DNA of 64,000 nucleotides, from contig OZ241917.1 of NCBI GenBank assembly GCA_965203805.1, positions 3,296,001-3,360,000 of the forward strand, written 5' to 3'. Below are positions 1 through 64,000 of the stretch, in pieces (position 1 is the stretch's first letter; each line of letters begins with the position of its first letter). The notes under the pieces are model-generated. The model made no database searches. It was not told the DNA's origin and saw only the letters and a program-made list of their open reading frames with translations. The translations under genes were made by a program, and so were the position numbers. The DNA is from Candidatus Latescibacterota bacterium. GTDB lineage: Bacteria > Latescibacterota > UBA2968 > GCA-2709665.

Positions 1-1062
1 GTCGACTTCGTGCGAACCCTCCCGCCAGTAAAAGAGATGAATGTCCCGCGACGCAGTGTTAAACAGATGCGCTCCTGCCGCGCTCTCGAAAATGCGTCCC
101 CAGAATGTGCGGTCGGCCAGCGCTTCATCAAAAGAATATCCTGAGCCAGCCGTCATCAGGGCGGTGTTGAGCACGATGAGCTTTGGGCTGGAGGCGCGGC
201 GTCGGTACGGCCGGTTGGGATATTTCGGCAAGCCCGTGAGCAGCCCGGCGTTCGAAAGCAGGTCAAGATAGCGGGCCAGGGTGGTGGTGTTGCCGGCATC
301 CTGCAGTTGGCCCAGCATCTTCGTGTACGACAGGATCTGTCCGGAATACGCGGCGCCTGATTCGAACACCTGTTTGAGTAGCACCGGTTTGTCCACCCGC
401 GTCATTCCGAGGATATCCCGCTCTATGTTCGGCTCGATGAGGGCGCCCATGATATAGTTACGCCACCGATCCAGATTCCGGGCGAACCGTGCAGACCCTG
501 GATAGCCACCGAAGTAGAGATATCTCTCCAGATCGAAGTTGAACCCCTCGGTCATTTCATCGAACGACCAATGAGAGACATCGATAGGTTCGAAACGCCC
601 GGCGAGGCTCTCGTTCAAACCCGATTGCATCAGCAGGGGCGCCGAGCCGAGAATCACCACGTGTAGAGGACAGTTCCGGGCGCGGTCCGCGTCCCACAGG
701 CCCTTAACCGTGTCGGACCACTGTGGAATCTTCTGGATTTCGTCTATCGCCAGCACGAAGACGCGTCCGAATCGTTCGGCCTCGCGCCGTGCTTCTTCCC
801 AGTTGCGCACCAGCCACGCCGTGTCACGCACCTGTTCCAGAGGGAAGGTTGATGTGATAGATTCTGAATAATGGCGATTTTCGAAGCTATCGGGTTCGTC
901 CACGGACACGTAGCGGCTGCGGAGGTCAATCTGCCGCAATGCCTGGCGTACGATCGTCGTCTTGCCCGTTTGGCGGGGTCCGAACAGGGCGATGACCTGT
1001 TGTGGCGCCTCGCGCAACCGGTCCGTAAGCGTATTCACTTGATCACGCTGAAAGTTCCTCAT
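1..1062 (-). CDS. AAA-family ATPase with C-terminal DUF4143-type domain (runs off the left edge)
   Basis: Read by hand, not in the ORF track: ATG at 1062, MRNFQRDQVNTLTDRLREAPQQVIALFGPRQTGKTT (Walker A), later IDEIQK (Walker B), GGYP, and ..GSHEVD at the window edge. Confidence 0.85.
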   Translation of the reverse strand, partial: MRNFQRDQVNTLTDRLREAPQQVIALFGPRQTGKTTIVRQALRQIDLRSRYVSVDEPDSFENRHYSESITSTFPLEQVRDTAWLVRNWEEARREAERFGRVFVLAIDEIQKIPQWSDTVKGLWDADRARNCPLHVVILGSAPLLMQSGLNESLAGRFEPIDVSHWSFDEMTEGFNFDLERYLYFGGYPGSARFARNLDRWRNYIMGALIEPNIERDILGMTRVDKPVLLKQVFESGAAYSGQILSYTKMLGQLQDAGNTTTLARYLDLLSNAGLLTGLPKYPNRPYRRRASSPKLIVLNTALMTAGSGYSFDEALADRTFWGRIFESAAGAHLFNTASRDIHLFYWREGSHEVD

Positions 1063-1264
1063 ACAGATAAATTACTCTATTGAGTAAATTTAGTCAAGAC
1101 AGTAATTATGATTTCCACGGTACAAATTTGCAATCCGGTTCTCGCGCCGCCAAGCCGTCGATTCAGGTACAATAAACAGGACCCCCGTAGGTGTGTGTTC
1201 CTTCGGGCGTCCCGTTGCGAAAACCTGCGTGCGGCGTGCTGTTGCGATGGATAATTTCGTGCGA

Positions 1265-2731
1265 TTACTTCAGCCGGCGCCTCATGGGGCGCCTGGGCGA
1301 GGGCGCGGCGGAGCGGATCTCCTGAATGAACTCGGCCGCGGCGTCGCGGTAGGTCTCGAACGGGTCCTGCAGGCTCAGATGGCTCTCGTTCTCCAGGTAG
1401 ACCGAGTCCCAATCCACAATGTACCGCATCCGGTTCTCCGACAGTGCCCTGATCACGTCGGAGCGGCCCTGCGCCCGTGTATCCGCCGGCGGTTCGTCTC
1501 CCGCGCGGGCGATCTGCTCCTCCGTTAATATGCGGCGCGTCATCCCCTTGTGCTCCAGGTCGAGGTAGAACCCCCGGTTGGAATCGATATTGTGATACTC
1601 CAGGTCCAGGCTCTGGAGCCACGGATCGTTCCAATCCACGCCTTCCGACTGCACGAACATCTCCAGCATCCACTTCTTGGCCACCCAGTCCAGCCGGTCC
1701 TTCAACTCCATCGGGTCCCGCTCCAGGGCGTCCAGTGTCTGCTCCCACTCGGACAGCACCCAGTCCGACTCCTCGTCCATCCCCCGCAGATGGCGCTTTG
1801 CCAGATCCAGGTACCGGCGCTGGATGTCCACCGCCGAGACCGGCCTGCCGTTCTTGCGCTCCAGAACCCATTTGTGGGTGGGGTCCCGTGAAATCTCCTT
1901 CAACGCCCAGACCGGATCCCCCAGGCCCACGTCCTGCGGAAAAACCTTGAGTTCGAGCAGATTCAACACCATCGCGGTGGTTCCCACCTTCAACGCGGTG
2001 GCGTACTCCGACATATTCGAATCGCCCATCAGCAGGTGCAGCCTGCGGTACTTGTTGTAGTCGGCCAGCGGTTCGTCGCGGGTATTGATAATTGCCCTGG
2101 AGAACTGGATCCACTGGTAGATCTCCGTGACAATGTGGTCCGCGCGTTGTGAAATCTGGAAGGCGACGGGGTCCTCGTGACCGACGTCTTCGACCTCGTC
2201 CCGGCCATAGTAATAGAAGCTGTCGTCGTAGCTGCCCACACGGCCGGCGCCGCTGTAGATCTGCCGTGTCACCAGAAACGGGAGCAGCGCCGGTATCACC
2301 ACCATGGAAAACGGCACGTTTCGCCGTATCAGGTAGTTCTCGTGGCAGCCGAACGTGGCGCCGGTATAATGGTCGATATTGTTCTTGAGGAACGAAGCCT
2401 CTTTCGCGAGCCCCAGGGACCGAAGCGAACGTTGCAGAATCCGTTCGCCCGCGCGGTCGGAGGCGACCAGATCGAACAGGCTCTTGCACTCGGGCGTGGT
2501 ATATTCGATATGCCCCATGTCGATATAGACCCTGCCGGAATTGAACAAAAAACCGCCGTTTCCCGGCGGTTCGTCCCGGCCCCGATAGTGGATATCGAGT
2601 ATCCCCTTGCGCTCGGTGTGGAATATATGGTCCTTTACCTTCACCGTAATGGCATCCGGGCTGACGAAGCCCTCGTGCTCCGGGGCCATGCATCCATATT
2701 CCGTTTCCAGACCGAAAATGCGACGTTCCAT
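1265..2731 (-). CDS. pafA: Pup/UBact-protein ligase (PafA family)
   Basis: N-terminal RRIFGLETEYG, YIDMGHIEYTTPEC, GCHENY, RLHLLMGDSN, DLEYH, C-terminal DPF; last gene of the proteasome locus. Confidence 0.9.
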   Translation of the reverse strand: MERRIFGLETEYGCMAPEHEGFVSPDAITVKVKDHIFHTERKGILDIHYRGRDEPPGNGGFLFNSGRVYIDMGHIEYTTPECKSLFDLVASDRAGERILQRSLRSLGLAKEASFLKNNIDHYTGATFGCHENYLIRRNVPFSMVVIPALLPFLVTRQIYSGAGRVGSYDDSFYYYGRDEVEDVGHEDPVAFQISQRADHIVTEIYQWIQFSRAIINTRDEPLADYNKYRRLHLLMGDSNMSEYATALKVGTTAMVLNLLELKVFPQDVGLGDPVWALKEISRDPTHKWVLERKNGRPVSAVDIQRRYLDLAKRHLRGMDEESDWVLSEWEQTLDALERDPMELKDRLDWVAKKWMLEMFVQSEGVDWNDPWLQSLDLEYHNIDSNRGFYLDLEHKGMTRRILTEEQIARAGDEPPADTRAQGRSDVIRALSENRMRYIVDWDSVYLENESHLSLQDPFETYRDAAAEFIQEIRSAAPSPRRPMRRRLK

Positions 2732-2777
2732 TGCGGGTCCTCAGCTATTCAAACAATGGACAGGATGTAAACCAAAA

Positions 2778-2972
2778 GCGCGAGAAGACGAGAGAACGAG
2801 AGAACGAGAAAGGCGCGAGAGAACGAGAAATGCACGAGAGAACGAGAAAGGCGCGAGAGAACGAGAAATGCACGAGAGAACGAGAAGACGAAAAAGCGCG
2901 AGAAGACGAGAGAACGAGAAGACGAAAAAGCGCGAGAAGACGAGAGAACGAGAAAAGCGCGAGAAGACGAAG
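2778..2972 (+). repeat. Purine-rich degenerate tandem repeat (GAGAACGAGA/GCGCGAGAAGAC units)
   Basis: About 195 nt almost free of T, between prcA and pafA. Confidence 0.9.
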
Positions 2973-3056
2973 AGGCGAGTGACGGCAGTGAATCGATTCA
3001 CCGTGGGTCGGTACGGAGTTGCGTGATCACGTCAGGATTGCAGGGTCAGCCGCCGC

Positions 3057-3836
3057 TCAGCGATACGGCTTGATCACGGGCTGTATTTCTCTATTGCCAA
3101 GAACGCGATAGGGGCGTTTGTCCGCACCCGACCGGTCGAAAACCACGGCCTCGACCTCGGCCGATTCCAACGCGGTCTTCAGGATCGCCTGCAGGTCCGC
3201 CTCGCCGGCCAGCCGCTCCAACTCGGACGGCTCCCGTGGAACTTCTTCCAGGGTTCCCACAAACCGCCCTGCCGCCCATGCCTCCAGCGCGGCCTTCAAC
3301 GCGTTCCGCAGGTTGAGGCGCCCGGTCTCCGGCAGGCAGCTCCGCATCAGCCCGTCCGCTTCCGGAATCTCGCCCAAAACGCCGCGGCCCGCGTATTTCT
3401 GAAACGCGCCGTCGTAGTCCACGGTATAGAAGACGGCGCCTTCCTCCGATACATCGAGCTCCAGCATCAGGACGCGCACGATATACGGCGACCGGAACAC
3501 CTCGTCGAACGCCGTCTTGACCGCGGGACCCAGGCCGAAGTGCACGATCTGCTGCAGGTTCACGTCCTGCTCGGAGTAATTGAACCCGATCACCGACGCC
3601 AGGTCCACGGCGGACTGCCGCAGCTTCTCGATGTCGGCGGGGTGCCCGAGCGCCGCCATGCCGATGCGGTCGTACACCTCGAAGATTTTCTGCTGGCCCT
3701 GACCCAGTGTGAGGAGCAGCGCGCCGTCGCGGTAGGCCAGGCCCACAACCGGGCTGCCGCCCCGGAGCTGGTCCTCGATGTAGTCCCGCCGGTTGGCGAC
3801 CGCCTCGGTCCATCGATAGGGTTCGTCCAGCATCAT
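3057..3836 (-). CDS. prcA: 20S proteasome alpha subunit
   Basis: DYIEDQLRGGSPVVG, KIFEVYDRIGMAALG, YTVDYDG; start overlaps the prcB stop (ATGA). Confidence 0.9.
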   Translation of the reverse strand: MMLDEPYRWTEAVANRRDYIEDQLRGGSPVVGLAYRDGALLLTLGQGQQKIFEVYDRIGMAALGHPADIEKLRQSAVDLASVIGFNYSEQDVNLQQIVHFGLGPAVKTAFDEVFRSPYIVRVLMLELDVSEEGAVFYTVDYDGAFQKYAGRGVLGEIPEADGLMRSCLPETGRLNLRNALKAALEAWAAGRFVGTLEEVPREPSELERLAGEADLQAILKTALESAEVEAVVFDRSGADKRPYRVLGNREIQPVIKPYR

Positions 3837-4651
3837 TCCTCAGCGTCTCCCGATCCCTCCGCCCGGGCGATGTACCGCTCGTGGGACGCCCGCAGCTCCT
3901 CCTCCGTCACGGTGCGGAGTCCATCCGCCGAGATGGTTTTCACCGTGGGCAACACGCCGGCATCCCGCTCGTACCTTCCCGTGGCCGCGTCGTATTCCGC
4001 GGCCGTATGCAGCAGGCGCAGCGCCATCCCCAGGCTCTCGCTCCGGTCCAGCTCGGCAAACGGACGTTCGCCCCACTGGTTGTTGTAGTACATCGCGCCA
4101 CGGATGGCGGCCGCACCCGATCCCGTGGTGGAAAAATCGGCGCTTTCGAACTGCGCGCCCAGCACGTCGTAGAAGAAGATCTTCCCGCGGCTGTCCAGTC
4201 GATCGTACGTGACGAAAATGGGGATCACCGGCCCGATGCCCTGCATGGCCATCGGCAGATTGTCGCGAATCAGAAGGGAGAGCCGCCGCAGCTTGGCCGC
4301 CAGGCTCATTTCCTGCAACTGCCGGCGCCGGTGATATTGAAAGGTGTGCTCGAGGATGCGGGCGATTTCGTACGCCATGGCCGGCGATCCGGAGATGGCC
4401 ATCACCGAGAACGCGTCGATATCGATGACCTTATCGGCGCGGTCGTAAAGCACGGTATGGCCGGCGGTCGCCCGGCGGTCGCCGGCAATGAGGACGCCAT
4501 CCCGGTATCGAAGGGCCAGGATGGTCGTGCCCTCGGTGGGCTGAAACGGAAGGGACGCCGCGCCCCCCTGTGCGCCTTCCGCCAGGTCCGCGCCGGGCAG
4601 CCGGTATCCCCCGCCCTTCAACAGATCGAGAAAATCCCCACCCGCACTCAT
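3833..4651 (-). CDS. prcB: 20S proteasome beta subunit with 41-aa propeptide
   Basis: Likely start MSAGG at 4651; PTEG|TTILAL gives Thr1, Asp17 (GDRR), Lys33 (ADK) and GSG; the ORF-track extension overlaps ubact. Confidence 0.92.
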   Translation of the reverse strand: MSAGGDFLDLLKGGGYRLPGADLAEGAQGGAASLPFQPTEGTTILALRYRDGVLIAGDRRATAGHTVLYDRADKVIDIDAFSVMAISGSPAMAYEIARILEHTFQYHRRRQLQEMSLAAKLRRLSLLIRDNLPMAMQGIGPVIPIFVTYDRLDSRGKIFFYDVLGAQFESADFSTTGSGAAAIRGAMYYNNQWGERPFAELDRSESLGMALRLLHTAAEYDAATGRYERDAGVLPTVKTISADGLRTVTEEELRASHERYIARAEGSGDAEE

Positions 4652-4655
4652 CGGC

Positions 4656-4847
4656 TTACTCGCCCGTGCGCTGGCGGTAGCGTCGCGCCTGATTCGGGTC
4701 CACGCGGCGCATGCGGCGCAGCAGGTCGCGGGTATCGGGGCGGTCAACGTCCGGTCGGGACGGTCCGTCGTTCCCGTCGTTCGGTCCCTCTTCGGGGGAC
4801 CCCGGCCGTCGGGTTCGCCGTTCCAAACTGGCAAGGTCTCTCTTCAT
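4656..4847 (-). CDS. ubact: Ubiquitin-like modifier UBact (Pup analog), 63 aa
   Basis: Disordered N-terminus, C-terminus DLLRRMRRVDPNQARRYRQRTGE matching the R[T/S]G[E/Q] end; GGAGGAG RBS; between dop and prcB. Confidence 0.93.
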   Translation of the reverse strand: MKRDLASLERRTRRPGSPEEGPNDGNDGPSRPDVDRPDTRDLLRRMRRVDPNQARRYRQRTGE

Positions 4848-4880
4848 AGCTATCTCCTCCTCGGGCTGCGCGGCCTGGGG

Positions 4881-6401
4881 TCAGGCCTTTAACGCGTTCA
4901 GGAACTCCTCCAGTCCATCCGAGCGATCCAGCACTCTATTATAATACGCGACCTTCTCTCCATCAACCAGATCCTTCATATCCACGGCACGCAGTTTCCC
5001 GTTCCGTGAAAACACGATCCGGTCCCAGTTGACCGATCTGACGTCGTGCCCGAATTTTTCCAGGCATCGCCCGCGGAAATATGCCCGCGTATCCGCAGGC
5101 GGAACGGACATCGCCTCCTCAATCCGCTCGTCGTCGACGAGCCGTACCATTTTTGCCTGTTCTTCCAGCAGAAAGTAGAGCCCGGCCTCACGGTCCACGT
5201 TGTGGTACTCCAGGTCCTGGCTTTGAAGCCAGGTCAGATCGTCCGGATTGTCCCAGGAGAGTCCTTCCGCTTCGCGAAAACAATCCAGCAACCACTTCTT
5301 GCTCACCCAGTCGCAGGCGCCCACCATCGCCATGGGTTCCCGTTCGAGGCCGTCCAGCGTCTCCTCCCAGGCGTTCAGCACCCAGTCCGTTTCCACGTCT
5401 CCGCCTCCGAAACGGTCTCGCGCCCGCGCCAGGTACATCCGCTGGATCTCGACGGCCGGAACCAGCCGTTCGGTCTTGCGGTCCAGCTCCACCATCCACT
5501 GGTAGCTCTGGTCGCGCGACACGTCCTTCAGTGAGGAGATCGGATCCTTCAGGATCACGCCGGGAAGATCGTCCTCTTCGATCAGCCCCACCACCAAGGC
5601 CGCGGCGCCGACTTTCAGGGCCGTGACGTATTCCGACATGTTCGAGTCGCCGAGGATCACGTGGAGCCTGCGGTAGCGGCCGGCGTCGGCGTGGGGCTCG
5701 TCCCGCGTGTTGATGAGCGGCCGCTTGTGCATGGTATCCACGCTGGCGATTACCTCGAAGAATTCGGACCGCTGCGAGAGCTGATAGACGGCCGCCCTGT
5801 CGCCGCGTTCCACGCCCATCTTGCCCGCGCCCGTGTAGATCTGCCGGGTTACGAGAAACGGCAGCAGGCCCTTCACGATTCGCTCGAAAGGGGTCCCGCG
5901 GTCCATCAGGTAGTTCTCGTGGCACCCGTAGCTGTGGCCTTCGAAATCGGTGTTGTTCTTGTAGATCCGGACCGTGCCCTCGGGGAGCATTTCCGTTCGC
6001 CTTCGGGCGCAGATGTCCACGATCCGCTCGCCGGCGCGGTCCTGCGCCACCAGTTCGAAGAGGCTGAGGCACTCGCCCGTGGCGTATTCCGGATGGGTAT
6101 GGTCATTGTAAAAGCGGGCGCCGTTGCCAATGATCAGATCGCTTTTCAGTTCATCGAGCGGCACCTTTCGCCGGCGGTCCTTCTGAAGGTGCACTTTCTC
6201 GTCGATATCGTTGCGCAGGGAGCTCACTTCAAACCCCCGCACGTCCTTGCGGGGGTTCTCCAACTGATAGTCCCACAGGGGCGTGAAATCACCCGTGAGA
6301 TAACAACGGATCAACTGCATCGACTCTTCCACCACGTCGATGCGGTTCACCCCGTCGATCGTGATTCCGTACTCGGTTTCCAGGCCGAAGAGTCTGTTCA
6401 T
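4881..6401 (-). CDS. dop: Depupylase/deamidase Dop
   Basis: FGLETEYGI, NGARFYNDHTHPEY, IYKNNTD..GHSYGCHENY, TRAYFRG. Confidence 0.9.
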   Translation of the reverse strand: MNRLFGLETEYGITIDGVNRIDVVEESMQLIRCYLTGDFTPLWDYQLENPRKDVRGFEVSSLRNDIDEKVHLQKDRRRKVPLDELKSDLIIGNGARFYNDHTHPEYATGECLSLFELVAQDRAGERIVDICARRRTEMLPEGTVRIYKNNTDFEGHSYGCHENYLMDRGTPFERIVKGLLPFLVTRQIYTGAGKMGVERGDRAAVYQLSQRSEFFEVIASVDTMHKRPLINTRDEPHADAGRYRRLHVILGDSNMSEYVTALKVGAAALVVGLIEEDDLPGVILKDPISSLKDVSRDQSYQWMVELDRKTERLVPAVEIQRMYLARARDRFGGGDVETDWVLNAWEETLDGLEREPMAMVGACDWVSKKWLLDCFREAEGLSWDNPDDLTWLQSQDLEYHNVDREAGLYFLLEEQAKMVRLVDDERIEEAMSVPPADTRAYFRGRCLEKFGHDVRSVNWDRIVFSRNGKLRAVDMKDLVDGEKVAYYNRVLDRSDGLEEFLNALKA

Positions 6402-6420
6402 GAACCCTGCTCAGTTTCAG

Positions 6421-7630
6421 GGAAAGGGAAGAAGGAGAAAGAATTAAGAATGAAGAATGAAAACGGGATGGTCCTCGTGGGGATTATCTATCGCGTCCTG
6501 ACAGGCCGCCTGCCGGCGGACAAACACCCGTTGGAACTGCGTTCCGGGCGGTCCCAAACTTCAATTTTCTTTTTTCCTTCATGCCCTTTTTCTTGCTTCG
6601 CCCAAGAAAAAGGGCCAAAAAGAAGGGCGCCGCTCAAACGCCGCGGGGCTGCTTTTCCGCGAACCGCTTCAGTGGAGACAACGGGAGTCGTTGCCCTGAA
6701 ACCCTTACAGGCGTTCCCGGACGACGTTGCTGAACGGACTCGCGCGGAAAAGCCCCTTCACCACCACCGTTCGCTTGAGTGAACTGCGCGAGGTCTGATG
6801 CATTTGCGGTCTTGACGATTATGCGCTTCAGACCCCCACCCCCGCCAACCTACCCCCTAACCCCCTTCCTGTGAGGAAGGGGGAACGGCGATGGGTCGAT
6901 GGACTGGGCATGCAAACGTGCCGGCTGGCGAATTCCTGTCTATCAGTGTATCTATAGATGACCGGCACGCGATGCCTGTCCTTTCTCCCCCTCTCCCCCC
7001 GGGAGAGGGGGTTGGGGGGAGAGGTCTGCGTAAATTCGGTGAGACGTAAGAGGGTAGACGGTAGATGAAAACGTTACCACAGTGTTTTCACGCTAACCGT
7101 GCCTGTTTCTTTACCGACTATGGTAACGACGAGAAAGACCATAGGGCATTCATCTCACGTCTACCCTTTTCGAGACCCATTCCCTGACCCCCTTCCTGCG
7201 AGGAAGGGGGAAAGCGGGATCCTATCGCGTAGCGTTCGTTACCCTTTCCTTATAGGAGAGGGTCCCTGCCTGCCGGTGATTTTTCGGCAGGCAGGGGGAT
7301 AGGTCTGCGCATCCGCGAGGTCATGTCGCCAGGCCTTATCGTCGCCCCGTTGAAGCAGGTTGTCATCCCTCATCTCACGTCTCACGTCTTGCGTCTCCCC
7401 GCCAACCTACTGCCTACCCCCTTCCTATAAGGAAGGGGGACCCCCGGATCCTATCGCGTAGCGTTCGTTTCCCTTTCCTTATAGGAAAGGGTCCTGCCTG
7501 CCGGTGATTTTTCGGCAGGCAGGGGGATAGGTCTGCGCATCCGCGAGGTCATGTCGCCAGGCCTTATCGTCGCCCCGTTGAAGCAGGTTGTCATCCCTCA
7601 TCTCCCGTCTCACGTCTAACGTCTCCCCGC
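6421..7630 (+). repeat. Mosaic repeat cassette (modules A, B, E, C, D) inside the proteasome locus
   Basis: Near-identical segments recur at 9.4, 19, 26, 29, 31 kb and, inverted, at 39-64 kb. Confidence 0.95.
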
Positions 7631-7636
7631 TCTTCG

Positions 7637-9358
7637 CTATACAATCCGATGTCCGCGGCGGTCCGGTTCCCGGCCGGGGCGGATCGGCGACGCGCGGACG
7701 ACGTTTTCCGGATCGTAATCGAGCAGCTTCAGCCAGTCTTCCGTGTTGTCGGTGGGCGGGAAGATCTCGTTCTCGGTATACTCGGTGTCCACCGCCTGGA
7801 GCAGGTCGTCCCCCGAGATGCCCTCTTCCTGTCCGGACGCGATGGACCGCCGGATGGCCATCTCCTTTGCCCGCCTCACAATCGACTCCATGATCGCCCC
7901 GCTGGCCAGGTCCCCGCGCCGGAGGACGTCCTTTCGGCCGCTTCGAAGGGTCACTTCGAGAAACCGCGTATGGTCCCGCTTCGAGAAAATCTCTTCCGCC
8001 GTGCGCGCGACGAGCGACTCGACAGCCGCGGCGGAATCGCCGCCGTGTTGCTCCAGCGTCTTCCGGTCGATCGGCAGGTCGGGCGTGAGGTAGATCTTGA
8101 GGATATCGAGCGCGCCGTGCCGGTCCGGGCGCTTCACCTTGATTTTCCGGTCGATTCGGCCCGGCCGCAAAATGGCGGGATCGATCAGGTCCGGGCGGTT
8201 GGACGCCAGAATGATCACCACGTCCTGGAGCGACTCGATGCCGTCCATTTCCGAACAGAACATCGGCACCACGGTGTTCGAAATGCTGTGCGACCGCATC
8301 GCCCGGCGCGTACCGAGAACGGATTCCGCCTCGTCGATGAACACCACGGGCAGATAGCCCTCTTTCCGCTTCTCCCGCGCCCGGGAGAAGATCTCGCGAA
8401 TCTGGCGTTCGGACTCGCCCAGCCACATATTGAGGATTTCCGGCCCCTTGATGTTCATGAAACACTCCTTCAGGTTCAGACCGGCCTCCTGCTGGGCCTG
8501 CTTGACGAGGTTGTACGCGGTTGCCTTGCCGATCAGGGTCTTGCCGCAGCCCGGCGGGCCGTACAACAGGAACCCCTTGGGGACGCTGTATCGGAACCTG
8601 GAGAACAGGTCCGGATGCAACGTGGGCATCTCGATCGTATCTTTGATGGCCTGGATGGCCTCTTCCTGGCCGCCGATCTTTTCCCAGGGCAGATCCGGAA
8701 TTTCTTCGAGGTAATAGTCCCTGGCCTCTTTTCCGGGCATGCGTTCCAGCGCCACCCGGAAGTTCGGGTCCACGCGGACCTCGTCGCCCGCCTTGAGGGA
8801 CGCCTGCGCCAGGTCGCTCGAGCGGGAAAGCACCGAGACCTGCCCGCCCGGTTCCTGCCCGACCCGCAGCCGGCCGTCTTCCAGCACGTCGGATATCTTC
8901 ACCACCTGGCCCGAGGATGAAAAGCCCAGCTCGCCAACGATGGCGAACGCGTCGTTTACCAGCACCCTCGCGCCCACCTTCAGCGCCTCCTGGTCCAGCC
9001 GGGAATCGACGTTGGCGTAATATTCCGATCCGCCCACGCTGATGTAGGCCACGCCGTCGCGGGGCCCCTCGAGGAGCGTGCCCACGCGGTTCGCCGGCGC
9101 GGTGACCTTTTCGAGCGCGGCCTCCATCTCCACGATGGTGCGCCTCGCCTCCTCGAACGTGATTTCGTCTTCCTGAAGCTGTCTGCGGAGATGGTAGAGC
9201 AGGGGGCGCCGTTTGTCCTTTTCGTCCATCGACATCAATATCTGGTCGATAATGGACAGCGAGCGGAACGTGTGCTGCATATCCACGTAGTCCTGCAGAA
9301 AGTCGTCGGGCGACTTTCGTTGTCGATTTCCGTCGTCGGGGCGGTTAATGGCGCTCAC
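7637..9358 (-). CDS. arc: Proteasomal AAA ATPase ARC/Mpa
   Basis: N-terminal coiled coil, OB region, LLYGPPGCGKT, NIKGPEILNMWLGESER, VFIDEAE, ASNRPDLIDPAILRPGRID; exact start uncertain. Confidence 0.92.
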   Translation of the reverse strand: MSAINRPDDGNRQRKSPDDFLQDYVDMQHTFRSLSIIDQILMSMDEKDKRRPLLYHLRRQLQEDEITFEEARRTIVEMEAALEKVTAPANRVGTLLEGPRDGVAYISVGGSEYYANVDSRLDQEALKVGARVLVNDAFAIVGELGFSSSGQVVKISDVLEDGRLRVGQEPGGQVSVLSRSSDLAQASLKAGDEVRVDPNFRVALERMPGKEARDYYLEEIPDLPWEKIGGQEEAIQAIKDTIEMPTLHPDLFSRFRYSVPKGFLLYGPPGCGKTLIGKATAYNLVKQAQQEAGLNLKECFMNIKGPEILNMWLGESERQIREIFSRAREKRKEGYLPVVFIDEAESVLGTRRAMRSHSISNTVVPMFCSEMDGIESLQDVVIILASNRPDLIDPAILRPGRIDRKIKVKRPDRHGALDILKIYLTPDLPIDRKTLEQHGGDSAAAVESLVARTAEEIFSKRDHTRFLEVTLRSGRKDVLRRGDLASGAIMESIVRRAKEMAIRRSIASGQEEGISGDDLLQAVDTEYTENEIFPPTDNTEDWLKLLDYDPENVVRASPIRPGREPDRRGHRIV

Positions 9359-9374
9359 CTCCGGGATCGAAAAG

Positions 9375-10385
9375 GGAGAATTAAGAATTGAGAATGAAGA
9401 ATGAAAACGGGATGGTCCTCGTGCGGTCTATCCATCGTGTCCTGACGGGGCGCCTGGCGGCGGACAGATTCCCGTTGGAACTGCGTTCCGGGCGGTCCCA
9501 AACTTCAAACTTCAATTTTCTTTTTTCCTTCATGCCCTTTTTCTTGCTTCGCCCAAGAAAAAGGGCCAAAAAGAAGGGCGCCTGCCTGCCGAGCAGGCTT
9601 CGGCGCAGGCAGGCCGCTCAAACGCCGCGGGGCTGCTTTTCCGCGAACCGCTTCAGTGGAGACAACGGGAGACGTTGCCCTGAAACCCTTACAGGCGTTC
9701 CCGGACGACGTTGCTGGACGGACTCGCGCGGAAAAGCCCCACCCCATCCTCCGTGCGTTCGATAGAACCTCGCGAAGTTACCTGCGATGAACTTCTTGCG
9801 CGATGCAACGCTTGCAATCTCCCACACCACCGCCAACCTACTGTCTACCCCCTTCCCGAAGGAAGGGGCCCCCCCGGATCCTATCGCGTGGCGTTCGTTA
9901 CCCTCTCCTCACAGGAGAGGGTCCCTGCCTGGCGGTGGTTTTTCGGCAGGCAGGGGGGAGAGGTCTGCGCATCCGCGAGGTCATGTCGCCAGGCCTTATC
10001 GTCGCCCCGTCGAAGCAGGTTGTCATCCCTCCTCTGCCGTCCTACATCTCACCTCTCCCCGCCTTTGAGACCTACCCCCTAACCCCCTTCCTGTGAGGAA
10101 GGGGGAACGGTGACGGGTCGATGTCCTGGGCATGCAAATGTGCCGGGTGGCGAATTCCTGTCAATCAGTGTATCTATTGATGACCGGCCCGCGACACCTG
10201 TCTTTTCTCCCCCTCTCCTCACAGGAGAGGGGGCCTGCCTGCCGAGCAGGTCTCGGCGCAGGCAGGCCGGGGGGAGAGGTCTGCGGGGCCGGGAGGGGTT
10301 CGCATTCGGCTGACTTTTGATTGTGATGTTCGCTCTTGATTCAAGCTGACGGCTGATCGCTGATAGCTGCTCTTTGCTGCCTTTC
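9375..10385 (+). repeat. Mosaic repeat cassette (A, C, D, B, F)
   Basis: Same modules; about 9750-10190 closely matches the reverse complement of about 41280-41710. Confidence 0.95.
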
Positions 10386-10386
10386 G

Positions 10387-11283
10387 CTAGTCATCCATCT
10401 CCCGCTTGAAGGTGAGCTTCATCTTGGCGCCGGCGTTCTCCACCTTGACGTTGCCCCTGATTACGGTGACGTCCACGTCTTTGAACGATAACTTGATTTC
10501 ATGTGCGATCACGATTCCGTGGTCCACGTCGATGGTCCATTTCCCCTTCCCCTCACCCGTGCCTTCGACCATGATGGACACCGCGTTCGAGAATATCCAT
10601 CCGCGGTACCGCATCTGCCGGGCCTCTTCGATGAGGGCGAGGCGGCGGCCCTTCTTCTTCGTCAGTCGCTTCAATACGTAAACGCTGTTGATTTCCACCG
10701 CGCCTTTGTCCTGGAGCGCGGGGATGGGAATCTCGTGGCGGCGCTGCCCGCGCCACGAATCTCCGGAGCCGACCTCACGATCGGGCAGGACCGGATGGAT
10801 TTCCGGCGCCCAGAGCTGGTGCAGATCGCTGATCGCCGCTTCCCGGCGCACTTCGTAGGACTTGAAGCCGGGCTTGAACCCGACCACGTCGCCCGCCGCG
10901 GTGACGTTCCACGCAAATGTCCGGTTGTTGAACATATCGAGCAGGTACGGGAAGTTGTTTTCGCTGATCTGAACGCGGTCTTCCATGACCGTACTCTCGG
11001 CGTTCTGAACCGTTGCCGTGACGGTTGCGGCTTCCGCCGAGATTGCAGTGACGGCTTCCCTGCTTTTCCACTTTCCGTAGGTCCGGACGTCGACGGTGCC
11101 GGACGTCTTGTCTTCGTCGATCAGGTCGGCGCGACCGCTGTAATATTCCAGCGTCCAGGCGTTCTTGTACAGGTTCGACTGCCCCGTCTTGTAGACGAAC
11201 TTGAGCGCCACCTTCTCTGCAAACGCCGACCCTGACGGGACAACCAGAAGCCAACCGAAAAACACATAAAGTAAGCGGCTCAT
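10387..11283 (-). CDS. Secreted hypothetical protein, beta-rich
   Basis: Signal peptide ending SAFA; GGAGGG RBS; 298 aa. Confidence 0.75.
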   Translation of the reverse strand: MSRLLYVFFGWLLVVPSGSAFAEKVALKFVYKTGQSNLYKNAWTLEYYSGRADLIDEDKTSGTVDVRTYGKWKSREAVTAISAEAATVTATVQNAESTVMEDRVQISENNFPYLLDMFNNRTFAWNVTAAGDVVGFKPGFKSYEVRREAAISDLHQLWAPEIHPVLPDREVGSGDSWRGQRRHEIPIPALQDKGAVEINSVYVLKRLTKKKGRRLALIEEARQMRYRGWIFSNAVSIMVEGTGEGKGKWTIDVDHGIVIAHEIKLSFKDVDVTVIRGNVKVENAGAKMKLTFKREMDD

Positions 11284-11466
11284 CGCTCCCTCCTGACAAT
11301 CTAATTCGCCGTGATTCCGGACAGGCGCTATTTCGCATAAGTATAGCCCGGTGTTTTTGGAATGTCAACCCGGACAGTGATTGAATTCTGATGAAAAGCT
11401 GATTAGAACCTGTGGAGAGACTTTGGAGGATGAGATTGGCGCGAGGGGATCGCCGGGAGAGACCGT

Positions 11467-11652
11467 GATCAGAGGACGATCAAGGACCCGGGAAGAGGCC
11501 ACGATCAGAGGACGATCAAGAGTCCGGGAAGAGGCCACGATCAGAGGACGATCAAGAGTCCGGGAAGAGGCCACGATCAGAGGACGATCAAGGGCCCGGG
11601 AAGAGGCCGTGATCAGAGGAGGATCAAGGGCCCGGGAAGAGGACACGGTCAG
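11467..11652 (+). repeat. 36-bp tandem repeat, about 5 copies
   Basis: GATCAGAGGACGATCAAGnnnCCGGGAAGAGGCCAC starting at 11467, 11503, 11539, 11575, 11611. Confidence 0.95.
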
Positions 11653-11763
11653 AAAAAAAGCACCGGAAAATTGGCCACGAATAGTACAAAAAGGCACAAA
11701 GGGTGTCGCTGTAAAACGGACCGAAGAGGTCGTCCGGAAGCACATTTGTTACATTCACGTCCG

Positions 11764-12007
11764 GTGAGCTGAAGTTCCCGGAAATCCGACGTCGAGTCGG
11801 CTTTATTGACCTGCGTAACTTCGAATCAACGTACCCGAAAATACCCGAATCAAGGTTAACTTTAATTCGACAAAGAACACCGGAAAATTGGCCACAAGAG
11901 GCACACGGGTAAGTGAGCTGAAGTTCACGGAAATCCGACGTCGAGTCGCCTTTATTAACCTGCGTAACTTCAAATCAACGTACCCGGAAAAAGCCGAATC
12001 AAGGTTA
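11764..12007 (+). repeat. Pair of 95-bp direct repeats
   Basis: GTGAGCTGAAGTTC...AATCAAGGTTA at 11764-11858 and 11913-12007. Confidence 0.9.
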
Positions 12008-12442
12008 GCGGGATTTGCGGGAAGGTGGGATGTTGGGGTTGCCCTGGGCGCGTTGTTTGAAGCTGTTGTTGGTGACTCTTTTGACTTCCAGGCTCTTTGC
12101 GCCGAAGTTGATGAGCAGCCCGACCTCCAGGTCGAACGCCTCGAGGTAGTTGATCGCCTGCGCGAAATGGACGTCTTCCAACTCGATCACTGCCTTCAGT
12201 TCAACACACACGACGTTTTCCACCAGGAAATCGGCTCTTCTGAAGCCTATCTGTTTACCTTTGAAAAAAATGGGCATTTTATGCTCGCGGCTGAAAGAAA
12301 TGTCCTCAATTTCCATCTCCATCTGCAGCGCATTCTGGTAGATGGATTCCTGGAAGCCGTTGCCCAGCGCGGAATGGACCGTCATCGCGCAACCGATAAT
12401 CTTCGCTGTCAGCGCCGAGTGTTTGTGTTCATTCTTTATCAT
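12005..12442 (-). CDS. GxxExxY family protein (PD-(D/E)xK nuclease-like)
   Basis: LGNGFQESIYQ, ADFLVE..VELKA, QAINYL, GLLINFG. Confidence 0.92.
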   Translation of the reverse strand: MIKNEHKHSALTAKIIGCAMTVHSALGNGFQESIYQNALQMEMEIEDISFSREHKMPIFFKGKQIGFRRADFLVENVVCVELKAVIELEDVHFAQAINYLEAFDLEVGLLINFGAKSLEVKRVTNNSFKQRAQGNPNIPPSRKSR

Positions 12443-12898
12443 AGGCCGAGAGTACCTTGATCATTTTGATTCACCGAAATGGGAACCAGGTCGAACCCGT
12501 CTGGATAAATCGTGCGGGACTGAAGATATCATTGGAGAGCTTGTCCCTGAGGAATTCCAGGGTTGCCGCGCCATCATTCAGTGCTGTATTCGTCGCGTTC
12601 AGGGCGCGTTAACCGCGGCGAATAAGGCATTTTCCGTAAATGAAACGTACGGGCCGGATCGAGAATACGTCCACTCGCGAGATATTCACCTCCGGGATTC
12701 AGAGGAATTCGACTTGACATTGGCGATTGACTTGACTTATATGGACTCGGAAATCATGCCTGCACATTTCGCGCCAGGCACGTTGTTCTGACGGCGCATT
12801 TCGACAACGTCGGGATTGACGAATTACCAAAACCGCAAGTCGACGGGTATGCATTGCAGCAACGCGCGTACGTCCTCGAGATCGAAAGGAGGGCAGCG

Positions 12899-14890
12899 AT
12901 GAAGTCCTTCACCCTCCCACTCGTTTCGCTGCTGGTCTGTTCTCAGCCGGTTGCCGCGCAGAAGATCGGCGTGCCCGTACCGGTCGAAATCGTTGAGACT
13001 TCCACGACGCTGACCCTTGATTTCTCAAACTGCGACTACGAGCTGATCCTGTATTCCATCGATACTCACCTGGAGGACCAGTCCTACGGACTGTGCAATC
13101 CGTTGGGCTACTCCGTGACCGCCGCCTTCGGCGATTCGAATCCAGTTCTGGAAGGCGATCCGGATGCCGGTCCGCAAGCACCCCTTTCCGACCGCGTCAG
13201 CCTTGAGAGCAAACTTAGGGCACAGGAACGGAAACTTGCGAGCCACCTGCAGGTATCCGGCGGTTATCGCCCCCACGCCGCGAAGGCGGTACCCCAGCAG
13301 ATCGGCAGTACCCGGCAGTTTGCCTTTCCCGCCATTGGAAATGAAGCCAAGACCACCGTTACTGCTTCACTCGTGGCAACCAGCGAGCGGGCAAGCGCCT
13401 ACGTGGACGTTTACGACGTCGCCAGGATGAATAAAGCGTCCCTCCAGGCGCAGATCGACCGCTTCAGCAATAAAACCCACCCTATTGTCACATCCGCAGT
13501 CGGACGGGAATCCGACGTGGATAACGACGGCAAAATTCACATCCTTTACAGCAATCTGGTAAACCGGGGCGGACCCATATTCGGTGCGGCGGGATTCTTC
13601 TACGCGCCGTCCCTGCTTCCTGCGGATCAGGGTGGCGATGGAAATCTATCCGATATGGTTTATTTGGATCCAGACATAGACCCCGGCAGGATTGATGCCG
13701 TACTCGCCCACGAATTCCAGCATCTTATCAGCTTCAACCAGCACGTGCTCGTTCGGAACGGGCAATCGGAAGCTTTATGGCTCAATGAAGGGCTGTCGCA
13801 CTACTGTGAAGATCTCATCGGCGGGTACGGCGCACACAATGACCGGCACGTCGACATCTTCCTGAGACACAGTGCCAAAGGTCCGTTGGGTACAACCGGC
13901 TACACGGACCAGAGGAGTCGAGGCGCCGCGTATCTTTTCGTACGGAGCCTCGTTGAGGAGACCGGCCCGGGAATACTGGCGCGGCTCGTGCAAACAGACA
14001 GAGCGGGATTCGGGAATATCGAAGCCGCGACGGGCCGTCGATTCGGCGCCATCTTTGACAGGCATGTTTCGCGGCTGTTCCTGAGTGGATTGGGCCTCAA
14101 CACCGAACTCAATTATACGACAGCGCCTCTTGCAGACGACACTTCAAACGCACGGACATTCCCCGTCCCCGTTCACGCAACAATCTGGCCGGGAGGCGGG
14201 CACCAAATGGACAACCGGGGGCTTGTACCGGTCCTCCGGGACGATTCGCACGCCGTCACGATCAAAGGGGACATCTATCAACTCTCACCCGTGTATATAC
14301 GTCTGCTCGGAAACCGGAAACAGACGACGATAACCATACAGACAGATCCGGAAGGTGAGTTTCGGGCCCAACTCATTCCCATACCGATAGGCTATCAACC
14401 GCGTATCGCGATTCCCGGGAATTATTCGCCTCGCGTTGTGTTCGACACGCCGCTGCCCGCTCAATTCCGGACAGGCGAAGCAATACCCGTCAGCGGGACA
14501 GTCTCCGATACGTTGTTGTCCGGAATGGTTGAATTCTTCCTGGAGAGCCCCCTGCGATCGATCCACTTCGAAACGCCGGTTTCCAAAGGAAGATTCAACA
14601 CGACACTTTTCTTCTACCCCGATGAAGTCGGGAAATACACACTCTCCATCTCCGTGGCGAAACTGCACGGGTTGGTGGTCTTTAACTCGATGCCCGTAGT
14701 ACACGGGGATCCGCCTTCACCTGACTTTGACCGCGACGGAACGGTCGATTTCACGGATTTCATCGGGTTTGCGCGGGCGTTTGGCAAGTCCTGGGCCGAC
14801 GAAAATTTCGAACCATGGTTCGATCTGGACCTGGACGGCGAGGTGGGGTTTTCCGACTTTCTCATTTTCGGGAAGGCATTTGGACTATGA
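12899..14890 (+). CDS. Secreted zinc metallopeptidase (M30-like) with Ig-like and dockerin-like EF-hand C-terminus
   Basis: AGGAGG then ATG at 12899; signal peptide; AHEFQHL...WLNEGLS; C-terminal DFDRDGTVDFTDF..DLDLDGEVGFSDF. Confidence 0.85.
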   Translation: MKSFTLPLVSLLVCSQPVAAQKIGVPVPVEIVETSTTLTLDFSNCDYELILYSIDTHLEDQSYGLCNPLGYSVTAAFGDSNPVLEGDPDAGPQAPLSDRVSLESKLRAQERKLASHLQVSGGYRPHAAKAVPQQIGSTRQFAFPAIGNEAKTTVTASLVATSERASAYVDVYDVARMNKASLQAQIDRFSNKTHPIVTSAVGRESDVDNDGKIHILYSNLVNRGGPIFGAAGFFYAPSLLPADQGGDGNLSDMVYLDPDIDPGRIDAVLAHEFQHLISFNQHVLVRNGQSEALWLNEGLSHYCEDLIGGYGAHNDRHVDIFLRHSAKGPLGTTGYTDQRSRGAAYLFVRSLVEETGPGILARLVQTDRAGFGNIEAATGRRFGAIFDRHVSRLFLSGLGLNTELNYTTAPLADDTSNARTFPVPVHATIWPGGGHQMDNRGLVPVLRDDSHAVTIKGDIYQLSPVYIRLLGNRKQTTITIQTDPEGEFRAQLIPIPIGYQPRIAIPGNYSPRVVFDTPLPAQFRTGEAIPVSGTVSDTLLSGMVEFFLESPLRSIHFETPVSKGRFNTTLFFYPDEVGKYTLSISVAKLHGLVVFNSMPVVHGDPPSPDFDRDGTVDFTDFIGFARAFGKSWADENFEPWFDLDLDGEVGFSDFLIFGKAFGL

Positions 14891-15153
14891 TTACGGTGAT
14901 TAAGGGTTGATTGAGACCCATGGAGAGACAGTGGTTGATGTGATTGTGACGGGCTGATCGACAGATAGGAATATCTGGAATTCGCATGCACAGGATGGCA
15001 GACAGGCACATTTCGTGCGATACCCCTTGACACGTGCAATGATGCGTAGAACCTGTTCCGGATTTCAATCTTGGCACAGGGCCACCGTGGCATCAGGTCC
15101 ATATCGGGTTACAGCGGTACGCAATCGGTCTCAAACGCGAAGACAGGCCAGAG

Positions 15154-16071
15154 ATGAGAACTCTTGCAAGTGCACTCCTCCTCATGTTACTCTGCGTTCA
15201 TCCGCTTGTTGCCGATGCTCAAGACCTCGCAGCGATTCCCGTCGACTACTTTCTCGACATCAGTCTGTCTTCGCCGATTCCCGTTGAAATCACAACCGGA
15301 CAGGCTGTTCGAGTTTCCGGCACTGTATTCGACCCAACAATAACAATGGTCGGGTTTTCCTTTTTTGACGAAAGCGGCGCGAATCCATACCTGAACCATT
15401 CGCCCGTGACAGACGGTCGATTCAAGAAGACGATATTCTTTCCGCACAAGACATCAGGCACGTACGACCTGGTATTATACAGATATCGAGGAAGCGCCCA
15501 ATCTGCATCCCAACGGGATCTATTCAGATCCCTTAACGTGATGAAGGGCGGGGGGGCCGCGTCCTTCCCTTTCGACTATTTCGAGGAAATCACACTCACA
15601 TCACCTATGCCGGTTGTATTTGCGCCAGGTCAGAAGCTGCGGGTAACCGGCACCGTGTCCGATCCATCGGTGTCTTATATCGAATTCTATCTCTGGTGGT
15701 TATCCACTGGACACCGGAGTCCGTTTCGCGGATCGACAAAAGCAACCTTCAAGGCTGCCGTCGAGAATGGACAATTTGCCATCGAGCTGGATTTAACCGA
15801 TCAGCGACCTGGAGATTATTGGCTCGACGTGTATTTGCATAGACGAGGGAGTCGTTCCCTGGGCCCCAGAAGATTCAGACCGATTACCGTGGTACCGCCT
15901 CCTGACTTTGACGACAATAACGTGGTCAATTTCGCGGACTTCCTGACTTTTGTACGGATGTTCGGACGTTCTTCAGCCGGCGGAAGATTCAGGTTCGATC
16001 TGGACGGGGACGGCGACATCGGGTTTTCGGACTTTCTGATATTCGCAAGAGCGTTCGGAGAAAGACTTTGA
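15154..16071 (+). CDS. Secreted protein with two Ig-like repeats and a dockerin-like EF-hand domain
   Basis: Signal peptide; repeats IPVDYF..SPIP..GQ.VRVSGTV.DP; DFDDNNVVNFADF; no HEXXH motif. Confidence 0.8.
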   Translation: MRTLASALLLMLLCVHPLVADAQDLAAIPVDYFLDISLSSPIPVEITTGQAVRVSGTVFDPTITMVGFSFFDESGANPYLNHSPVTDGRFKKTIFFPHKTSGTYDLVLYRYRGSAQSASQRDLFRSLNVMKGGGAASFPFDYFEEITLTSPMPVVFAPGQKLRVTGTVSDPSVSYIEFYLWWLSTGHRSPFRGSTKATFKAAVENGQFAIELDLTDQRPGDYWLDVYLHRRGSRSLGPRRFRPITVVPPPDFDDNNVVNFADFLTFVRMFGRSSAGGRFRFDLDGDGDIGFSDFLIFARAFGERL

Positions 16072-16445
16072 TTCAAGTGCGGCGACGGTGTGCGTCGGCC
16101 TCGATGGCCGTGACCCGTCCCACCGGGAATCGCGGGTCCGTGTCATTGCGAACCCAATAGCCGGTTCTTCGGCAAAGCGCATCATCGCCTGAATAATTCA
16201 CCAAACATGAACTTACACTAAACATGAACTCACATGGATGGACAGGATAAAGACCAGGCGCAGGACAAATGCTCACGATGCCGGGCCATACCGATGGATC
16301 CTTACCTCACTGGGACACGAAACGTCACCCTGACCCATCAATTTCGAAATTCACCAAACATCAACTTACATGTGAAAAACAACCCGTTATACATCAAAAC
16401 CAGGGTTTTCGTGAATAATCCATCATAGCGACGGGGCGCCAACAG

Positions 16446-19064
16446 ATGAGACTTTTTTCGGGATCGTTGTTCCTGTTGTTGACATTCGTTCACCCGCTTT
16501 CCGCGCAGAGGATCGGCGAACAGCAACCGGTCAGACTCATCGGGACGCAGACCCCTTTGACCCTCGAGTTTACCGACCGGGACTATCTGATGATCCTCTA
16601 TTCGCTGCATTCGGACGTCCCGCCCGATCTCAAGGAAAGTCCCGAGTACGGATTCTCTGTTTTCAGCCACTCGAACGGCGCCGGTTCCGCCGGCGTTCGC
16701 GGCGCCGGCGCCGGGTTCCCGCCTCTGTCGACCGGCGGTCCGGACGCGCAGCTTCGAAGACGGGAGCAGGAACTCGCCCGCCGCGTACGGGAAACCGGCG
16801 GATACCGCCCCCCGGCGACGAAAGTCGCGCCGCACCAGGTCAGCGCCCGCCAGTTCGCGTTTCCGGCGTTCGGCAACGTGCCCGATACGACCGTCTCCGC
16901 GGTTCTCGTCGCGGGCAGCTACAGGGCGAATGCCTACGTGGACGTGGCCGACACCGGCCGCGTCAGCAGGACGCGAATCCAGGGCGACGCCGACCTGTTC
17001 AGCTTAAGGATCCATCCCGTTGTCGCGTCCGCGCTCGCACGCGATCCGGGTGAAGGGGACATCGGGAAGGTTACCCTGCTCTACACCCACCTGGTTGACG
17101 AAGTTGGTGACGACACCACCACGGTACGCGGATTCTTCAACGCCGCGTCGGTCCTGCCTCCGAACCAGGGCGGCAACGGCGACCAGCTCAACCTGCTGTT
17201 TATCAATCCATTCAATGATCCGGACGTCGCCGAGGCCGTGCTTGCCCATGAATTCCAACACCTCTTCAGCTTCCACCAGCACGTGCTCATTCGAAACGGA
17301 AAGCCGGAAGAAGCCTGGCTAAATGAAGGACTGTCGCACGTGTGTGAGGACCTGGTGGGCGCACACGACGTGCACAATCGACTGAATATCGAACGCTTCC
17401 TCGCCGACCCGAGCGGTACGCCGCTGCGCGGGTCGGTCGAGATCCCGGGCGTCCGCGGCGCCGCCTATCTGTTCGTGCGGAGCCTGATCGAAGACTATGG
17501 CATGGGAATCCTCCCGCGCCTGGTTCAGACGAACAACGTTGGACTCCGCAACGTCAGACAAGCCGCCGGCGACCCCATCACCGACATTTACGTGAAATTT
17601 CTTTCGCGGCTGTACTTCACCGGGTCGGGGCTGAACCCCTCGCTCGAATATACCGCCCCCTTACTGGTGGACGCCGCGACCGGCGCCCGCCTGTTCCCCC
17701 GTCCGCGGGAGATTCACGTCACACCCCAGACTTCCCCCGGACAGGGTAGCGTCCAGCCCCTGTCCGGCGCCTATATCCGACTTTCGTACGACGAAAGCCG
17801 CACGATATGGATCCAGACCGCCGCGGAGGGCTCGCCCGGGGCGGTCCTTGTCCCGATTCTGCCGGCCGACCGGGACCGTATCTCGATTCCGACCGGTTTC
17901 TTTACGGGCATCACGCTGGACGCGCCAGTCGCCGGACCCTTTCTGTCCTACAAGCCGATTCCGATTTCCGGCGCCGTGTCCGACACGCTCGTCGCCGAAC
18001 TCGAGATCGTCCTCCAGCTCGAGGATTACAGCACCGAAAACCGGTACGTCGTCCCGGTTCGCGACGGAAAATTCACCCATACGTTCTTCTTCTCGCACGA
18101 ACAGGCGGGCGACTACCGGCTGGTGGTGAAAACGAAACGGGCAGACCGGCAGGACAGCGACACGGCGGGCACGTTCGGCGCCTTCACCGTTGAGGAAGGA
18201 CCGGCAACCGCTCCGATTCCCGTCGGTTACTTTATGGACATCGTCTTCTCCTCTCCGATTCCCGTCAAGGCGCGGTCCGGGCAGGCGTTCCGGCTTTCCG
18301 GCACGGTATCCGATCCGTCGCTGACCGTTATCAAATTCAGTTTCTGGCACGAGGATATCGACAGGTCCCTGCATTTCAATGCGCCGGTGACGGACGGTCA
18401 ATTCAGGAAAACGATCTTCTTCACGCACGGACAAACCGGCGTTTACCAGTTTGCGATCAACCGGCAGCGGGACGATACGAGCTATTCGTTCCCACAGGAT
18501 GCATTCAGCCCCTTTGTCGTCGTCGAAGGAGTCGGAGCGGCCCTCATCCCCGTGGATTTCTTCGACGAAATCAGACTCCAGGCGCCAATGCCGATCGAAT
18601 ACCGGATCGGCCTGCCGGTGAGCCTGGAGGGCGAAATTTCCGATGCCTCGGTATCCCAGATCGAGTTCGAATTCTACACGCCGGGCGGGGACACGGAGAC
18701 GCCGTCCGAGACGATCGACACGCGTTTCACCGCGCAGGTGGTTAACGGCCGGTTCAGCACCGACGTCGTCTTTCCATCCGAACAGCGGGTCTCGGATGAC
18801 TATACGCTGGACATCTGGCTGTGGCGAAGCGGCGAACGTACCCGGGGGTTCCGGAGATTCTCGCCGATTACCATTCTGGCGGCGCTGCCGGCTGCCGACT
18901 TCAACCGCGACGGATCGGTGGGGTTCGCGGATTTCATCGCGTTTGCGGAGGCGTTCGGTACTTCGGCCGGCGACGCGGACTTTGACGTCCGGTTTGACCT
19001 GGACGGGGACGGGACCGTTGGATTCGGGGATTTCGTCATCTTCGCGCGCGCATTCGGACAATGA
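16446..19064 (+). CDS. Secreted zinc metallopeptidase (M30-like) with three Ig-like repeats and a dockerin-like domain
   Basis: AHEFQHL...WLNEGLSH; paralog of 12899 and 15154. Confidence 0.85.
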   Translation: MRLFSGSLFLLLTFVHPLSAQRIGEQQPVRLIGTQTPLTLEFTDRDYLMILYSLHSDVPPDLKESPEYGFSVFSHSNGAGSAGVRGAGAGFPPLSTGGPDAQLRRREQELARRVRETGGYRPPATKVAPHQVSARQFAFPAFGNVPDTTVSAVLVAGSYRANAYVDVADTGRVSRTRIQGDADLFSLRIHPVVASALARDPGEGDIGKVTLLYTHLVDEVGDDTTTVRGFFNAASVLPPNQGGNGDQLNLLFINPFNDPDVAEAVLAHEFQHLFSFHQHVLIRNGKPEEAWLNEGLSHVCEDLVGAHDVHNRLNIERFLADPSGTPLRGSVEIPGVRGAAYLFVRSLIEDYGMGILPRLVQTNNVGLRNVRQAAGDPITDIYVKFLSRLYFTGSGLNPSLEYTAPLLVDAATGARLFPRPREIHVTPQTSPGQGSVQPLSGAYIRLSYDESRTIWIQTAAEGSPGAVLVPILPADRDRISIPTGFFTGITLDAPVAGPFLSYKPIPISGAVSDTLVAELEIVLQLEDYSTENRYVVPVRDGKFTHTFFFSHEQAGDYRLVVKTKRADRQDSDTAGTFGAFTVEEGPATAPIPVGYFMDIVFSSPIPVKARSGQAFRLSGTVSDPSLTVIKFSFWHEDIDRSLHFNAPVTDGQFRKTIFFTHGQTGVYQFAINRQRDDTSYSFPQDAFSPFVVVEGVGAALIPVDFFDEIRLQAPMPIEYRIGLPVSLEGEISDASVSQIEFEFYTPGGDTETPSETIDTRFTAQVVNGRFSTDVVFPSEQRVSDDYTLDIWLWRSGERTRGFRRFSPITILAALPAADFNRDGSVGFADFIAFAEAFGTSAGDADFDVRFDLDGDGTVGFGDFVIFARAFGQ

Positions 19065-19074
19065 CGGAAAGTCA

Positions 19075-20478
19075 ATTAAGAATTAAGAATGAAGAATGAA
19101 GAATTAAAACCTGAAGGCGGGGAGATGGGAAAGGGAGGGGGAGGAGGAAGGAAGAAGGAAAACCTGTCCCGTCTCACGTCTACCCCGCCGCCGACCTACC
19201 CCCTATCGCGTGGCGTTCGTTACCCTTTCCTTATAGGAGAGGGTCCCTGCCTGGCGGTGGTTTTTCGGCAGGCAGGGGGGAGAGGTCACGCATCAGGGAG
19301 GAGGTCTCGCCCGGCCATATCGTCGTCCCGTGGCCGCGAGTGATCATCTCCCGTCTTACGTCTTGCGTCTCCCCGCCTTTCAGACCTACCCCCTAACCCC
19401 CTTCCTGTGAGGAAGGGGGAACGGTGACGGGTCGATGGACCGGGCATGCAAACGTGCCGGCTGGCGAATTCCTGTCTATCAGTGTATCTATAAATGACCG
19501 GCACGCGAAGTCTGTCTCTTCTCCCCCTCTCCCCGCCTCCGCCGACCTACCCCCTATCGCGTGGCGTTCGTTACCCTTTCCTTATAGGAGAGGGTCCCTG
19601 CCTGGCGGTGGTTTTTCGGCAGGCAGGGGGGAGAGGTCTGCGCATCAGGGAGGAGGTCTCGCCCGGCCATATCGTCGTCCCGTGGCCGCGAGTGATCATC
19701 TCCCGTCTTACGTCTTGCGTCTCCCCGCCTTTCAGACCTACCCCCTATCCCCCTTCCTGTGAGGAAGGGGGAACGGTGACGGGTCGATGGACCGGGCATG
19801 CAGACGTGCCGGCTGGCGAATTCCTGTCTATCAGTGTATCTATAAATGACCGGCACGCGAAGTCTGTCTCTTCTCCCCCTCTCCCCGCCTCCGCCGACCT
19901 ACCCCCTAGCCCCCTTCCTGTGAGGAAGGGGGAACGGTGATGGGTCGATGGACCGGGCATGCAAACGTGCCGGCTGGCCAATTCCTTTCTATCAGAGTAT
20001 CTATAGATCACCGGCACGCGAAGTCTGTCTTTTCTCCCCCTCTCCCCGCCTCCGCCGACCTACCCCCTATCGCGTGGCGTTCGTTACCCTCTCCTCACAG
20101 GAGAGGGTCCCTGCCTAGCGGTGGTTTTTCGGCAGGCAGGGGGGAGAGGTCGCGCATCAGGGAGGAGGTCTCGCCCGGCCATATCGTCGTCCCGTTGACG
20201 CAGGTTGTCATCTCCCGTCTTACGTCTTGCGTCTCCCCGCTCTTCAGGCACTCACGGTATCTCACGTCTCACGTCTTGCGTCTCCCCGCCTTTCAGACCT
20301 ACCCCCTATCGCGTGGCGTTCGTTACCCTCTCCTCACAGGAGAGGGTCCCTGCCTGGCGGTGGTTTTTCGGCAGGCAGGGGGGAGAGGTCTGCGGGGAGG
20401 GGGGTTGGGTGGAGAGGGGTTGGGGGTGAGGGCGATTCTGCTTCAAGCTGATTGCTGAAAGCCGACAGCTGATCGCTG
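19075..20478 (+). repeat. Mosaic repeat cassette with an internal duplication of about 355 bp (C-D-B)
   Basis: About 19190-19545 repeated at about 19545-19900; lies between convergent genes. Confidence 0.95.
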
Positions 20479-20479
20479 T

Positions 20480-21247
20480 TTACCGTCCGCGACAGAGCAG
20501 GGCGTCCGCGTTGCGCCAGGCGATGGCTTCCCTGACGTCCTCGGGCGCGTCGAGGATCTGCAGTTTCAGCAATGCGGGCGCGGGTGTGTTGAACGGCATG
20601 CCGGACCCGAAAGCCAGTCGCCCGGCGCCCCACGCCCGGGTGAGTTCCTGAATGCTGCGCTCCAGGACCGCCGTGAGGCGGGAGACGTCCACCAGGAACC
20701 GGACGTCCGGAGGCAGAATGCGCCCGGTGAAGCCGTGGCCGTTCAGGATCATCCATCGAACGTGCGGCCGCAAATGAAAAAGCCGGCGAAACGTCGCCGG
20801 CTTCAGGTCATCCGCCATATCCCAGGGATGCCGTTGTCGCCGGTCCACAATACGCATCGGCACCTGCACGGACCACCCCGCCTCGGAAACCGCATCCAGC
20901 AATTCAAGCGACGCCTCCGACGCCGGATCGTACCCGTGGTATTGCGGGACCAGTCGGATCCCGCACAGTTCCAGGTCCTCCACGCACCGGCGCAGGTCCT
21001 CCTTCCAGCCCGCGTAGGTCGGATTCAACGTGGCGAACGGAATCAGCCGATCGCGGTGGCGCAGCACCTGGCGGGCCAGCTCCTCGTTGGCCGAATGGGC
21101 GTCCCTGTAGAAAACCCCGTGGATTGACGCCACCACCGCCCGGTCGATGCCGCTGCGGTCCATCAGCCTCAGCAGCCCCGGCACCGTGTTGTGGCGCAGC
21201 CGCCGGAACGGCCAGTGCCCCACCCACGCGTTGACGTCAATGATCAC
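20480..21247 (-). CDS. Amidohydrolase_2 family protein
   Basis: GTG start, IIDVNAWVGHWPF, GIDRAVV, LAFGSGMP. Confidence 0.85.
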   Translation of the reverse strand: MIIDVNAWVGHWPFRRLRHNTVPGLLRLMDRSGIDRAVVASIHGVFYRDAHSANEELARQVLRHRDRLIPFATLNPTYAGWKEDLRRCVEDLELCGIRLVPQYHGYDPASEASLELLDAVSEAGWSVQVPMRIVDRRQRHPWDMADDLKPATFRRLFHLRPHVRWMILNGHGFTGRILPPDVRFLVDVSRLTAVLERSIQELTRAWGAGRLAFGSGMPFNTPAPALLKLQILDAPEDVREAIAWRNADALLCRGR

Positions 21248-21287
21248 GTCTATAGCCCCATTCCAATGGCGCCACGGAACCTGAAGT

Positions 21288-21943
21288 CTACAGATCGAAG
21301 AGTTCACGAAACCACTGTATGAATGACTGAGTTGCGGGCAAATTCGCGTCTAACGCCTTGCTCTCAATCGCTCTGCCAGGGTTCCGGACGGGCGGGTCTT
21401 GCCAACTGAGCCATGTATACAGCTTTGCCTTATTCGTATGGGCATTGCGATAGGGCGCGTCCCAATCTTTTTTTGCCGTTTCAGTGCAGCCTTCCGCGTA
21501 GTTCCACAGGGGTTGATCGGGTACAAGATCCCGCAAAAAAGTTTCCAGATCGCCTTTGGACCGATTGTCTGGCATAATCCAGATGCCAAGACGCCTCTGT
21601 GACCGGTTGCTTACGATCAAGCCGTCCGGTGGCAACGCAGTCGGCATTTCCGGGAAGGATGCGTTAGTTTTAGATTATACAGGCTCTGGTAACGGCGTCC
21701 GGCGCCCTGGTCGTCCGCATCGATCATAATTCCAAGAGTCCTGATCGTGGACGATTTCAAGAGCACACCCATGTAATCCTTATTCAGAATCTCATTTACA
21801 CTCTTACCTATGTCGATGTATACGGGGTACTCGGACTCATTGGCGCCAGGCCATTCAATCTGGGTGCGCATTATCTCACGGACAGTATACAAGTCATCAT
21901 AACCCTCGACAACGAGACGCTTAGGGTTGTCTCCGGCCATCAA
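21288..21943 (-). pseudogene. DUF3226/TOPRIM-like protein split by a single-base frameshift
   Basis: N-half LVVEGYDD..IDAD; C-half GIWIMPDN..G.LETFL..KA..WL.WQ; one extra base in the run at 21668-21671 joins the two frames. Confidence 0.8.
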
Positions 21944-23079
21944 CGAATCTCCACGAAGTGCTGAATCGCTTTCTTTATTTCCTCTTCGGTGTATGAAACC
22001 GCGTGATTGTTGTCGCGCTCAATACGTTGAACTGATACCGTCGGTCCAGGATGTACGTCAAGGGAAGACGCACCAGCATTTGCAGCCAAACTGCTAAGGC
22101 AATCGTAATTGTGCGTGGTTGCGAACACCTGAACTTCGAAAATTCGTGCAGTCTCAACTATCAGTTTCCACATGTCCGACATTGCGGAGTAGTGGAGGCC
22201 CGTGTCGATTTCATCGACCAACAGAACTCCGCCACGACATTGCGTAATTGCGATTGCGAGCGAGAATAAGCGCCAAATGCCGTCACCCATACTGCCTATC
22301 GGTACAGGATTCTCAAAGCGACTGTGTTTTACGATAAATCCGGATCGGCCAGCGCTTCCAGTCCAGTCGCGTCTGTACGGGGTACTGAGCGCAACAATTC
22401 GTTCAATGCCCGGATCGATACACGCCAACGCCGTGAGAACAAGCTCTTCGTCAGACGTAAGTGCGATAACGTTCCACATTTCAACAAGCTCGTCTGCATC
22501 CATCGCATCCGTGGTAATGTAACGTACACGGGACACGTGATCACGCGCTCGACCCCTTCGCAATCGCCGTGGGATGTCCAGCGATTCGGCTGACAATGTA
22601 CCGGTAGCGCTCAAGGGAATTAAATCCGCTATCGGTGAGGGAGCCCCCTCCAAGCGAAGGCCCAATTGTGGGATATTCTCTCCTGGGGAGCTGAACAGGT
22701 CTGATTCTTTATCAGTTAAATCCGCCACTTCGACCTTTAGATGTTGTCGTGGAGACTGATTCATCGCTGACAATTTAAATGCCGTCTTAACGTGAAGTTG
22801 GTGACCGGTAAACAGGTGGGACGTATCCACTTCGGGATAGGCGCGCCCTGATGGCCTGGTTCTTTCAACTCCATTCTCACCCCTGCGCCTGAGTATCTGC
22901 CACAACGCCCGGGGGTCGGCCTGACTGGTTAGCAGGTGGAGGGCCTCCAACAAGGATGTTTTTCCACTATTGTTCGCCCCAACCAGAAGATTGACAAGTG
23001 CCAGGTCGTCCATGTCGAAACGCTCAAATCCCCTGAACCCTTCAATGTGGATCGAGGAAATCACCAGGAGAGTCCTCAC
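21940..23079 (-). CDS. AAA_15/AAA_21-type ABC ATPase
   Basis: GFRGF, GANNSGKTS, MGDG, LLVDEIDTGLH, TTH; overlaps the DUF3226 start; start may be the GTG a few codons in. Confidence 0.88.
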   Translation of the reverse strand: MRTLLVISSIHIEGFRGFERFDMDDLALVNLLVGANNSGKTSLLEALHLLTSQADPRALWQILRRRGENGVERTRPSGRAYPEVDTSHLFTGHQLHVKTAFKLSAMNQSPRQHLKVEVADLTDKESDLFSSPGENIPQLGLRLEGAPSPIADLIPLSATGTLSAESLDIPRRLRRGRARDHVSRVRYITTDAMDADELVEMWNVIALTSDEELVLTALACIDPGIERIVALSTPYRRDWTGSAGRSGFIVKHSRFENPVPIGSMGDGIWRLFSLAIAITQCRGGVLLVDEIDTGLHYSAMSDMWKLIVETARIFEVQVFATTHNYDCLSSLAANAGASSLDVHPGPTVSVQRIERDNNHAVSYTEEEIKKAIQHFVEIR

Positions 23080-23265
23080 AGAAACTTACTTTGAAAGGAT
23101 AAACGTCGCAGGCGAGATTATCAATATTCAGACGGCTCGATTCTGTCGATTTCTCTCAGAGTCACACACCGACACCGTCTCAATCGATTGGGAAAGAATA
23201 TAGGATACAACATCTTCAGAACAAACCGAAAACCTCGGTACAATACTCAGATATGGCACGTCGTC

Positions 23266-24297
<1,032 letters not shown>

Positions 24298-24606
24298 GGA
24301 AACCTCCCCCATACTGTGATTAAAGGCTGATTAGAATGATGAAAGGCTGATTACAACCAGGGATGTGATTTGCGTGATTACTTTAATTAACCGCAATTCG
24401 GAAAAATTGGCCACAAAAAGCACAAAGGCACAGAAAGCATCCATGCAAAACGGCGTGTGTCACAACGCGGTGACCCTTCAGTTCGTTCCTCAATTCGACA
24501 AAAATGGCAACAAAAAGCACAAAAGGCACAGAAAGCAGCAGATGCAGAGGAAAACCGGCATTCGAAAGTCGCGATGGGAAGCGGAATCCGACGCGGAAAC
24601 CCCTCG

Positions 24607-25437
24607 TCAACGTTTCAGGGCCACGCCGATGAAGAAGGTGTTGCCGGCCGTGGTGTTGCATCCCGATGCGACGTGGATCAGGTCCAGGCTCACTTCCACC
24701 CTCGGGTTCACCCTGTAGATGATTCCCGGGGCGATCTTGAGGATGTTCTGGTCGCCGATGAGGCCCACCTCATCCCCGGGGTCGCAGTTTCCGAACGTGC
24801 GGATCCCGGAAACGAACCCCTTGATCAGGATTCGATTGACAGTCATCCCGGCTTCCAGCGTGTAGAACCATTCGTTGCTGAACGTTCCCCCGCGCAGCCG
24901 GTACCCCGCCTCCCCCGTGACGTACCCCGGCAGGGGGTACAGGGATTTCCCCACCAGCAGGCGCGCGTCTCCGTCGATCTTCCTCGTACTCAGGGGCACC
25001 CGGGTGTTCTCATCCTCTTCGTACCACGTGGGGATCTTCCCGCCCGCGGCGACGGAGGCCACGAAGTCCCGGTTCCACAGGAGGCGGCGCATCCGCACCT
25101 CCACGTCCCCGAACCCCCACCGCCGCTCCAGCGCCGTGCCTGTCTGGAACGTGCGGGTGTCCTTCATGTTCTTGTAGGGCGCGGTGGCCACAAACGTGAG
25201 CTCGTTGGAAATCCCGTACTCCAGGTAGGCCGTACAGTTCACGTCCCGCAATTTCCCCTCCCCGTCCTTATCCACCTTGTCCCCGGCGGCGTCGATATCC
25301 TGCGTCGTATTCAGATAGCCGCCCGACAGCTTCACATAATACCCGCCCTTCTTCTGTGTCCACGCGCCCGCGAAGGCATGGGAAGCGATGACCAGCAGCC
25401 AAAGAACACAACCCCCCCAGAGGACTCGCCATCTCAT
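24607..25437 (-). CDS. Putative outer-membrane beta-barrel protein
   Basis: Signal peptide ..AFA|GAWTQKKG; alternating beta pattern; YLEYG and GFGD motifs. Confidence 0.65.
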   Translation of the reverse strand: MRWRVLWGGCVLWLLVIASHAFAGAWTQKKGGYYVKLSGGYLNTTQDIDAAGDKVDKDGEGKLRDVNCTAYLEYGISNELTFVATAPYKNMKDTRTFQTGTALERRWGFGDVEVRMRRLLWNRDFVASVAAGGKIPTWYEEDENTRVPLSTRKIDGDARLLVGKSLYPLPGYVTGEAGYRLRGGTFSNEWFYTLEAGMTVNRILIKGFVSGIRTFGNCDPGDEVGLIGDQNILKIAPGIIYRVNPRVEVSLDLIHVASGCNTTAGNTFFIGVALKR

Positions 25438-25741
25438 TTCAAGCTTCTCCTTCCGAATTCCACTTTGATTCGTCATTATTCGGGGACGTTAATTCGAATA
25501 TGTGCAAGTGAATAAAGGTGATTTAACTGCTGATTTCTATGATCCTTCAGGTCACTGGACGTGAACGGAAAAAATGTTCTTCCGGACGACCTTTTCCGCC
25601 CAATTCGAAAGGTGTTGTCGCGACGCCGCGTTGCTGATTTTGTCGCATTAAGGTCCATTATTGACCGGTGAACCCCAACCCGCTTTTCACGATCCCTTCC
25701 GCTTACTTTAACGAACCGGACCGGGTTCCGTTCCGTAGAAT

Positions 25742-26715
25742 CGGGGAGACGAGAGACGGGAAAAGGAAGAATGAAGAATGAAAACCGGTTGGTCCTCCTG
25801 CCGTTTCTCCATCGTGTCCTGACAGGGCGCCTGGCGGCGGACAGACACCCGTTGGAACGACGTTCCGGGCGGTCCCAAACTTCAATCTTCAATTTTCTTT
25901 TTTCCTTCATGCCCTTTTTCTTGCTTCGCCCAAGAAAAAGGGCCAAAAAGAAGGGCGCCTGCCTGCCTGCCAAAGCGTCACTGGCAGGCGCAGGCAGACC
26001 GCTCAAACGCCGCGGGGCTGCTTTTCCGCGAACCGCCTTCGTGGAGGGAACATGCGCCGCTGACCTGAAACCCTTGCAGGCGTTCCCGGACGACGTTGCC
26101 GGACGGACTCGCGCGGAAAAGCCCCTTCTCCACCACCGCCGACCTACCCCCTATCCCCCTTCCTGCCTGGAAGGGGGAACGGTGACGGGTCGATGGACCG
26201 GGCATGCAAACGTGCCGGCTGGCGAATTCCTGTCTATCAGTGTATCTATAGATGACCGGCACGCGATGCCTGACTTTTCTCCCCCTCTCCCCGCCTCTTC
26301 GGGACCTATCCCCCTTCCCGGGGGGAAGGGGGACCCCCGGATCCTATCGCGTGGCGTTCGTTTCCCTTTCCTTATAGGAAAGGGTCCTGTCTGCCGTGAT
26401 TCTTCGGCAGGCAGGGGGATAGGTCTGCGCATCCGCGAGGTCATGTCGCCAGGCCTTATCGTCGCCCCGTTGAAGCAGGTTGTCATCCCCCATCTCACGT
26501 CCTACGTCTACCCGCTACCCACTTCTTCGAGACCTACCCCCTAACCCCCTTCCTGCCTGGAAGGGGGAACGGTGACGGGTCGATGGACCGGGCATGCAAA
26601 CGTGCCGGCTGGCGAATTCCTGTCTATCAGAGTATCTATAGATCACCGGCACGCGATGCCTGTCTTTTCACCCCCTCTCCCCCCGGGAGAGGGGGCCGGG
26701 GGGAGAGGTCTGCGT
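25742..26715 (+). repeat. Mosaic repeat cassette (A, B, C, D, B)
   Basis: Same modules as other cassettes. Confidence 0.95.
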
Positions 26716-26942
26716 TTCGACTATGCCACAAGGGCTGTCTGGACAGCGGATCCCGCACATCCTGGAAGCGTGTTCGCGCTATGCATATGGCAGGCACCAC
26801 GCTCGGTGTTCTGTCCCGGAAATAAGTTGCCTGAAAATGGTGAGGTATTTTTGGGACGGGACGCTGAATCGGCGTCACCCGATAAAAAAACCGGGGCGGC
26901 CGCTGTCCCGGTTTGCGTGGATACATCAAAAAGTGAATCAAT

Positions 26943-27125
26943 TCAATCCTGATAGCCGTTGTTGAGGAAAGGCGGATCTTCTTTGAAACCTTCACTTCCT
27001 TTCGCCTTCTCTTCGGAAAGCCATTTCCTGATCAGCTCGTCCCGTTCCTTCCGGCCCTCTTCCCGGCCCCGTCGAAGTCCCCGTTCACGGTTCCACCGTC
27101 TAACCGCCTCGTGGATGCCCAACAT
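26943..27125 (-). CDS. Small hypothetical protein (60 aa) with an RRGREEGRKE tract
   Basis: GGAGGTG 9 nt upstream of ATG 27125; could be a gene fragment. Confidence 0.5.
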   Translation of the reverse strand: MLGIHEAVRRWNRERGLRRGREEGRKERDELIRKWLSEEKAKGSEGFKEDPPFLNNGYQD

Positions 27126-27214
27126 AAGATCCTTCACCTCCAATAAAACGAAAGAAGACGTTACCGCGAAGAGCCCAGAAACACGCCTGAACTTTCTTTC
27201 TTCACTGCGCGCCT

Positions 27215-27874
27215 CTACTCCGATCCCGCCGTGGCCGGTTCGGTTGCGGAAGTTAATGCTTCCGGGCTTTTCCCGATCGGGCCTCCACCATAGAGAACCG
27301 TCGGAAGTTCGGGCACCTTTTCTTCTCTGTCTTTCGACAATCTCATCACAGTTTTTTGAGCGGTCTCGGTTATCTGCTCCAATTCATCGTCACTGCGAGC
27401 AATGCCCTGAACATCTCGGTGACTCTTCAAAAACAGAAGAATCGCGTTGTACATATACTCTTCGAAAAAGTTCTCCACACCTCGCTTGATAGCGTGATCG
27501 TCTTCTACAAGAGCAGCCAGATGGTTCAAATAGTGGAAAACTTGAAGTGTGTGAAACTTAACCATATCAACAGAGGTAGCTTCTTCGTTTTCGAGGGAGA
27601 TCCCACACTTGAGACCTAGTCCCGAAGCATACCGTGCAACATCTTCAAGAGTTAACTCTGAATTTCGACGGGATTCCAAAGCATCAATATGCTCCTCAGA
27701 AGTGCCAAGTTTCCTGGCCAGATCCCGCTGCGACATCTTTGCTCTGCACCTGACAGAATGCAAGAAAAACGCACAGCCGTGATCCCTGATTTCCTTCTCC
27801 AACTCGTCGCAAAGCTCAGGATCTTCTGTCGTGTCCCTCACCATTGCCATTACTGAGCTGTATCGCTTGGACAT
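27215..27874 (-). CDS. XRE-family HTH protein, probable antitoxin
   Basis: R..AKMSQRDLARKLGTSEEHIDALES; GAGG RBS; directly downstream of the toxin-like gene. Confidence 0.75.
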   Translation of the reverse strand: MSKRYSSVMAMVRDTTEDPELCDELEKEIRDHGCAFFLHSVRCRAKMSQRDLARKLGTSEEHIDALESRRNSELTLEDVARYASGLGLKCGISLENEEATSVDMVKFHTLQVFHYLNHLAALVEDDHAIKRGVENFFEEYMYNAILLFLKSHRDVQGIARSDDELEQITETAQKTVMRLSKDREEKVPELPTVLYGGGPIGKSPEALTSATEPATAGSE

Positions 27875-27883
27875 GGCGCCTCC

Positions 27884-28279
27884 TCATTTCCTTTTCTCGT
27901 TCTGGGCCTCAAGTTTGTCAATATACCTTTTGCAATCCTTGAGATCCGTATCTTGTGTGTCCTTATAACCCATCGTTATGAAATACAAGGTTCGGGTCTC
28001 TACATGTGGATACACATAGAGACGAGCTTCCGGCAAATTTCCCCGACCTCTCTGATCAATTTCGAGCAGGCCCCGATCTCCACCACCACGAACCTTGCCC
28101 CGCTTGCGTACCTCCCCCAATTGTACACCATCGTTTAAAGCACTAAAAACTCTCGCAAAATTCATCATCACGGCTACCATCACATCTTTATCCTTCTTCT
28201 CAAACCACTTTTTCTTCCTCAAAAACAAATTCGATGGAAGTATCGTCCAATCTTCCGAATCCAACACTTCGCGCTCCAT
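27884..28279 (-). CDS. RelE/HigB-like toxin (putative)
   Basis: 131 aa, basic, LLEI...RLYVY...LYFITMGYKDTQDTD; toxin-first order; lower GC. Confidence 0.6.
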   Translation of the reverse strand: MEREVLDSEDWTILPSNLFLRKKKWFEKKDKDVMVAVMMNFARVFSALNDGVQLGEVRKRGKVRGGGDRGLLEIDQRGRGNLPEARLYVYPHVETRTLYFITMGYKDTQDTDLKDCKRYIDKLEAQNEKRK

Positions 28280-28827
28280 TCAATTGACATAAGTCTCCAC
28301 AGTACGGCGCAATAATGCCAAAATCAAGATCAAAAGCCAAGGTACTGCTCCCACGCATGCCGCACCAGACAATACCTAATCACAAAAAACCGCATTGCAC
28401 AACTTAGGTTTCCAAAGATTGGACTGACAATCCTTGAGGAGATCCTCCATCCCTGTCATGCCAAGCATCCCATTCTAACATTACGATAGAATCCGAAGAT
28501 ACAAGCGACGTGCCCTGCAACAGGCTCTACAAGAACCTGAGGCGTACAATCTAAATCCCCTCTCTGTCAAATTGAGTATATAAGCCCGTAAGGAAAATAT
28601 GCCCCTATCCCTAACATTCCAAACAGACTTTCTGTGATCCATTCGAGCAATTTTCTATTTTTGAGACCACGAGGACAGGTTCAGCAGCCGGAACAGATCG
28701 TTTCAGACCGCAAATAAGGCCACGCGCGAGATTCTTCGGGACGCAATTTACGAATCATTCGATACAATATATCCATTCCATCCCGGATCGTCAAGAGCGG
28801 CACCGGTTGTACGGGAAAAGCCTAAAA

Positions 28828-30012
28828 AGCGGTGAGACGGGAAAGGGAGGAAGGAGGAAGGAACAAGGAAAAATGAAGAAGGAAGAAGGAAAACCGGTTG
28901 GTCCTCCTGCCGTTTCTCCATCGTGTCCTGACAGGGCGCCTGGCGGCGGACAGACACCCGTTGGAACGACGTTCCGGGCGGTCCCAAACTTCAATCTTCA
29001 ATTTTCTTTTTTCCTTCATGCCCTTTTTCTTGCTTCGCCCAAGAAAAAGGGCCAAAAAGAAGGGCGCCTGCCTGCCTGCCAAAGCGTCACTGGCAGGCGC
29101 AGGCAGGCCGCTCAAACGCCGCGGGGCTGCTTTTCCGCGAACCGCTTCAGTCGAGAATACGGGAGACGTTGCCCTGAAACCCTTGCAGGCATTCCCGGAC
29201 GACGTTGCTGGACGGACTCGCGCGGAAAAGCCCCTTCCCCACCACCGGACGCTTGATAGGAACTTACAAGGAACCGTACGGCGATGTTCCTGCGCGCTGG
29301 AGCGTTTACAGATCCCCCGCTCCCCACCGCCGACCACCCCCTAACCCCCTTCCTGCCAAGAAGGGGGAACGGTGACGGGTCGATGGACCGGGCATGCAAA
29401 CGTGCCGGCTGGCGAATTCCTGTCTATCAGTGTATCTATAAATGACCGGCACGCGAAGTCTGTCTTTTCTCCCCTCTCCTCCCCGCCAACCTACCCCCTA
29501 TCCCCCTTCCTGTGAGGAAGGGGGAACGGTGATCCTATCAGGGAGTCCTGTTTGTCTCCCCCTCTCCCCCCGGGAGAGGGGGTTGGGGGGAGAGGTCTGC
29601 GGGGCTGGGGGTGGTATGCAACTGGCGTTCGTTGCCCTTTCCTTATAGGAAAGGGTCCCTGCCTGGCGGTGGTTTTTCGGCAGGCAGGGGGGATAGGTCT
29701 GCGCATCCGCGAGGTCATTTCGCCAGGCCTTATCGTCGCCCCGTTGAAGCAGGTTGTCATCTCCCGTCTCACGTCTCCCCGCTTCTGAGGGGGCCGGGGG
29801 GAGAGGTCGCGTAAAAGCGGTGAGAGGGGAGAGGGGACAATTAAAAATTAAGAATGAAAACCTGAAGGCGGTGAGAGGGTAGACGTTAGACGGTAGATGA
29901 AGGCGGTGAGACGGGAAAGGGAGGAAGGAACACGGAAGAAGGAAGAATGAAAACCGGTTGGTCCGCGTGCGTCTTATCCATAGCGTCCTGACAGGTCGCC
30001 TGCCGTCGGACA
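28828..30012 (+). repeat. Mosaic repeat cassette (A, B, C, D, partial A)
   Basis: Same modules as other cassettes. Confidence 0.95.
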
Positions 30013-30024
30013 CTGAGAAGCTAC

Positions 30025-30573
30025 TTAAAATACTTCGTCGATGTTCAACTTAAAACCCTGCAAAGTAGCCGAAGTCAACGTCTCTCCTTTACCGTAGACG
30101 TCCGCAACCACCAATCCTCTTTCCCCAGGCAGCAGGACCGTGATTGTTTTTTCCTCAGTGTCCACCATCCAGTACTCTCCCACGCCGTGCCTGGCATACA
30201 GTACCCGCTTGAATGTCGTGTCGCGTGTGGCCGTGGACGCAGAGAGGATTTCGACGATCAGGTCCGGCGCTCCCTGCACGTTTTCGGGGGTGATGATACT
30301 GCCGCGTTCGTTGGAGACAAAAAGCAGATCGGGTTGCACCACGTCCAGGTCCGACAACACCACGTCGAAAAGAGCGTGATAGACTCGACCCAGGTTGTTC
30401 TCAGACGCAAACTGAAACAGTTTCGATCCCAGCAGGATGGACACGCTCTGGTGAAGTTCTCCAGGCGCAGGCGTCATAGCCAACTCTCCGTCAAGCAGTT
30501 CATACCGCTTGTCTTCCGGTGTGTTCAGGTAGTCTTCGTAGGTAAACTTGACCGTTGGATTCGGGATCGCCAT
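30025..30573 (-). CDS. Uma2 family endonuclease
   Basis: FTYEDY..RYELLDG, VQPDLLFV, APDLIVEILS, YARHGVGEYWMVD. Confidence 0.93.
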   Translation of the reverse strand: MAIPNPTVKFTYEDYLNTPEDKRYELLDGELAMTPAPGELHQSVSILLGSKLFQFASENNLGRVYHALFDVVLSDLDVVQPDLLFVSNERGSIITPENVQGAPDLIVEILSASTATRDTTFKRVLYARHGVGEYWMVDTEEKTITVLLPGERGLVVADVYGKGETLTSATLQGFKLNIDEVF

Positions 30574-30774
30574 GGTTGCCGCCCTTTCTCCGGAGACGGT
30601 TTTCGTGCGTGACACTGGAATCAGCAACGCGGGACCTCACGTGGTCCGCATAGGTTCCTTGCCGGCTCAGGAACCGCAACCGGGGAAACGACGCCGGTTA
30701 ACGCGTCCCCCTCTTGCCAATGACGCTATACAAAATATCCATCGCATTGCATTTCGTCAAGCCTGAACCGCCGA

Positions 30775-31690
30775 AGAAGGAAGAGGAAGAAGGGGTGGTC
30801 CTCGTGCGGTTTATCCATTGTGTCCTGACAGGACGCCTGCCGGCGGACATACACCCCTTGGAACCGCGTTCCGGCCGGTCCCAAACTTTACTTCTTCAAT
30901 CTTCAATTTTTCTTCCTGCCCTTTTTCTTGCTTCGCCCAAGAAAAAGGGCCAAAAAGAAGGGCGCCTGCCTGCCTGCCAAAGCGTCACTGGCAGGCGCAG
31001 GCAGGCCGCTCAAACGCCGCGGGGCTGCTTTTCCGCGAACCGTTTCGGTGGCGAATACGGAAGTCGTTGCCCTGAAACCCTTGCAGGCGTTCCCGGACCA
31101 CGTTGCTGGACGGACTCGCGCGGAAAAGCCTCTTCCCCACCGCCGGACGCGTGATAGGAACTTACAAGAAACCGTACGGCGATGTTCCTGCGCGCTGGAG
31201 CGTTTACAGACCCGCCTCTCCTCACCGCCGAGACCTACCCCCTAGCCCCCTTCCTGTGAGGAAGGGGGACCCCCGGATCCCGTCGCGTGGCGTTCGTTAC
31301 CCTTTCCTTATAGGAAAGGGTCCCTGCCTGGCGGTGGTTTTTCGCCAGGCAGGGGGGATAGGTCTGCGCATCCGCGAGGTCATGTCGCCAGGCCTTATCG
31401 TCGCCCCGTTGAAGCAGGTTGTCATCTCCCGTCTTACGTCTCCCGTCTCCCGGCCTTTCAGACCTACCCCCTTCCTATAAGGAAGAAGGAAAGCAGGATC
31501 CTATCGCGCGGCGTTCGTTTCCCTTTCCTTATAGGAAAGGGTCCCTGCCTGGCGGTGGTTTTTCGGCAGGCAGGGGGGAGAGGTCTGCGCATCCGCGAGG
31601 TCATGTCGCCAAGCCTTATCGTCGCCCCGTTGACGCAGGTTGTCATCTCCCGTCTCACGTCTAACGTCTCACCAGGGGAGGGGGGTTGGG
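30775..31690 (+). repeat. Mosaic repeat cassette (A, C, D, C, D)
   Basis: Last cassette in the + orientation. Confidence 0.95.
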
Positions 31691-31711
31691 AGGAAGGTTT
31701 TATTTTATCGC

Positions 31712-31750
31712 AAAAAAAACCGCCGGGCCTCCCGCCCGGCGGTTTTTTTT
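31712..31750. terminator. Bidirectional intrinsic terminator
   Basis: A8-CCGCCGGGC-ctccc-GCCCGGCGG-T8, just past the stop at 31769. Confidence 0.9.
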
Positions 31751-31768
31751 ATATCTATGCGACTGCGA

Positions 31769-33250
31769 CTACTTGAGCAGCAGCATTTTCTGGGACAGCG
31801 TGGAGGTTCCGGCGTCGACCTTGGCGATGTAGACACCGCTCGCAACGCCGCGTCCCTGGTTGTCCCGGGCGTCCCACTGGATCGAGTAGCGACCCGCCGC
31901 GGTGATCTGAGAAACCAGGCGCCGCACCTGCTGGCCGAGCACGTCGTAGATGACGACCGAAACCGGTCCCGCCTCGGGCAGGTCGTAGGAAATCGTGGTG
32001 CTGGGGTTGAAGGGGTTCGGATACACGTTGACCGCAAACTCCGTGGGCAACGGCATCCGGGCGCCCAACAGCACCTCGATCACGTTCGACTGCGCGATCG
32101 AGCCGTCCAGGTCCACCTGCTCGAGCCGGTAGTACACCTTGTCCACGCCCGGCAGGTCCTTGTCTTCAAAGCTGTAATTCATCAGGGCGTCCGACGTCCC
32201 CGCGCCCTGCACGAAGTTGCCGACCGCCTCGAAGTTCTCGCCGTCGACGCTGCGCATGATCCGCCAGCCCGCGTTGTTCGTCTGCGAAACCGTAGACCAG
32301 TTCAGTACCACGCGGTCCGTCTGCAGCGCGCCGTCGAAGGAGGCCAGCTCGGCCGGGTTCAACTGTGTGAACGTAAACGTGGCCGGCGTCGTTTCCTCAC
32401 CGTTTACGGTGGCCTTCACGGTCACCTGCAGGCTCCCGCCGGTCACCTTCAGGACGATCTTGTCCGCCGAGACCATCCCCCCATCATCGAGCTCCAGCAT
32501 CATCCCGTCCACGTCCAGGACGCTCAGGGACCCGTCGCCCGTCGTGCTCACCGTCCAGCTGATCGACGGGTCATCCGGCAGGTTATCCAGGCTGACGGTG
32601 ACGGATGCGCTGCCGCCCATGGCGGGAATCTGAATCATATTCCCAGACATCAGACCTTCGCCCATGCCCATGATGGTCGGGCCCGTGGGCGCTGCAACCG
32701 TCACGATCGCCTCCGACACGTTCAGGCTGTCCTGCTCGAAGCCTGCTGTGCCGATGACCGCGTGCTTGACCTTGAAGGATCCGCCCTCCGCAATATCGGC
32801 TTTCGCCATGATCTTCACGGTCGCGAAGTAGCCATTGTCGCCAATTGTGACAGGCGATAGTCCGCCGAGCGTAAACTCGTCGTCCCGCATGCCGCCCGCG
32901 CCGAGCACGTTAACGATGCCGTCGACAGCCACGATCTGCCACGAGGTGCCGAACATCATTTCATCCGCGGCGGGATCGACGAATTTGACGTTGCCTCCAA
33001 TGATACCTTCGCCGGCGCTGTCTTCAATAAACAGCTCGACCTTGATCGTATCGCCGGCCATGGTCATCGAAGGCGCGATGGTATTCACGCCCTCGTTCAC
33101 CTTGTTGGCGTTGTCGTCAACCATGTTGAAGACGGTATCGACCAGCAGCTTCTTACCCTTCAGGGCGCCCGCATCGACGCCACCGACGATGACGGTCACA
33201 AGAAAAACGGCGACCGTCAGGAAGCCCAAAATCGGTTTAACTCTATACAT
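31769..33250 (-). CDS. Secreted protein with possible cohesin-like N-domain and FlgD-Ig/T9SS-type C-terminus
   Basis: AGGAG RBS; signal peptide; YPNPFNPSTTISY..WDARDNQG..ASGVYI..KMLLLK. Confidence 0.85.
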   Translation of the reverse strand: MYRVKPILGFLTVAVFLVTVIVGGVDAGALKGKKLLVDTVFNMVDDNANKVNEGVNTIAPSMTMAGDTIKVELFIEDSAGEGIIGGNVKFVDPAADEMMFGTSWQIVAVDGIVNVLGAGGMRDDEFTLGGLSPVTIGDNGYFATVKIMAKADIAEGGSFKVKHAVIGTAGFEQDSLNVSEAIVTVAAPTGPTIMGMGEGLMSGNMIQIPAMGGSASVTVSLDNLPDDPSISWTVSTTGDGSLSVLDVDGMMLELDDGGMVSADKIVLKVTGGSLQVTVKATVNGEETTPATFTFTQLNPAELASFDGALQTDRVVLNWSTVSQTNNAGWRIMRSVDGENFEAVGNFVQGAGTSDALMNYSFEDKDLPGVDKVYYRLEQVDLDGSIAQSNVIEVLLGARMPLPTEFAVNVYPNPFNPSTTISYDLPEAGPVSVVIYDVLGQQVRRLVSQITAAGRYSIQWDARDNQGRGVASGVYIAKVDAGTSTLSQKMLLLK

Positions 33251-33320
33251 CTCGCCTCTCCTTCTCGGTGTGTGGTGTGTTTCGCTCCAGAATTCCATGC
33301 TCGCTCCAGTAACGAAAACT

Positions 33321-33360
33321 GAAGTATGGGAGGCTCCCGGAGGAACCTCCCATACGCTTC
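33321..33360 (-). terminator. Intergenic hairpin (terminator or stabiliser)
   Basis: GTATGGGAGG...CCTCCCATAC followed by TTCAGTTTT on the minus strand. Confidence 0.6.
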
Positions 33361-33365
33361 CTGCA

Positions 33366-36300
33366 TTACTTGAGCAACATCAACCGCTTGGCATCCTGGA
33401 ACTTACCGGCAACCGAGACCTGGTAGAAGTAAATTCCACTCGAGACCGATACGCCGCGGTCGTCCATTCCGCTCCACTGCACCGTATACCGTCCGGGGGC
33501 CTGGCGCTCGCGCACCAGCGTCCGAACCTCCTGGCCCAGCAGGTTGTAGATGCGAAGCACCACGTCCCCGCCTTCAGCCAGGTCGTACGGAATGTTGGTC
33601 TGCGGGTTGAACGGGTTCGGGAAGTTCTGATGCAGCGCGAACTCGGTGGGCGTGCTCTGCACGTCCAGCGCGCCCAGCGTCACCACCGGGTTCTGCAACT
33701 GATCGGCGTCGAAGACCACGCCCTGCGCGATCTCGAAGCGGGCGCTGTCGTCGAACTCCCTCAGAACCTTGAACGTGAAGGTCACCAGGGCGCCCTCGCC
33801 GCTCACCGTACCCGACTCTGTAATGACGTTCACCACCGAGATCCGGCCCTCTTCCGTCCAGTTCTTGAACAGCGGCGTCTCGCCGCCTTCGGACTTCAGC
33901 AGATCGTTCTCGGCGGGCGCGACGCTGACGAATTCGAACTTGTCGGCGTCATACGCCAGCTCCAGACCGTAGCCGTTCAACTGCCTGGCGTTGGCCATGG
34001 AGACCGTCAACGTCACCGTCTCGCCGACCAGCACCTTGTCGCCGGTCAGTTCGAGCGTCATCTCCGTATCGGCGTTCACGCCCGGACGCTGCGGAACCAC
34101 CGCCAGCTTGCCGGCAGGCACCACCGCCGTCTTACCGAACGTCGCTGCCGCCGTTACGAAGTCGGAAAAGTCCACGCTGCCGTCGTCATCGACGTCGGCC
34201 TGCGGATTGTAGTTGGCATCGCCCTTCTTGCTGTTGAAGGCTGCCGCGAAGGCGACGAAGTCTTCGAAGTCCACCTCAAGACTTCCGCCCTTCGACGGAA
34301 GCACCATAAGGTAAACGGGTTCGCCATCGGCGTCCACGAAGGACACACGGACCGAGATGTCCGAGACCGTGATCAGGTCGCTCATCGCCACGTTGTTGTC
34401 GTCGAACGCGTCGATCCGATAGACCAGCGAGGTCACGCCGTCAGGCAGGTTGTCGTCGGAGAAACGGGTGGAGCCCGCGGGGATGGAGGCGACTTCCTCC
34501 AGTGCGTCGGCAGACGCGCCTCTCATCACCTTGTAGCCGTTCACACCCATGATTGGAATGTTATACTTCCCGTCCCCGTTCGGATTAGGACGATAGGGAA
34601 TGTAGTCTACCACGCCCTCGCTGGCCGAGGCCGTCCAGGTCAGCACCACACCGCCGGCGCCGGTGCCGGATGCGTCGGTAACCGCGGCCGGAGCGATGTC
34701 GTCAACTGCCGCAACCGGCTCCTCCGTCACCGTGCGCGCCGACGACAGGATATCGCCCGCGTGTTTCGTCCGGATGTTGGACGGAAGCGCCGCGCTGCCG
34801 ATCAGTGCGCTCAGGTCCGGATTCACCGGCGCGAAGACCACACCCTTCTGATCGCCGATGAGGGACTTGACGTAGTCTTCAGGCGCGTTGAACTGATTGC
34901 TCAGCTCCTCGTCCGTCAGAAGCTCCGCCTCGGGCATACCCAGCAACTGCAGCGTCTGCTGGATGCTCTCCTTCGTGTACACGCGCTTGCTGGCCACGGA
35001 TGTGGTCGGATCGGATTCGCCGCCGTCGCTGATTGACGTCACGCCCCAGTTGGTGCGGACGTTGTCGATCGCGGGAACGATCACGGTCTGCATGCCGCCT
35101 TCCGCGTCGCCCATGTTGTCACCCGCGTCCGCCGCGAAGCTGACGCTCGTCCACGGCACCCACTTCTTCACGGGCTCTTCGAGCTCAACCACGTTGCCTT
35201 CTTCATCCACACCCGTGGTCGAGTCGATTTCCCGGGAAATCTGGTAGGCCGACACGGCTTCGTGCTGCGACGAATTCGGGAAACTGACGACCACGACACC
35301 GCCCTGGTCGCCCTCTCCGTCCGCGCCCTTGTAGTCCTGCACCACCACGTTCGCTACCGCGGCAGGCGCGCCCGGATCCGGACCGTCGCCGTCCTCGGAT
35401 ACAATGGTGACGGTCACGCTGCCCGTGAGGGCGCCGGTCTTATCCTTTACAGGTGTATCTGCCTGCAAAGCACCGGTTACGTAGGTATCAACAACCGTCC
35501 TGACACTGATTGTCGCCTTGCCGCCGACGTCGGCAGCCACCGCGCCGTACGTGGACCCTTCAAGGCTGGTCACCATCTGCTGGCCGTCGGGCACCTGCAC
35601 CGCGGCGTTGCTGGACGCAAAGGTGAAGGCAACCGACGCGAAATCCTTCGAACCCGTATTGTTGTCAATCCTCAAACTGGGGTTGCCGAACGCGTCAGTC
35701 GGCACCACTTTTACCGTAAAGGAGCCAGCCACGTTGTCGGTTGATATCTCACCCTCGTAGCCCGTGAGGGTAAACTTCGAGAACTCAGCGATCTGGACGT
35801 TGATCGGCTTGGCAGCCTGCCCGCTGATACGCAACGTGTACGCGCCGGTGGCCGGATCGATAGTGCCCTCGGCCGCGTACAGGACCACGCCCGTGAGCGG
35901 CTTCGTGGACTTGAACTTAACTTCCCGCGTACCCGCGTGCCATCCGTCGCCGTCCAGGATGGCGGCCTTCGCCACCATGCCCGCGGCGGCGAGGTCGGCG
36001 GGAAGCGTGAACGCGGGCGCCGCGCTTACGCCGGTGCCGCTGAAGCTCGCGCCTTCAAGCGCGTCGGCCTGGTCGCCGGAAACGATTGCGGCCAGCGCCG
36101 ACGGCGTATGATACGTGACCGCCCGAACGTCGGAGGCGTCGCTATCCCGTTCCTTTTCGATACGCGTCAGCGTTGTGTCGAGCACGGACACCGCTATTTT
36201 GTAGTCCACGCCGGCAACCTGCTTCTCTTTCAAGGCCGCATCCGGGACAATCTTGAACATATCGGCGTCCGGATTTTCAAAGACCTTTTTGAACGTGAGC

Positions 36301-38354
36301 AGACCGCCCTCCGTCACGCTGGCGTTACCCGCCAGGTCGATCGCCAGGATCTCCAGATTGTACCTCTGGCGATCAATAAGGGTATCGTTCACCGGCCAGG
36401 AGATCAGACTGCTCACCATCTCCAGCCTGGCGTTGCCTGGGCCATAGGGCTGCACGATGGCCGTTCCGCCGCCCTGCTCATGATAACGTATGGACAGCGA
36501 GTCCAAGTCTTCGTTGATATTGAAGACCGGGTTCTTGGTGGCCGGGACGATGGTGGGCGCGTCCTCGTTGTCCGCGTCTTTGGGCGCGGTCTCGTTCGTC
36601 GGGAACAGATTGGTGATCCCCGGGGTATTGCCGTCCAGCGTGATGCCAGTAAGCTCCTTATACTCGGTCTTGTTGCCCAGGCTGTCCCAGACCGTGATGA
36701 TGATGTCCCCTGCCGTTCCGCCCTTGGCTACGTACTTGTTTTTCGCGATACCCGCCACGACGTCGTTCTCTTCAGTGAACCACATGGGCTGATCAGAGGG
36801 CTGATCATCGGCATCGTCATCCAATCCTGCTTCTATATTGAGGAAGTCCACCTTGGCCTCTTTATCGCTGCCGGTGGGGTCGAGTGAGAAGTCTGTTTCA
36901 GTGGTGGCATCGGTGGCAGGATCATCGCCCAAGTAGTCGTCCAGCGTGAGCGTACTGTCGGCGTGCTTGATCGTGATCTTGCTCGTCCCCTCGCTGAGTT
37001 TGAACACGAGCGGATTCAATTTGCGGTTGCTTGTACCCCCCGGCACCTCACCCGTCAACGGCGTATAATTGGAAAGCTCCTGCGTGACTGCCGCCGTGAT
37101 CACAGGATCGTGCGATCCCGCCGCGATACTGTCGGGATTGGGATAAACTACCGTCACCTTGGGATTGGTCGCGTCGCCGATAATCGGGATGTTTGTCGCT
37201 TCGGCTGGGTCCGCTGTCCCGTCGGCTGGGGTGCTCAGGTCAGAGGTGACGTCCGCTACGAGTTTGTCGGCAGTGCCGTGAAGTCCTTTCCAATTGGCAG
37301 CCGCGGGCGCCGCAGCCGTACCGCCCACGTTACCGGCAACGTCCACGAGATAGGCAAAGAGTTCGAGCCGCTCGTTATCCTTGAACTGCCCCGCTTTGAT
37401 TTTCTCATCGACGCTCGGATTCGGGCTGTACAATCTGTCCCCGCGCAGCTCGATTTTTAACCGCGCATCTTCCTTGAAAGCGAGGGCGTTCGCCTCTTCC
37501 AAGGTCAAACCGAGGCCAGGGGGGTCAGCGTCTGCGGCAATCTGATAACGCGCAATCGAGTCGGCGGGCACCAGACCGATTTCGATCCCTTCCGCCCTGG
37601 CATCAAGAATTGCGTCGGTATCCAGATTCAGCACCGCTTTGAATACATGGTCGGTGACAATATGGATCGCCTGGACGTAGGGGCCGGCTGTGATAGCGGC
37701 ATCCGACGTATCGGTCATTACCTCGTCCAACCTGCCCAGGTCCAGAGCGATACTCTCAAATACCGTGCCATGAATCGGGCGTTCGGCGTCGAGGCCGAAG
37801 AGCACCCCGTCACCCACGCGGCTGGCGCCGAAGCCGGCTGTGGCGGGCGTGATCTTCCGGTTCCTCATCAGGTTGTTCAGAGGATCCGGATTCGGTGAGC
37901 CGCCCGGATCCACCACGATCTTCAACGCGTGGTTGCTGCTGCTCTCCATATTTTCCGCAGGTGCGGTGTTGGCGACGACCGCGATCTTGACATTGAAGGT
38001 GTCAACGCCTGAAGTCTCGCCGTCACCCTTTGTTATCTGGGTGGCGCTACCGGTTCCATCGTCATCAATATTGTAATAAACCTTATCCGCAAGGGTGCTA
38101 GCGGCTCCGATGTCGCCGTCAGCAACGCTGGAATCGGCCACGGCAAACCGGAAACCTTCGTCGAGCCGGCCGTCGTAGCACAGGATCCGCACTCTGATTG
38201 TATCGCCGATCGCGGCCCATTTGTTGGCTTTAGGCTCGTCGACGCGAATCAAGATACCCCGCGTGGCGGCGACTTCCTGGGCCGAGGCCACGCCAACCAC
38301 TCCGAAAACCAGCAGAAACGCCAAACCAATACTTGAAACCGTCTTTAACTGCAT
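33366..38354 (-). CDS. Large surface protein (1662 aa) with dockerin-like, cohesin-like and FlgD-Ig/T9SS-type C-terminal domains
   Basis: AAGGAGG RBS, MQLKTVSS signal peptide; DVDDDGSVDFSDF; VGETVTLTV..LAYDADKFEFV..LVTFTFKV; NFPNPFNP..LMLLK. Confidence 0.85.
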   Translation of the reverse strand: MQLKTVSSIGLAFLLVFGVVGVASAQEVAATRGILIRVDEPKANKWAAIGDTIRVRILCYDGRLDEGFRFAVADSSVADGDIGAASTLADKVYYNIDDDGTGSATQITKGDGETSGVDTFNVKIAVVANTAPAENMESSSNHALKIVVDPGGSPNPDPLNNLMRNRKITPATAGFGASRVGDGVLFGLDAERPIHGTVFESIALDLGRLDEVMTDTSDAAITAGPYVQAIHIVTDHVFKAVLNLDTDAILDARAEGIEIGLVPADSIARYQIAADADPPGLGLTLEEANALAFKEDARLKIELRGDRLYSPNPSVDEKIKAGQFKDNERLELFAYLVDVAGNVGGTAAAPAAANWKGLHGTADKLVADVTSDLSTPADGTADPAEATNIPIIGDATNPKVTVVYPNPDSIAAGSHDPVITAAVTQELSNYTPLTGEVPGGTSNRKLNPLVFKLSEGTSKITIKHADSTLTLDDYLGDDPATDATTETDFSLDPTGSDKEAKVDFLNIEAGLDDDADDQPSDQPMWFTEENDVVAGIAKNKYVAKGGTAGDIIITVWDSLGNKTEYKELTGITLDGNTPGITNLFPTNETAPKDADNEDAPTIVPATKNPVFNINEDLDSLSIRYHEQGGGTAIVQPYGPGNARLEMVSSLISWPVNDTLIDRQRYNLEILAIDLAGNASVTEGGLLTFKKVFENPDADMFKIVPDAALKEKQVAGVDYKIAVSVLDTTLTRIEKERDSDASDVRAVTYHTPSALAAIVSGDQADALEGASFSGTGVSAAPAFTLPADLAAAGMVAKAAILDGDGWHAGTREVKFKSTKPLTGVVLYAAEGTIDPATGAYTLRISGQAAKPINVQIAEFSKFTLTGYEGEISTDNVAGSFTVKVVPTDAFGNPSLRIDNNTGSKDFASVAFTFASSNAAVQVPDGQQMVTSLEGSTYGAVAADVGGKATISVRTVVDTYVTGALQADTPVKDKTGALTGSVTVTIVSEDGDGPDPGAPAAVANVVVQDYKGADGEGDQGGVVVVSFPNSSQHEAVSAYQISREIDSTTGVDEEGNVVELEEPVKKWVPWTSVSFAADAGDNMGDAEGGMQTVIVPAIDNVRTNWGVTSISDGGESDPTTSVASKRVYTKESIQQTLQLLGMPEAELLTDEELSNQFNAPEDYVKSLIGDQKGVVFAPVNPDLSALIGSAALPSNIRTKHAGDILSSARTVTEEPVAAVDDIAPAAVTDASGTGAGGVVLTWTASASEGVVDYIPYRPNPNGDGKYNIPIMGVNGYKVMRGASADALEEVASIPAGSTRFSDDNLPDGVTSLVYRIDAFDDNNVAMSDLITVSDISVRVSFVDADGEPVYLMVLPSKGGSLEVDFEDFVAFAAAFNSKKGDANYNPQADVDDDGSVDFSDFVTAAATFGKTAVVPAGKLAVVPQRPGVNADTEMTLELTGDKVLVGETVTLTVSMANARQLNGYGLELAYDADKFEFVSVAPAENDLLKSEGGETPLFKNWTEEGRISVVNVITESGTVSGEGALVTFTFKVLREFDDSARFEIAQGVVFDADQLQNPVVTLGALDVQSTPTEFALHQNFPNPFNPQTNIPYDLAEGGDVVLRIYNLLGQEVRTLVRERQAPGRYTVQWSGMDDRGVSVSSGIYFYQVSVAGKFQDAKRLMLLK

Positions 38355-38781
38355 TACCAACCTCCTTGTGAAACAGGACGCTTCGTAAAACCTGCGGTAA
38401 ACCTCCCTTGCTGCGCCTTGAAGCCACTTCTTGAACCCCGGCAGAACCCCCGGCGGGGGGTGCCGGTAATCGGAAGTGATGTGAAATTTAGCTGAAATGG
38501 CGTTCCTCCCTTCGTTTGGAAAATTCATAAAGTTCCTGGCCTGCAAACACTTGGTGCGACTATCGACATTGGTTGAACCCTTGTAAGCGCTCGATTCTGT
38601 TACACCTCCTTTTAAATGCACAAAAGCCACCCCCTCGTCTCCGGTCTTCAAGAGATAGCATGATTGATTCATCATAGTGTGTTGAGGTTCCAACAACCCG
38701 GTTCCGATAGTCGATGAAAACAGCCATGAATTCGGCCGATTTCGCTGTTCAGCCGCACGTTATGCGGCAAACAGGTTCCTA

Positions 38782-38810
38782 AGTATACGCAACACTAAAC
38801 AGGCTGTCAA
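38782..38810 (-). promoter_or_regulatory. Sigma70-type promoter
   Basis: TTGACA-17 nt-TATACT with an upstream A-tract. Confidence 0.75.
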
Positions 38811-38947
38811 GTGTTTTTTGTACTTTATTCTTCACGTGAAATCCGGTATGCCGAATGGCCCCAAACCCCTGTAAATTACGGCGCTTTCGCGCCCCGCGCA
38901 ACCCCAACATATAGGGCCCCGTCTATTGGTTGCCACAATACGCCGTG

Positions 38948-39517
38948 TCAGCGCATCTGATGTTCGAGCCGCTGGATTTCATCGCGCAGGCTGGCCGCCT
39001 CTTCGTACTGTTCCCGGGCCACGGCTTCCTTCAATTCGGCCCTGAGGGCGGTCAGCCGATCGGAGATCCCGCCTTCGACCTGCTCGAATTCCACGTCCAG
39101 CGAGGCGCTGATGGGCATCCCGGCCTCCTGGATGACTCTGTCTTCGACGTAGACCGGGGCGCCCGTGCGGAGGGCCAGGGCGAGGGCGTCGCTGGGCCGG
39201 GAGTCCACGCCGATGGATTTGCCGTCGGCATCCAGGCTGACTTCGGCGAAGAAGACGTCTTCCTCGATCGCGTTGATGAGCACCCGCTTGACCTTGACGC
39301 CCATTCCATCCAGAATGGAACGGAGCAGCTCGCAGGTGGGCGGCCGGGGGGGATCTTCGTCGTACAGCGCCATGTAGATGGCCGTGGCTTCGAAGTTCCC
39401 GATGGAGATGGGCAGGAAGATCCGCTGCTCCCTGTCTTTCAGCCACACGAGCGGCCGGTTGGTGTTGGGTTCCACCGCCACGCCGACCACGTTCATTTCT
39501 ACCATAGGGGTGTACAT
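38948..39517 (-). CDS. Bifunctional nuclease (DUF151) with C-terminal UVR domain
   Basis: LPISIGNFEA, RPPT, DSRPSDALALA, EQYEEAASLRDEI; start could be 39505. Confidence 0.9.
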   Translation of the reverse strand: MYTPMVEMNVVGVAVEPNTNRPLVWLKDREQRIFLPISIGNFEATAIYMALYDEDPPRPPTCELLRSILDGMGVKVKRVLINAIEEDVFFAEVSLDADGKSIGVDSRPSDALALALRTGAPVYVEDRVIQEAGMPISASLDVEFEQVEGGISDRLTALRAELKEAVAREQYEEAASLRDEIQRLEHQMR

Positions 39518-39639
39518 CCTTCCCGGCGCGGGTAGGGGAGGATGATTTGCGCCGCTGGGGGAGGGCGTTTTTGGCGAATACACTTACTAAACAAGAATAT
39601 AGGGCGAAGGTCACGGAAAAATCAAGGGAAAAAAGGCGG

Positions 39640-42000
39640 GTAGCGAACCACCCCCAGCCCCGCAGACCTCTCCCCCCAACCCCCTCTCCCGGGGGGAGAG
39701 GGGGAGGAAAGACAGGCATCGCGTGCCGGTCATCTATAGATACTCTGATAGACGGGAATTCGCCAGCCGGCACACTTGCATGCCCAGGACATCGACCCAT
39801 CACCGTTCCCCCTTCCTCACAGGAAGGGGGATAGGGGGTAGGTCTGAGGAGGGGGGAAAAGCAGCAGTCAGCAAGCAGCGATCAGCGGTCAGCGGTCAGC
39901 GGTCAGCCTAAAGCAAGATCAAAAACAAGAGTCAAAGTCAGTTCACACGGAGACACAAAGGCACGAAGAAAAACAAAGCGGCCAGGACGAACCACCCCCC
40001 AGCCCCGCAGACCTCTCCCCCCGGCCTGCCTGCGCCGAGTTCTGCTCGGCAGGCAGGCCCCCTCTCCCGGGGGGAGAGGGGGAGACAACCAGGACTCCCT
40101 GATAGGATCACCGTTCCCCCCTTCCCCCCGGGAAGGGGGATAGGGGGTAGGTTGGTGGGGAGGAGAGGGGGGACCGGCGGTACCCGCTATCGCTTTTCGA
40201 TATGTGCTCTGATTGATTCAAGCACGCCGTCGAGATTCGTGTGGACTTGGTCATTTGTAATACGCAATACATCTAATCCTCGCGCGTTTAGGATCTCATC
40301 CCGTTTTGCGTCATACGCAGCCTGATCCTGGTGAATCTCGCCGTCGACTTCAATTACCAGGCCGACGGAATGACAATAGAAATCGACAACGAAGCCGTCG
40401 ATGATCTGCTGCCGACGAAAGTGAAGGCCATCGAGCCGATTCGCACGCAAGTGTTGCCATAGCTGTTTTTCTTCTTCTGTCATTTGTGAGCGCAGCGACT
40501 GTGCCAACTTGACCTTCTCATTGTCAACACGTTGACCCCTTACGATATATCGCCTGGATCTATTCATCAACCCCTCCGCCCAACGCAGACCTCTCCCCCC
40601 GGCCCACAACCAGCAGTCAGCCAGAAACAGAAGCAAAATCAAAAACAAGAGTCAAAGTCAGCTCACACAAAGGCACAAAGACACGAAGAAAAACAAACCA
40701 GCCAGGAGCGAACCACCCCCAGCCCCGCAGACCTCTCCCCCCGGCCTGCCTGCGCCGAGTTCTGCTCGGCAGGCAGGCCCCCTCTCCCGGGGGGAGAGGG
40801 GGAGACAACCAGGACTCCCTGATAGGATCACCGTTCCCCCCTTCCCCCCGGGAAGGGGGATAGGGGGTAGGTCTGAGGAGGGGGGAAAAGCAGCAGTCAG
40901 CAAGCAGCTTTCAGCAGTCAGCAATCAACCTAAAGCAAAATCAAAAACAAGATTCAAAGTCAGCTCACACAAAGACATTAAGAAAAACAAAGCAGCCAGG
41001 TGCGAACCACCCCCCAGCCCCGCAGACCTCTCCCCCCGGCCTGCCTGCGCCGAGTTCTGCTCGGCAGGCAGGCCCCCTCTCCCGGGGGGAGAGGGGGAGA
41101 CAACCAGGCATCGCGTGCCGGTCATCTATAGATACTCTGATAGACAGGAATTCGCCACCCGGCACACTTGCATGCCCGGTCCATCGACCCATCGCCGTTC
41201 CCCCTTCCTCACAGGAAGGGGGATAGGGGGTAGGTCTGAGGAGGGGGTGTGGGGGTGAAAACCAGGCATCACGTGCCGGTCATCTATAGATACTCTGATA
41301 GACAGGAATTCGCCAGCCGGCACACTTGCATGCCCACGACATCGACCCATCGCCGTTCCCCCTTCCTCACAGGAAGGGGGTTAGGGGGTAGGTCGGCGGG
41401 GGGAGACGCAAGACGTGAGACGGGAGATGATCACTCGCGTCAACGGGGCGACGATAAGGCCTGGCGACATGACCTCGCGGATGCGCAGACCTCTCCCCCC
41501 TGCCTGCCGAAAAACCACCGCCAGGCAGGGACCCTCTCCTGTGAGGAGAGGGTAACGAACGCCACGCGATAGGATCCGGGGGTCCCCCTTCCGTCGGGAA
41601 GGGGGTAGGCAGTAGGTTGGCGGTGGTGTGGGAGATTGCAAGCGTTGCATCGCGCAAGAAGTTCATCGCAGGTAACTTCGCGAGGTTCTATCGAACGCAC
41701 GGAGGATGGGGTGGGGCTTTTCCGCGCGAGTCCGTCCAGCAACGTCGTCCGGGAATGCCTGCGAGGGTTTCAGGGCAACGTCTCCCGGTGTGTCTCCACG
41801 GAAGCGGTTCGCGGAAAAGCAGCCCCGCGGCGTTTGAGCGGCCTGCCTGCGCCGAAGCCTGCTCGGCAGGCAGGCACGCTTCTTTTTGGTCCTTTTTCTT
41901 ACGTGGATAAGAAAAAGGACGAAGAAGAAAAAAGTAAATTAGAGATGTGAAGTTTGGGACCGCCCGGAACGCAGTTCCAACGGGTGTTTCCCGCCGGCGG
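39640..42000 (-). repeat. Mosaic repeat cassette enclosing a DUF559 gene
   Basis: Reverse complements of modules A-D and F; about 39860-40150 repeated at about 40610-40870 and partly at about 40890-41110. Confidence 0.95.
40187..40567 (-). CDS. DUF559 (Vsr-like) endonuclease
   Basis: LRSQMTEEEKQLWQHLR, FRRQQIIDGFVVDFYC, VIEVDGEIH, D..RD..L...G..VLRI. Confidence 0.93.
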   Translation of the reverse strand: MNRSRRYIVRGQRVDNEKVKLAQSLRSQMTEEEKQLWQHLRANRLDGLHFRRQQIIDGFVVDFYCHSVGLVIEVDGEIHQDQAAYDAKRDEILNARGLDVLRITNDQVHTNLDGVLESIRAHIEKR

Positions 42001-42010
42001 GCGCACGACC

Positions 42011-45000
42011 CTAGCCGCCGGGCGGCGGGAACGCCGTTAGGCCGAAGGAGGCGGCGAAGGTGAGATAATCGGCGAAGTCTACGGCGCCGTCGTCGTTGAC
42101 GTCGGCCTGGGGGTTGTAGGCCGGGTCGCCCTTTTGGGTCCCGAAGGCGGCGGCGAAGGCGATGAGGTCTTCCAGGTTGACCTGGAGATCGCCGCCCTGC
42201 GACGGGAGGACGATGAGGTAGACCGGATCGCCGGCGGCGTCCGCGAACGTCACGCGGACGGAGATGTTCTCAACCGCGAACGGGGCGCCCGGCGTCACGT
42301 TGTTGTCGTCAACCGCGTCGATCCGGTAGACCAGGGAGGCGACGGCGGCGGGCAGGGCGTCGTCAGCGAAACGGGTGGCGCCCGGAGGCAGCGCGGCGAT
42401 TTCCTCGAGGCGGTCGGCGGATGCGCCTCGCATCACCCGGTAGCCCGTCACGCCATAGATGGGCAGGTTATGGCCGCGGTACGGGATGAACCCCACCACG
42501 CCGTCATCCGCGGACGCCGTCCAACGCAGCGTCACGCCGCCCGCGCCGTCGCCGGACGCGCCGGTCACCGCGGCGGGCGGGATGTTGTCGACCGCGCCGG
42601 CCGGTCCGTCGGTTTCCGTGCGCGCGGACACCCGGAGTTCGCCCGCCGCGCGGTCGGTGCGGACGTTCGCGGGAACGGGCGCGGCGGCCATTGGCGCGCT
42701 CAAGCGCGGATCCGCGGGCGCGAAGACCAGGTCCCGCCGATCGCCGATGACGGACGCGGCGAAATCCCCAGGCGCGTTGAAGCGGTCCGCCGGCTCTCCT
42801 CCCGTCAGGACCGGCGCGGGAATGCCCGGCAGCGCGAGGGCCTGAGCCGCGCTCGCCTTGGTGAAAACCCGCTTCCCGGCGGGGGCCGAATCCGCGCCCG
42901 AGACGGACCTGACGCCCCACCGGGTGGCCGCGTTGTCCAGCGCGGGGACCACGGCGCGGACCAGACCGCCGTTTGCGCCGCCCGTCCCGACGCGGCCGCC
43001 CCCAACGCCGACGGTCGCCCAGTGCATCCACGCCTTCACGGGCGCTTCGCGGTGAATTTCCCGGCCGTGCTCGTCATACCCCGCCAGCGTCGTCTCGACT
43101 TCGCGCTCGATCCGGTAGTGGATCACGGCATCGCGCCGGGCGGCATGCGGGAACCCGATCAGCACCATGCCGCCCTGGTCGCCGGACCCGTCCGCGCCTT
43201 CGTAGTCCTCGACCGTGATGGAGGCGGGCGGGTCCGGGGCGCGGTTCCCAGGCGCGAAACGCACGGTCACGCTTCCCGTAAGCGCGCCGGTCGCGGCGCT
43301 GTCGCCCGACCCCGTGACAAGCCCCTCGTGAACCGTGCGCACGGTGATCACCGCGCTGCCCGCCATCTCCGCGGCCACGGCGCCGAAGCCGGCCCCGCCG
43401 GGCGGGACCGTCTGCACGCCCGCGGGTACCGTCACCGCGGCGTGGCTGCTACCGAAGGTGACGCCCACCGACGCGTAGGTCTCCGATCCCACGGCATTGT
43501 CGATTTTCATGCTCACGTTGCCGAATGCGTCGGCGGGAAGCACGCGGACCGTAAAGGCGCCGGACACGCCGCCGTCCGGATCCGCGGCGTCCCCCGCGGA
43601 CACCACGAATTGCGAGAACTCTGCGGCCTCAACGTTCACCGCCGCGTCCAGCCGGCCGCTGATGCGAATCGAAACCGTCCCGTCCACGGGGTCGGTCAGG
43701 CCCTCCGCGGCCATCACCACGGCGTCGACCAGCGGCCTGGCGGACCTGAAGCTGACGTCGCGCCGGCCCGCGCGCCACCCGTCGCCGTCCAGAACGGCGG
43801 CGCGGGCGACCATCCCGGCGGCGGCCATCTCCGCGGGCAGCGCGAAGGACGGCGCGGGCGTCACACCGATGCCGCCGAAGCTCACGCCTTCCAGCGCGCG
43901 GGCCTGGTCGCCGGAAACGATCACGGCCAGCGCCGCGGGCGTACGATAGGTCAACGCGAAGACGCCGGCGCCCTCGGCGCGTGAGAGCGTGGTGTCCAGG
44001 ACCGACAGGCGCAGGGTGAAATCCACGCCCGCAACCACGCTGCCGCCCTGGTCCGGCGCGTTGACGATGCGGAACGCGTCGGCCTTCGGATTCAGGAAAC
44101 CCCCGGCGAACGTGAGCGCCCCGCCGCCGGTCACGCTGGCGTTGCCGGCGAGATCCACCGCCAGAATCTGCAGATCGTACCGGCTTCCTTCGTAAAAACC
44201 CGCGCTTTCCACGGGCCAGATCATCGGTTTGCCGACGGTCTCCAGCCGGCGGTTGCCCCGTCGGAAACGCTGCACGACGGCCGGGCCGCCGACGGCGAGG
44301 TCGATATAGCGGACGGACAGCGAATCCAGCGCCTCGTCGATGGCGAAGACCGGGTCCTTGCCGGCCAGGTTGATGGTGGGCTCGTCGAAGTTGTCCGGAT
44401 CCCGGGGCGCGGTGGCCGCGGTGGGGAACAGATCGGAGATCACCGGCGCTTTTTCGTCGTACCAGATGCCGGCGAGGTCCATGGCGGCCCGGTTCCCCAC
44501 GCTGTCCCAGACCTCGATCGTCAGGTCTTTCCGCACGCCGCCCGCGCGATCGTATTTCCAGGGAAGCGCAAGCGCGGCCGTGGAATCGTCGCCCGTGGGC
44601 GGCAGACCTTCGTCGACGTCAACCGTGCCGGCGTCATCGACTGCGCCGCTGCCGACGCCGTGCGCGCTGTCGCCGTGGGTGATCCTGATCGAGTCCGGGA
44701 CTTCGCTGAGACTGAACGTGAGCGGGTTCAACCTGCGGTTGGCCTGAACGTCCTCCGCCTCTCCGGGCAGGGGTCGAACTCCCGACAGCGTCTGCGTGAC
44801 GGCCGCCGAGATCCGGTTTTCCATGCGGTCCGGTCGCGGGTACACGATCGTGATCCGGGGCGGTGTCGCGTCGGCGATCCATTCCACGCCGCCGGGATCG
44901 AATGCGTCCGGAAGGCCGTACCCGGCACTGACGGGCGACGGCGCGGGGGCGCCCATCGAGGCGCCGCCCAGGTTGCCGGCGGCATCCACGAGAAACGCTT

Positions 45001-45901
45001 CGACCCTGACCCGCCGGTTATCGCCGAAATCGCCCGCTTCGACCTTCGCCGACGCCCGCACGTTCGCGTTGTACAACCGCTCTCCGACAATCGCGAAGGT
45101 GACCGGCGCCGAGGAAAACGCCGAGTCCGCGTCCACGACCCCCGCCCGGATGCGGTCCGCCCCCGCACGCAGCACGCCGGCCGTGTTCAGACCGATCCGG
45201 ATGGTGATTCTGTCGCCGCGTTTGAACCTGACGCGCTCGATCGCCCCCGCCGGCGTGGCGTCGAATCCGAGGCCTTCCGTTTCAACGGCGAAGGATTCGA
45301 ACGCGTCGGCGTGCACGGGACGGTTGGCGTCGATGCCGAACCGCACCCCGTCGCCCACCCGGTTGGCGCCGAAGCCCGTGGACGCCGGGGTGATCTTCGT
45401 CTTCGTCATCAGGTTGTTCAGCTCGTTGCCGGCCACGTCCGCGTCGAGGTCCACCACCACTTTCACCGCGCGGCTGTCCGTCGACGCAAAGGGGTCGGCG
45501 CGCGGGGAGACGGTTATGGAGACCCGGAACGTGTCGACGCCCGATGCCTCGCCGTCGCCAAACGCGACACCGTCCGGTAGATGACCCGGACCGGGTACAT
45601 ATATATTGTAATAGACAAATCCACGCGTGGCGGCGGTCCCGCCGGCCGTAGCGCCCACGTCCCTGTCGCGCACGGTTGCATCGACGACCGACACGCGGAA
45701 CCCTCGATCCAGGAGGCCGCCGTACGTCAGGATGCGGATGTCGATCCCGCCGTCGATCTTCACCCAGGCATTGGCGGCCGGCCGGTCCACGCGAATCATG
45801 ATCCCCGGCGTCTCCGCGACGTCCTGCGCCCGCGACGCCCCCGCGACACCCGGAACCAGCAAGAACGCCAGAACCGGGACTGAAGATATCCGCAACCGCA
45901 T
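42011..45901 (-). CDS. Large secreted protein, paralog of 33366-38354, ending at the dockerin-like domain
   Basis: Shared blocks KITPA..GFGA.RVGDGV.FG, ILA.DLAGNASVT, GDQGG, DVNDDGAVDFAD; signal peptide. Confidence 0.85.
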   Translation of the reverse strand: MRLRISSVPVLAFLLVPGVAGASRAQDVAETPGIMIRVDRPAANAWVKIDGGIDIRILTYGGLLDRGFRVSVVDATVRDRDVGATAGGTAATRGFVYYNIYVPGPGHLPDGVAFGDGEASGVDTFRVSITVSPRADPFASTDSRAVKVVVDLDADVAGNELNNLMTKTKITPASTGFGANRVGDGVRFGIDANRPVHADAFESFAVETEGLGFDATPAGAIERVRFKRGDRITIRIGLNTAGVLRAGADRIRAGVVDADSAFSSAPVTFAIVGERLYNANVRASAKVEAGDFGDNRRVRVEAFLVDAAGNLGGASMGAPAPSPVSAGYGLPDAFDPGGVEWIADATPPRITIVYPRPDRMENRISAAVTQTLSGVRPLPGEAEDVQANRRLNPLTFSLSEVPDSIRITHGDSAHGVGSGAVDDAGTVDVDEGLPPTGDDSTAALALPWKYDRAGGVRKDLTIEVWDSVGNRAAMDLAGIWYDEKAPVISDLFPTAATAPRDPDNFDEPTINLAGKDPVFAIDEALDSLSVRYIDLAVGGPAVVQRFRRGNRRLETVGKPMIWPVESAGFYEGSRYDLQILAVDLAGNASVTGGGALTFAGGFLNPKADAFRIVNAPDQGGSVVAGVDFTLRLSVLDTTLSRAEGAGVFALTYRTPAALAVIVSGDQARALEGVSFGGIGVTPAPSFALPAEMAAAGMVARAAVLDGDGWRAGRRDVSFRSARPLVDAVVMAAEGLTDPVDGTVSIRISGRLDAAVNVEAAEFSQFVVSAGDAADPDGGVSGAFTVRVLPADAFGNVSMKIDNAVGSETYASVGVTFGSSHAAVTVPAGVQTVPPGGAGFGAVAAEMAGSAVITVRTVHEGLVTGSGDSAATGALTGSVTVRFAPGNRAPDPPASITVEDYEGADGSGDQGGMVLIGFPHAARRDAVIHYRIEREVETTLAGYDEHGREIHREAPVKAWMHWATVGVGGGRVGTGGANGGLVRAVVPALDNAATRWGVRSVSGADSAPAGKRVFTKASAAQALALPGIPAPVLTGGEPADRFNAPGDFAASVIGDRRDLVFAPADPRLSAPMAAAPVPANVRTDRAAGELRVSARTETDGPAGAVDNIPPAAVTGASGDGAGGVTLRWTASADDGVVGFIPYRGHNLPIYGVTGYRVMRGASADRLEEIAALPPGATRFADDALPAAVASLVYRIDAVDDNNVTPGAPFAVENISVRVTFADAAGDPVYLIVLPSQGGDLQVNLEDLIAFAAAFGTQKGDPAYNPQADVNDDGAVDFADYLTFAASFGLTAFPPPGG

Positions 45902-46469
45902 AGCCGGCCTCCCTTTGGGTCACCACGCGCCGATTCATCCCGGCGGGCAGGGCGGCAAAATCCATGCCATCGGGAGGCCGAAGGCGTCACGCGGCATCGA
46001 CGGCGGGCTCGCCATTGCGAATTCGGAGGACCGGTCGACGGACCGGGTTGGCGCGAGGGATGCGGAAACGGTTGAAGAAACGGCGCGGGAAGGCGTTCAG
46101 GCGCGGATTACGGAAAGAAGCGCCGCGGGAGGCACGGACGGCGGTTCAGGCGATCGAGGGATCCGAGGCGAGAGGCGCCGGTCGGGGAACCGAGCGGAGG
46201 GATTGAAGATATCTTTCACGTGGGTGAAAGAAGCTTTCAGCGGTCAGAGAACAGCTTTCAGCGGTCAGCAGTCAGCAGTCAGCAGTCAGCAATCAGCAAT
46301 CAGCCTAAAGCAAGATCAAAAACAAGAATCAAAGTCAACTCACACAAAGACACGAAGGCACGAAGAAAACCAAACCAGCCAGGAACGAACCACCCCCAGC
46401 CCCGCAGACCTCTCCCCCCTGCCTGCCGAAAAACCACCGCCAGGCAGGGACCCTCTCCTGTGAGGAGAG

Positions 46470-47585
46470 GGGAGAAAAGACAGGCGTCGCGTGCCGGTCA
46501 TCTATAGATACTCTGATAGACAGGAATTCGCCAGCCGGCACGTTTGCATGCCCGGTCCATCGACCCATCGCCGTTCCCCCTTCCTCACAGGAAGGGGGGC
46601 CAGGGGGTAGGTCGGCGGGGAGGAGAGAGGGAGTAAAGACAGGCGTCGCGTGCCGGTCATCTATAGATACTCTGATAGACAGGAATTCGCCAGCCGGCAC
46701 ACTTGCATGCCCGGTCCATCGACCCATCGCCGTTCCCCCTTCCTCACAGGAAGGGGGCTAGGGGGTAGGTCGGCGGGGAGGAGAGGGGGAGAAAAGACAG
46801 GCGTCGCGTGCCGGTCATCTATAGATACTCTGATAGACAGGAATTCGCCAGCCGGCACACTTGCATGCCCGGTCCATCGACCCATCACCGTTCCCCCTTC
46901 CTCACAGGAAGGGGGATAGGGGGTAGGTCGGCGGAGGCGGTGAGGGGGAGTAAAGACAGGCGTCGCGGGCCGGTCATCTATAGATACTCTGATAGACAGG
47001 AATTCGCCACCCGGCACGTCTGCATGCCCAGGACATCGACCCATCGCCGTTCCCCCTTCCTCACAGGAAGGGGGATAGGGGGTAGGTCGGCGGAGGCGGT
47101 GAGGGGGAGTAAAGACAGGCTTCGCGGGCCGGTCATCTATAGATACTCTGATAGACAGGAATTCGCCACCCGGCACGTTTGCATGCCCGGTCCATCGACC
47201 CGTCACCGTTCCCCCTTCCTCGCAGGAAGGGGGCCAGGGGGTAGGTCGGCGGAGGCGGTGAGGGGGAGTAAAGACAGGCGTCGCGGGCCGGTCATCTATA
47301 GATACTCTGATAGACAGGAATTCGCCACCCGGCACGTCTGCATGCCCAGGACATCGACCCATCGCCGTTCCCCCTTCCTCACAGGAAGGGGGATAGGGGG
47401 TAGGTCGGCGGGGGGGAGAGGGGGAGTAAAGACAGGCTTCGCGGGCCGGTCATCTATAGATACTCTGATAGACAGGAATTCGCCACCCGGCACGTTTGCA
47501 TGCCCGGTCCATCGACCCGTCACCGTTCCCCCTTCCTCGCAGGAAGGGGGCCAGGGGGTAGGTCGGCGGGGAGGAGAGGGGAGAA
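46470..47585 (-). repeat. Tandem array of seven 158-159 bp units (REP-like hairpin plus module B)
   Basis: TCTATAGATA anchors at 46501, 46660, 46818, 46977, 47136, 47295, 47453. Confidence 0.97.
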
Positions 47586-47587
47586 AT

Positions 47588-47980
47588 CTATACGTTGCAT
47601 TGAAGCCATTCCATATAAGCTCTGATTGTTTCGAGTACGCCATCGAGATTCGTGCAGATCTCGGCATTTGAGATGCGTATGACCTGTAATCCACGCGCTT
47701 TGAGAATGGCATCCCGTTCTGCGTCATAAGCTACCTGATTCTGGTGAACTTCGCCATCGACTTCAATCACTAATCCGACCGAATGACAGTAGAAGTCCAC
47801 GATAAAGCCATCGATAATCTGTTGCCGTCTAAAGCGAAAGCCATCAAGCCGTTTCGCACGCAGGCGCTGCCAAAGCCGTTTTTCTTCGTCTGTCATCTGT
47901 GATCTCAATTTGCGCGCCAACTTCACTTTCTCGCGCGCGACAGGCTGACCGATCACAATTTTTCGCAAGGGCTTTTTCAT
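47588..47980 (-). CDS. DUF559 (Vsr-like) endonuclease, paralog of 40187
   Basis: LRSQMTDEEKRLWQRLR, FRRQQIIDGFIVDFYCHSVGLVIEVDG. Confidence 0.93.
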   Translation of the reverse strand: MKKPLRKIVIGQPVAREKVKLARKLRSQMTDEEKRLWQRLRAKRLDGFRFRRQQIIDGFIVDFYCHSVGLVIEVDGEVHQNQVAYDAERDAILKARGLQVIRISNAEICTNLDGVLETIRAYMEWLQCNV

Positions 47981-48308
47981 CAGAAACCTCTCCCTCCTGC
48001 CGCGCAGACCTCTCCCCCCGGCCTGCCGAAAAACCACCGCCAGGCAGGGACCCTCTCCTGTGAGGAGAGGGGAGAAAAGACTGGCGTCGCGTGCCGGTCA
48101 TCTATAGATACTCTGATAGACAGGAATTCGCCAGCCGGCACGTTTGCATGCCCAGGACATCGACCCATCGCCGTTCCCCCTTCCTCACAGGAAGGGGGCC
48201 AGGGGGTAGGTCGGCGGGGTGGTGTGGCGGTTTGGTCACTGCAAAAATCGCGCCGCTCACCAGCAGCGTCGGACGCAAGGACGATGCGTGGGGGCCTCTA
48301 CCCGCAAC

Positions 48309-48347
48309 AAAAAAACGATGGGCATGCCTGTGGCAAAACCCATCGTT
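48309..48347 (-). terminator. Intrinsic terminator downstream of rplI
   Basis: AACGATGGG...CCCATCGTT followed by a T run on the minus strand. Confidence 0.65.
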
Positions 48348-48411
48348 CTCTCTTGCATGTTTTTCCCGTTCTTCCTTCTTCCTTCTTCCTTTTTCCTTGA
48401 CCGCTTCTTGT

Positions 48412-48855
48412 TTATTCCTTAACCACCCACACCTTGACGGTTGCGCGGACTTCGGCGTGGAGGCGGATGGTGACGTCGTAGACCCCGAGCGCGCGGATGG
48501 GTTCGTCGAGTTCGACCCAGCGGCGGTCGATTTCGAAACCCTGTTCGACGAGGTGTTCGGAAATGTGCTGCCCCGTGACGGAGCCGAAGATCTGGTCTTC
48601 CTTGCCCACGGCGACCGGAATCGTGCAGGATGCCTTCTCGACCTTTTTCGAGAGGGCCACGGCCTCGCGCTGGGCGCGGGTGTTCCGGGCTTCCTTCTGG
48701 CGCTTGAGTTCCTCGTAGACCCTCATGTTCCCCTTGCTGGCCACCAGGGCCAGATTCCGGGGGATGAGGTAATTCCTGGCGTACCCGTCCTTGACGTCAA
48801 CAACGGTTCCAGCCTGGCCCAGGTTGTCGAGACCTTCGGTTAGGATGACCTTCAT
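48412..48855 (-). CDS. rplI: 50S ribosomal protein L9
   Basis: MKVIL..LG..G.VVDVKDGYARNYLIP, IFGSVT. Confidence 0.97.
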   Translation of the reverse strand: MKVILTEGLDNLGQAGTVVDVKDGYARNYLIPRNLALVASKGNMRVYEELKRQKEARNTRAQREAVALSKKVEKASCTIPVAVGKEDQIFGSVTGQHISEHLVEQGFEIDRRWVELDEPIRALGVYDVTIRLHAEVRATVKVWVVKE

Positions 48856-48909
48856 GGGGTTCCCTTTCGTTGGGCGCGATGGCCAAATGGCGTTATACAT
48901 TAATATATA

Positions 48910-49665
48910 GAGAACAGCTTTCAGCGGTCAGCTCTCAGCAGTCAGCTAAGATCAAAGACGAAAACCAGCTCACACAAAGACACGAAGACACAAAGAAAAG
49001 CAAACCAGCCAGGAACGAACCACCCCCAGCCCCGCAGACCTCTCCCCCCGGCCACCTCTCCTGTGAGGAGAGGGGGAGGAAAAGCAGGCATCGCGTGCCG
49101 GTCATCTATAGACATTCTGATAGACAGGAATTCGCCAGCCGGCACGTCTGCATGCCCGGTCCATCGACCCGTCACCGTTCCCCCTTCCTCACAGGAAGGG
49201 GGCTAGGGGGTAGGTCTGAAAAGCGGTGAGACGGGAGACGTGAGACGTGAGATGACAACCTGCGTCAACGGGACGACGATATGGCCGGGCGAGACCTCCT
49301 CCCTGATGCGCAGACCTCTCCCCCCTGCCTGCCGAAAAACCACCGCCAGGCAGGGACCCTCTCCTATAAGGAAAGGGTAACGAACGCCTCGCGATAGGAT
49401 CCCGCTATCCCCCTTCCTCACAGGAAGGGGGATAGGGGGTAGGTCTGAAAGGCGGGGAGACGGGAGACGTGAGATACCGTGAGTGCCCTACGGTTTTTCT
49501 TGTCGTTACCATATCGGTAAAGAAACAGGCACGGTTAGCGTGAAAACACTGTGGTAATGTCATCCTCTCCCGTCTACCCTCTACCCTCTACCGTCTCACC
49601 GCCTTCAGGTTTTCATTCTTAATTCTTCATTCTTAATTCTTAATTTTCCTTCTCCCGTCTCCCCG
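48910..49665 (-). repeat. Mosaic repeat cassette between rpsR and rplI
   Basis: Modules E, C, D, B, F in minus orientation. Confidence 0.95.
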
Positions 49666-49668
49666 CTC

Positions 49669-49893
49669 TTACGACATACTATCTGTCGCAAAAGGCAACA
49701 GCGCGATCTGGCGGGCGCGCTTGAGGTGCCGGGTGACGTTGCGCTGGTGCCTGGCGCAGGTCCCGGAAACGCGCCGGGGGATGATCTTTCCCCGGTCCGT
49801 GACGAACCTCTGCATCAGCCGCACGTCCTTATAGTCGATGATCAACGCCTTGTCTTCGCAGAACCTGCATACCTTCACGCTGGACCGGTTCAT
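49669..49893 (-). CDS. rpsR: 30S ribosomal protein S18
   Basis: [39 protein letters not shown]. Confidence 0.98.
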
Positions 49894-50282
49894 TCACCCT
49901 CCTCGTTGTCGTCGCCTGCCTCGGCATTTTCCTGCGCGTCCTCTCCGCCCGCATTCGCTTCCGCCTCGTCCGCTTCCGGTTCTTCCTCCACCGGACTGTC
50001 ATCCACGACGACCATGTGCCGCAGCACGGATTCGTCCAGCTTGAACATCCGGTCCACTTCGGGCAGGACCTCCGTCGGCGCCTCGAAGCGGATGATCGTA
50101 TAGTCGCCGCGCTGCTGCCTGCCGATGTCGTAGGCCAGCTTGCGCGCGCCCCAGCGGTCGACCTCCACCGAGCGGCCGCCGCCTTCGGAAACGAGGCGAT
50201 CGAAACGCGCGACGATGTCGTCCACCGCGTTATCGGGCGCCTGCGTGTTGACGATGAGTGCGAGTTCGTAACGATTCGACAT
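49890..50282 (-). CDS. rpsF: 30S ribosomal protein S6 with acidic tail
   Basis: RYE..IV, WG.RKLAY.I, ESVLRHM; GGAGG RBS. Confidence 0.95.
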
Positions 50283-50344
50283 GGAACCTCCCCCTGGACT
50301 GGTGGCCCGCGAACCGCCCGACCGGGCGGTCACGAGCGGGAAAG

Positions 50345-50990
50345 AAAGACAGCAATCAGCTCTCAGCAATCAGCAGTCAGCTAAGATCAAAGACGAAAAC
50401 CAGCTCACACGAAGACACGAAGACACAAAGAAAAGCAAACCAGAAACCAGCAGTCAGCAAAGAGCGAACCACACCCAGCCCCGCAGACCTCTCCCCCCGG
50501 CTCCCTCTCCCGGGGGGAGAGGGGGAGGAAAGACAGGCATCGCGTGCCGGTCATCTATAGATACTCTGATTGACAGGAAATCGCCAGCCGGCACGGTTGT
50601 ATGCCCAGTACATGCTCCCATCGCCGTTCCCCCTTCCTCACAGGAAGGGGGGTTAGGGGGTAGGTCGGTAGGGGTATGGGGGTTCGCAAGCGCTTAGTCG
50701 TTATGACGGAAAATGCTTTGAATATCGTATAGTCCAGTCATGCGTACGGTTGTGGAGTGGGGGGTTTTTCCGTGCTACTCCGTCCAGCAACATCGCTTTG
50801 GATGTGCTGGCTCGGTGACAGGGCAACCAATTTCCATTTCCGCCACTGAGGTGGTTCACGGAAAAACCGGCCCCGCGCCGAGCGGCCTGCCTGCGCCGAA
50901 GCCTGCTCGGCAGGCAGGCGCCGTTCTTTTTGGCCCTTTTTCTTGGGCGTACAAGAAAAAGGGCGTAAAAATATAAAAAATAATAATTTA
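50345..50990 (-). repeat. Mosaic repeat cassette with a divergent module A
   Basis: Modules F and B plus a divergent A at about 50690-50965. Confidence 0.9.
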
Positions 50991-51068
50991 AATTGAAATT
51001 ACGGGCAATTCAAAGGCGAAATCCATCATCCCCCTTGACCCATATGTCTTTCGTTTCCCCTGGCAATG

Positions 51069-53081
51069 TCAATCAATCAACAGTGGCGCCAAAACCAGCG
51101 AAACGACCGACATGAGCTTGATCAATATGTTCAGCGAGGGTCCGGAGGTGTCCTTCAGCGGATCGCCCACGGTGTCGCCAACGACCGCGGCCTTGTGCGC
51201 ATCGGACCCCTTCCCGCCGAAGTGCCCTTCCTCGATATGCTTCTTGCCGTTGTCCAGCACGCCGCCGCTGTTGGCCATCATCAGCGCCATGAGCATGCCG
51301 CTCAACAGGGCGCCGGCGAGCATGCCGCCGAGCGCTTCCTTGCCGAGGATGAACCCGACCAGCACGGGCGTGAGCACGGCGACCACCCCGGGTGGCACCA
51401 TTTCCCGCAGCGCCGCAACCGTGCTGATATCCACGCAGCGCCGGGTATCGGGCTTGCCGGTGCCTTCCATCAGTCCGGGAATCTCCCGGAACTGCCGGCG
51501 GACCTCTTCCACCATCCTGAAGGCCGCCCGGCCAACCGACGTCATCGTCTGCGCGGCCACGAGGAAGGGGATGGACCCGCCGATGAACAGGCCGATCACC
51601 ACCATCGGCGAGGTCAGGTTGATCACCTCCAGCTTCACGGTCGACGCGTATGCCGAGAACAGGGCCAGGGCCGTGAGCGCGGCCGAACCGATGGCAAAGC
51701 CTTTGCCGATGGCCGCCGTGGTGTTGCCCAGCGCGTCCAGACCGTCCGTAATCTTCCTCGTCTCCGGTCCGAGTTCCGCCATTTCTGAAATGCCGCCCGC
51801 GTTGTCGGCGATGGGCCCGTACGCGTCCACCGCCATCGTGACACCCACGGTTGCCAGCATCCCCACGGCCGCGATGCCGATGCCGTAGAGCCCGGCGAAG
51901 TGATAGGCGAACCCGATGGCGGCGCAGATGCACAGCACGGGAAGGAAGGTGCTCTGCATGCCGATCGCCAGGCCCGAAATGATATTGGTGGCGGGCCCGG
52001 TCTCCGAGGACCTGGCCACCCTGCTCACCGGCGCGCCGCCGGTGTAGTATTCGGTAAGGAGGCCGATCAGAATGCCGGTGATGCCGCCCAGCAGGATCGC
52101 CCAGAATACGCCTTCGGAAAGCCCCAGGCCGTCAACCGCGAAATAGCTCCCGGCGAACATGATCCCGGCGGCCACGAATGAAGCGTAACGCAGAGCGGCC
52201 GCGGGGCTGAAACGCTGCAGGACGGGCATGGCGAGCACGCCGATGAGCGACGCGACGAGGCCGATGGTGGCCACGAAGAGCGGCAACTGCATGGCCGCCA
52301 GTTTCACGTCGGCGTCCGCGTACACGGAGCTGCCGGCCAGCGTGGCGATCAGCGCGGACCCGGCCGTGGCCGCGATGGCGATGGTGGCCACGATGGAGCC
52401 CACGTAGGACTCGAAGATATCGGCGCCCATGCCGGCCACGTCGCCCACGTTGTCGCCCACGAAATCGGCGAGCGCCGCGGGGTTGCGCGGGTCGTCCTCG
52501 GGAATGCCGGCTTCGACCTTGCCGACCAGATCGGCGCCCACGTCGGCGGTCTTGGTATAGATCCCGCCGCCCACGCGCGCGAACAGGGCGATGGAACTGG
52601 CGCCCATGGCGAACCCGTTGATGATCACCGCCTGGTCCGCGTTACCGTACAGGAGAAAGAGCGTGCCCACCCCCAGCAGGCCCAGGCTGGCAACCGAAAG
52701 CCCCATGACCGTGCCGCCGGAAAAAGCGACGCTCAGCGCCGTCGCCTCGCCCTCCTGGTTGGCGGCGTACGCGGTGCGCACGTTGGCCTTGGTGGCCGCC
52801 TTCATCCCGAAAAAACCGGCGCCGATCGAACAGACCGCGCCGGCCAGAAAGGCAAAGGCCGTGCTGAACGGCCGGATGCCGATCGAAAGCAGGATGAATA
52901 CCGCAACGATGAAAATCCCCAGCACCAGGTATTCGCGTTTCAAAAACGCCATGGCGCCTTCATGGATGGCGTCCGAAATCTCCCGCATCCGTTCCGTACC
53001 GGCCGGTTTACGGGTGATCCGGAAATAGACCAGCCCGGCGACGAGCAACCCGGCGATCCCGAATATTGGCGTCCAGAACAT
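51069..53081 (-). CDS. hppA: Membrane cation-translocating pyrophosphatase, K+-dependent type
   Basis: [38 protein letters not shown]; GNTTAA (Ala rather than Lys) indicates K+ dependence. Confidence 0.95.
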
Positions 53082-53099
53082 AGGCAAACCTCCCGAAAA

Positions 53100-54168
53100 G
53101 CAGCGTTCAGCAGTCAGCGATCAGCAGTCAGCCAAGATCGAAGACGAAAACCAGCTCACACAAAGACACGAAGACACAAAGAAAACCAAACCAGCAGTCA
53201 GCGGAAAGCGAACCACCCCCAGCCCCGCAGACCTCTCCCCCCTGCCTGCCGAAAAACCACCGCCAGGCAGGGACCCTCTCCTATAAGGAAAGGGTAACGA
53301 ACGCCACGCGATAGGATCCCGCTTAACCCCTTTCTTATAGGAAGGGGGTAGGTCTCGAAAAGGGTAGACGTGAGATGAATGCCCTATGGTCTTTCTCGTC
53401 GTTACCATAGTCGGTAAAGAAACAGGCACGGTTAGCGTGAAAACACTGTGGTAACGTTTTCATCTACCGTCTACCCTCTACCGTCTCACCGCCTTCAGGT
53501 TTTCATTCTTAATTCTTCATTCTTCATTTTTTACAGTTCCCTGCCTACGGCGTGTTCCTTTTGAAGCGACCAAAAGGAACCAAAAGTCGCCACTGGGCGT
53601 GGGGCCTGCTACAGGCACAGCGCGAACACGCTTACTGGATGCACAGGATCCGCTGCCCTGACGCCTTCGGAGGAACATCGATCCGCGTTGCCGGACGGAT
53701 CAGCGCGCTCTGCTCTGGTCGTCCTCCGGTCTGGAAATGCCTTTGTAGACCTATCGGCGTATGAATGATGAGGACAGCTGTTAACCATCAGCCCACAGTT
53801 GACCGCTTGAAGCAAAGAGCGAACCACCCCCAGCCCCGCAGACCTCTCCCCCCTGCCTGCCGAAAAACCACCGCCAGGCAGGGACCCTCTCCTATAAGGA
53901 AAGGGTAACGAACGCCACGCGATAGGATCCCGCTTAACCCCTTTCTTATAGGAAGGGGGTAGGTCTCGAAAAGGGTAGACGTGAGATGAATGCCCTATGG
54001 TGTTTCTTGTCGTTACCATATCGGTAAAGAAACAGGCACGGTTAGCGTGAAAACACTGTGGTAACGTTTTCATCTACCGTCTACCCTCTACCGTCTCACC
54101 GCCTTCAGGTTTTCATTCTTAATTCTTCATTCTTAATTCTTCATTTTTCCTTCTCCCGTCTACCCGCT
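53100..54168 (-). repeat. Two F-C-E cassette copies flanking a unique structured segment
   Basis: About 53210-53530 repeated at about 53820-54140. Confidence 0.93.
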
Positions 54169-54169
54169 T

Positions 54170-54727
54170 TTATGAATTATACCGATTCATCGCCTCGTCG
54201 ATGCCGGATTCCATCCAGCATGCCGCCCCGCGGGCGGCCGCGCGGACCGCCGCCTCGACGGTGTCGCGCTCATCGTCTTCGAACGGGTTCAGGACGTGCT
54301 CGATCCGGTCCGCGCCTTCCGGCGGCGCGCCGATGCCGACTCGCAGCCGCGGAAACGCGCCGGACCCCACGCAATCGATGACCGACGCCAGCCCGTTATG
54401 CCCGCCGTGGCTGCCGCCGCGCCGCAGCCGGATCCGGCCCAGGTCCAGGTGGACGTCGTCCACGACCACCAGGGCATCCTCGATGCCAACCTCGAAACCG
54501 TCCAGGACCTGCGCCACCGCAACGCCGCTGCGATTTATGTACGTGGCCGGCTTCACCAGCAGCAGCGGCCGGTCGCCCTTCCCAATCCGGCAAAAAAAAT
54601 ACCAGGCGCTTTCCGACCACGTCCCCTTAAACCTTGACGCCAGCAGGTCCACCACCCGATAGCCCAGGTTGTGGCGGGTATGAGCGTATTCGGAACCCGG
54701 GTTGCCCAGACCCACGACAACCTTCAC
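54170..54727 (-). CDS. pth: Peptidyl-tRNA hydrolase
   Basis: VGLGNPG.EY..TRHN.G, KP.TY.N.SG, GGHNGL, RLRVGIG. Confidence 0.96.
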   Translation of the reverse strand: MKVVVGLGNPGSEYAHTRHNLGYRVVDLLASRFKGTWSESAWYFFCRIGKGDRPLLLVKPATYINRSGVAVAQVLDGFEVGIEDALVVVDDVHLDLGRIRLRRGGSHGGHNGLASVIDCVGSGAFPRLRVGIGAPPEGADRIEHVLNPFEDDERDTVEAAVRAAARGAACWMESGIDEAMNRYNS

Positions 54728-54741
54728 GAGAACCCCCAAAA

Positions 54742-55395
54742 GGCAGCTATCAGCAGTCAGCAGTCAGCAAAGATCAAAGACGAAAACCAACTCACACAAA
54801 GACACGAAGACGCAAAGAAAAGCAAACCAGCAATCAGCTCTCAGCAGTCAGCCAAGATCAAAGACGAAAATCGGCTCAAACAAAGACACGAAGACGCAAA
54901 GAAAAAAGACAGCAATCAGCCGAGAGCGAACCACCCCCAGCCCCGCAGACCTCTCCCCCCTGCCTGCCGAAAAACCACCGCCAGGCAGGGACCCTCTCCT
55001 GTGAGGAGAGGGGAGGAAAAGCAGGCATCGCGTGCCGGTCATCTATAGATACACTGATAGACAGGAAATCGCCAGCCCGGCACATTTGCATGCCCGGTCC
55101 ATCGACCCATCGCCGTTCCCCCTTCCTCACAGGAAGGGGGTTAGGGGGTAGGTCGGTAGGGGTGTGGGGGTTCACGGAAAAAAACAAATTAGAGATGTGA
55201 AGTTTGGGACCGCCCGGAACGCAGTTCCAACGGGTGTCTGTCCGCCGCCAGGCGACCTGTAAGGATGCTATGGGCAAAATACAGGAGGACCATCCCGTTT
55301 TCATTCTTAATTCTTCATTTTTCCTTCTTCCTTCCTCCCTCTCCCCTCTCACCGCATTCAGGTTTTCATTCTTAATTCTTAATTCTTAATTTTTC
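54742..55395 (-). repeat. Mosaic repeat cassette between rplY and pth
   Basis: Partial A, B, C, F modules. Confidence 0.93.
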
Positions 55396-55396
55396 C

Positions 55397-56083
55397 TTAC
55401 TCTTCATCGTCCTCGTCTTCATCCTTCTTGCCGCGTTCGATGACCTCGGGTTCCTGCATCTCTTCCTCTTCCTCGAGCACCTCTTCCTCTTCCTCCTCCA
55501 CCTGCGCGATTGACGGCGGAACCACCACGAACACGGACCGGTCGCTTTCGGTAACGATCTCCACGTTGCCGGACACGCTCAGATCGGAGACGTGCACCGA
55601 ATCCCCGATATTCAGATGGTTCACGTCGAACCCGATGCTTTCCGGGATCTCGGCGGGCAGGGACGACACCTCCACCTGGTGCAGCAGCTGCTCCAGAATG
55701 CCGCCCTCGGTGCGCACGCCGGCCGGAATGCCTTCGGCCTCGACCCGGACGTCCACGACGATTTTCTGGGTGAGCGAGATCCTGTAGAAGTCCGCGTGGA
55801 GGAGATGACCGCCAACGGGGTGGTGCTGCAGCTCCTTGACGATGGCGGTGTCTTCGGATTGCTCCTCGCCGTTGCCCACAACCAGGGACAGAAGCGTATT
55901 CCGACCGTGCTCGTGCAGGACCGTTGACAACGCCTTCGAATCGACCGAACAGGCGACGGGCGCGCCCCGGTCGCCATAGACGACGGCCGGTATCCTCCCG
56001 GTACGCCGGATGCGTTTGGCCTCGCCCTTTCCGGTTCCGGAGCGTACATCGGCCTGTAAGGTTACGCCATTATTGTCAGCCAT
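55397..56083 (-). CDS. rplY: 50S ribosomal protein L25 / Ctc
   Basis: GK..AKRIRR.GRIPAVVYG, HADF, GGIL, IGDSVHV; acidic tail. Confidence 0.96.
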   Translation of the reverse strand: MADNNGVTLQADVRSGTGKGEAKRIRRTGRIPAVVYGDRGAPVACSVDSKALSTVLHEHGRNTLLSLVVGNGEEQSEDTAIVKELQHHPVGGHLLHADFYRISLTQKIVVDVRVEAEGIPAGVRTEGGILEQLLHQVEVSSLPAEIPESIGFDVNHLNIGDSVHVSDLSVSGNVEIVTESDRSVFVVVPPSIAQVEEEEEEVLEEEEEMQEPEVIERGKKDEDEDDEE

Positions 56084-56124
56084 TGGCCGGTCCTCCACGT
56101 CGGTTTACCAACACTGCGTTTACA

Positions 56125-56195
56125 CTGCCGGGCAGGGATTCGAACCCCGATAAACGGCTCCAAAGGCCGCTGTCTTACCCTTAGACGACCCGGCA
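56125..56195 (-). tRNA. tRNA-Gln (UUG), CCA not encoded
   Basis: TGCCGGGTCGTCTAAGGGTAAGACAGCGGCCTTTGGAGCCGTTTATCGGGGTTCGAATCCCTGCCCGGCAG folds as a cloverleaf. Confidence 0.96.
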
Positions 56196-56323
56196 TCAAT
56201 AACCGGAACCCGGATGCTGCGTGCGATCAATCCGCGAGCCATCGTTGAGGCGGCAATCGACCGGGGTCGTACGTTGCGTGACTCTATTATAATGTATAAG
56301 GTACCGCGAACGGTCCGATCCGG

Positions 56324-57196
56324 TTACGGGTCGCGCGGCCGGCGCCGGCAGAGATAGACCCGACGCCCACGGCCCTGCGCCAGGGCAACCGCGGCCGAAG
56401 CTTGCCGGGCCTCGCGAAAAACGCCGAAGAGCGTGGATCCGCTGCCCGAAACCGAACAGGCAACCGCGCCCCGGGCGGCCAGCGCCTCAAGGATCCGCGC
56501 CACGTCGCCGCTGACGGCTTCCACGAGGGGCAGAAAGTCGTTTTCCAGACAGGCGAACAATCGGCCCGCGCAGATCCGGCCGGATTTTTCCGCAAAGTCC
56601 AGAAATGTACCATACGCCGCCGCTTCTGTCAAGCCAATTCTCACGTTTCGATAGGCCCATGCGGTGGACACGGGGAACCCCGGATACACCAGTACATACC
56701 AGAAATCGCCCTCCCAATCCACCGGTCGGATCCGCTCTCCGCGCCCCGTCGCCACGGCCGTGCCGCCAGTGAGGAAGAACGGGACGTCGGACCCGAGTTC
56801 CGCCGCGAGCGCGGCCAGTCGCTCCGGCCCCAGGCGCGTTCCCCACAGCCGGTCCAGCGTGCGCAGGGCCGCGGCCGCGTTGGAGCTCCCGCCGCCCAGG
56901 CCCGCGCCCGTGGGAATGCGTTTGACGAGGTCCACGCGTATCCCGTGGCGCGCGCCCGTGGCGCGGCGCAGGATTTCCACGGCGCGGTACACGAGGTTGT
57001 CCGGCCCCTCGGGCACGTCCGGACGGTCGGCGCAAACGAGGGTCTCTCCGGTCGCGGCGGGCGTAAACACCAGCCGGTCGCAGAGGTCCACCGTCTGTAG
57101 CACGGAGGCGATATCGTGATAGCCGTCCGGGCGGCGGCGCAGGATTTTCAGGCCCAGATTCAGCTTTGCGGGCGCGATCTCAACAGTGCGGTACAA
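56324..57196 (-). CDS. ispE: 4-diphosphocytidyl-2-C-methyl-D-erythritol kinase
   Basis: APAKLNLGL..RR.DGYH, KRIP.GAGLGGGSSNAA, GSDVPFF, SGSGST. Confidence 0.96.
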   Translation of the reverse strand: MYRTVEIAPAKLNLGLKILRRRPDGYHDIASVLQTVDLCDRLVFTPAATGETLVCADRPDVPEGPDNLVYRAVEILRRATGARHGIRVDLVKRIPTGAGLGGGSSNAAAALRTLDRLWGTRLGPERLAALAAELGSDVPFFLTGGTAVATGRGERIRPVDWEGDFWYVLVYPGFPVSTAWAYRNVRIGLTEAAAYGTFLDFAEKSGRICAGRLFACLENDFLPLVEAVSGDVARILEALAARGAVACSVSGSGSTLFGVFREARQASAAVALAQGRGRRVYLCRRRPRDP

Positions 57197-57225
57197 TGGG
57201 AAAAACCCTTATCGTGGCAGGAGCC

Positions 57226-58180
57226 TTCAGCTTTCAGCAATCAGCAATCAGCAGTCAGCTTCAGTCAAGAGCGAGAATCAAAAACAAAAATCAAATTCAA
57301 CATCCACATCTCCCCAAATTCCCTGCCGTCGAAAAGCAGCTTTCAGCAGTCAGCCAGGAGCGAACCACCCCCAACCCCGCAGACCTCTCCCCCCTGCCTG
57401 CCGAAAAACCACCGCCAGGCAGGGACCCTCTCCTGTGAGGAGAGGGTAACGAACGCCTCGCGATAGGATCCCGCTTTCCCCCTTCCTTATATAGGAAGGG
57501 GGTAGGTGTCGAAAAGGGGAGACGTGAGATGAATGCCCTATGGTCTTTCTTGTCGTTACCATATCGGTAAAGAAACAGGCACAGTTAGCGTGAAAACACT
57601 GTGGTAACGTTTTCATCTACCGTCTACCGTCTTACGTCTCACCGAATTTACGCGTGCCGGTCATCTATAGATACTTCTGATTGACAGGTAATCGCCAGCC
57701 GGCACGGTTGTATGCCCAGTACATCCTCCCATCGCCGTTCCCCCTTCCTCACAGGAAGGGGGTTAGGGGGTAGGTTGCCGGTGAGGAAAGGGGAGCAAAA
57801 TGCAGCAGTCAGCCAGGAGCGAACCACCCCCAACCCCGCAGACCTCTCCCCCCTGCCTGCCGAAAAACCACCGCCAGGCAGGGACCCTCTCCTGTGAGGA
57901 AAGGGTAACGAACGCCTCGCGATAGGATCCCGCTTTCCCCCTTCCTCACAGGAAGGGGGTTAGGGGGTAGGTCTGAAAGGCGGGGAGACGGGAGATATTG
58001 TGTGCCCTGTACGGTTTCATCTCTTGCCGCAGGCATAAAGTAAGATCGAATCAGGCAAGGACTTCATCTAACGTCTCCCCTCTCCCGTCTCACCGCCTTC
58101 ATCTAACGTCTACCCTCTTACGTCTCACCGCTTTCAGGTTTTCATTCTTAATTCTTCATTCTTCATTCTTAATTCTTCCG
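57226..58180 (-). repeat. Mosaic repeat cassette upstream of ispE
   Basis: Modules C, B, E, F. Confidence 0.93.
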
Positions 58181-58193
58181 CTATCTGGCGCTC

Positions 58194-58221
58194 ATGATAC
58201 GCCTCATTAAGGTTCTGTCAA
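58194..58221 (-). promoter_or_regulatory. Candidate sigma70 promoter for the ispE operon
   Basis: TTGACA-16 nt-TATCAT. Confidence 0.55.
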
Positions 58222-58380
58222 GCGTCAATCGGCCGCGGGAGGGCGGCGGCGCAAGGGGTATGGAGGGTCGGCGTCTGCCAAAATTGCAGGCCGTCGAACC
58301 CCCGGCCCTCTGTCCGATATTGCCGCGCGCCGTCCCTGATTCGAGGCCCTCGCATAACGGGAAAAAATCCAAGTTAGGGA

Positions 58381-58409
58381 TTGACGCCCCCGCGCAAATG
58401 TGATAAATT
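58381..58409 (+). promoter_or_regulatory. Candidate sigma70 promoter for the TPR gene
   Basis: TTGACG-17 nt-TAAATT with extended -10 TG. Confidence 0.5.
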
Positions 58410-58458
58410 GAAATGCAGTGCCGCACAGTGGCATTTACACCCATAACCCCCATAAAAT

Positions 58459-61400
58459 ATGCAACTTTCCCGCATTTTTTCCCCAACGGCTTCATGGCCG
58501 CGATTGCTCCCCGGCGCGGTCGCCGGGCTATGTATTCTGCTGGCCTGGCCGGCGCCCGCCGCGGGGCAGGCCGCCGAGGGTGAGAGCGAAAGCGTCGAGC
58601 TCGCGCAACGGCTCTTCGACAACCGGGATTATGCCAATGCGGCGCACGAGTTCCGGCGCTTTATCGCCTCCTACCCCACGAGCGCGCGGCTTCCCTCGGC
58701 GCTCTATCAACTCGGCGAGGCCCTGTTTCTGGACGAACAGTACAGCGAATCCGTCGATGCGTACGACGACTTCCTCGTGCGCTATCCCGGTCGCCTGGAA
58801 GCGGACCCGGCCCTGCGGCGAAAGGCGGAAGCCCTGGAGCGCCTCTCCGAACACGCGAGGGCCGGAGCGGCCTTCCGGGAAGCGCACGACCGGTTCCCCG
58901 CCGGCAAGCACGCCGCCGGAAACCTCCTCGCGGCGGGGATCAATTTCCACAAGGGAAAGGACCCGGACGCCGCCGGGAAAGCGTTCGGCGCGCTGGCGGA
59001 GAATTTCCCGCAATCCAGACTCGCCGCGGAAGGCAGCTACCGGTGGGGGCTCGTACTCCTGGACGCCGGACGCCCGGAAGAGGCGCTGGACAGGTTCAGA
59101 ACCATATCGGATCCTGGAATGGATTCCAAATGGACGCCGGACGCCCTGCTCGAAATCGGCAAGACCGCCCTCGGCCTGAAGGACGTGCAGGAGGCGGAGG
59201 CGGCTTTCGGCACGCTGCGCAGGGCCTATCCCGGGCATGCCGCGGCCGGCGCCTCCTACCTGGAACTGGCCGCCTGGTATGAAGGCCGGGGGAACTGGCC
59301 GAAGGCCGCTGAAATCTACGGCCTCGCCCGGGCCAATCTCCCGCAGGGCGAGGGTCGCCGGGAGGCGGTACTGGGCCTTGCCAACGCCTGGCTCGAACTG
59401 GGACGCACAGCCGAAGCGCTCGCGCTTTTCACCGAATTCATCAACGTCTATGCCGCCAGCCCTCACCTGGACCGCGCCTGGCTGGGCCTGGGGCGCGCCC
59501 ACGCCGATCTGAAACAATACCGCGAAGCCCAGAACGCGTTCCGCCGCCTCCGGGAACTCTTTCCGGAATCGGAGGCCGGCATCCGGGCGCACGGGGAGAT
59601 GGGCGACGCCTGGCGGGCCGCGGGCGCGCCGCGCAGGGCATTGAGGGCATACCGGGCCTACGCCGGGCGGGCGGAAGCGCCCGGCGCTATCGAATCGGCC
59701 CGGCTGCGGATCGCGCGCACGTACGAACTGGACCTCGGGTGGCGCGATCTGGCGCTGGCGGTCTACCGGGACCTGGCGGAATCGGCCGGGGCCGCCGTTG
59801 CCGGCGAGGCGCAGTTCGGCATCGCCCGGATTCTGGATCGAACCGGTCGGGCGGACCGGGCCATTCGTGAATACAGGGCCTACCTGCAGAAATACGACAG
59901 CCGCGCCGCCGAGGCGGAAAACCGCATCCGCTACCTTCGGGAGTTCGGCCGCGAGGCCCCGGGCGTGCCGCCGGCGGACCTGGCCGCGCTGCTCTCGAGT
60001 TTCCCGGCAATCGCAGACGACCCGCAGGCCCGGTTCGTACTCGGAAAGTTCCTTCACGGCCGGCGGCAATACGCTCAGGCGGCCGAAACACTCGCCGCGG
60101 CGCTGTCCGGGGAACCCCCGCCGCCGTTTGCCGCCGAGGCCGCCTGGCTACTGGGCCGGAGCGCCCTGAAGGCGGCGAGGAAAGCGGAACTGGACGGCAG
60201 GACGGAACCGGCATCGTCCTGGCGCGAGAGGGGCCTGGCGGCGCTGGGCGAGGTCGAGGCCGGGCATCCCGAAAGCGAGTACGCGGACGACGCCGCCCTG
60301 TTGCGGATCGAAACGGAAACCCGCCTGCCTGCCGATGCAGGCGAGGCAGGGGTCCCGGCGCAGACCGGCGAAGCCGATACGGACACGGCGAGGGCGAGGC
60401 GGCGACTCGCGGCGTACGGCGAATTCATGAAGACCTACCCGGGATCCGACCGGCTGGACCGGGCGCTGCTGGGGATGGCCGACGCGATGCGCGCGCTCAG
60501 CCGGTTCGAACCCGCGTGGATCGACACCGCCCTGACAACCTACAGGGAAATCAGCGACACGTATCCGAAAAGCCCGGCGGCGGAACGGGCGACCTACGGC
60601 ATCGGACTGTGCCAGGCCCTGAAGAAAGACCACGCGGCCGCCGAGGAAACGCTGCGGGACTTCCTCTTCGCGTATCCGCAAAGCGACCTGGAGAGCCACG
60701 CCAGGTACCAGCTCGGCCGCATCCTCCTGGAACGGGGGTTCCCGAGGAGCGCGGCGGACGACCTGGCCGAGCTTCTCGCGGGGCCGGCGTCGCTCGAACT
60801 GGCGCGGTCCGCGCGCAACCTGCTGGCCGAGAGCTACTTCAGGGCGGATAACTACCGGCGCGCCATTGAGATCGACACCGAACTGCTTTCTGCCGGGCCC
60901 GACGAGCCCGCGCTTCGACGGCTCGCGCGGTCCTACGAGGCGAACGGACAGGCGGCCGAAGCCGTCGAAACCTGCCAGACCCTGCTGAACGCGTATCCGA
61001 ACGCGGCCGGCGCCGACAGCTTCGCGTACGCCCGGGCGCGGCTTCTGGCGGACCTGGACCGGGAGTCCGAAGCGGTCGCGGCCTTCAAGGCGTTTCCCGG
61101 ACAATATCCCGAAAGCCCGCTGAAGGCCAACGCGGGCAGGGCCGTGTCAACCCTCCTGTTCGAAGCCGGAGAATACCGGAACGCGCTCGCGGCCATTGCG
61201 CACATCCCCGCGGACGCGAGGGACGCGCCGGTTGCCGGGAGCGAAGTCCTCAGCCTGTTCCGGCTGAAACGCGTGCAGGAGGCGAAGAAAGCCGCGGGCA
61301 GGTTCAAGAAAACCTATCCGGACAGCCGGGAGTGGCTCGGCAGGTTCAGGAACGAGGAGGGCCTGTATTATCTGAACGCCGGCAACTTCAAGAAAGCCCG

Positions 61401-62196
61401 TCAGATTTTCGAAGACGTGGTGAGGAACCATCCCGGCGGAGAAACCGCGGCCGAAGCCGCCTGGTATCGCGTCAGGACACTGAAGAGAGAGGGCCCGGAG
61501 GAAGCCTACCGGGAAGCGCTCGCGGGCTTCGTGAAGACCCGTTCAGGCAGCAGCCCCTGGTCCGCGGCGGCCCTGGAGCTGGCCGATATCCTCTACGACG
61601 GCGGGGACTTTGAACGGGCGTCCAGGGCCTACCGGAACGTGCTCGAGGCCGGCCCGTCGCCCGAAGAAACGCCGAAGGTGCTGTCCAGGCTGATGAAGGT
61701 CCACAGACGCCTGAAGCTGCTGGATACGGCGATCGCCTACGCCAACCGGCTCGTGCGGGAATTTCCCGGGCACCCCCTCGCGTCGGACGTCCGCATCGAT
61801 ATTGGAACCATGCTGCACGACAACAAGCAGTACCGGCTGGCAATCGCCCGGCTGACGCCCTTGCTGAAAAACGCCGAGGGGAACGACTGGTCGACCATCC
61901 AGTATTGGCTCGCAAAGAGCCACTTCGGACTCCGGGACTACGAGAGCGCGAAACGGGAATACCTGAAACTGCAATACCAGTTTCAGGGCGCACCGCAATG
62001 GGTGGCCAGCGCGCAGGACGGCCTCGCCAACTGCTACGAAGCCCAGGGGAACTTCCAGGAGGCGATCCGGGAACTCGAGGCCATCCGGCGGCGGGAGGGG
62101 GCGACCAGCGACCTGGGCCTCCAGGCCGGAAAACGCATTGAAATGCTGAAGGCGCTGCTGAACAGCAGCGGGGAGTCCGCGCCGCGCGCGCCGTAG
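58459..62196 (+). CDS. Large exported tetratricopeptide-repeat protein
   Basis: Signal-like N-terminus; many A..Y...YP.S..A TPR units. Confidence 0.88.
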   Translation: MQLSRIFSPTASWPRLLPGAVAGLCILLAWPAPAAGQAAEGESESVELAQRLFDNRDYANAAHEFRRFIASYPTSARLPSALYQLGEALFLDEQYSESVDAYDDFLVRYPGRLEADPALRRKAEALERLSEHARAGAAFREAHDRFPAGKHAAGNLLAAGINFHKGKDPDAAGKAFGALAENFPQSRLAAEGSYRWGLVLLDAGRPEEALDRFRTISDPGMDSKWTPDALLEIGKTALGLKDVQEAEAAFGTLRRAYPGHAAAGASYLELAAWYEGRGNWPKAAEIYGLARANLPQGEGRREAVLGLANAWLELGRTAEALALFTEFINVYAASPHLDRAWLGLGRAHADLKQYREAQNAFRRLRELFPESEAGIRAHGEMGDAWRAAGAPRRALRAYRAYAGRAEAPGAIESARLRIARTYELDLGWRDLALAVYRDLAESAGAAVAGEAQFGIARILDRTGRADRAIREYRAYLQKYDSRAAEAENRIRYLREFGREAPGVPPADLAALLSSFPAIADDPQARFVLGKFLHGRRQYAQAAETLAAALSGEPPPPFAAEAAWLLGRSALKAARKAELDGRTEPASSWRERGLAALGEVEAGHPESEYADDAALLRIETETRLPADAGEAGVPAQTGEADTDTARARRRLAAYGEFMKTYPGSDRLDRALLGMADAMRALSRFEPAWIDTALTTYREISDTYPKSPAAERATYGIGLCQALKKDHAAAEETLRDFLFAYPQSDLESHARYQLGRILLERGFPRSAADDLAELLAGPASLELARSARNLLAESYFRADNYRRAIEIDTELLSAGPDEPALRRLARSYEANGQAAEAVETCQTLLNAYPNAAGADSFAYARARLLADLDRESEAVAAFKAFPGQYPESPLKANAGRAVSTLLFEAGEYRNALAAIAHIPADARDAPVAGSEVLSLFRLKRVQEAKKAAGRFKKTYPDSREWLGRFRNEEGLYYLNAGNFKKARQIFEDVVRNHPGGETAAEAAWYRVRTLKREGPEEAYREALAGFVKTRSGSSPWSAAALELADILYDGGDFERASRAYRNVLEAGPSPEETPKVLSRLMKVHRRLKLLDTAIAYANRLVREFPGHPLASDVRIDIGTMLHDNKQYRLAIARLTPLLKNAEGNDWSTIQYWLAKSHFGLRDYESAKREYLKLQYQFQGAPQWVASAQDGLANCYEAQGNFQEAIRELEAIRRREGATSDLGLQAGKRIEMLKALLNSSGESAPRAP

Positions 62197-62241
62197 TCCG
62201 CGCACGTCCGAACACGAATCCTGTTTGCCCGAACGACCGCC

Positions 62242-63789
62242 ATGGCCGAAACGTCAAAACAAAACGCGCTGATCGTCGCCGCCGACCCGGGGATGGGCCA
62301 GGCCCTGCGCGCCCAACTGGATACGCAGGGGTGGGATACCATTCTGACCAATAGCGTGGGGCCGGTTCCGAAACTGCTCAGGCGGGGCGACGTGGACCTG
62401 GTCCTCGTGGACGAGGAAAACCTGTCGCGCGCGGCCTCCGACCCGGAACGACCCCTGATCGCCGGCGCCGGCGGCGTTTCCCTGCTGGTCTTCCTGACGC
62501 CGGAGCGACGCCAGGACCGTACGCTGCTGCAGGGCCTGGAGCCGCGGGCTATCCTGGACCTTCCGATGGATGCGGCGCAGGTCGGACAGGCGCTGCAACT
62601 GGTGGGCGACCAGGCGAAGGCGACCGTGGACACGGACCTGCTGGGAGATTCCGAAGCCATCCGCCGGATCAGAGAGACCATCCGTCAGGTCGGTCCGGTT
62701 CCAGTCAGCGTACTGATTACCGGCGAAAGCGGTTCGGGGAAGAACATGGTGGTCCAGGCGCTGCACCGGCACAGCGCCCGTTCGAACGCGCGGCTCGTCA
62801 CCGTGAACTGCGGGGCCATTCCCGAGACGCTCCTGGAAAGCGAACTCTTCGGCCACGAGAAAGGCGCGTTCACGGATGCGCGGACCCGGCGGCAGGGTAT
62901 CTTCGAGGCCGCGGACGGGGGTACGGTCTTTCTGGATGAAATCGGTGAAATGACCCTCGCGGCCCAGGTCCGCCTGTTGCGGGTGCTGGATACCCGGGAG
63001 ATCACCCGCCTGGGCAGTACCGAATCCATCCGGGTGGACGTGCGGATCCTGGCCGCGACGAACCAGGACCTCCAGCAGGCCGTCGACCAGGGACGCTTCA
63101 GGAGCGATCTCTATCACCGCCTCAGGGTGGTTGAGCTGCGGGTGCCCCCGCTTCGAAGCCATCCGGATGACATCCCAGTGCTGGCGGACCACTTCATCGA
63201 GATCTGCCGGAAGGAACACGGCGTGCCGCCCATCGAACTGGATGCCAGGGCGATGGACATCCTGCTCAATTACCGCTGGCCCGGCAATATCCGCGAACTC
63301 CGGAACCTGATCGAACGGCTCATGGTCCTTTCGGTCAACCGCAGGATCGGTCCGGCCGATATCACCCGGCACCTCGAAGGCATGGACCCGTCGCAGGTGA
63401 CCGGCCGCGCCGCTTCAAACCTGCCCGTGCACGTGGCCAAGACCCCCGAAGAGTCCCAGCGGGACCTGCTTTACTGGGCCATCCTGGAAGTCGCGCGAGA
63501 CATCAAGGAACTCAAGGCCCACCTGATGGAGAACCCCGTCAACCTGCCCTCCCTGCCGGTCTATTCCCAGGGCGCCCCGCCGGATGCCGGCCGCGTCGAG
63601 GAAGTCGAATACACGGAAGCGGACGCGGGACCGCCGCGGGCCGACCCGATCAAGTCCCTCCGCGACGTGGAGCGCGACGCCATCGCCCGAGCGCTCCGGG
63701 CCACCGGGGGCCACCGCAAACGCGCGGCCGCCCTGCTGGACCTTCCCGAGCGCACGCTCTATCGCAAAATCCAGCAGTATGGGCTGTAG
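62242..63789 (+). CDS. Sigma54-dependent Fis-family activator with degenerate receiver domain
   Basis: GESGSGK, ESELFGHEKGAFTDA, FLDEIG, WPGNIREL, C-terminal HTH. Confidence 0.92.
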   Translation: MAETSKQNALIVAADPGMGQALRAQLDTQGWDTILTNSVGPVPKLLRRGDVDLVLVDEENLSRAASDPERPLIAGAGGVSLLVFLTPERRQDRTLLQGLEPRAILDLPMDAAQVGQALQLVGDQAKATVDTDLLGDSEAIRRIRETIRQVGPVPVSVLITGESGSGKNMVVQALHRHSARSNARLVTVNCGAIPETLLESELFGHEKGAFTDARTRRQGIFEAADGGTVFLDEIGEMTLAAQVRLLRVLDTREITRLGSTESIRVDVRILAATNQDLQQAVDQGRFRSDLYHRLRVVELRVPPLRSHPDDIPVLADHFIEICRKEHGVPPIELDARAMDILLNYRWPGNIRELRNLIERLMVLSVNRRIGPADITRHLEGMDPSQVTGRAASNLPVHVAKTPEESQRDLLYWAILEVARDIKELKAHLMENPVNLPSLPVYSQGAPPDAGRVEEVEYTEADAGPPRADPIKSLRDVERDAIARALRATGGHRKRAAALLDLPERTLYRKIQQYGL

Positions 63790-63794
63790 AAGAG

Positions 63795-64000
63795 CGGGGA
63801 GACGTAAGACGTGAGACGTGAGATTATATCAGTGCTCCATGGTCTTTCCAGTCGTTACGATAACGGTAAATTAGCAGGCACGGTTTATGTAGAAACACGG
63901 CTGTGAATGTCTTCATCTACCGTCTACCCTCTTACGTCTACCCGCTTTTACGCGTGCCGGTCATCTATAGATACTCTGATTGACAGGAATTCGCCAGCCC
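63795..64000 (-). repeat. Start of another cassette (divergent E, B), truncated by the window edge
   Basis: CGCGTGCCGGTCATCTATAGATACTC..GAATTCGCC. Confidence 0.9.

Follow-up and report, generated by a model that had tools for sequence, protein, structure and literature searches.

The DUF559 genes in the analysed window (the whole stretch of 64,000 nucleotides) probably encode the nuclease cognate to a repeat of the BoxC/TM type, gene and repeat forming a REPtron- or Ssn-like pair with a third nuclease fold; we put the probability of this reading at about 0.6. The repeat is a variant form of a known orphan, the triplex repeat BoxC/PIT/TM, so the term "undescribed system" used in an earlier sequence-only reading of this DNA does not apply to the repeat. 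No earlier report of a link between DUF559 and BoxC/TM was found in the literature searched. DUF559/YcjD is an orphan nuclease family and BoxC/TM an orphan repeat, and E. coli K-12 harbours both. The locus described here adds a deletion series leading from gene to doublet, a dependence of copy number on the gene, and a single genome in which two subfamilies bear distinct tags.

Genes A and B and their boundaries

The features discussed below are as follows.

39665..39844 (-): non-autonomous doublet of A unit, module D and T unit, derived by deletion from the gene-bearing element
39732..39767 (-): 36-nt relic of a DUF559 3' end inside module D
39853..40005 (no strand assigned): module E in an outer slot, also near 40600-40725, 40880-41020 and 46240-46400
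40010..40153 (-): short doublet with a spacer of ~36 nt, repeated at 40730-40873
40117..40170 (-): downstream boundary of gene A, made up of a T hairpin's left arm and, joined to it, an A-type tag and hairpin
40187..40567 (-): DUF559 gene A, 126 aa, with an intact Vsr/EDxHD-type active site
40584..40600 (+): hairpin-less tag of a T-type unit, 16 nt before the start of gene A
41025..41394 (-): doublet containing module D and a single tandem D-A repeat
41395..41487 (no strand assigned): outer-slot module on CGTCTCA-type heptamers
42011..45901 (-): host gene, 1296 aa, without a Pfam or NCBIfam match
46407..47564 (-): T unit followed by seven tandem repeats of 158-159 nt, each consisting of module D and an A unit
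47528..47581 (-): downstream boundary of gene B, half a T hairpin fused to an A unit
47588..47980 (-): DUF559 gene B, 130 aa, 73% identity to gene A
48003..48212 (-): complete doublet upstream of gene B, with A unit, module D and T unit

Both genes were assigned to PF04480 (DUF559) with an E value of 1.5e-37 each (128.2 bits against a gathering cut-off of 20.6). The predicted fold of the gene product (model with pLDDT 90) is that of a Vsr-like/EDxHD nuclease, closest to 3HRL and then to I-Bth0305I and Vsr, with Foldseek E values of 2.4e-8 for 3HRL, 4e-4 for 3R3P and 0.04 for 1VSR. This fold is common to Vsr, the EDxHD homing endonuclease I-Bth0305I (PMC3239194), NGO0050 (PDB 3HRL), YcjD and Caulobacter VsrA (PMC12907096). 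Like Vsr and the EDxHD enzymes, the window proteins carry conserved Glu, Asp, ExDGxxH and Asp residues; E33, E73, D75, H79 and D86 are invariant among 26 aligned sequences and D62 is nearly invariant, and these positions presumably correspond residue to residue to the Vsr active site. Unlike I-Bth0305I and Vsr, the window genes have no intron, intein, N-terminal DNA-binding repeats or adjoining partner methylase. E. coli YcjD is 37% identical to the window protein, and the window proteins score 81-88 bits with the NCBIfam YcjD equivalog, under its cut-off of 218. No GIY-YIG domain was matched in protein A or B, and the two GIY-YIG matches in the genome lie within long ORFs away from both genes. 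For the gene, dN/dS was 0.07-0.25 in 20 pairs, which indicates purifying selection with the catalytic residues kept. Three further DUF559 genes of the genome make up a second subfamily with a different tag.

The motif CGCAGACCTCTCCCCCC is located at 40584-40600 and 48003-48019; its distance to the start codon is 16 nt at gene A (40567) and 22 nt at gene B (47980). Past the stop codons, the half-hairpin GGGGAGGAGAGGGG ends at 40170, 16 nt from the stop of gene A, and at 47581, 6 nt from that of gene B, and is followed by an ACCTAC tag (40142-40152 and 47553-47563). The sequence-only reading had placed both DUF559 genes between repeats, with starts 16-22 nt from the upstream one, correctly so; its upstream boundary is a full doublet at gene B but a mere tag without hairpin at gene A. 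In the doublet upstream of gene B, an extra hairpin is inserted between the tag and the stem of the T unit, and the junction of half T hairpin and A unit downstream of the gene is the same as that between the tandem D repeats.

The slot between doublets is not the canonical position of the gene. At three other loci (L008, L015 and L012) the gene sits in the inner slot, between two hairpins with their tags outward, and the basic element of ~540 bp reads tag-hairpin, gene, hairpin-tag. The placement of the window genes between doublets is one of two common layouts and is probably a product of unit reshuffling.

The window units read GGAAGGGGG-NNA-GGGGGTAGG. The A-type units comprise an arm, a 3-nt loop and a mirror tail with one mismatch, and thus present the class II triplex geometry of hairpin, short loop and mirror purine tail; the T-type was read directly from the sequence. 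BoxC/PIT/TM, which has been known since the 1990s, is present in >260 genomes and marks unstable loci. It likewise combines a hairpin with a mirror purine tail and is intergenic, strain-variable and often arranged in inverted pairs, and triplex formation in vitro has been demonstrated only for TMECO (available part of PMC4666352). The window units differ in possessing a GACCT tag and in not matching the strict TMECO consensus, which has two matches genome-wide, both at genes of the second subfamily. In its accessible portion, the same paper (Holder et al. 2015) reports no associated mobile element, function of flanking genes or enzyme partner, and "ycjD" is absent from its main text. In K-12, one TM lies about 170 nt beyond the ycjD stop codon and a degenerate TM extends across it. 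No fixed cut position was found upstream of the tag, where conservation declines gradually across some 4-5 nt, with no abrupt limit, and the TTA and CCG loop types showed no general upstream/downstream asymmetry across the loci compared.

The 1296-aa gene is a 46% paralogue of a 1776-aa gene at 33366-38696 and is syntenic in 12 of 12 relatives; it is a host gene between the arrays, outside the nuclease-repeat system. The locus of gene A, between a gene with a bifunctional nuclease domain and the 1296-aa gene, is common to relatives. No copy of gene B was found at its site in any of 12 relatives.

Gene-less doublets and repeat copy number

The outer, tag-to-tag slot is filled at nine other places by non-coding pieces of 64-486 nt. 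The view that genes and non-coding modules share one slot stands to that extent, but the modules are not DUF559 cargo. Module E is a chimera in which heptamers of the kind seen around a four-helix-bundle gene are joined to an inverted repeat flanking a GxxExxY gene, and it lies outside the DUF559 element proper. The commonest non-coding doublet, in turn, holds the 36-nt relic of the DUF559 3' end (AGEFPSIRVSID in module D, DGVLESIRAHIE in gene A). At genome scale, an nhmmer gene profile picked up the doublets of genome G013 (E 6e-5) and missed module D of the window (best D-type match E 23), so the module D relic rests on a targeted 36-nt profile test, devised after the likeness had been noticed. 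Loci L220, L221 and L222, the G013 doublets, module D and a duplicate of the ycjD 3' end in E. coli K-12 form a graded deletion series. This series indicates that gene-less doublets derive from the gene-bearing element by internal deletion, which recalls the non-autonomous copies of insertion sequences and MITEs. As some gene-less repeat pairs are remnants of the gene, the DUF559 family is the likely partner that spreads the repeats.

Tandem amplification and reshuffling take place beside the DUF559 gene. Orthologous spacers are mostly replaced wholesale between relatives. The proposed comparison of filled and empty sites yielded no clean pair: of four isolated doublet sites, one has the doublet in relatives as well, and at the other three the relatives have either another mosaic of repeats or next to nothing. 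Target duplications were sought around isolated doublets by a regex search, which gave no matches. Contigs of four metagenome runs over 39400-42200 cover gene A and were excluded, as their joints lie in repeats and are not assignable to this locus. An inversion specific to this genome was rejected as the source of the orientation flip, because the stretch is collinear in four of four relatives.

When repeat copy number was compared with gene presence, as proposed earlier, it was higher in genomes with an intact gene in two genera. In genus g6, genomes with an intact clade gene had 100, 7, 18 and 413 pattern matches against 0-10 in 17 genomes without it (p=0.0015), and in genus g1 the counts were 49, 37, 33 and 30 against 3-27 in 11 genomes (p=0.0025); these p-values are overstated, since the genomes are kin. 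Repeats also occur without an intact gene, with 11-27 matches in nine g1 genomes (including G008, which has a decayed copy) and 16 in G016. E. coli genomes with ycjD had 23 (K-12), 17, 27 and 11 TM copies and those without ycjD at the fabI site 20, 2, 9 and 3, a comparison of eight lineage-confounded genomes that is suggestive only. The alternative allele at the E. coli ycjD site is the eef operon (PMC12817139, accessible part).

Gene-repeat pairing in other genomes and comparable systems

Among 4292 ORFs of the genome, only genes A and B are flanked on either side by a unit at a distance of up to 100 nt (crude calls of at least 100 aa, repeat-overlapping ORFs left out), and they are likewise the 2 doubly flanked ORFs out of 148 in the repeat-dense 3.24-3.47 Mb region. 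Of 59 metagenome homologues, 49 were accompanied by a unit within 250 nt (26 of them on both sides) and 10 were not, against 1 of 109 control windows with a unit; units also lay near 16 of 17 named records. The enrichment of the repeat at DUF559 flanks suggested by the sequence-only reading is thereby borne out. Unit flanks were absent from all 5 distant helicase-fused and all 30 partial or distant viral homologues, and from 12 of 20 full-length viral loci. In viral contigs, scanning with one protein yielded no relative, and scanning with an alignment yielded 61. Unrelated repeats are likewise enriched around the window (12/37 and 16/58).

One clade of 41 rows, comprising Latescibacterota, Chloroflexota and metagenomes, takes in 29 of 31 ACCTA-tagged loci. 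The tag labels show 10 changes against a shuffled mean of 28.5, and tag types cluster near their own genes (113 of 183 against 5; 11 of 22 against 2). The repeat ends are retained across phyla at about 40% protein identity. These comparisons indicate that gene and repeat travel together across phyla, that the tag type follows the protein clade, and that two subfamilies within one genome each have their own tag. Alphaproteobacterial ends presumably resemble RIME/CIR.

Two described systems are comparable. In the Ssn family (SsnA GIY-YIG with NTS/SRM), a small single-domain nuclease gene is also flanked by hairpin repeats, with many gene-less repeat copies and with repeat variants paired with protein variants (PMC11893778, accessible part, which mentions neither Vsr nor DUF559). 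The DUF559 system differs by its Vsr-like fold and its repeat, and cleavage of single-stranded DNA, shown for SsnA, is predicted for DUF559. With REPtrons (RAYT Y1 HUH with REP/BIME/REPIN), it shares a gene set between tagged hairpins in inverted orientation, which are also found as doublets lacking the gene, together with mosaic and tandem arrays (PMC3733652 and PMC3184786, as far as accessible). In contrast to REPtrons, it has no Y1 HUH between the repeats, no tyrosine motif and no GTAG or CGTC tag; with neither HUH nor tyrosine motif in the DUF559 protein, covalent strand transfer is not expected.

Proposed mechanism and alternative explanations

Under the preferred reading, the protein would recognise the single-stranded unit, a hairpin with mirror tail and possibly an intrastrand triplex, and would nick at or near it. 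The nicks may then provoke host repair and recombination, through which units are duplicated, lost or rearranged, chiefly close to the gene, and loss of the gene would leave doublets as relics; genes A and B would lie in intergenic hot spots common to other repeat families. Cutting, nicking and mobilisation are putative activities of the DUF559 protein. If the enzyme cuts a folded single strand, it would be a compact nuclease of a new class, specific for both the structure and the sequence of single-stranded DNA, and possibly a bacterial protein reading an intrastrand triplex. A wider generalisation, to which we give slightly less than even odds, is that DUF559/YcjD proteins are widespread site-specific nucleases reading folded single-stranded DNA and the missing mobilising partner of BoxC/TM. 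They would then be the third case, next to RAYT (HUH) and Ssn (GIY-YIG), in which a nuclease-REP system evolved independently, and their clade-specific tags would offer a panel of specificities.

It is rather unlikely that the linkage is passive, with a Vsr-like nickase for mismatches or repair retained because it serves the host and old repeat ends multiplying through slippage or recombination without the protein. The DUF559 protein VsrA of Caulobacter has been hypothesised to act in VSP (mismatch) repair (PMC12907096, accessible part), and Holder et al. attributed TM-linked instability to fork stalling and repair (PMC4666352, accessible part). Repeats outlast the gene in several genomes, 20 persisting in an E. 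coli strain without ycjD at the fabI site, and the sharing of site A by several relatives fits inheritance with losses. Moreover, cis linkage alone would suffice to explain both the covariation of tag and clade and the deletion relics. However, the nearest neighbours of genes A and B include no cytosine methylase gene, the gene is absent at site A in 6 of 10 relatives covering that site and is decayed at several loci, and passive linkage predicts neither that genomes with an intact gene hold more repeat copies nor that ends are kept across phyla.

The pair might instead act on RNA, the hairpins being transcript structures (stabilisers, terminators or processing sites) and the protein an RNA-processing nuclease whose targets include its own message. 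The A hairpins do fold stably (z -4.3 for 48160-48225, computed as DNA), the units lie a few nucleotides from start and stop codons, and the Vsr-like domain of FASTKD4 is reported to act on mRNA (PMC11879112, accessible part). Such a role is nevertheless very improbable: the direction of neighbouring genes, by crude gene calls, does not predict doublet orientation, PIT elements, according to a citation in the accessible part of PMC4666352, showed activity neither as promoters nor as terminators, and tandem amplification and deletion are DNA-level events.

We give hardly any credence to spread of the repeats in trans by some other enzyme, be it a HUH transposase (RAYT or IS200 TnpA) or not, with DUF559 as passenger, which for Y1 enzymes is already largely refuted: Y1_Tnp matches occur in 40 of 61 group genomes, but the two RAYT-like genes of this genome, both outside the window, bear other ends, so that no RAYT with the same ends was found elsewhere in it, G034 (413 matches, single contig, 97% completeness) has no Y1_Tnp match, and G017 and G038 have 32 and 61 Y1_Tnp matches but 0 pattern matches. 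Equally remote is free-standing homing, in which a duplex cut at gene-less doublets would let repair copy in the gene-bearing allele, as with EDxHD homing endonucleases: the modelled fold and active site are shared with I-Bth0305I, and the doublets have the same two ends as full elements, so that repair would find homology there, but the 126-aa protein does not have the N-terminal DNA-binding repeats of I-Bth0305I, and 1-3 clade gene copies per genome stand against dozens to hundreds of doublets.

Repeat units beside the DUF559 genes

The window covers C1:3296001-3360000 of genome G000 (5.87 Mb, one contig), which carries two DUF559 (PF04480, Vsr-fold) genes in this stretch:

40187-40567, minus strand: gene A, DUF559 protein
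47588-47980, minus strand: gene B, DUF559 protein
46407-47564: tandem array of seven 158-159 nt repeats
40025-40055, 41503-41530, 48022-48050 and many others: extra hairpins of CCTGCCTGC type in T units

The proteins of genes A and B are 73% identical to each other, and the GC content of the genes is ~48%, compared with 59% for the genome. An 88%-identical homologue of gene A is encoded on a Candidatus Latescibacterota contig. The boundaries quoted for both genes in the sequence-only reading are present at the distances it gave, and only two of 4292 crudely called ORFs, genes A and B, are flanked on both sides by a repeat unit no more than 100 nt away.

The unit comprises a C-rich tag, a short spacer and a pyrimidine/purine hairpin, in that order. 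In the window, the tag is GACCTACCCC in A-type units and GACCTCTCCCC in T-type units; on the purine strand, the right arm of the hairpin is mirrored by the tail, as in GGAAGGGGG-TTA-GGGGGTAGG. The spacer between tag and hairpin frequently holds an inserted hairpin; small hairpins of CCTGCCTGC type, with 540 matches genome-wide, are inserted in T units, where they separate the tag from the stem. Doublets are A...T pairs of units with tags pointing outward, occurring singly (~110 bp) or within mosaic or tandem arrays. The sequence-only reading had called the system a candidate undescribed one; the geometry of the repeat is that of the known BoxC/PIT/TM triplex repeat, as presented in the available part of Holder et al. 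(PMC4666352), where neither an associated mobile element nor a common function of flanking genes is reported. Compared with the strict E. coli TM consensus of that text, the window units are a variant, and the consensus matches the genome at two places only, both being 3′ ends of DUF559 genes of a second subfamily.

This subfamily has three genes in the same genome, located at 5.38-5.40 Mb and ~40% identical; the units on their flanks carry the tag CCCTCACCC (elements at G000:C1:5380885-5395463 and at loci L001, L004, L018 and L021). Judging from translations, the neighbours of these elements are restriction-modification-like genes. Several elements of relatives are embedded, in frame, in open reading frames of 600-900 aa, their hairpins being translated as peptide.

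Association of gene and repeat across homologues

The pairing of nuclease gene and repeat is general across DUF559 homologues. Flanks of 250 nt were scored with a tag-plus-hairpin detector, which was designed after the repeats had been seen. The predicted enrichment was borne out: among 59 scoreable metagenome loci from the best 80 of 574 confirmed ones, a unit was present on at least one side in 49 and on both sides in 26, versus 1/109 control windows 600-850 nt away, which are probably mostly coding and not intergenic-matched. In named records (18 of 42 plasmid or phage matches, chosen for taxonomic spread, plus K-12), spanning cyanobacteria, Deinococcus, Alphaproteobacteria, Neisseria and E. 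coli, a unit lay beside the gene in 16/17 cases (control 3/36). The Latescibacterota loci gave 22/24, with gene B itself counted in (control 7/49), and full-length viral loci 8/20. No unit was found in the 250-nt flanks of 30 partial or distant viral loci or of five distant helicase-fused DUF559 domains. Two layouts are common:

L008, L012, L015, L019: gene within a doublet, tags outward
the window, L010, L016: gene between doublets, tags inward

In E. coli K-12, YcjD shares 37% identity with the gene A product. A degenerate unit extends across the ycjD stop codon, and a full unit lies ~170 nt downstream. The gene is directly followed by a duplicate of its 3′ end together with a degenerate unit (local score 76, compared with at most 30 in 1000 shuffles):

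NC_000913.3 ~1351290-1351410 (locus L070): degenerate duplicate of the last ycjD codons, with a repeat unit

A half-pattern finds 23 TM copies in K-12, equal to the count in the available text of PMC4666352. The sapF-ycjD-fabI region is covered to >80% in 3346/5426 E. coli genomes, and the eef operon is the alternative allele at the ycjD site, according to the accessible part of PMC12817139.

Repeat copy number, counted with one exact pattern across 61 genomes (part of the matches counted twice; clade membership assigned by identity), is higher where an intact DUF559 gene of the ACCTA-tag clade is present. In genus g6, genomes with the gene have 100, 7, 18 and 413 matches versus 0-10 in 17 genomes without it (p=0.0015; the genomes are kin); in genus g1, the values are 49, 37, 33 and 30 versus 3-27 in 11 genomes (p=0.0025; likewise kin). 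The pattern misses the tag variant of three genomes (G018, G020, G058), which therefore score 0 despite the clade gene; G016 has 16 matches without such a gene.

Gene-less doublets and shared hot spots

Gene-less doublets are relics of the gene-bearing element, formed by deletion. The canonical element (L008, L015) measures 542-543 bp, and its 5′ leader is common to the doublets of non-coding module D in the window. These contain, 29-30 nt ahead of the T hairpin, a 36-nt block in gene sense scoring 9.5-20 bits on a profile built from 11 gene ends, a level reached by ≤8 in 10,000 random genome 95-mers and 0-1 of 300 shuffles; a doublet of relative G013 scores 42.9 bits, and short doublets and the other modules do not score on this profile. 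Intermediate forms in relatives include L220, with both element ends intact and codons ~20-88 deleted, L221 and L222, tandem full elements with an internal deletion in the last copy, and the 5′-truncated L219, L223 and L226. The last three represent a decayed third DUF559 site common to G008, G013 and G011, directly upstream of a conserved gene which we take to resemble argS.

Site A is filled in G000, G001, G002 and G013, has a gene fragment in G014 and lacks the gene in G012, G008, G009, G004, G010 and G003; two further loci stop short of it. Site B has the gene in G000 alone among 13. The comparison of filled and empty sites at these 13 loci revealed no precise insertion junction, since the spacers differ wholesale.

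The slot between doublets, tag to tag, is occupied by pieces of 64-486 nt. One of them, module E, is a chimera of two repeat types: its first part matches heptamer repeats around a four-helix-bundle (PF05635) gene of the same genome, and its second corresponds to an inverted repeat which, in two relatives, brackets a GxxExxY gene (TIGR04256). The arrays are therefore hot spots shared by several small-gene/repeat families, rather than cassettes of one system as the sequence-only reading had it. Further features are as follows:

~12074-12412 of the window: GxxExxY gene
G012:C2:3637727-3638077 (L253) and G001:C4:279098-279448: GxxExxY genes with inverted repeats
G000:C1:1101813, 3573050, 3083809 (L243, L244, L245): four-helix-bundle genes
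L041:13500-15400 and L046:6900-8700: unrelated inserted genes
33366-38696 and 42011-45901 of the window: large paralogue genes
between 3327588 and 3335662 of G000:C1 (window ~31600-39660): orientation switch, just left of gene A

GxxExxY genes (PF13366/TIGR04256) carry their own bracketing inverted repeats, one type of which enters module E, and look like another small nuclease-repeat pair. Each of the three four-helix-bundle genes has a different flanking heptamer repeat; gene-less copies of the L244 type occur in the window's arrays. In relatives, these intergenic hot spots also hold inserted low-GC or cargo genes of unrelated kind, at site B in G001 and at site A in G014. The large paralogues (1776 and 1296 aa, 46% identical) have signal-peptide-like starts; their tandem is kept across the genus with orthologue identity of 41-88%, and the 1296-aa protein has no Pfam or NCBIfam match.

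All 11 doublet arrays at 3.24-3.33 Mb have one orientation and all 16 at 3.336-3.457 Mb the opposite one. Neither GC skew nor neighbouring gene direction (crude calls) accounts for the flip. Four relatives are collinear with the genome along this stretch; for the most part the flip recurs in G012 and G002, and it is absent in G013.

Candidate nicking activity and its alternatives

The gene is under purifying selection (dN/dS 0.07-0.25 in 20 pairs). Across 26 sequences there is no variation at E33, E73, D75, H79 and D86 and almost none at D62; active-site residues of Vsr and EDxHD enzymes are described in the available text of PMC3239194. The structure model (pLDDT 90) matches NGO0050 (3HRL), I-Bth0305I (3R3P) and Vsr. 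It is likely that the protein is an active nuclease.

A nuclease gene with cognate hairpin repeats is a kind of system already known. By analogy with SsnA, which nicks near its NTS repeats (available part of PMC11893778), the DUF559 protein would nick its cognate unit in folded, single-stranded form, and host repair would then amplify, delete and reshuffle units close to the gene; we put the probability of this reading at about 0.6. The data establish that gene and repeat are associated, that the gene is under selection and that doublets arise by deletion; recognition, cleavage and spread in trans by the protein are inferred. Among the openly available PMC and bioRxiv main texts searched, no publication linking DUF559/YcjD with BoxC/TM or REP-like repeats was found.

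In an IQ-TREE quick search (153 proteins, 113 columns, SH-aLRT support only), 29/31 ACCTA-tagged loci fell within a single 41-row clade (support 91), and the tag label needed 10 changes versus a shuffled mean of 28.5. This fit shows co-travel, not recognition, because kinship and cis-linkage can yield the same pattern. Each tag type is concentrated around its own genes: 113/183 ACCT tags are no more than 130 kb from genes A and B, and five are near second-subfamily genes; 11/22 CCCTCA units are near the 5.39-Mb genes and two near the window. Around the window there is also enrichment of unrelated repeats (12/37 and 16/58).

Passive linkage of the repeats, with the gene having a repair role, is the foremost alternative to nicking by the DUF559 protein and an unlikely one. 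RNA processing by the gene-repeat pair is conceivable and quite improbable, and homing more so. Spread by another transposase has an equally slight chance: a RAYT elsewhere in the genome with the same ends had been named as possible counterevidence, and the ends of both Y1 genes of the genome differ from the DUF559-associated repeat. G034 has 413 pattern matches and zero Y1_Tnp matches; conversely, the pattern does not match at all in the two genomes with the most Y1 genes.
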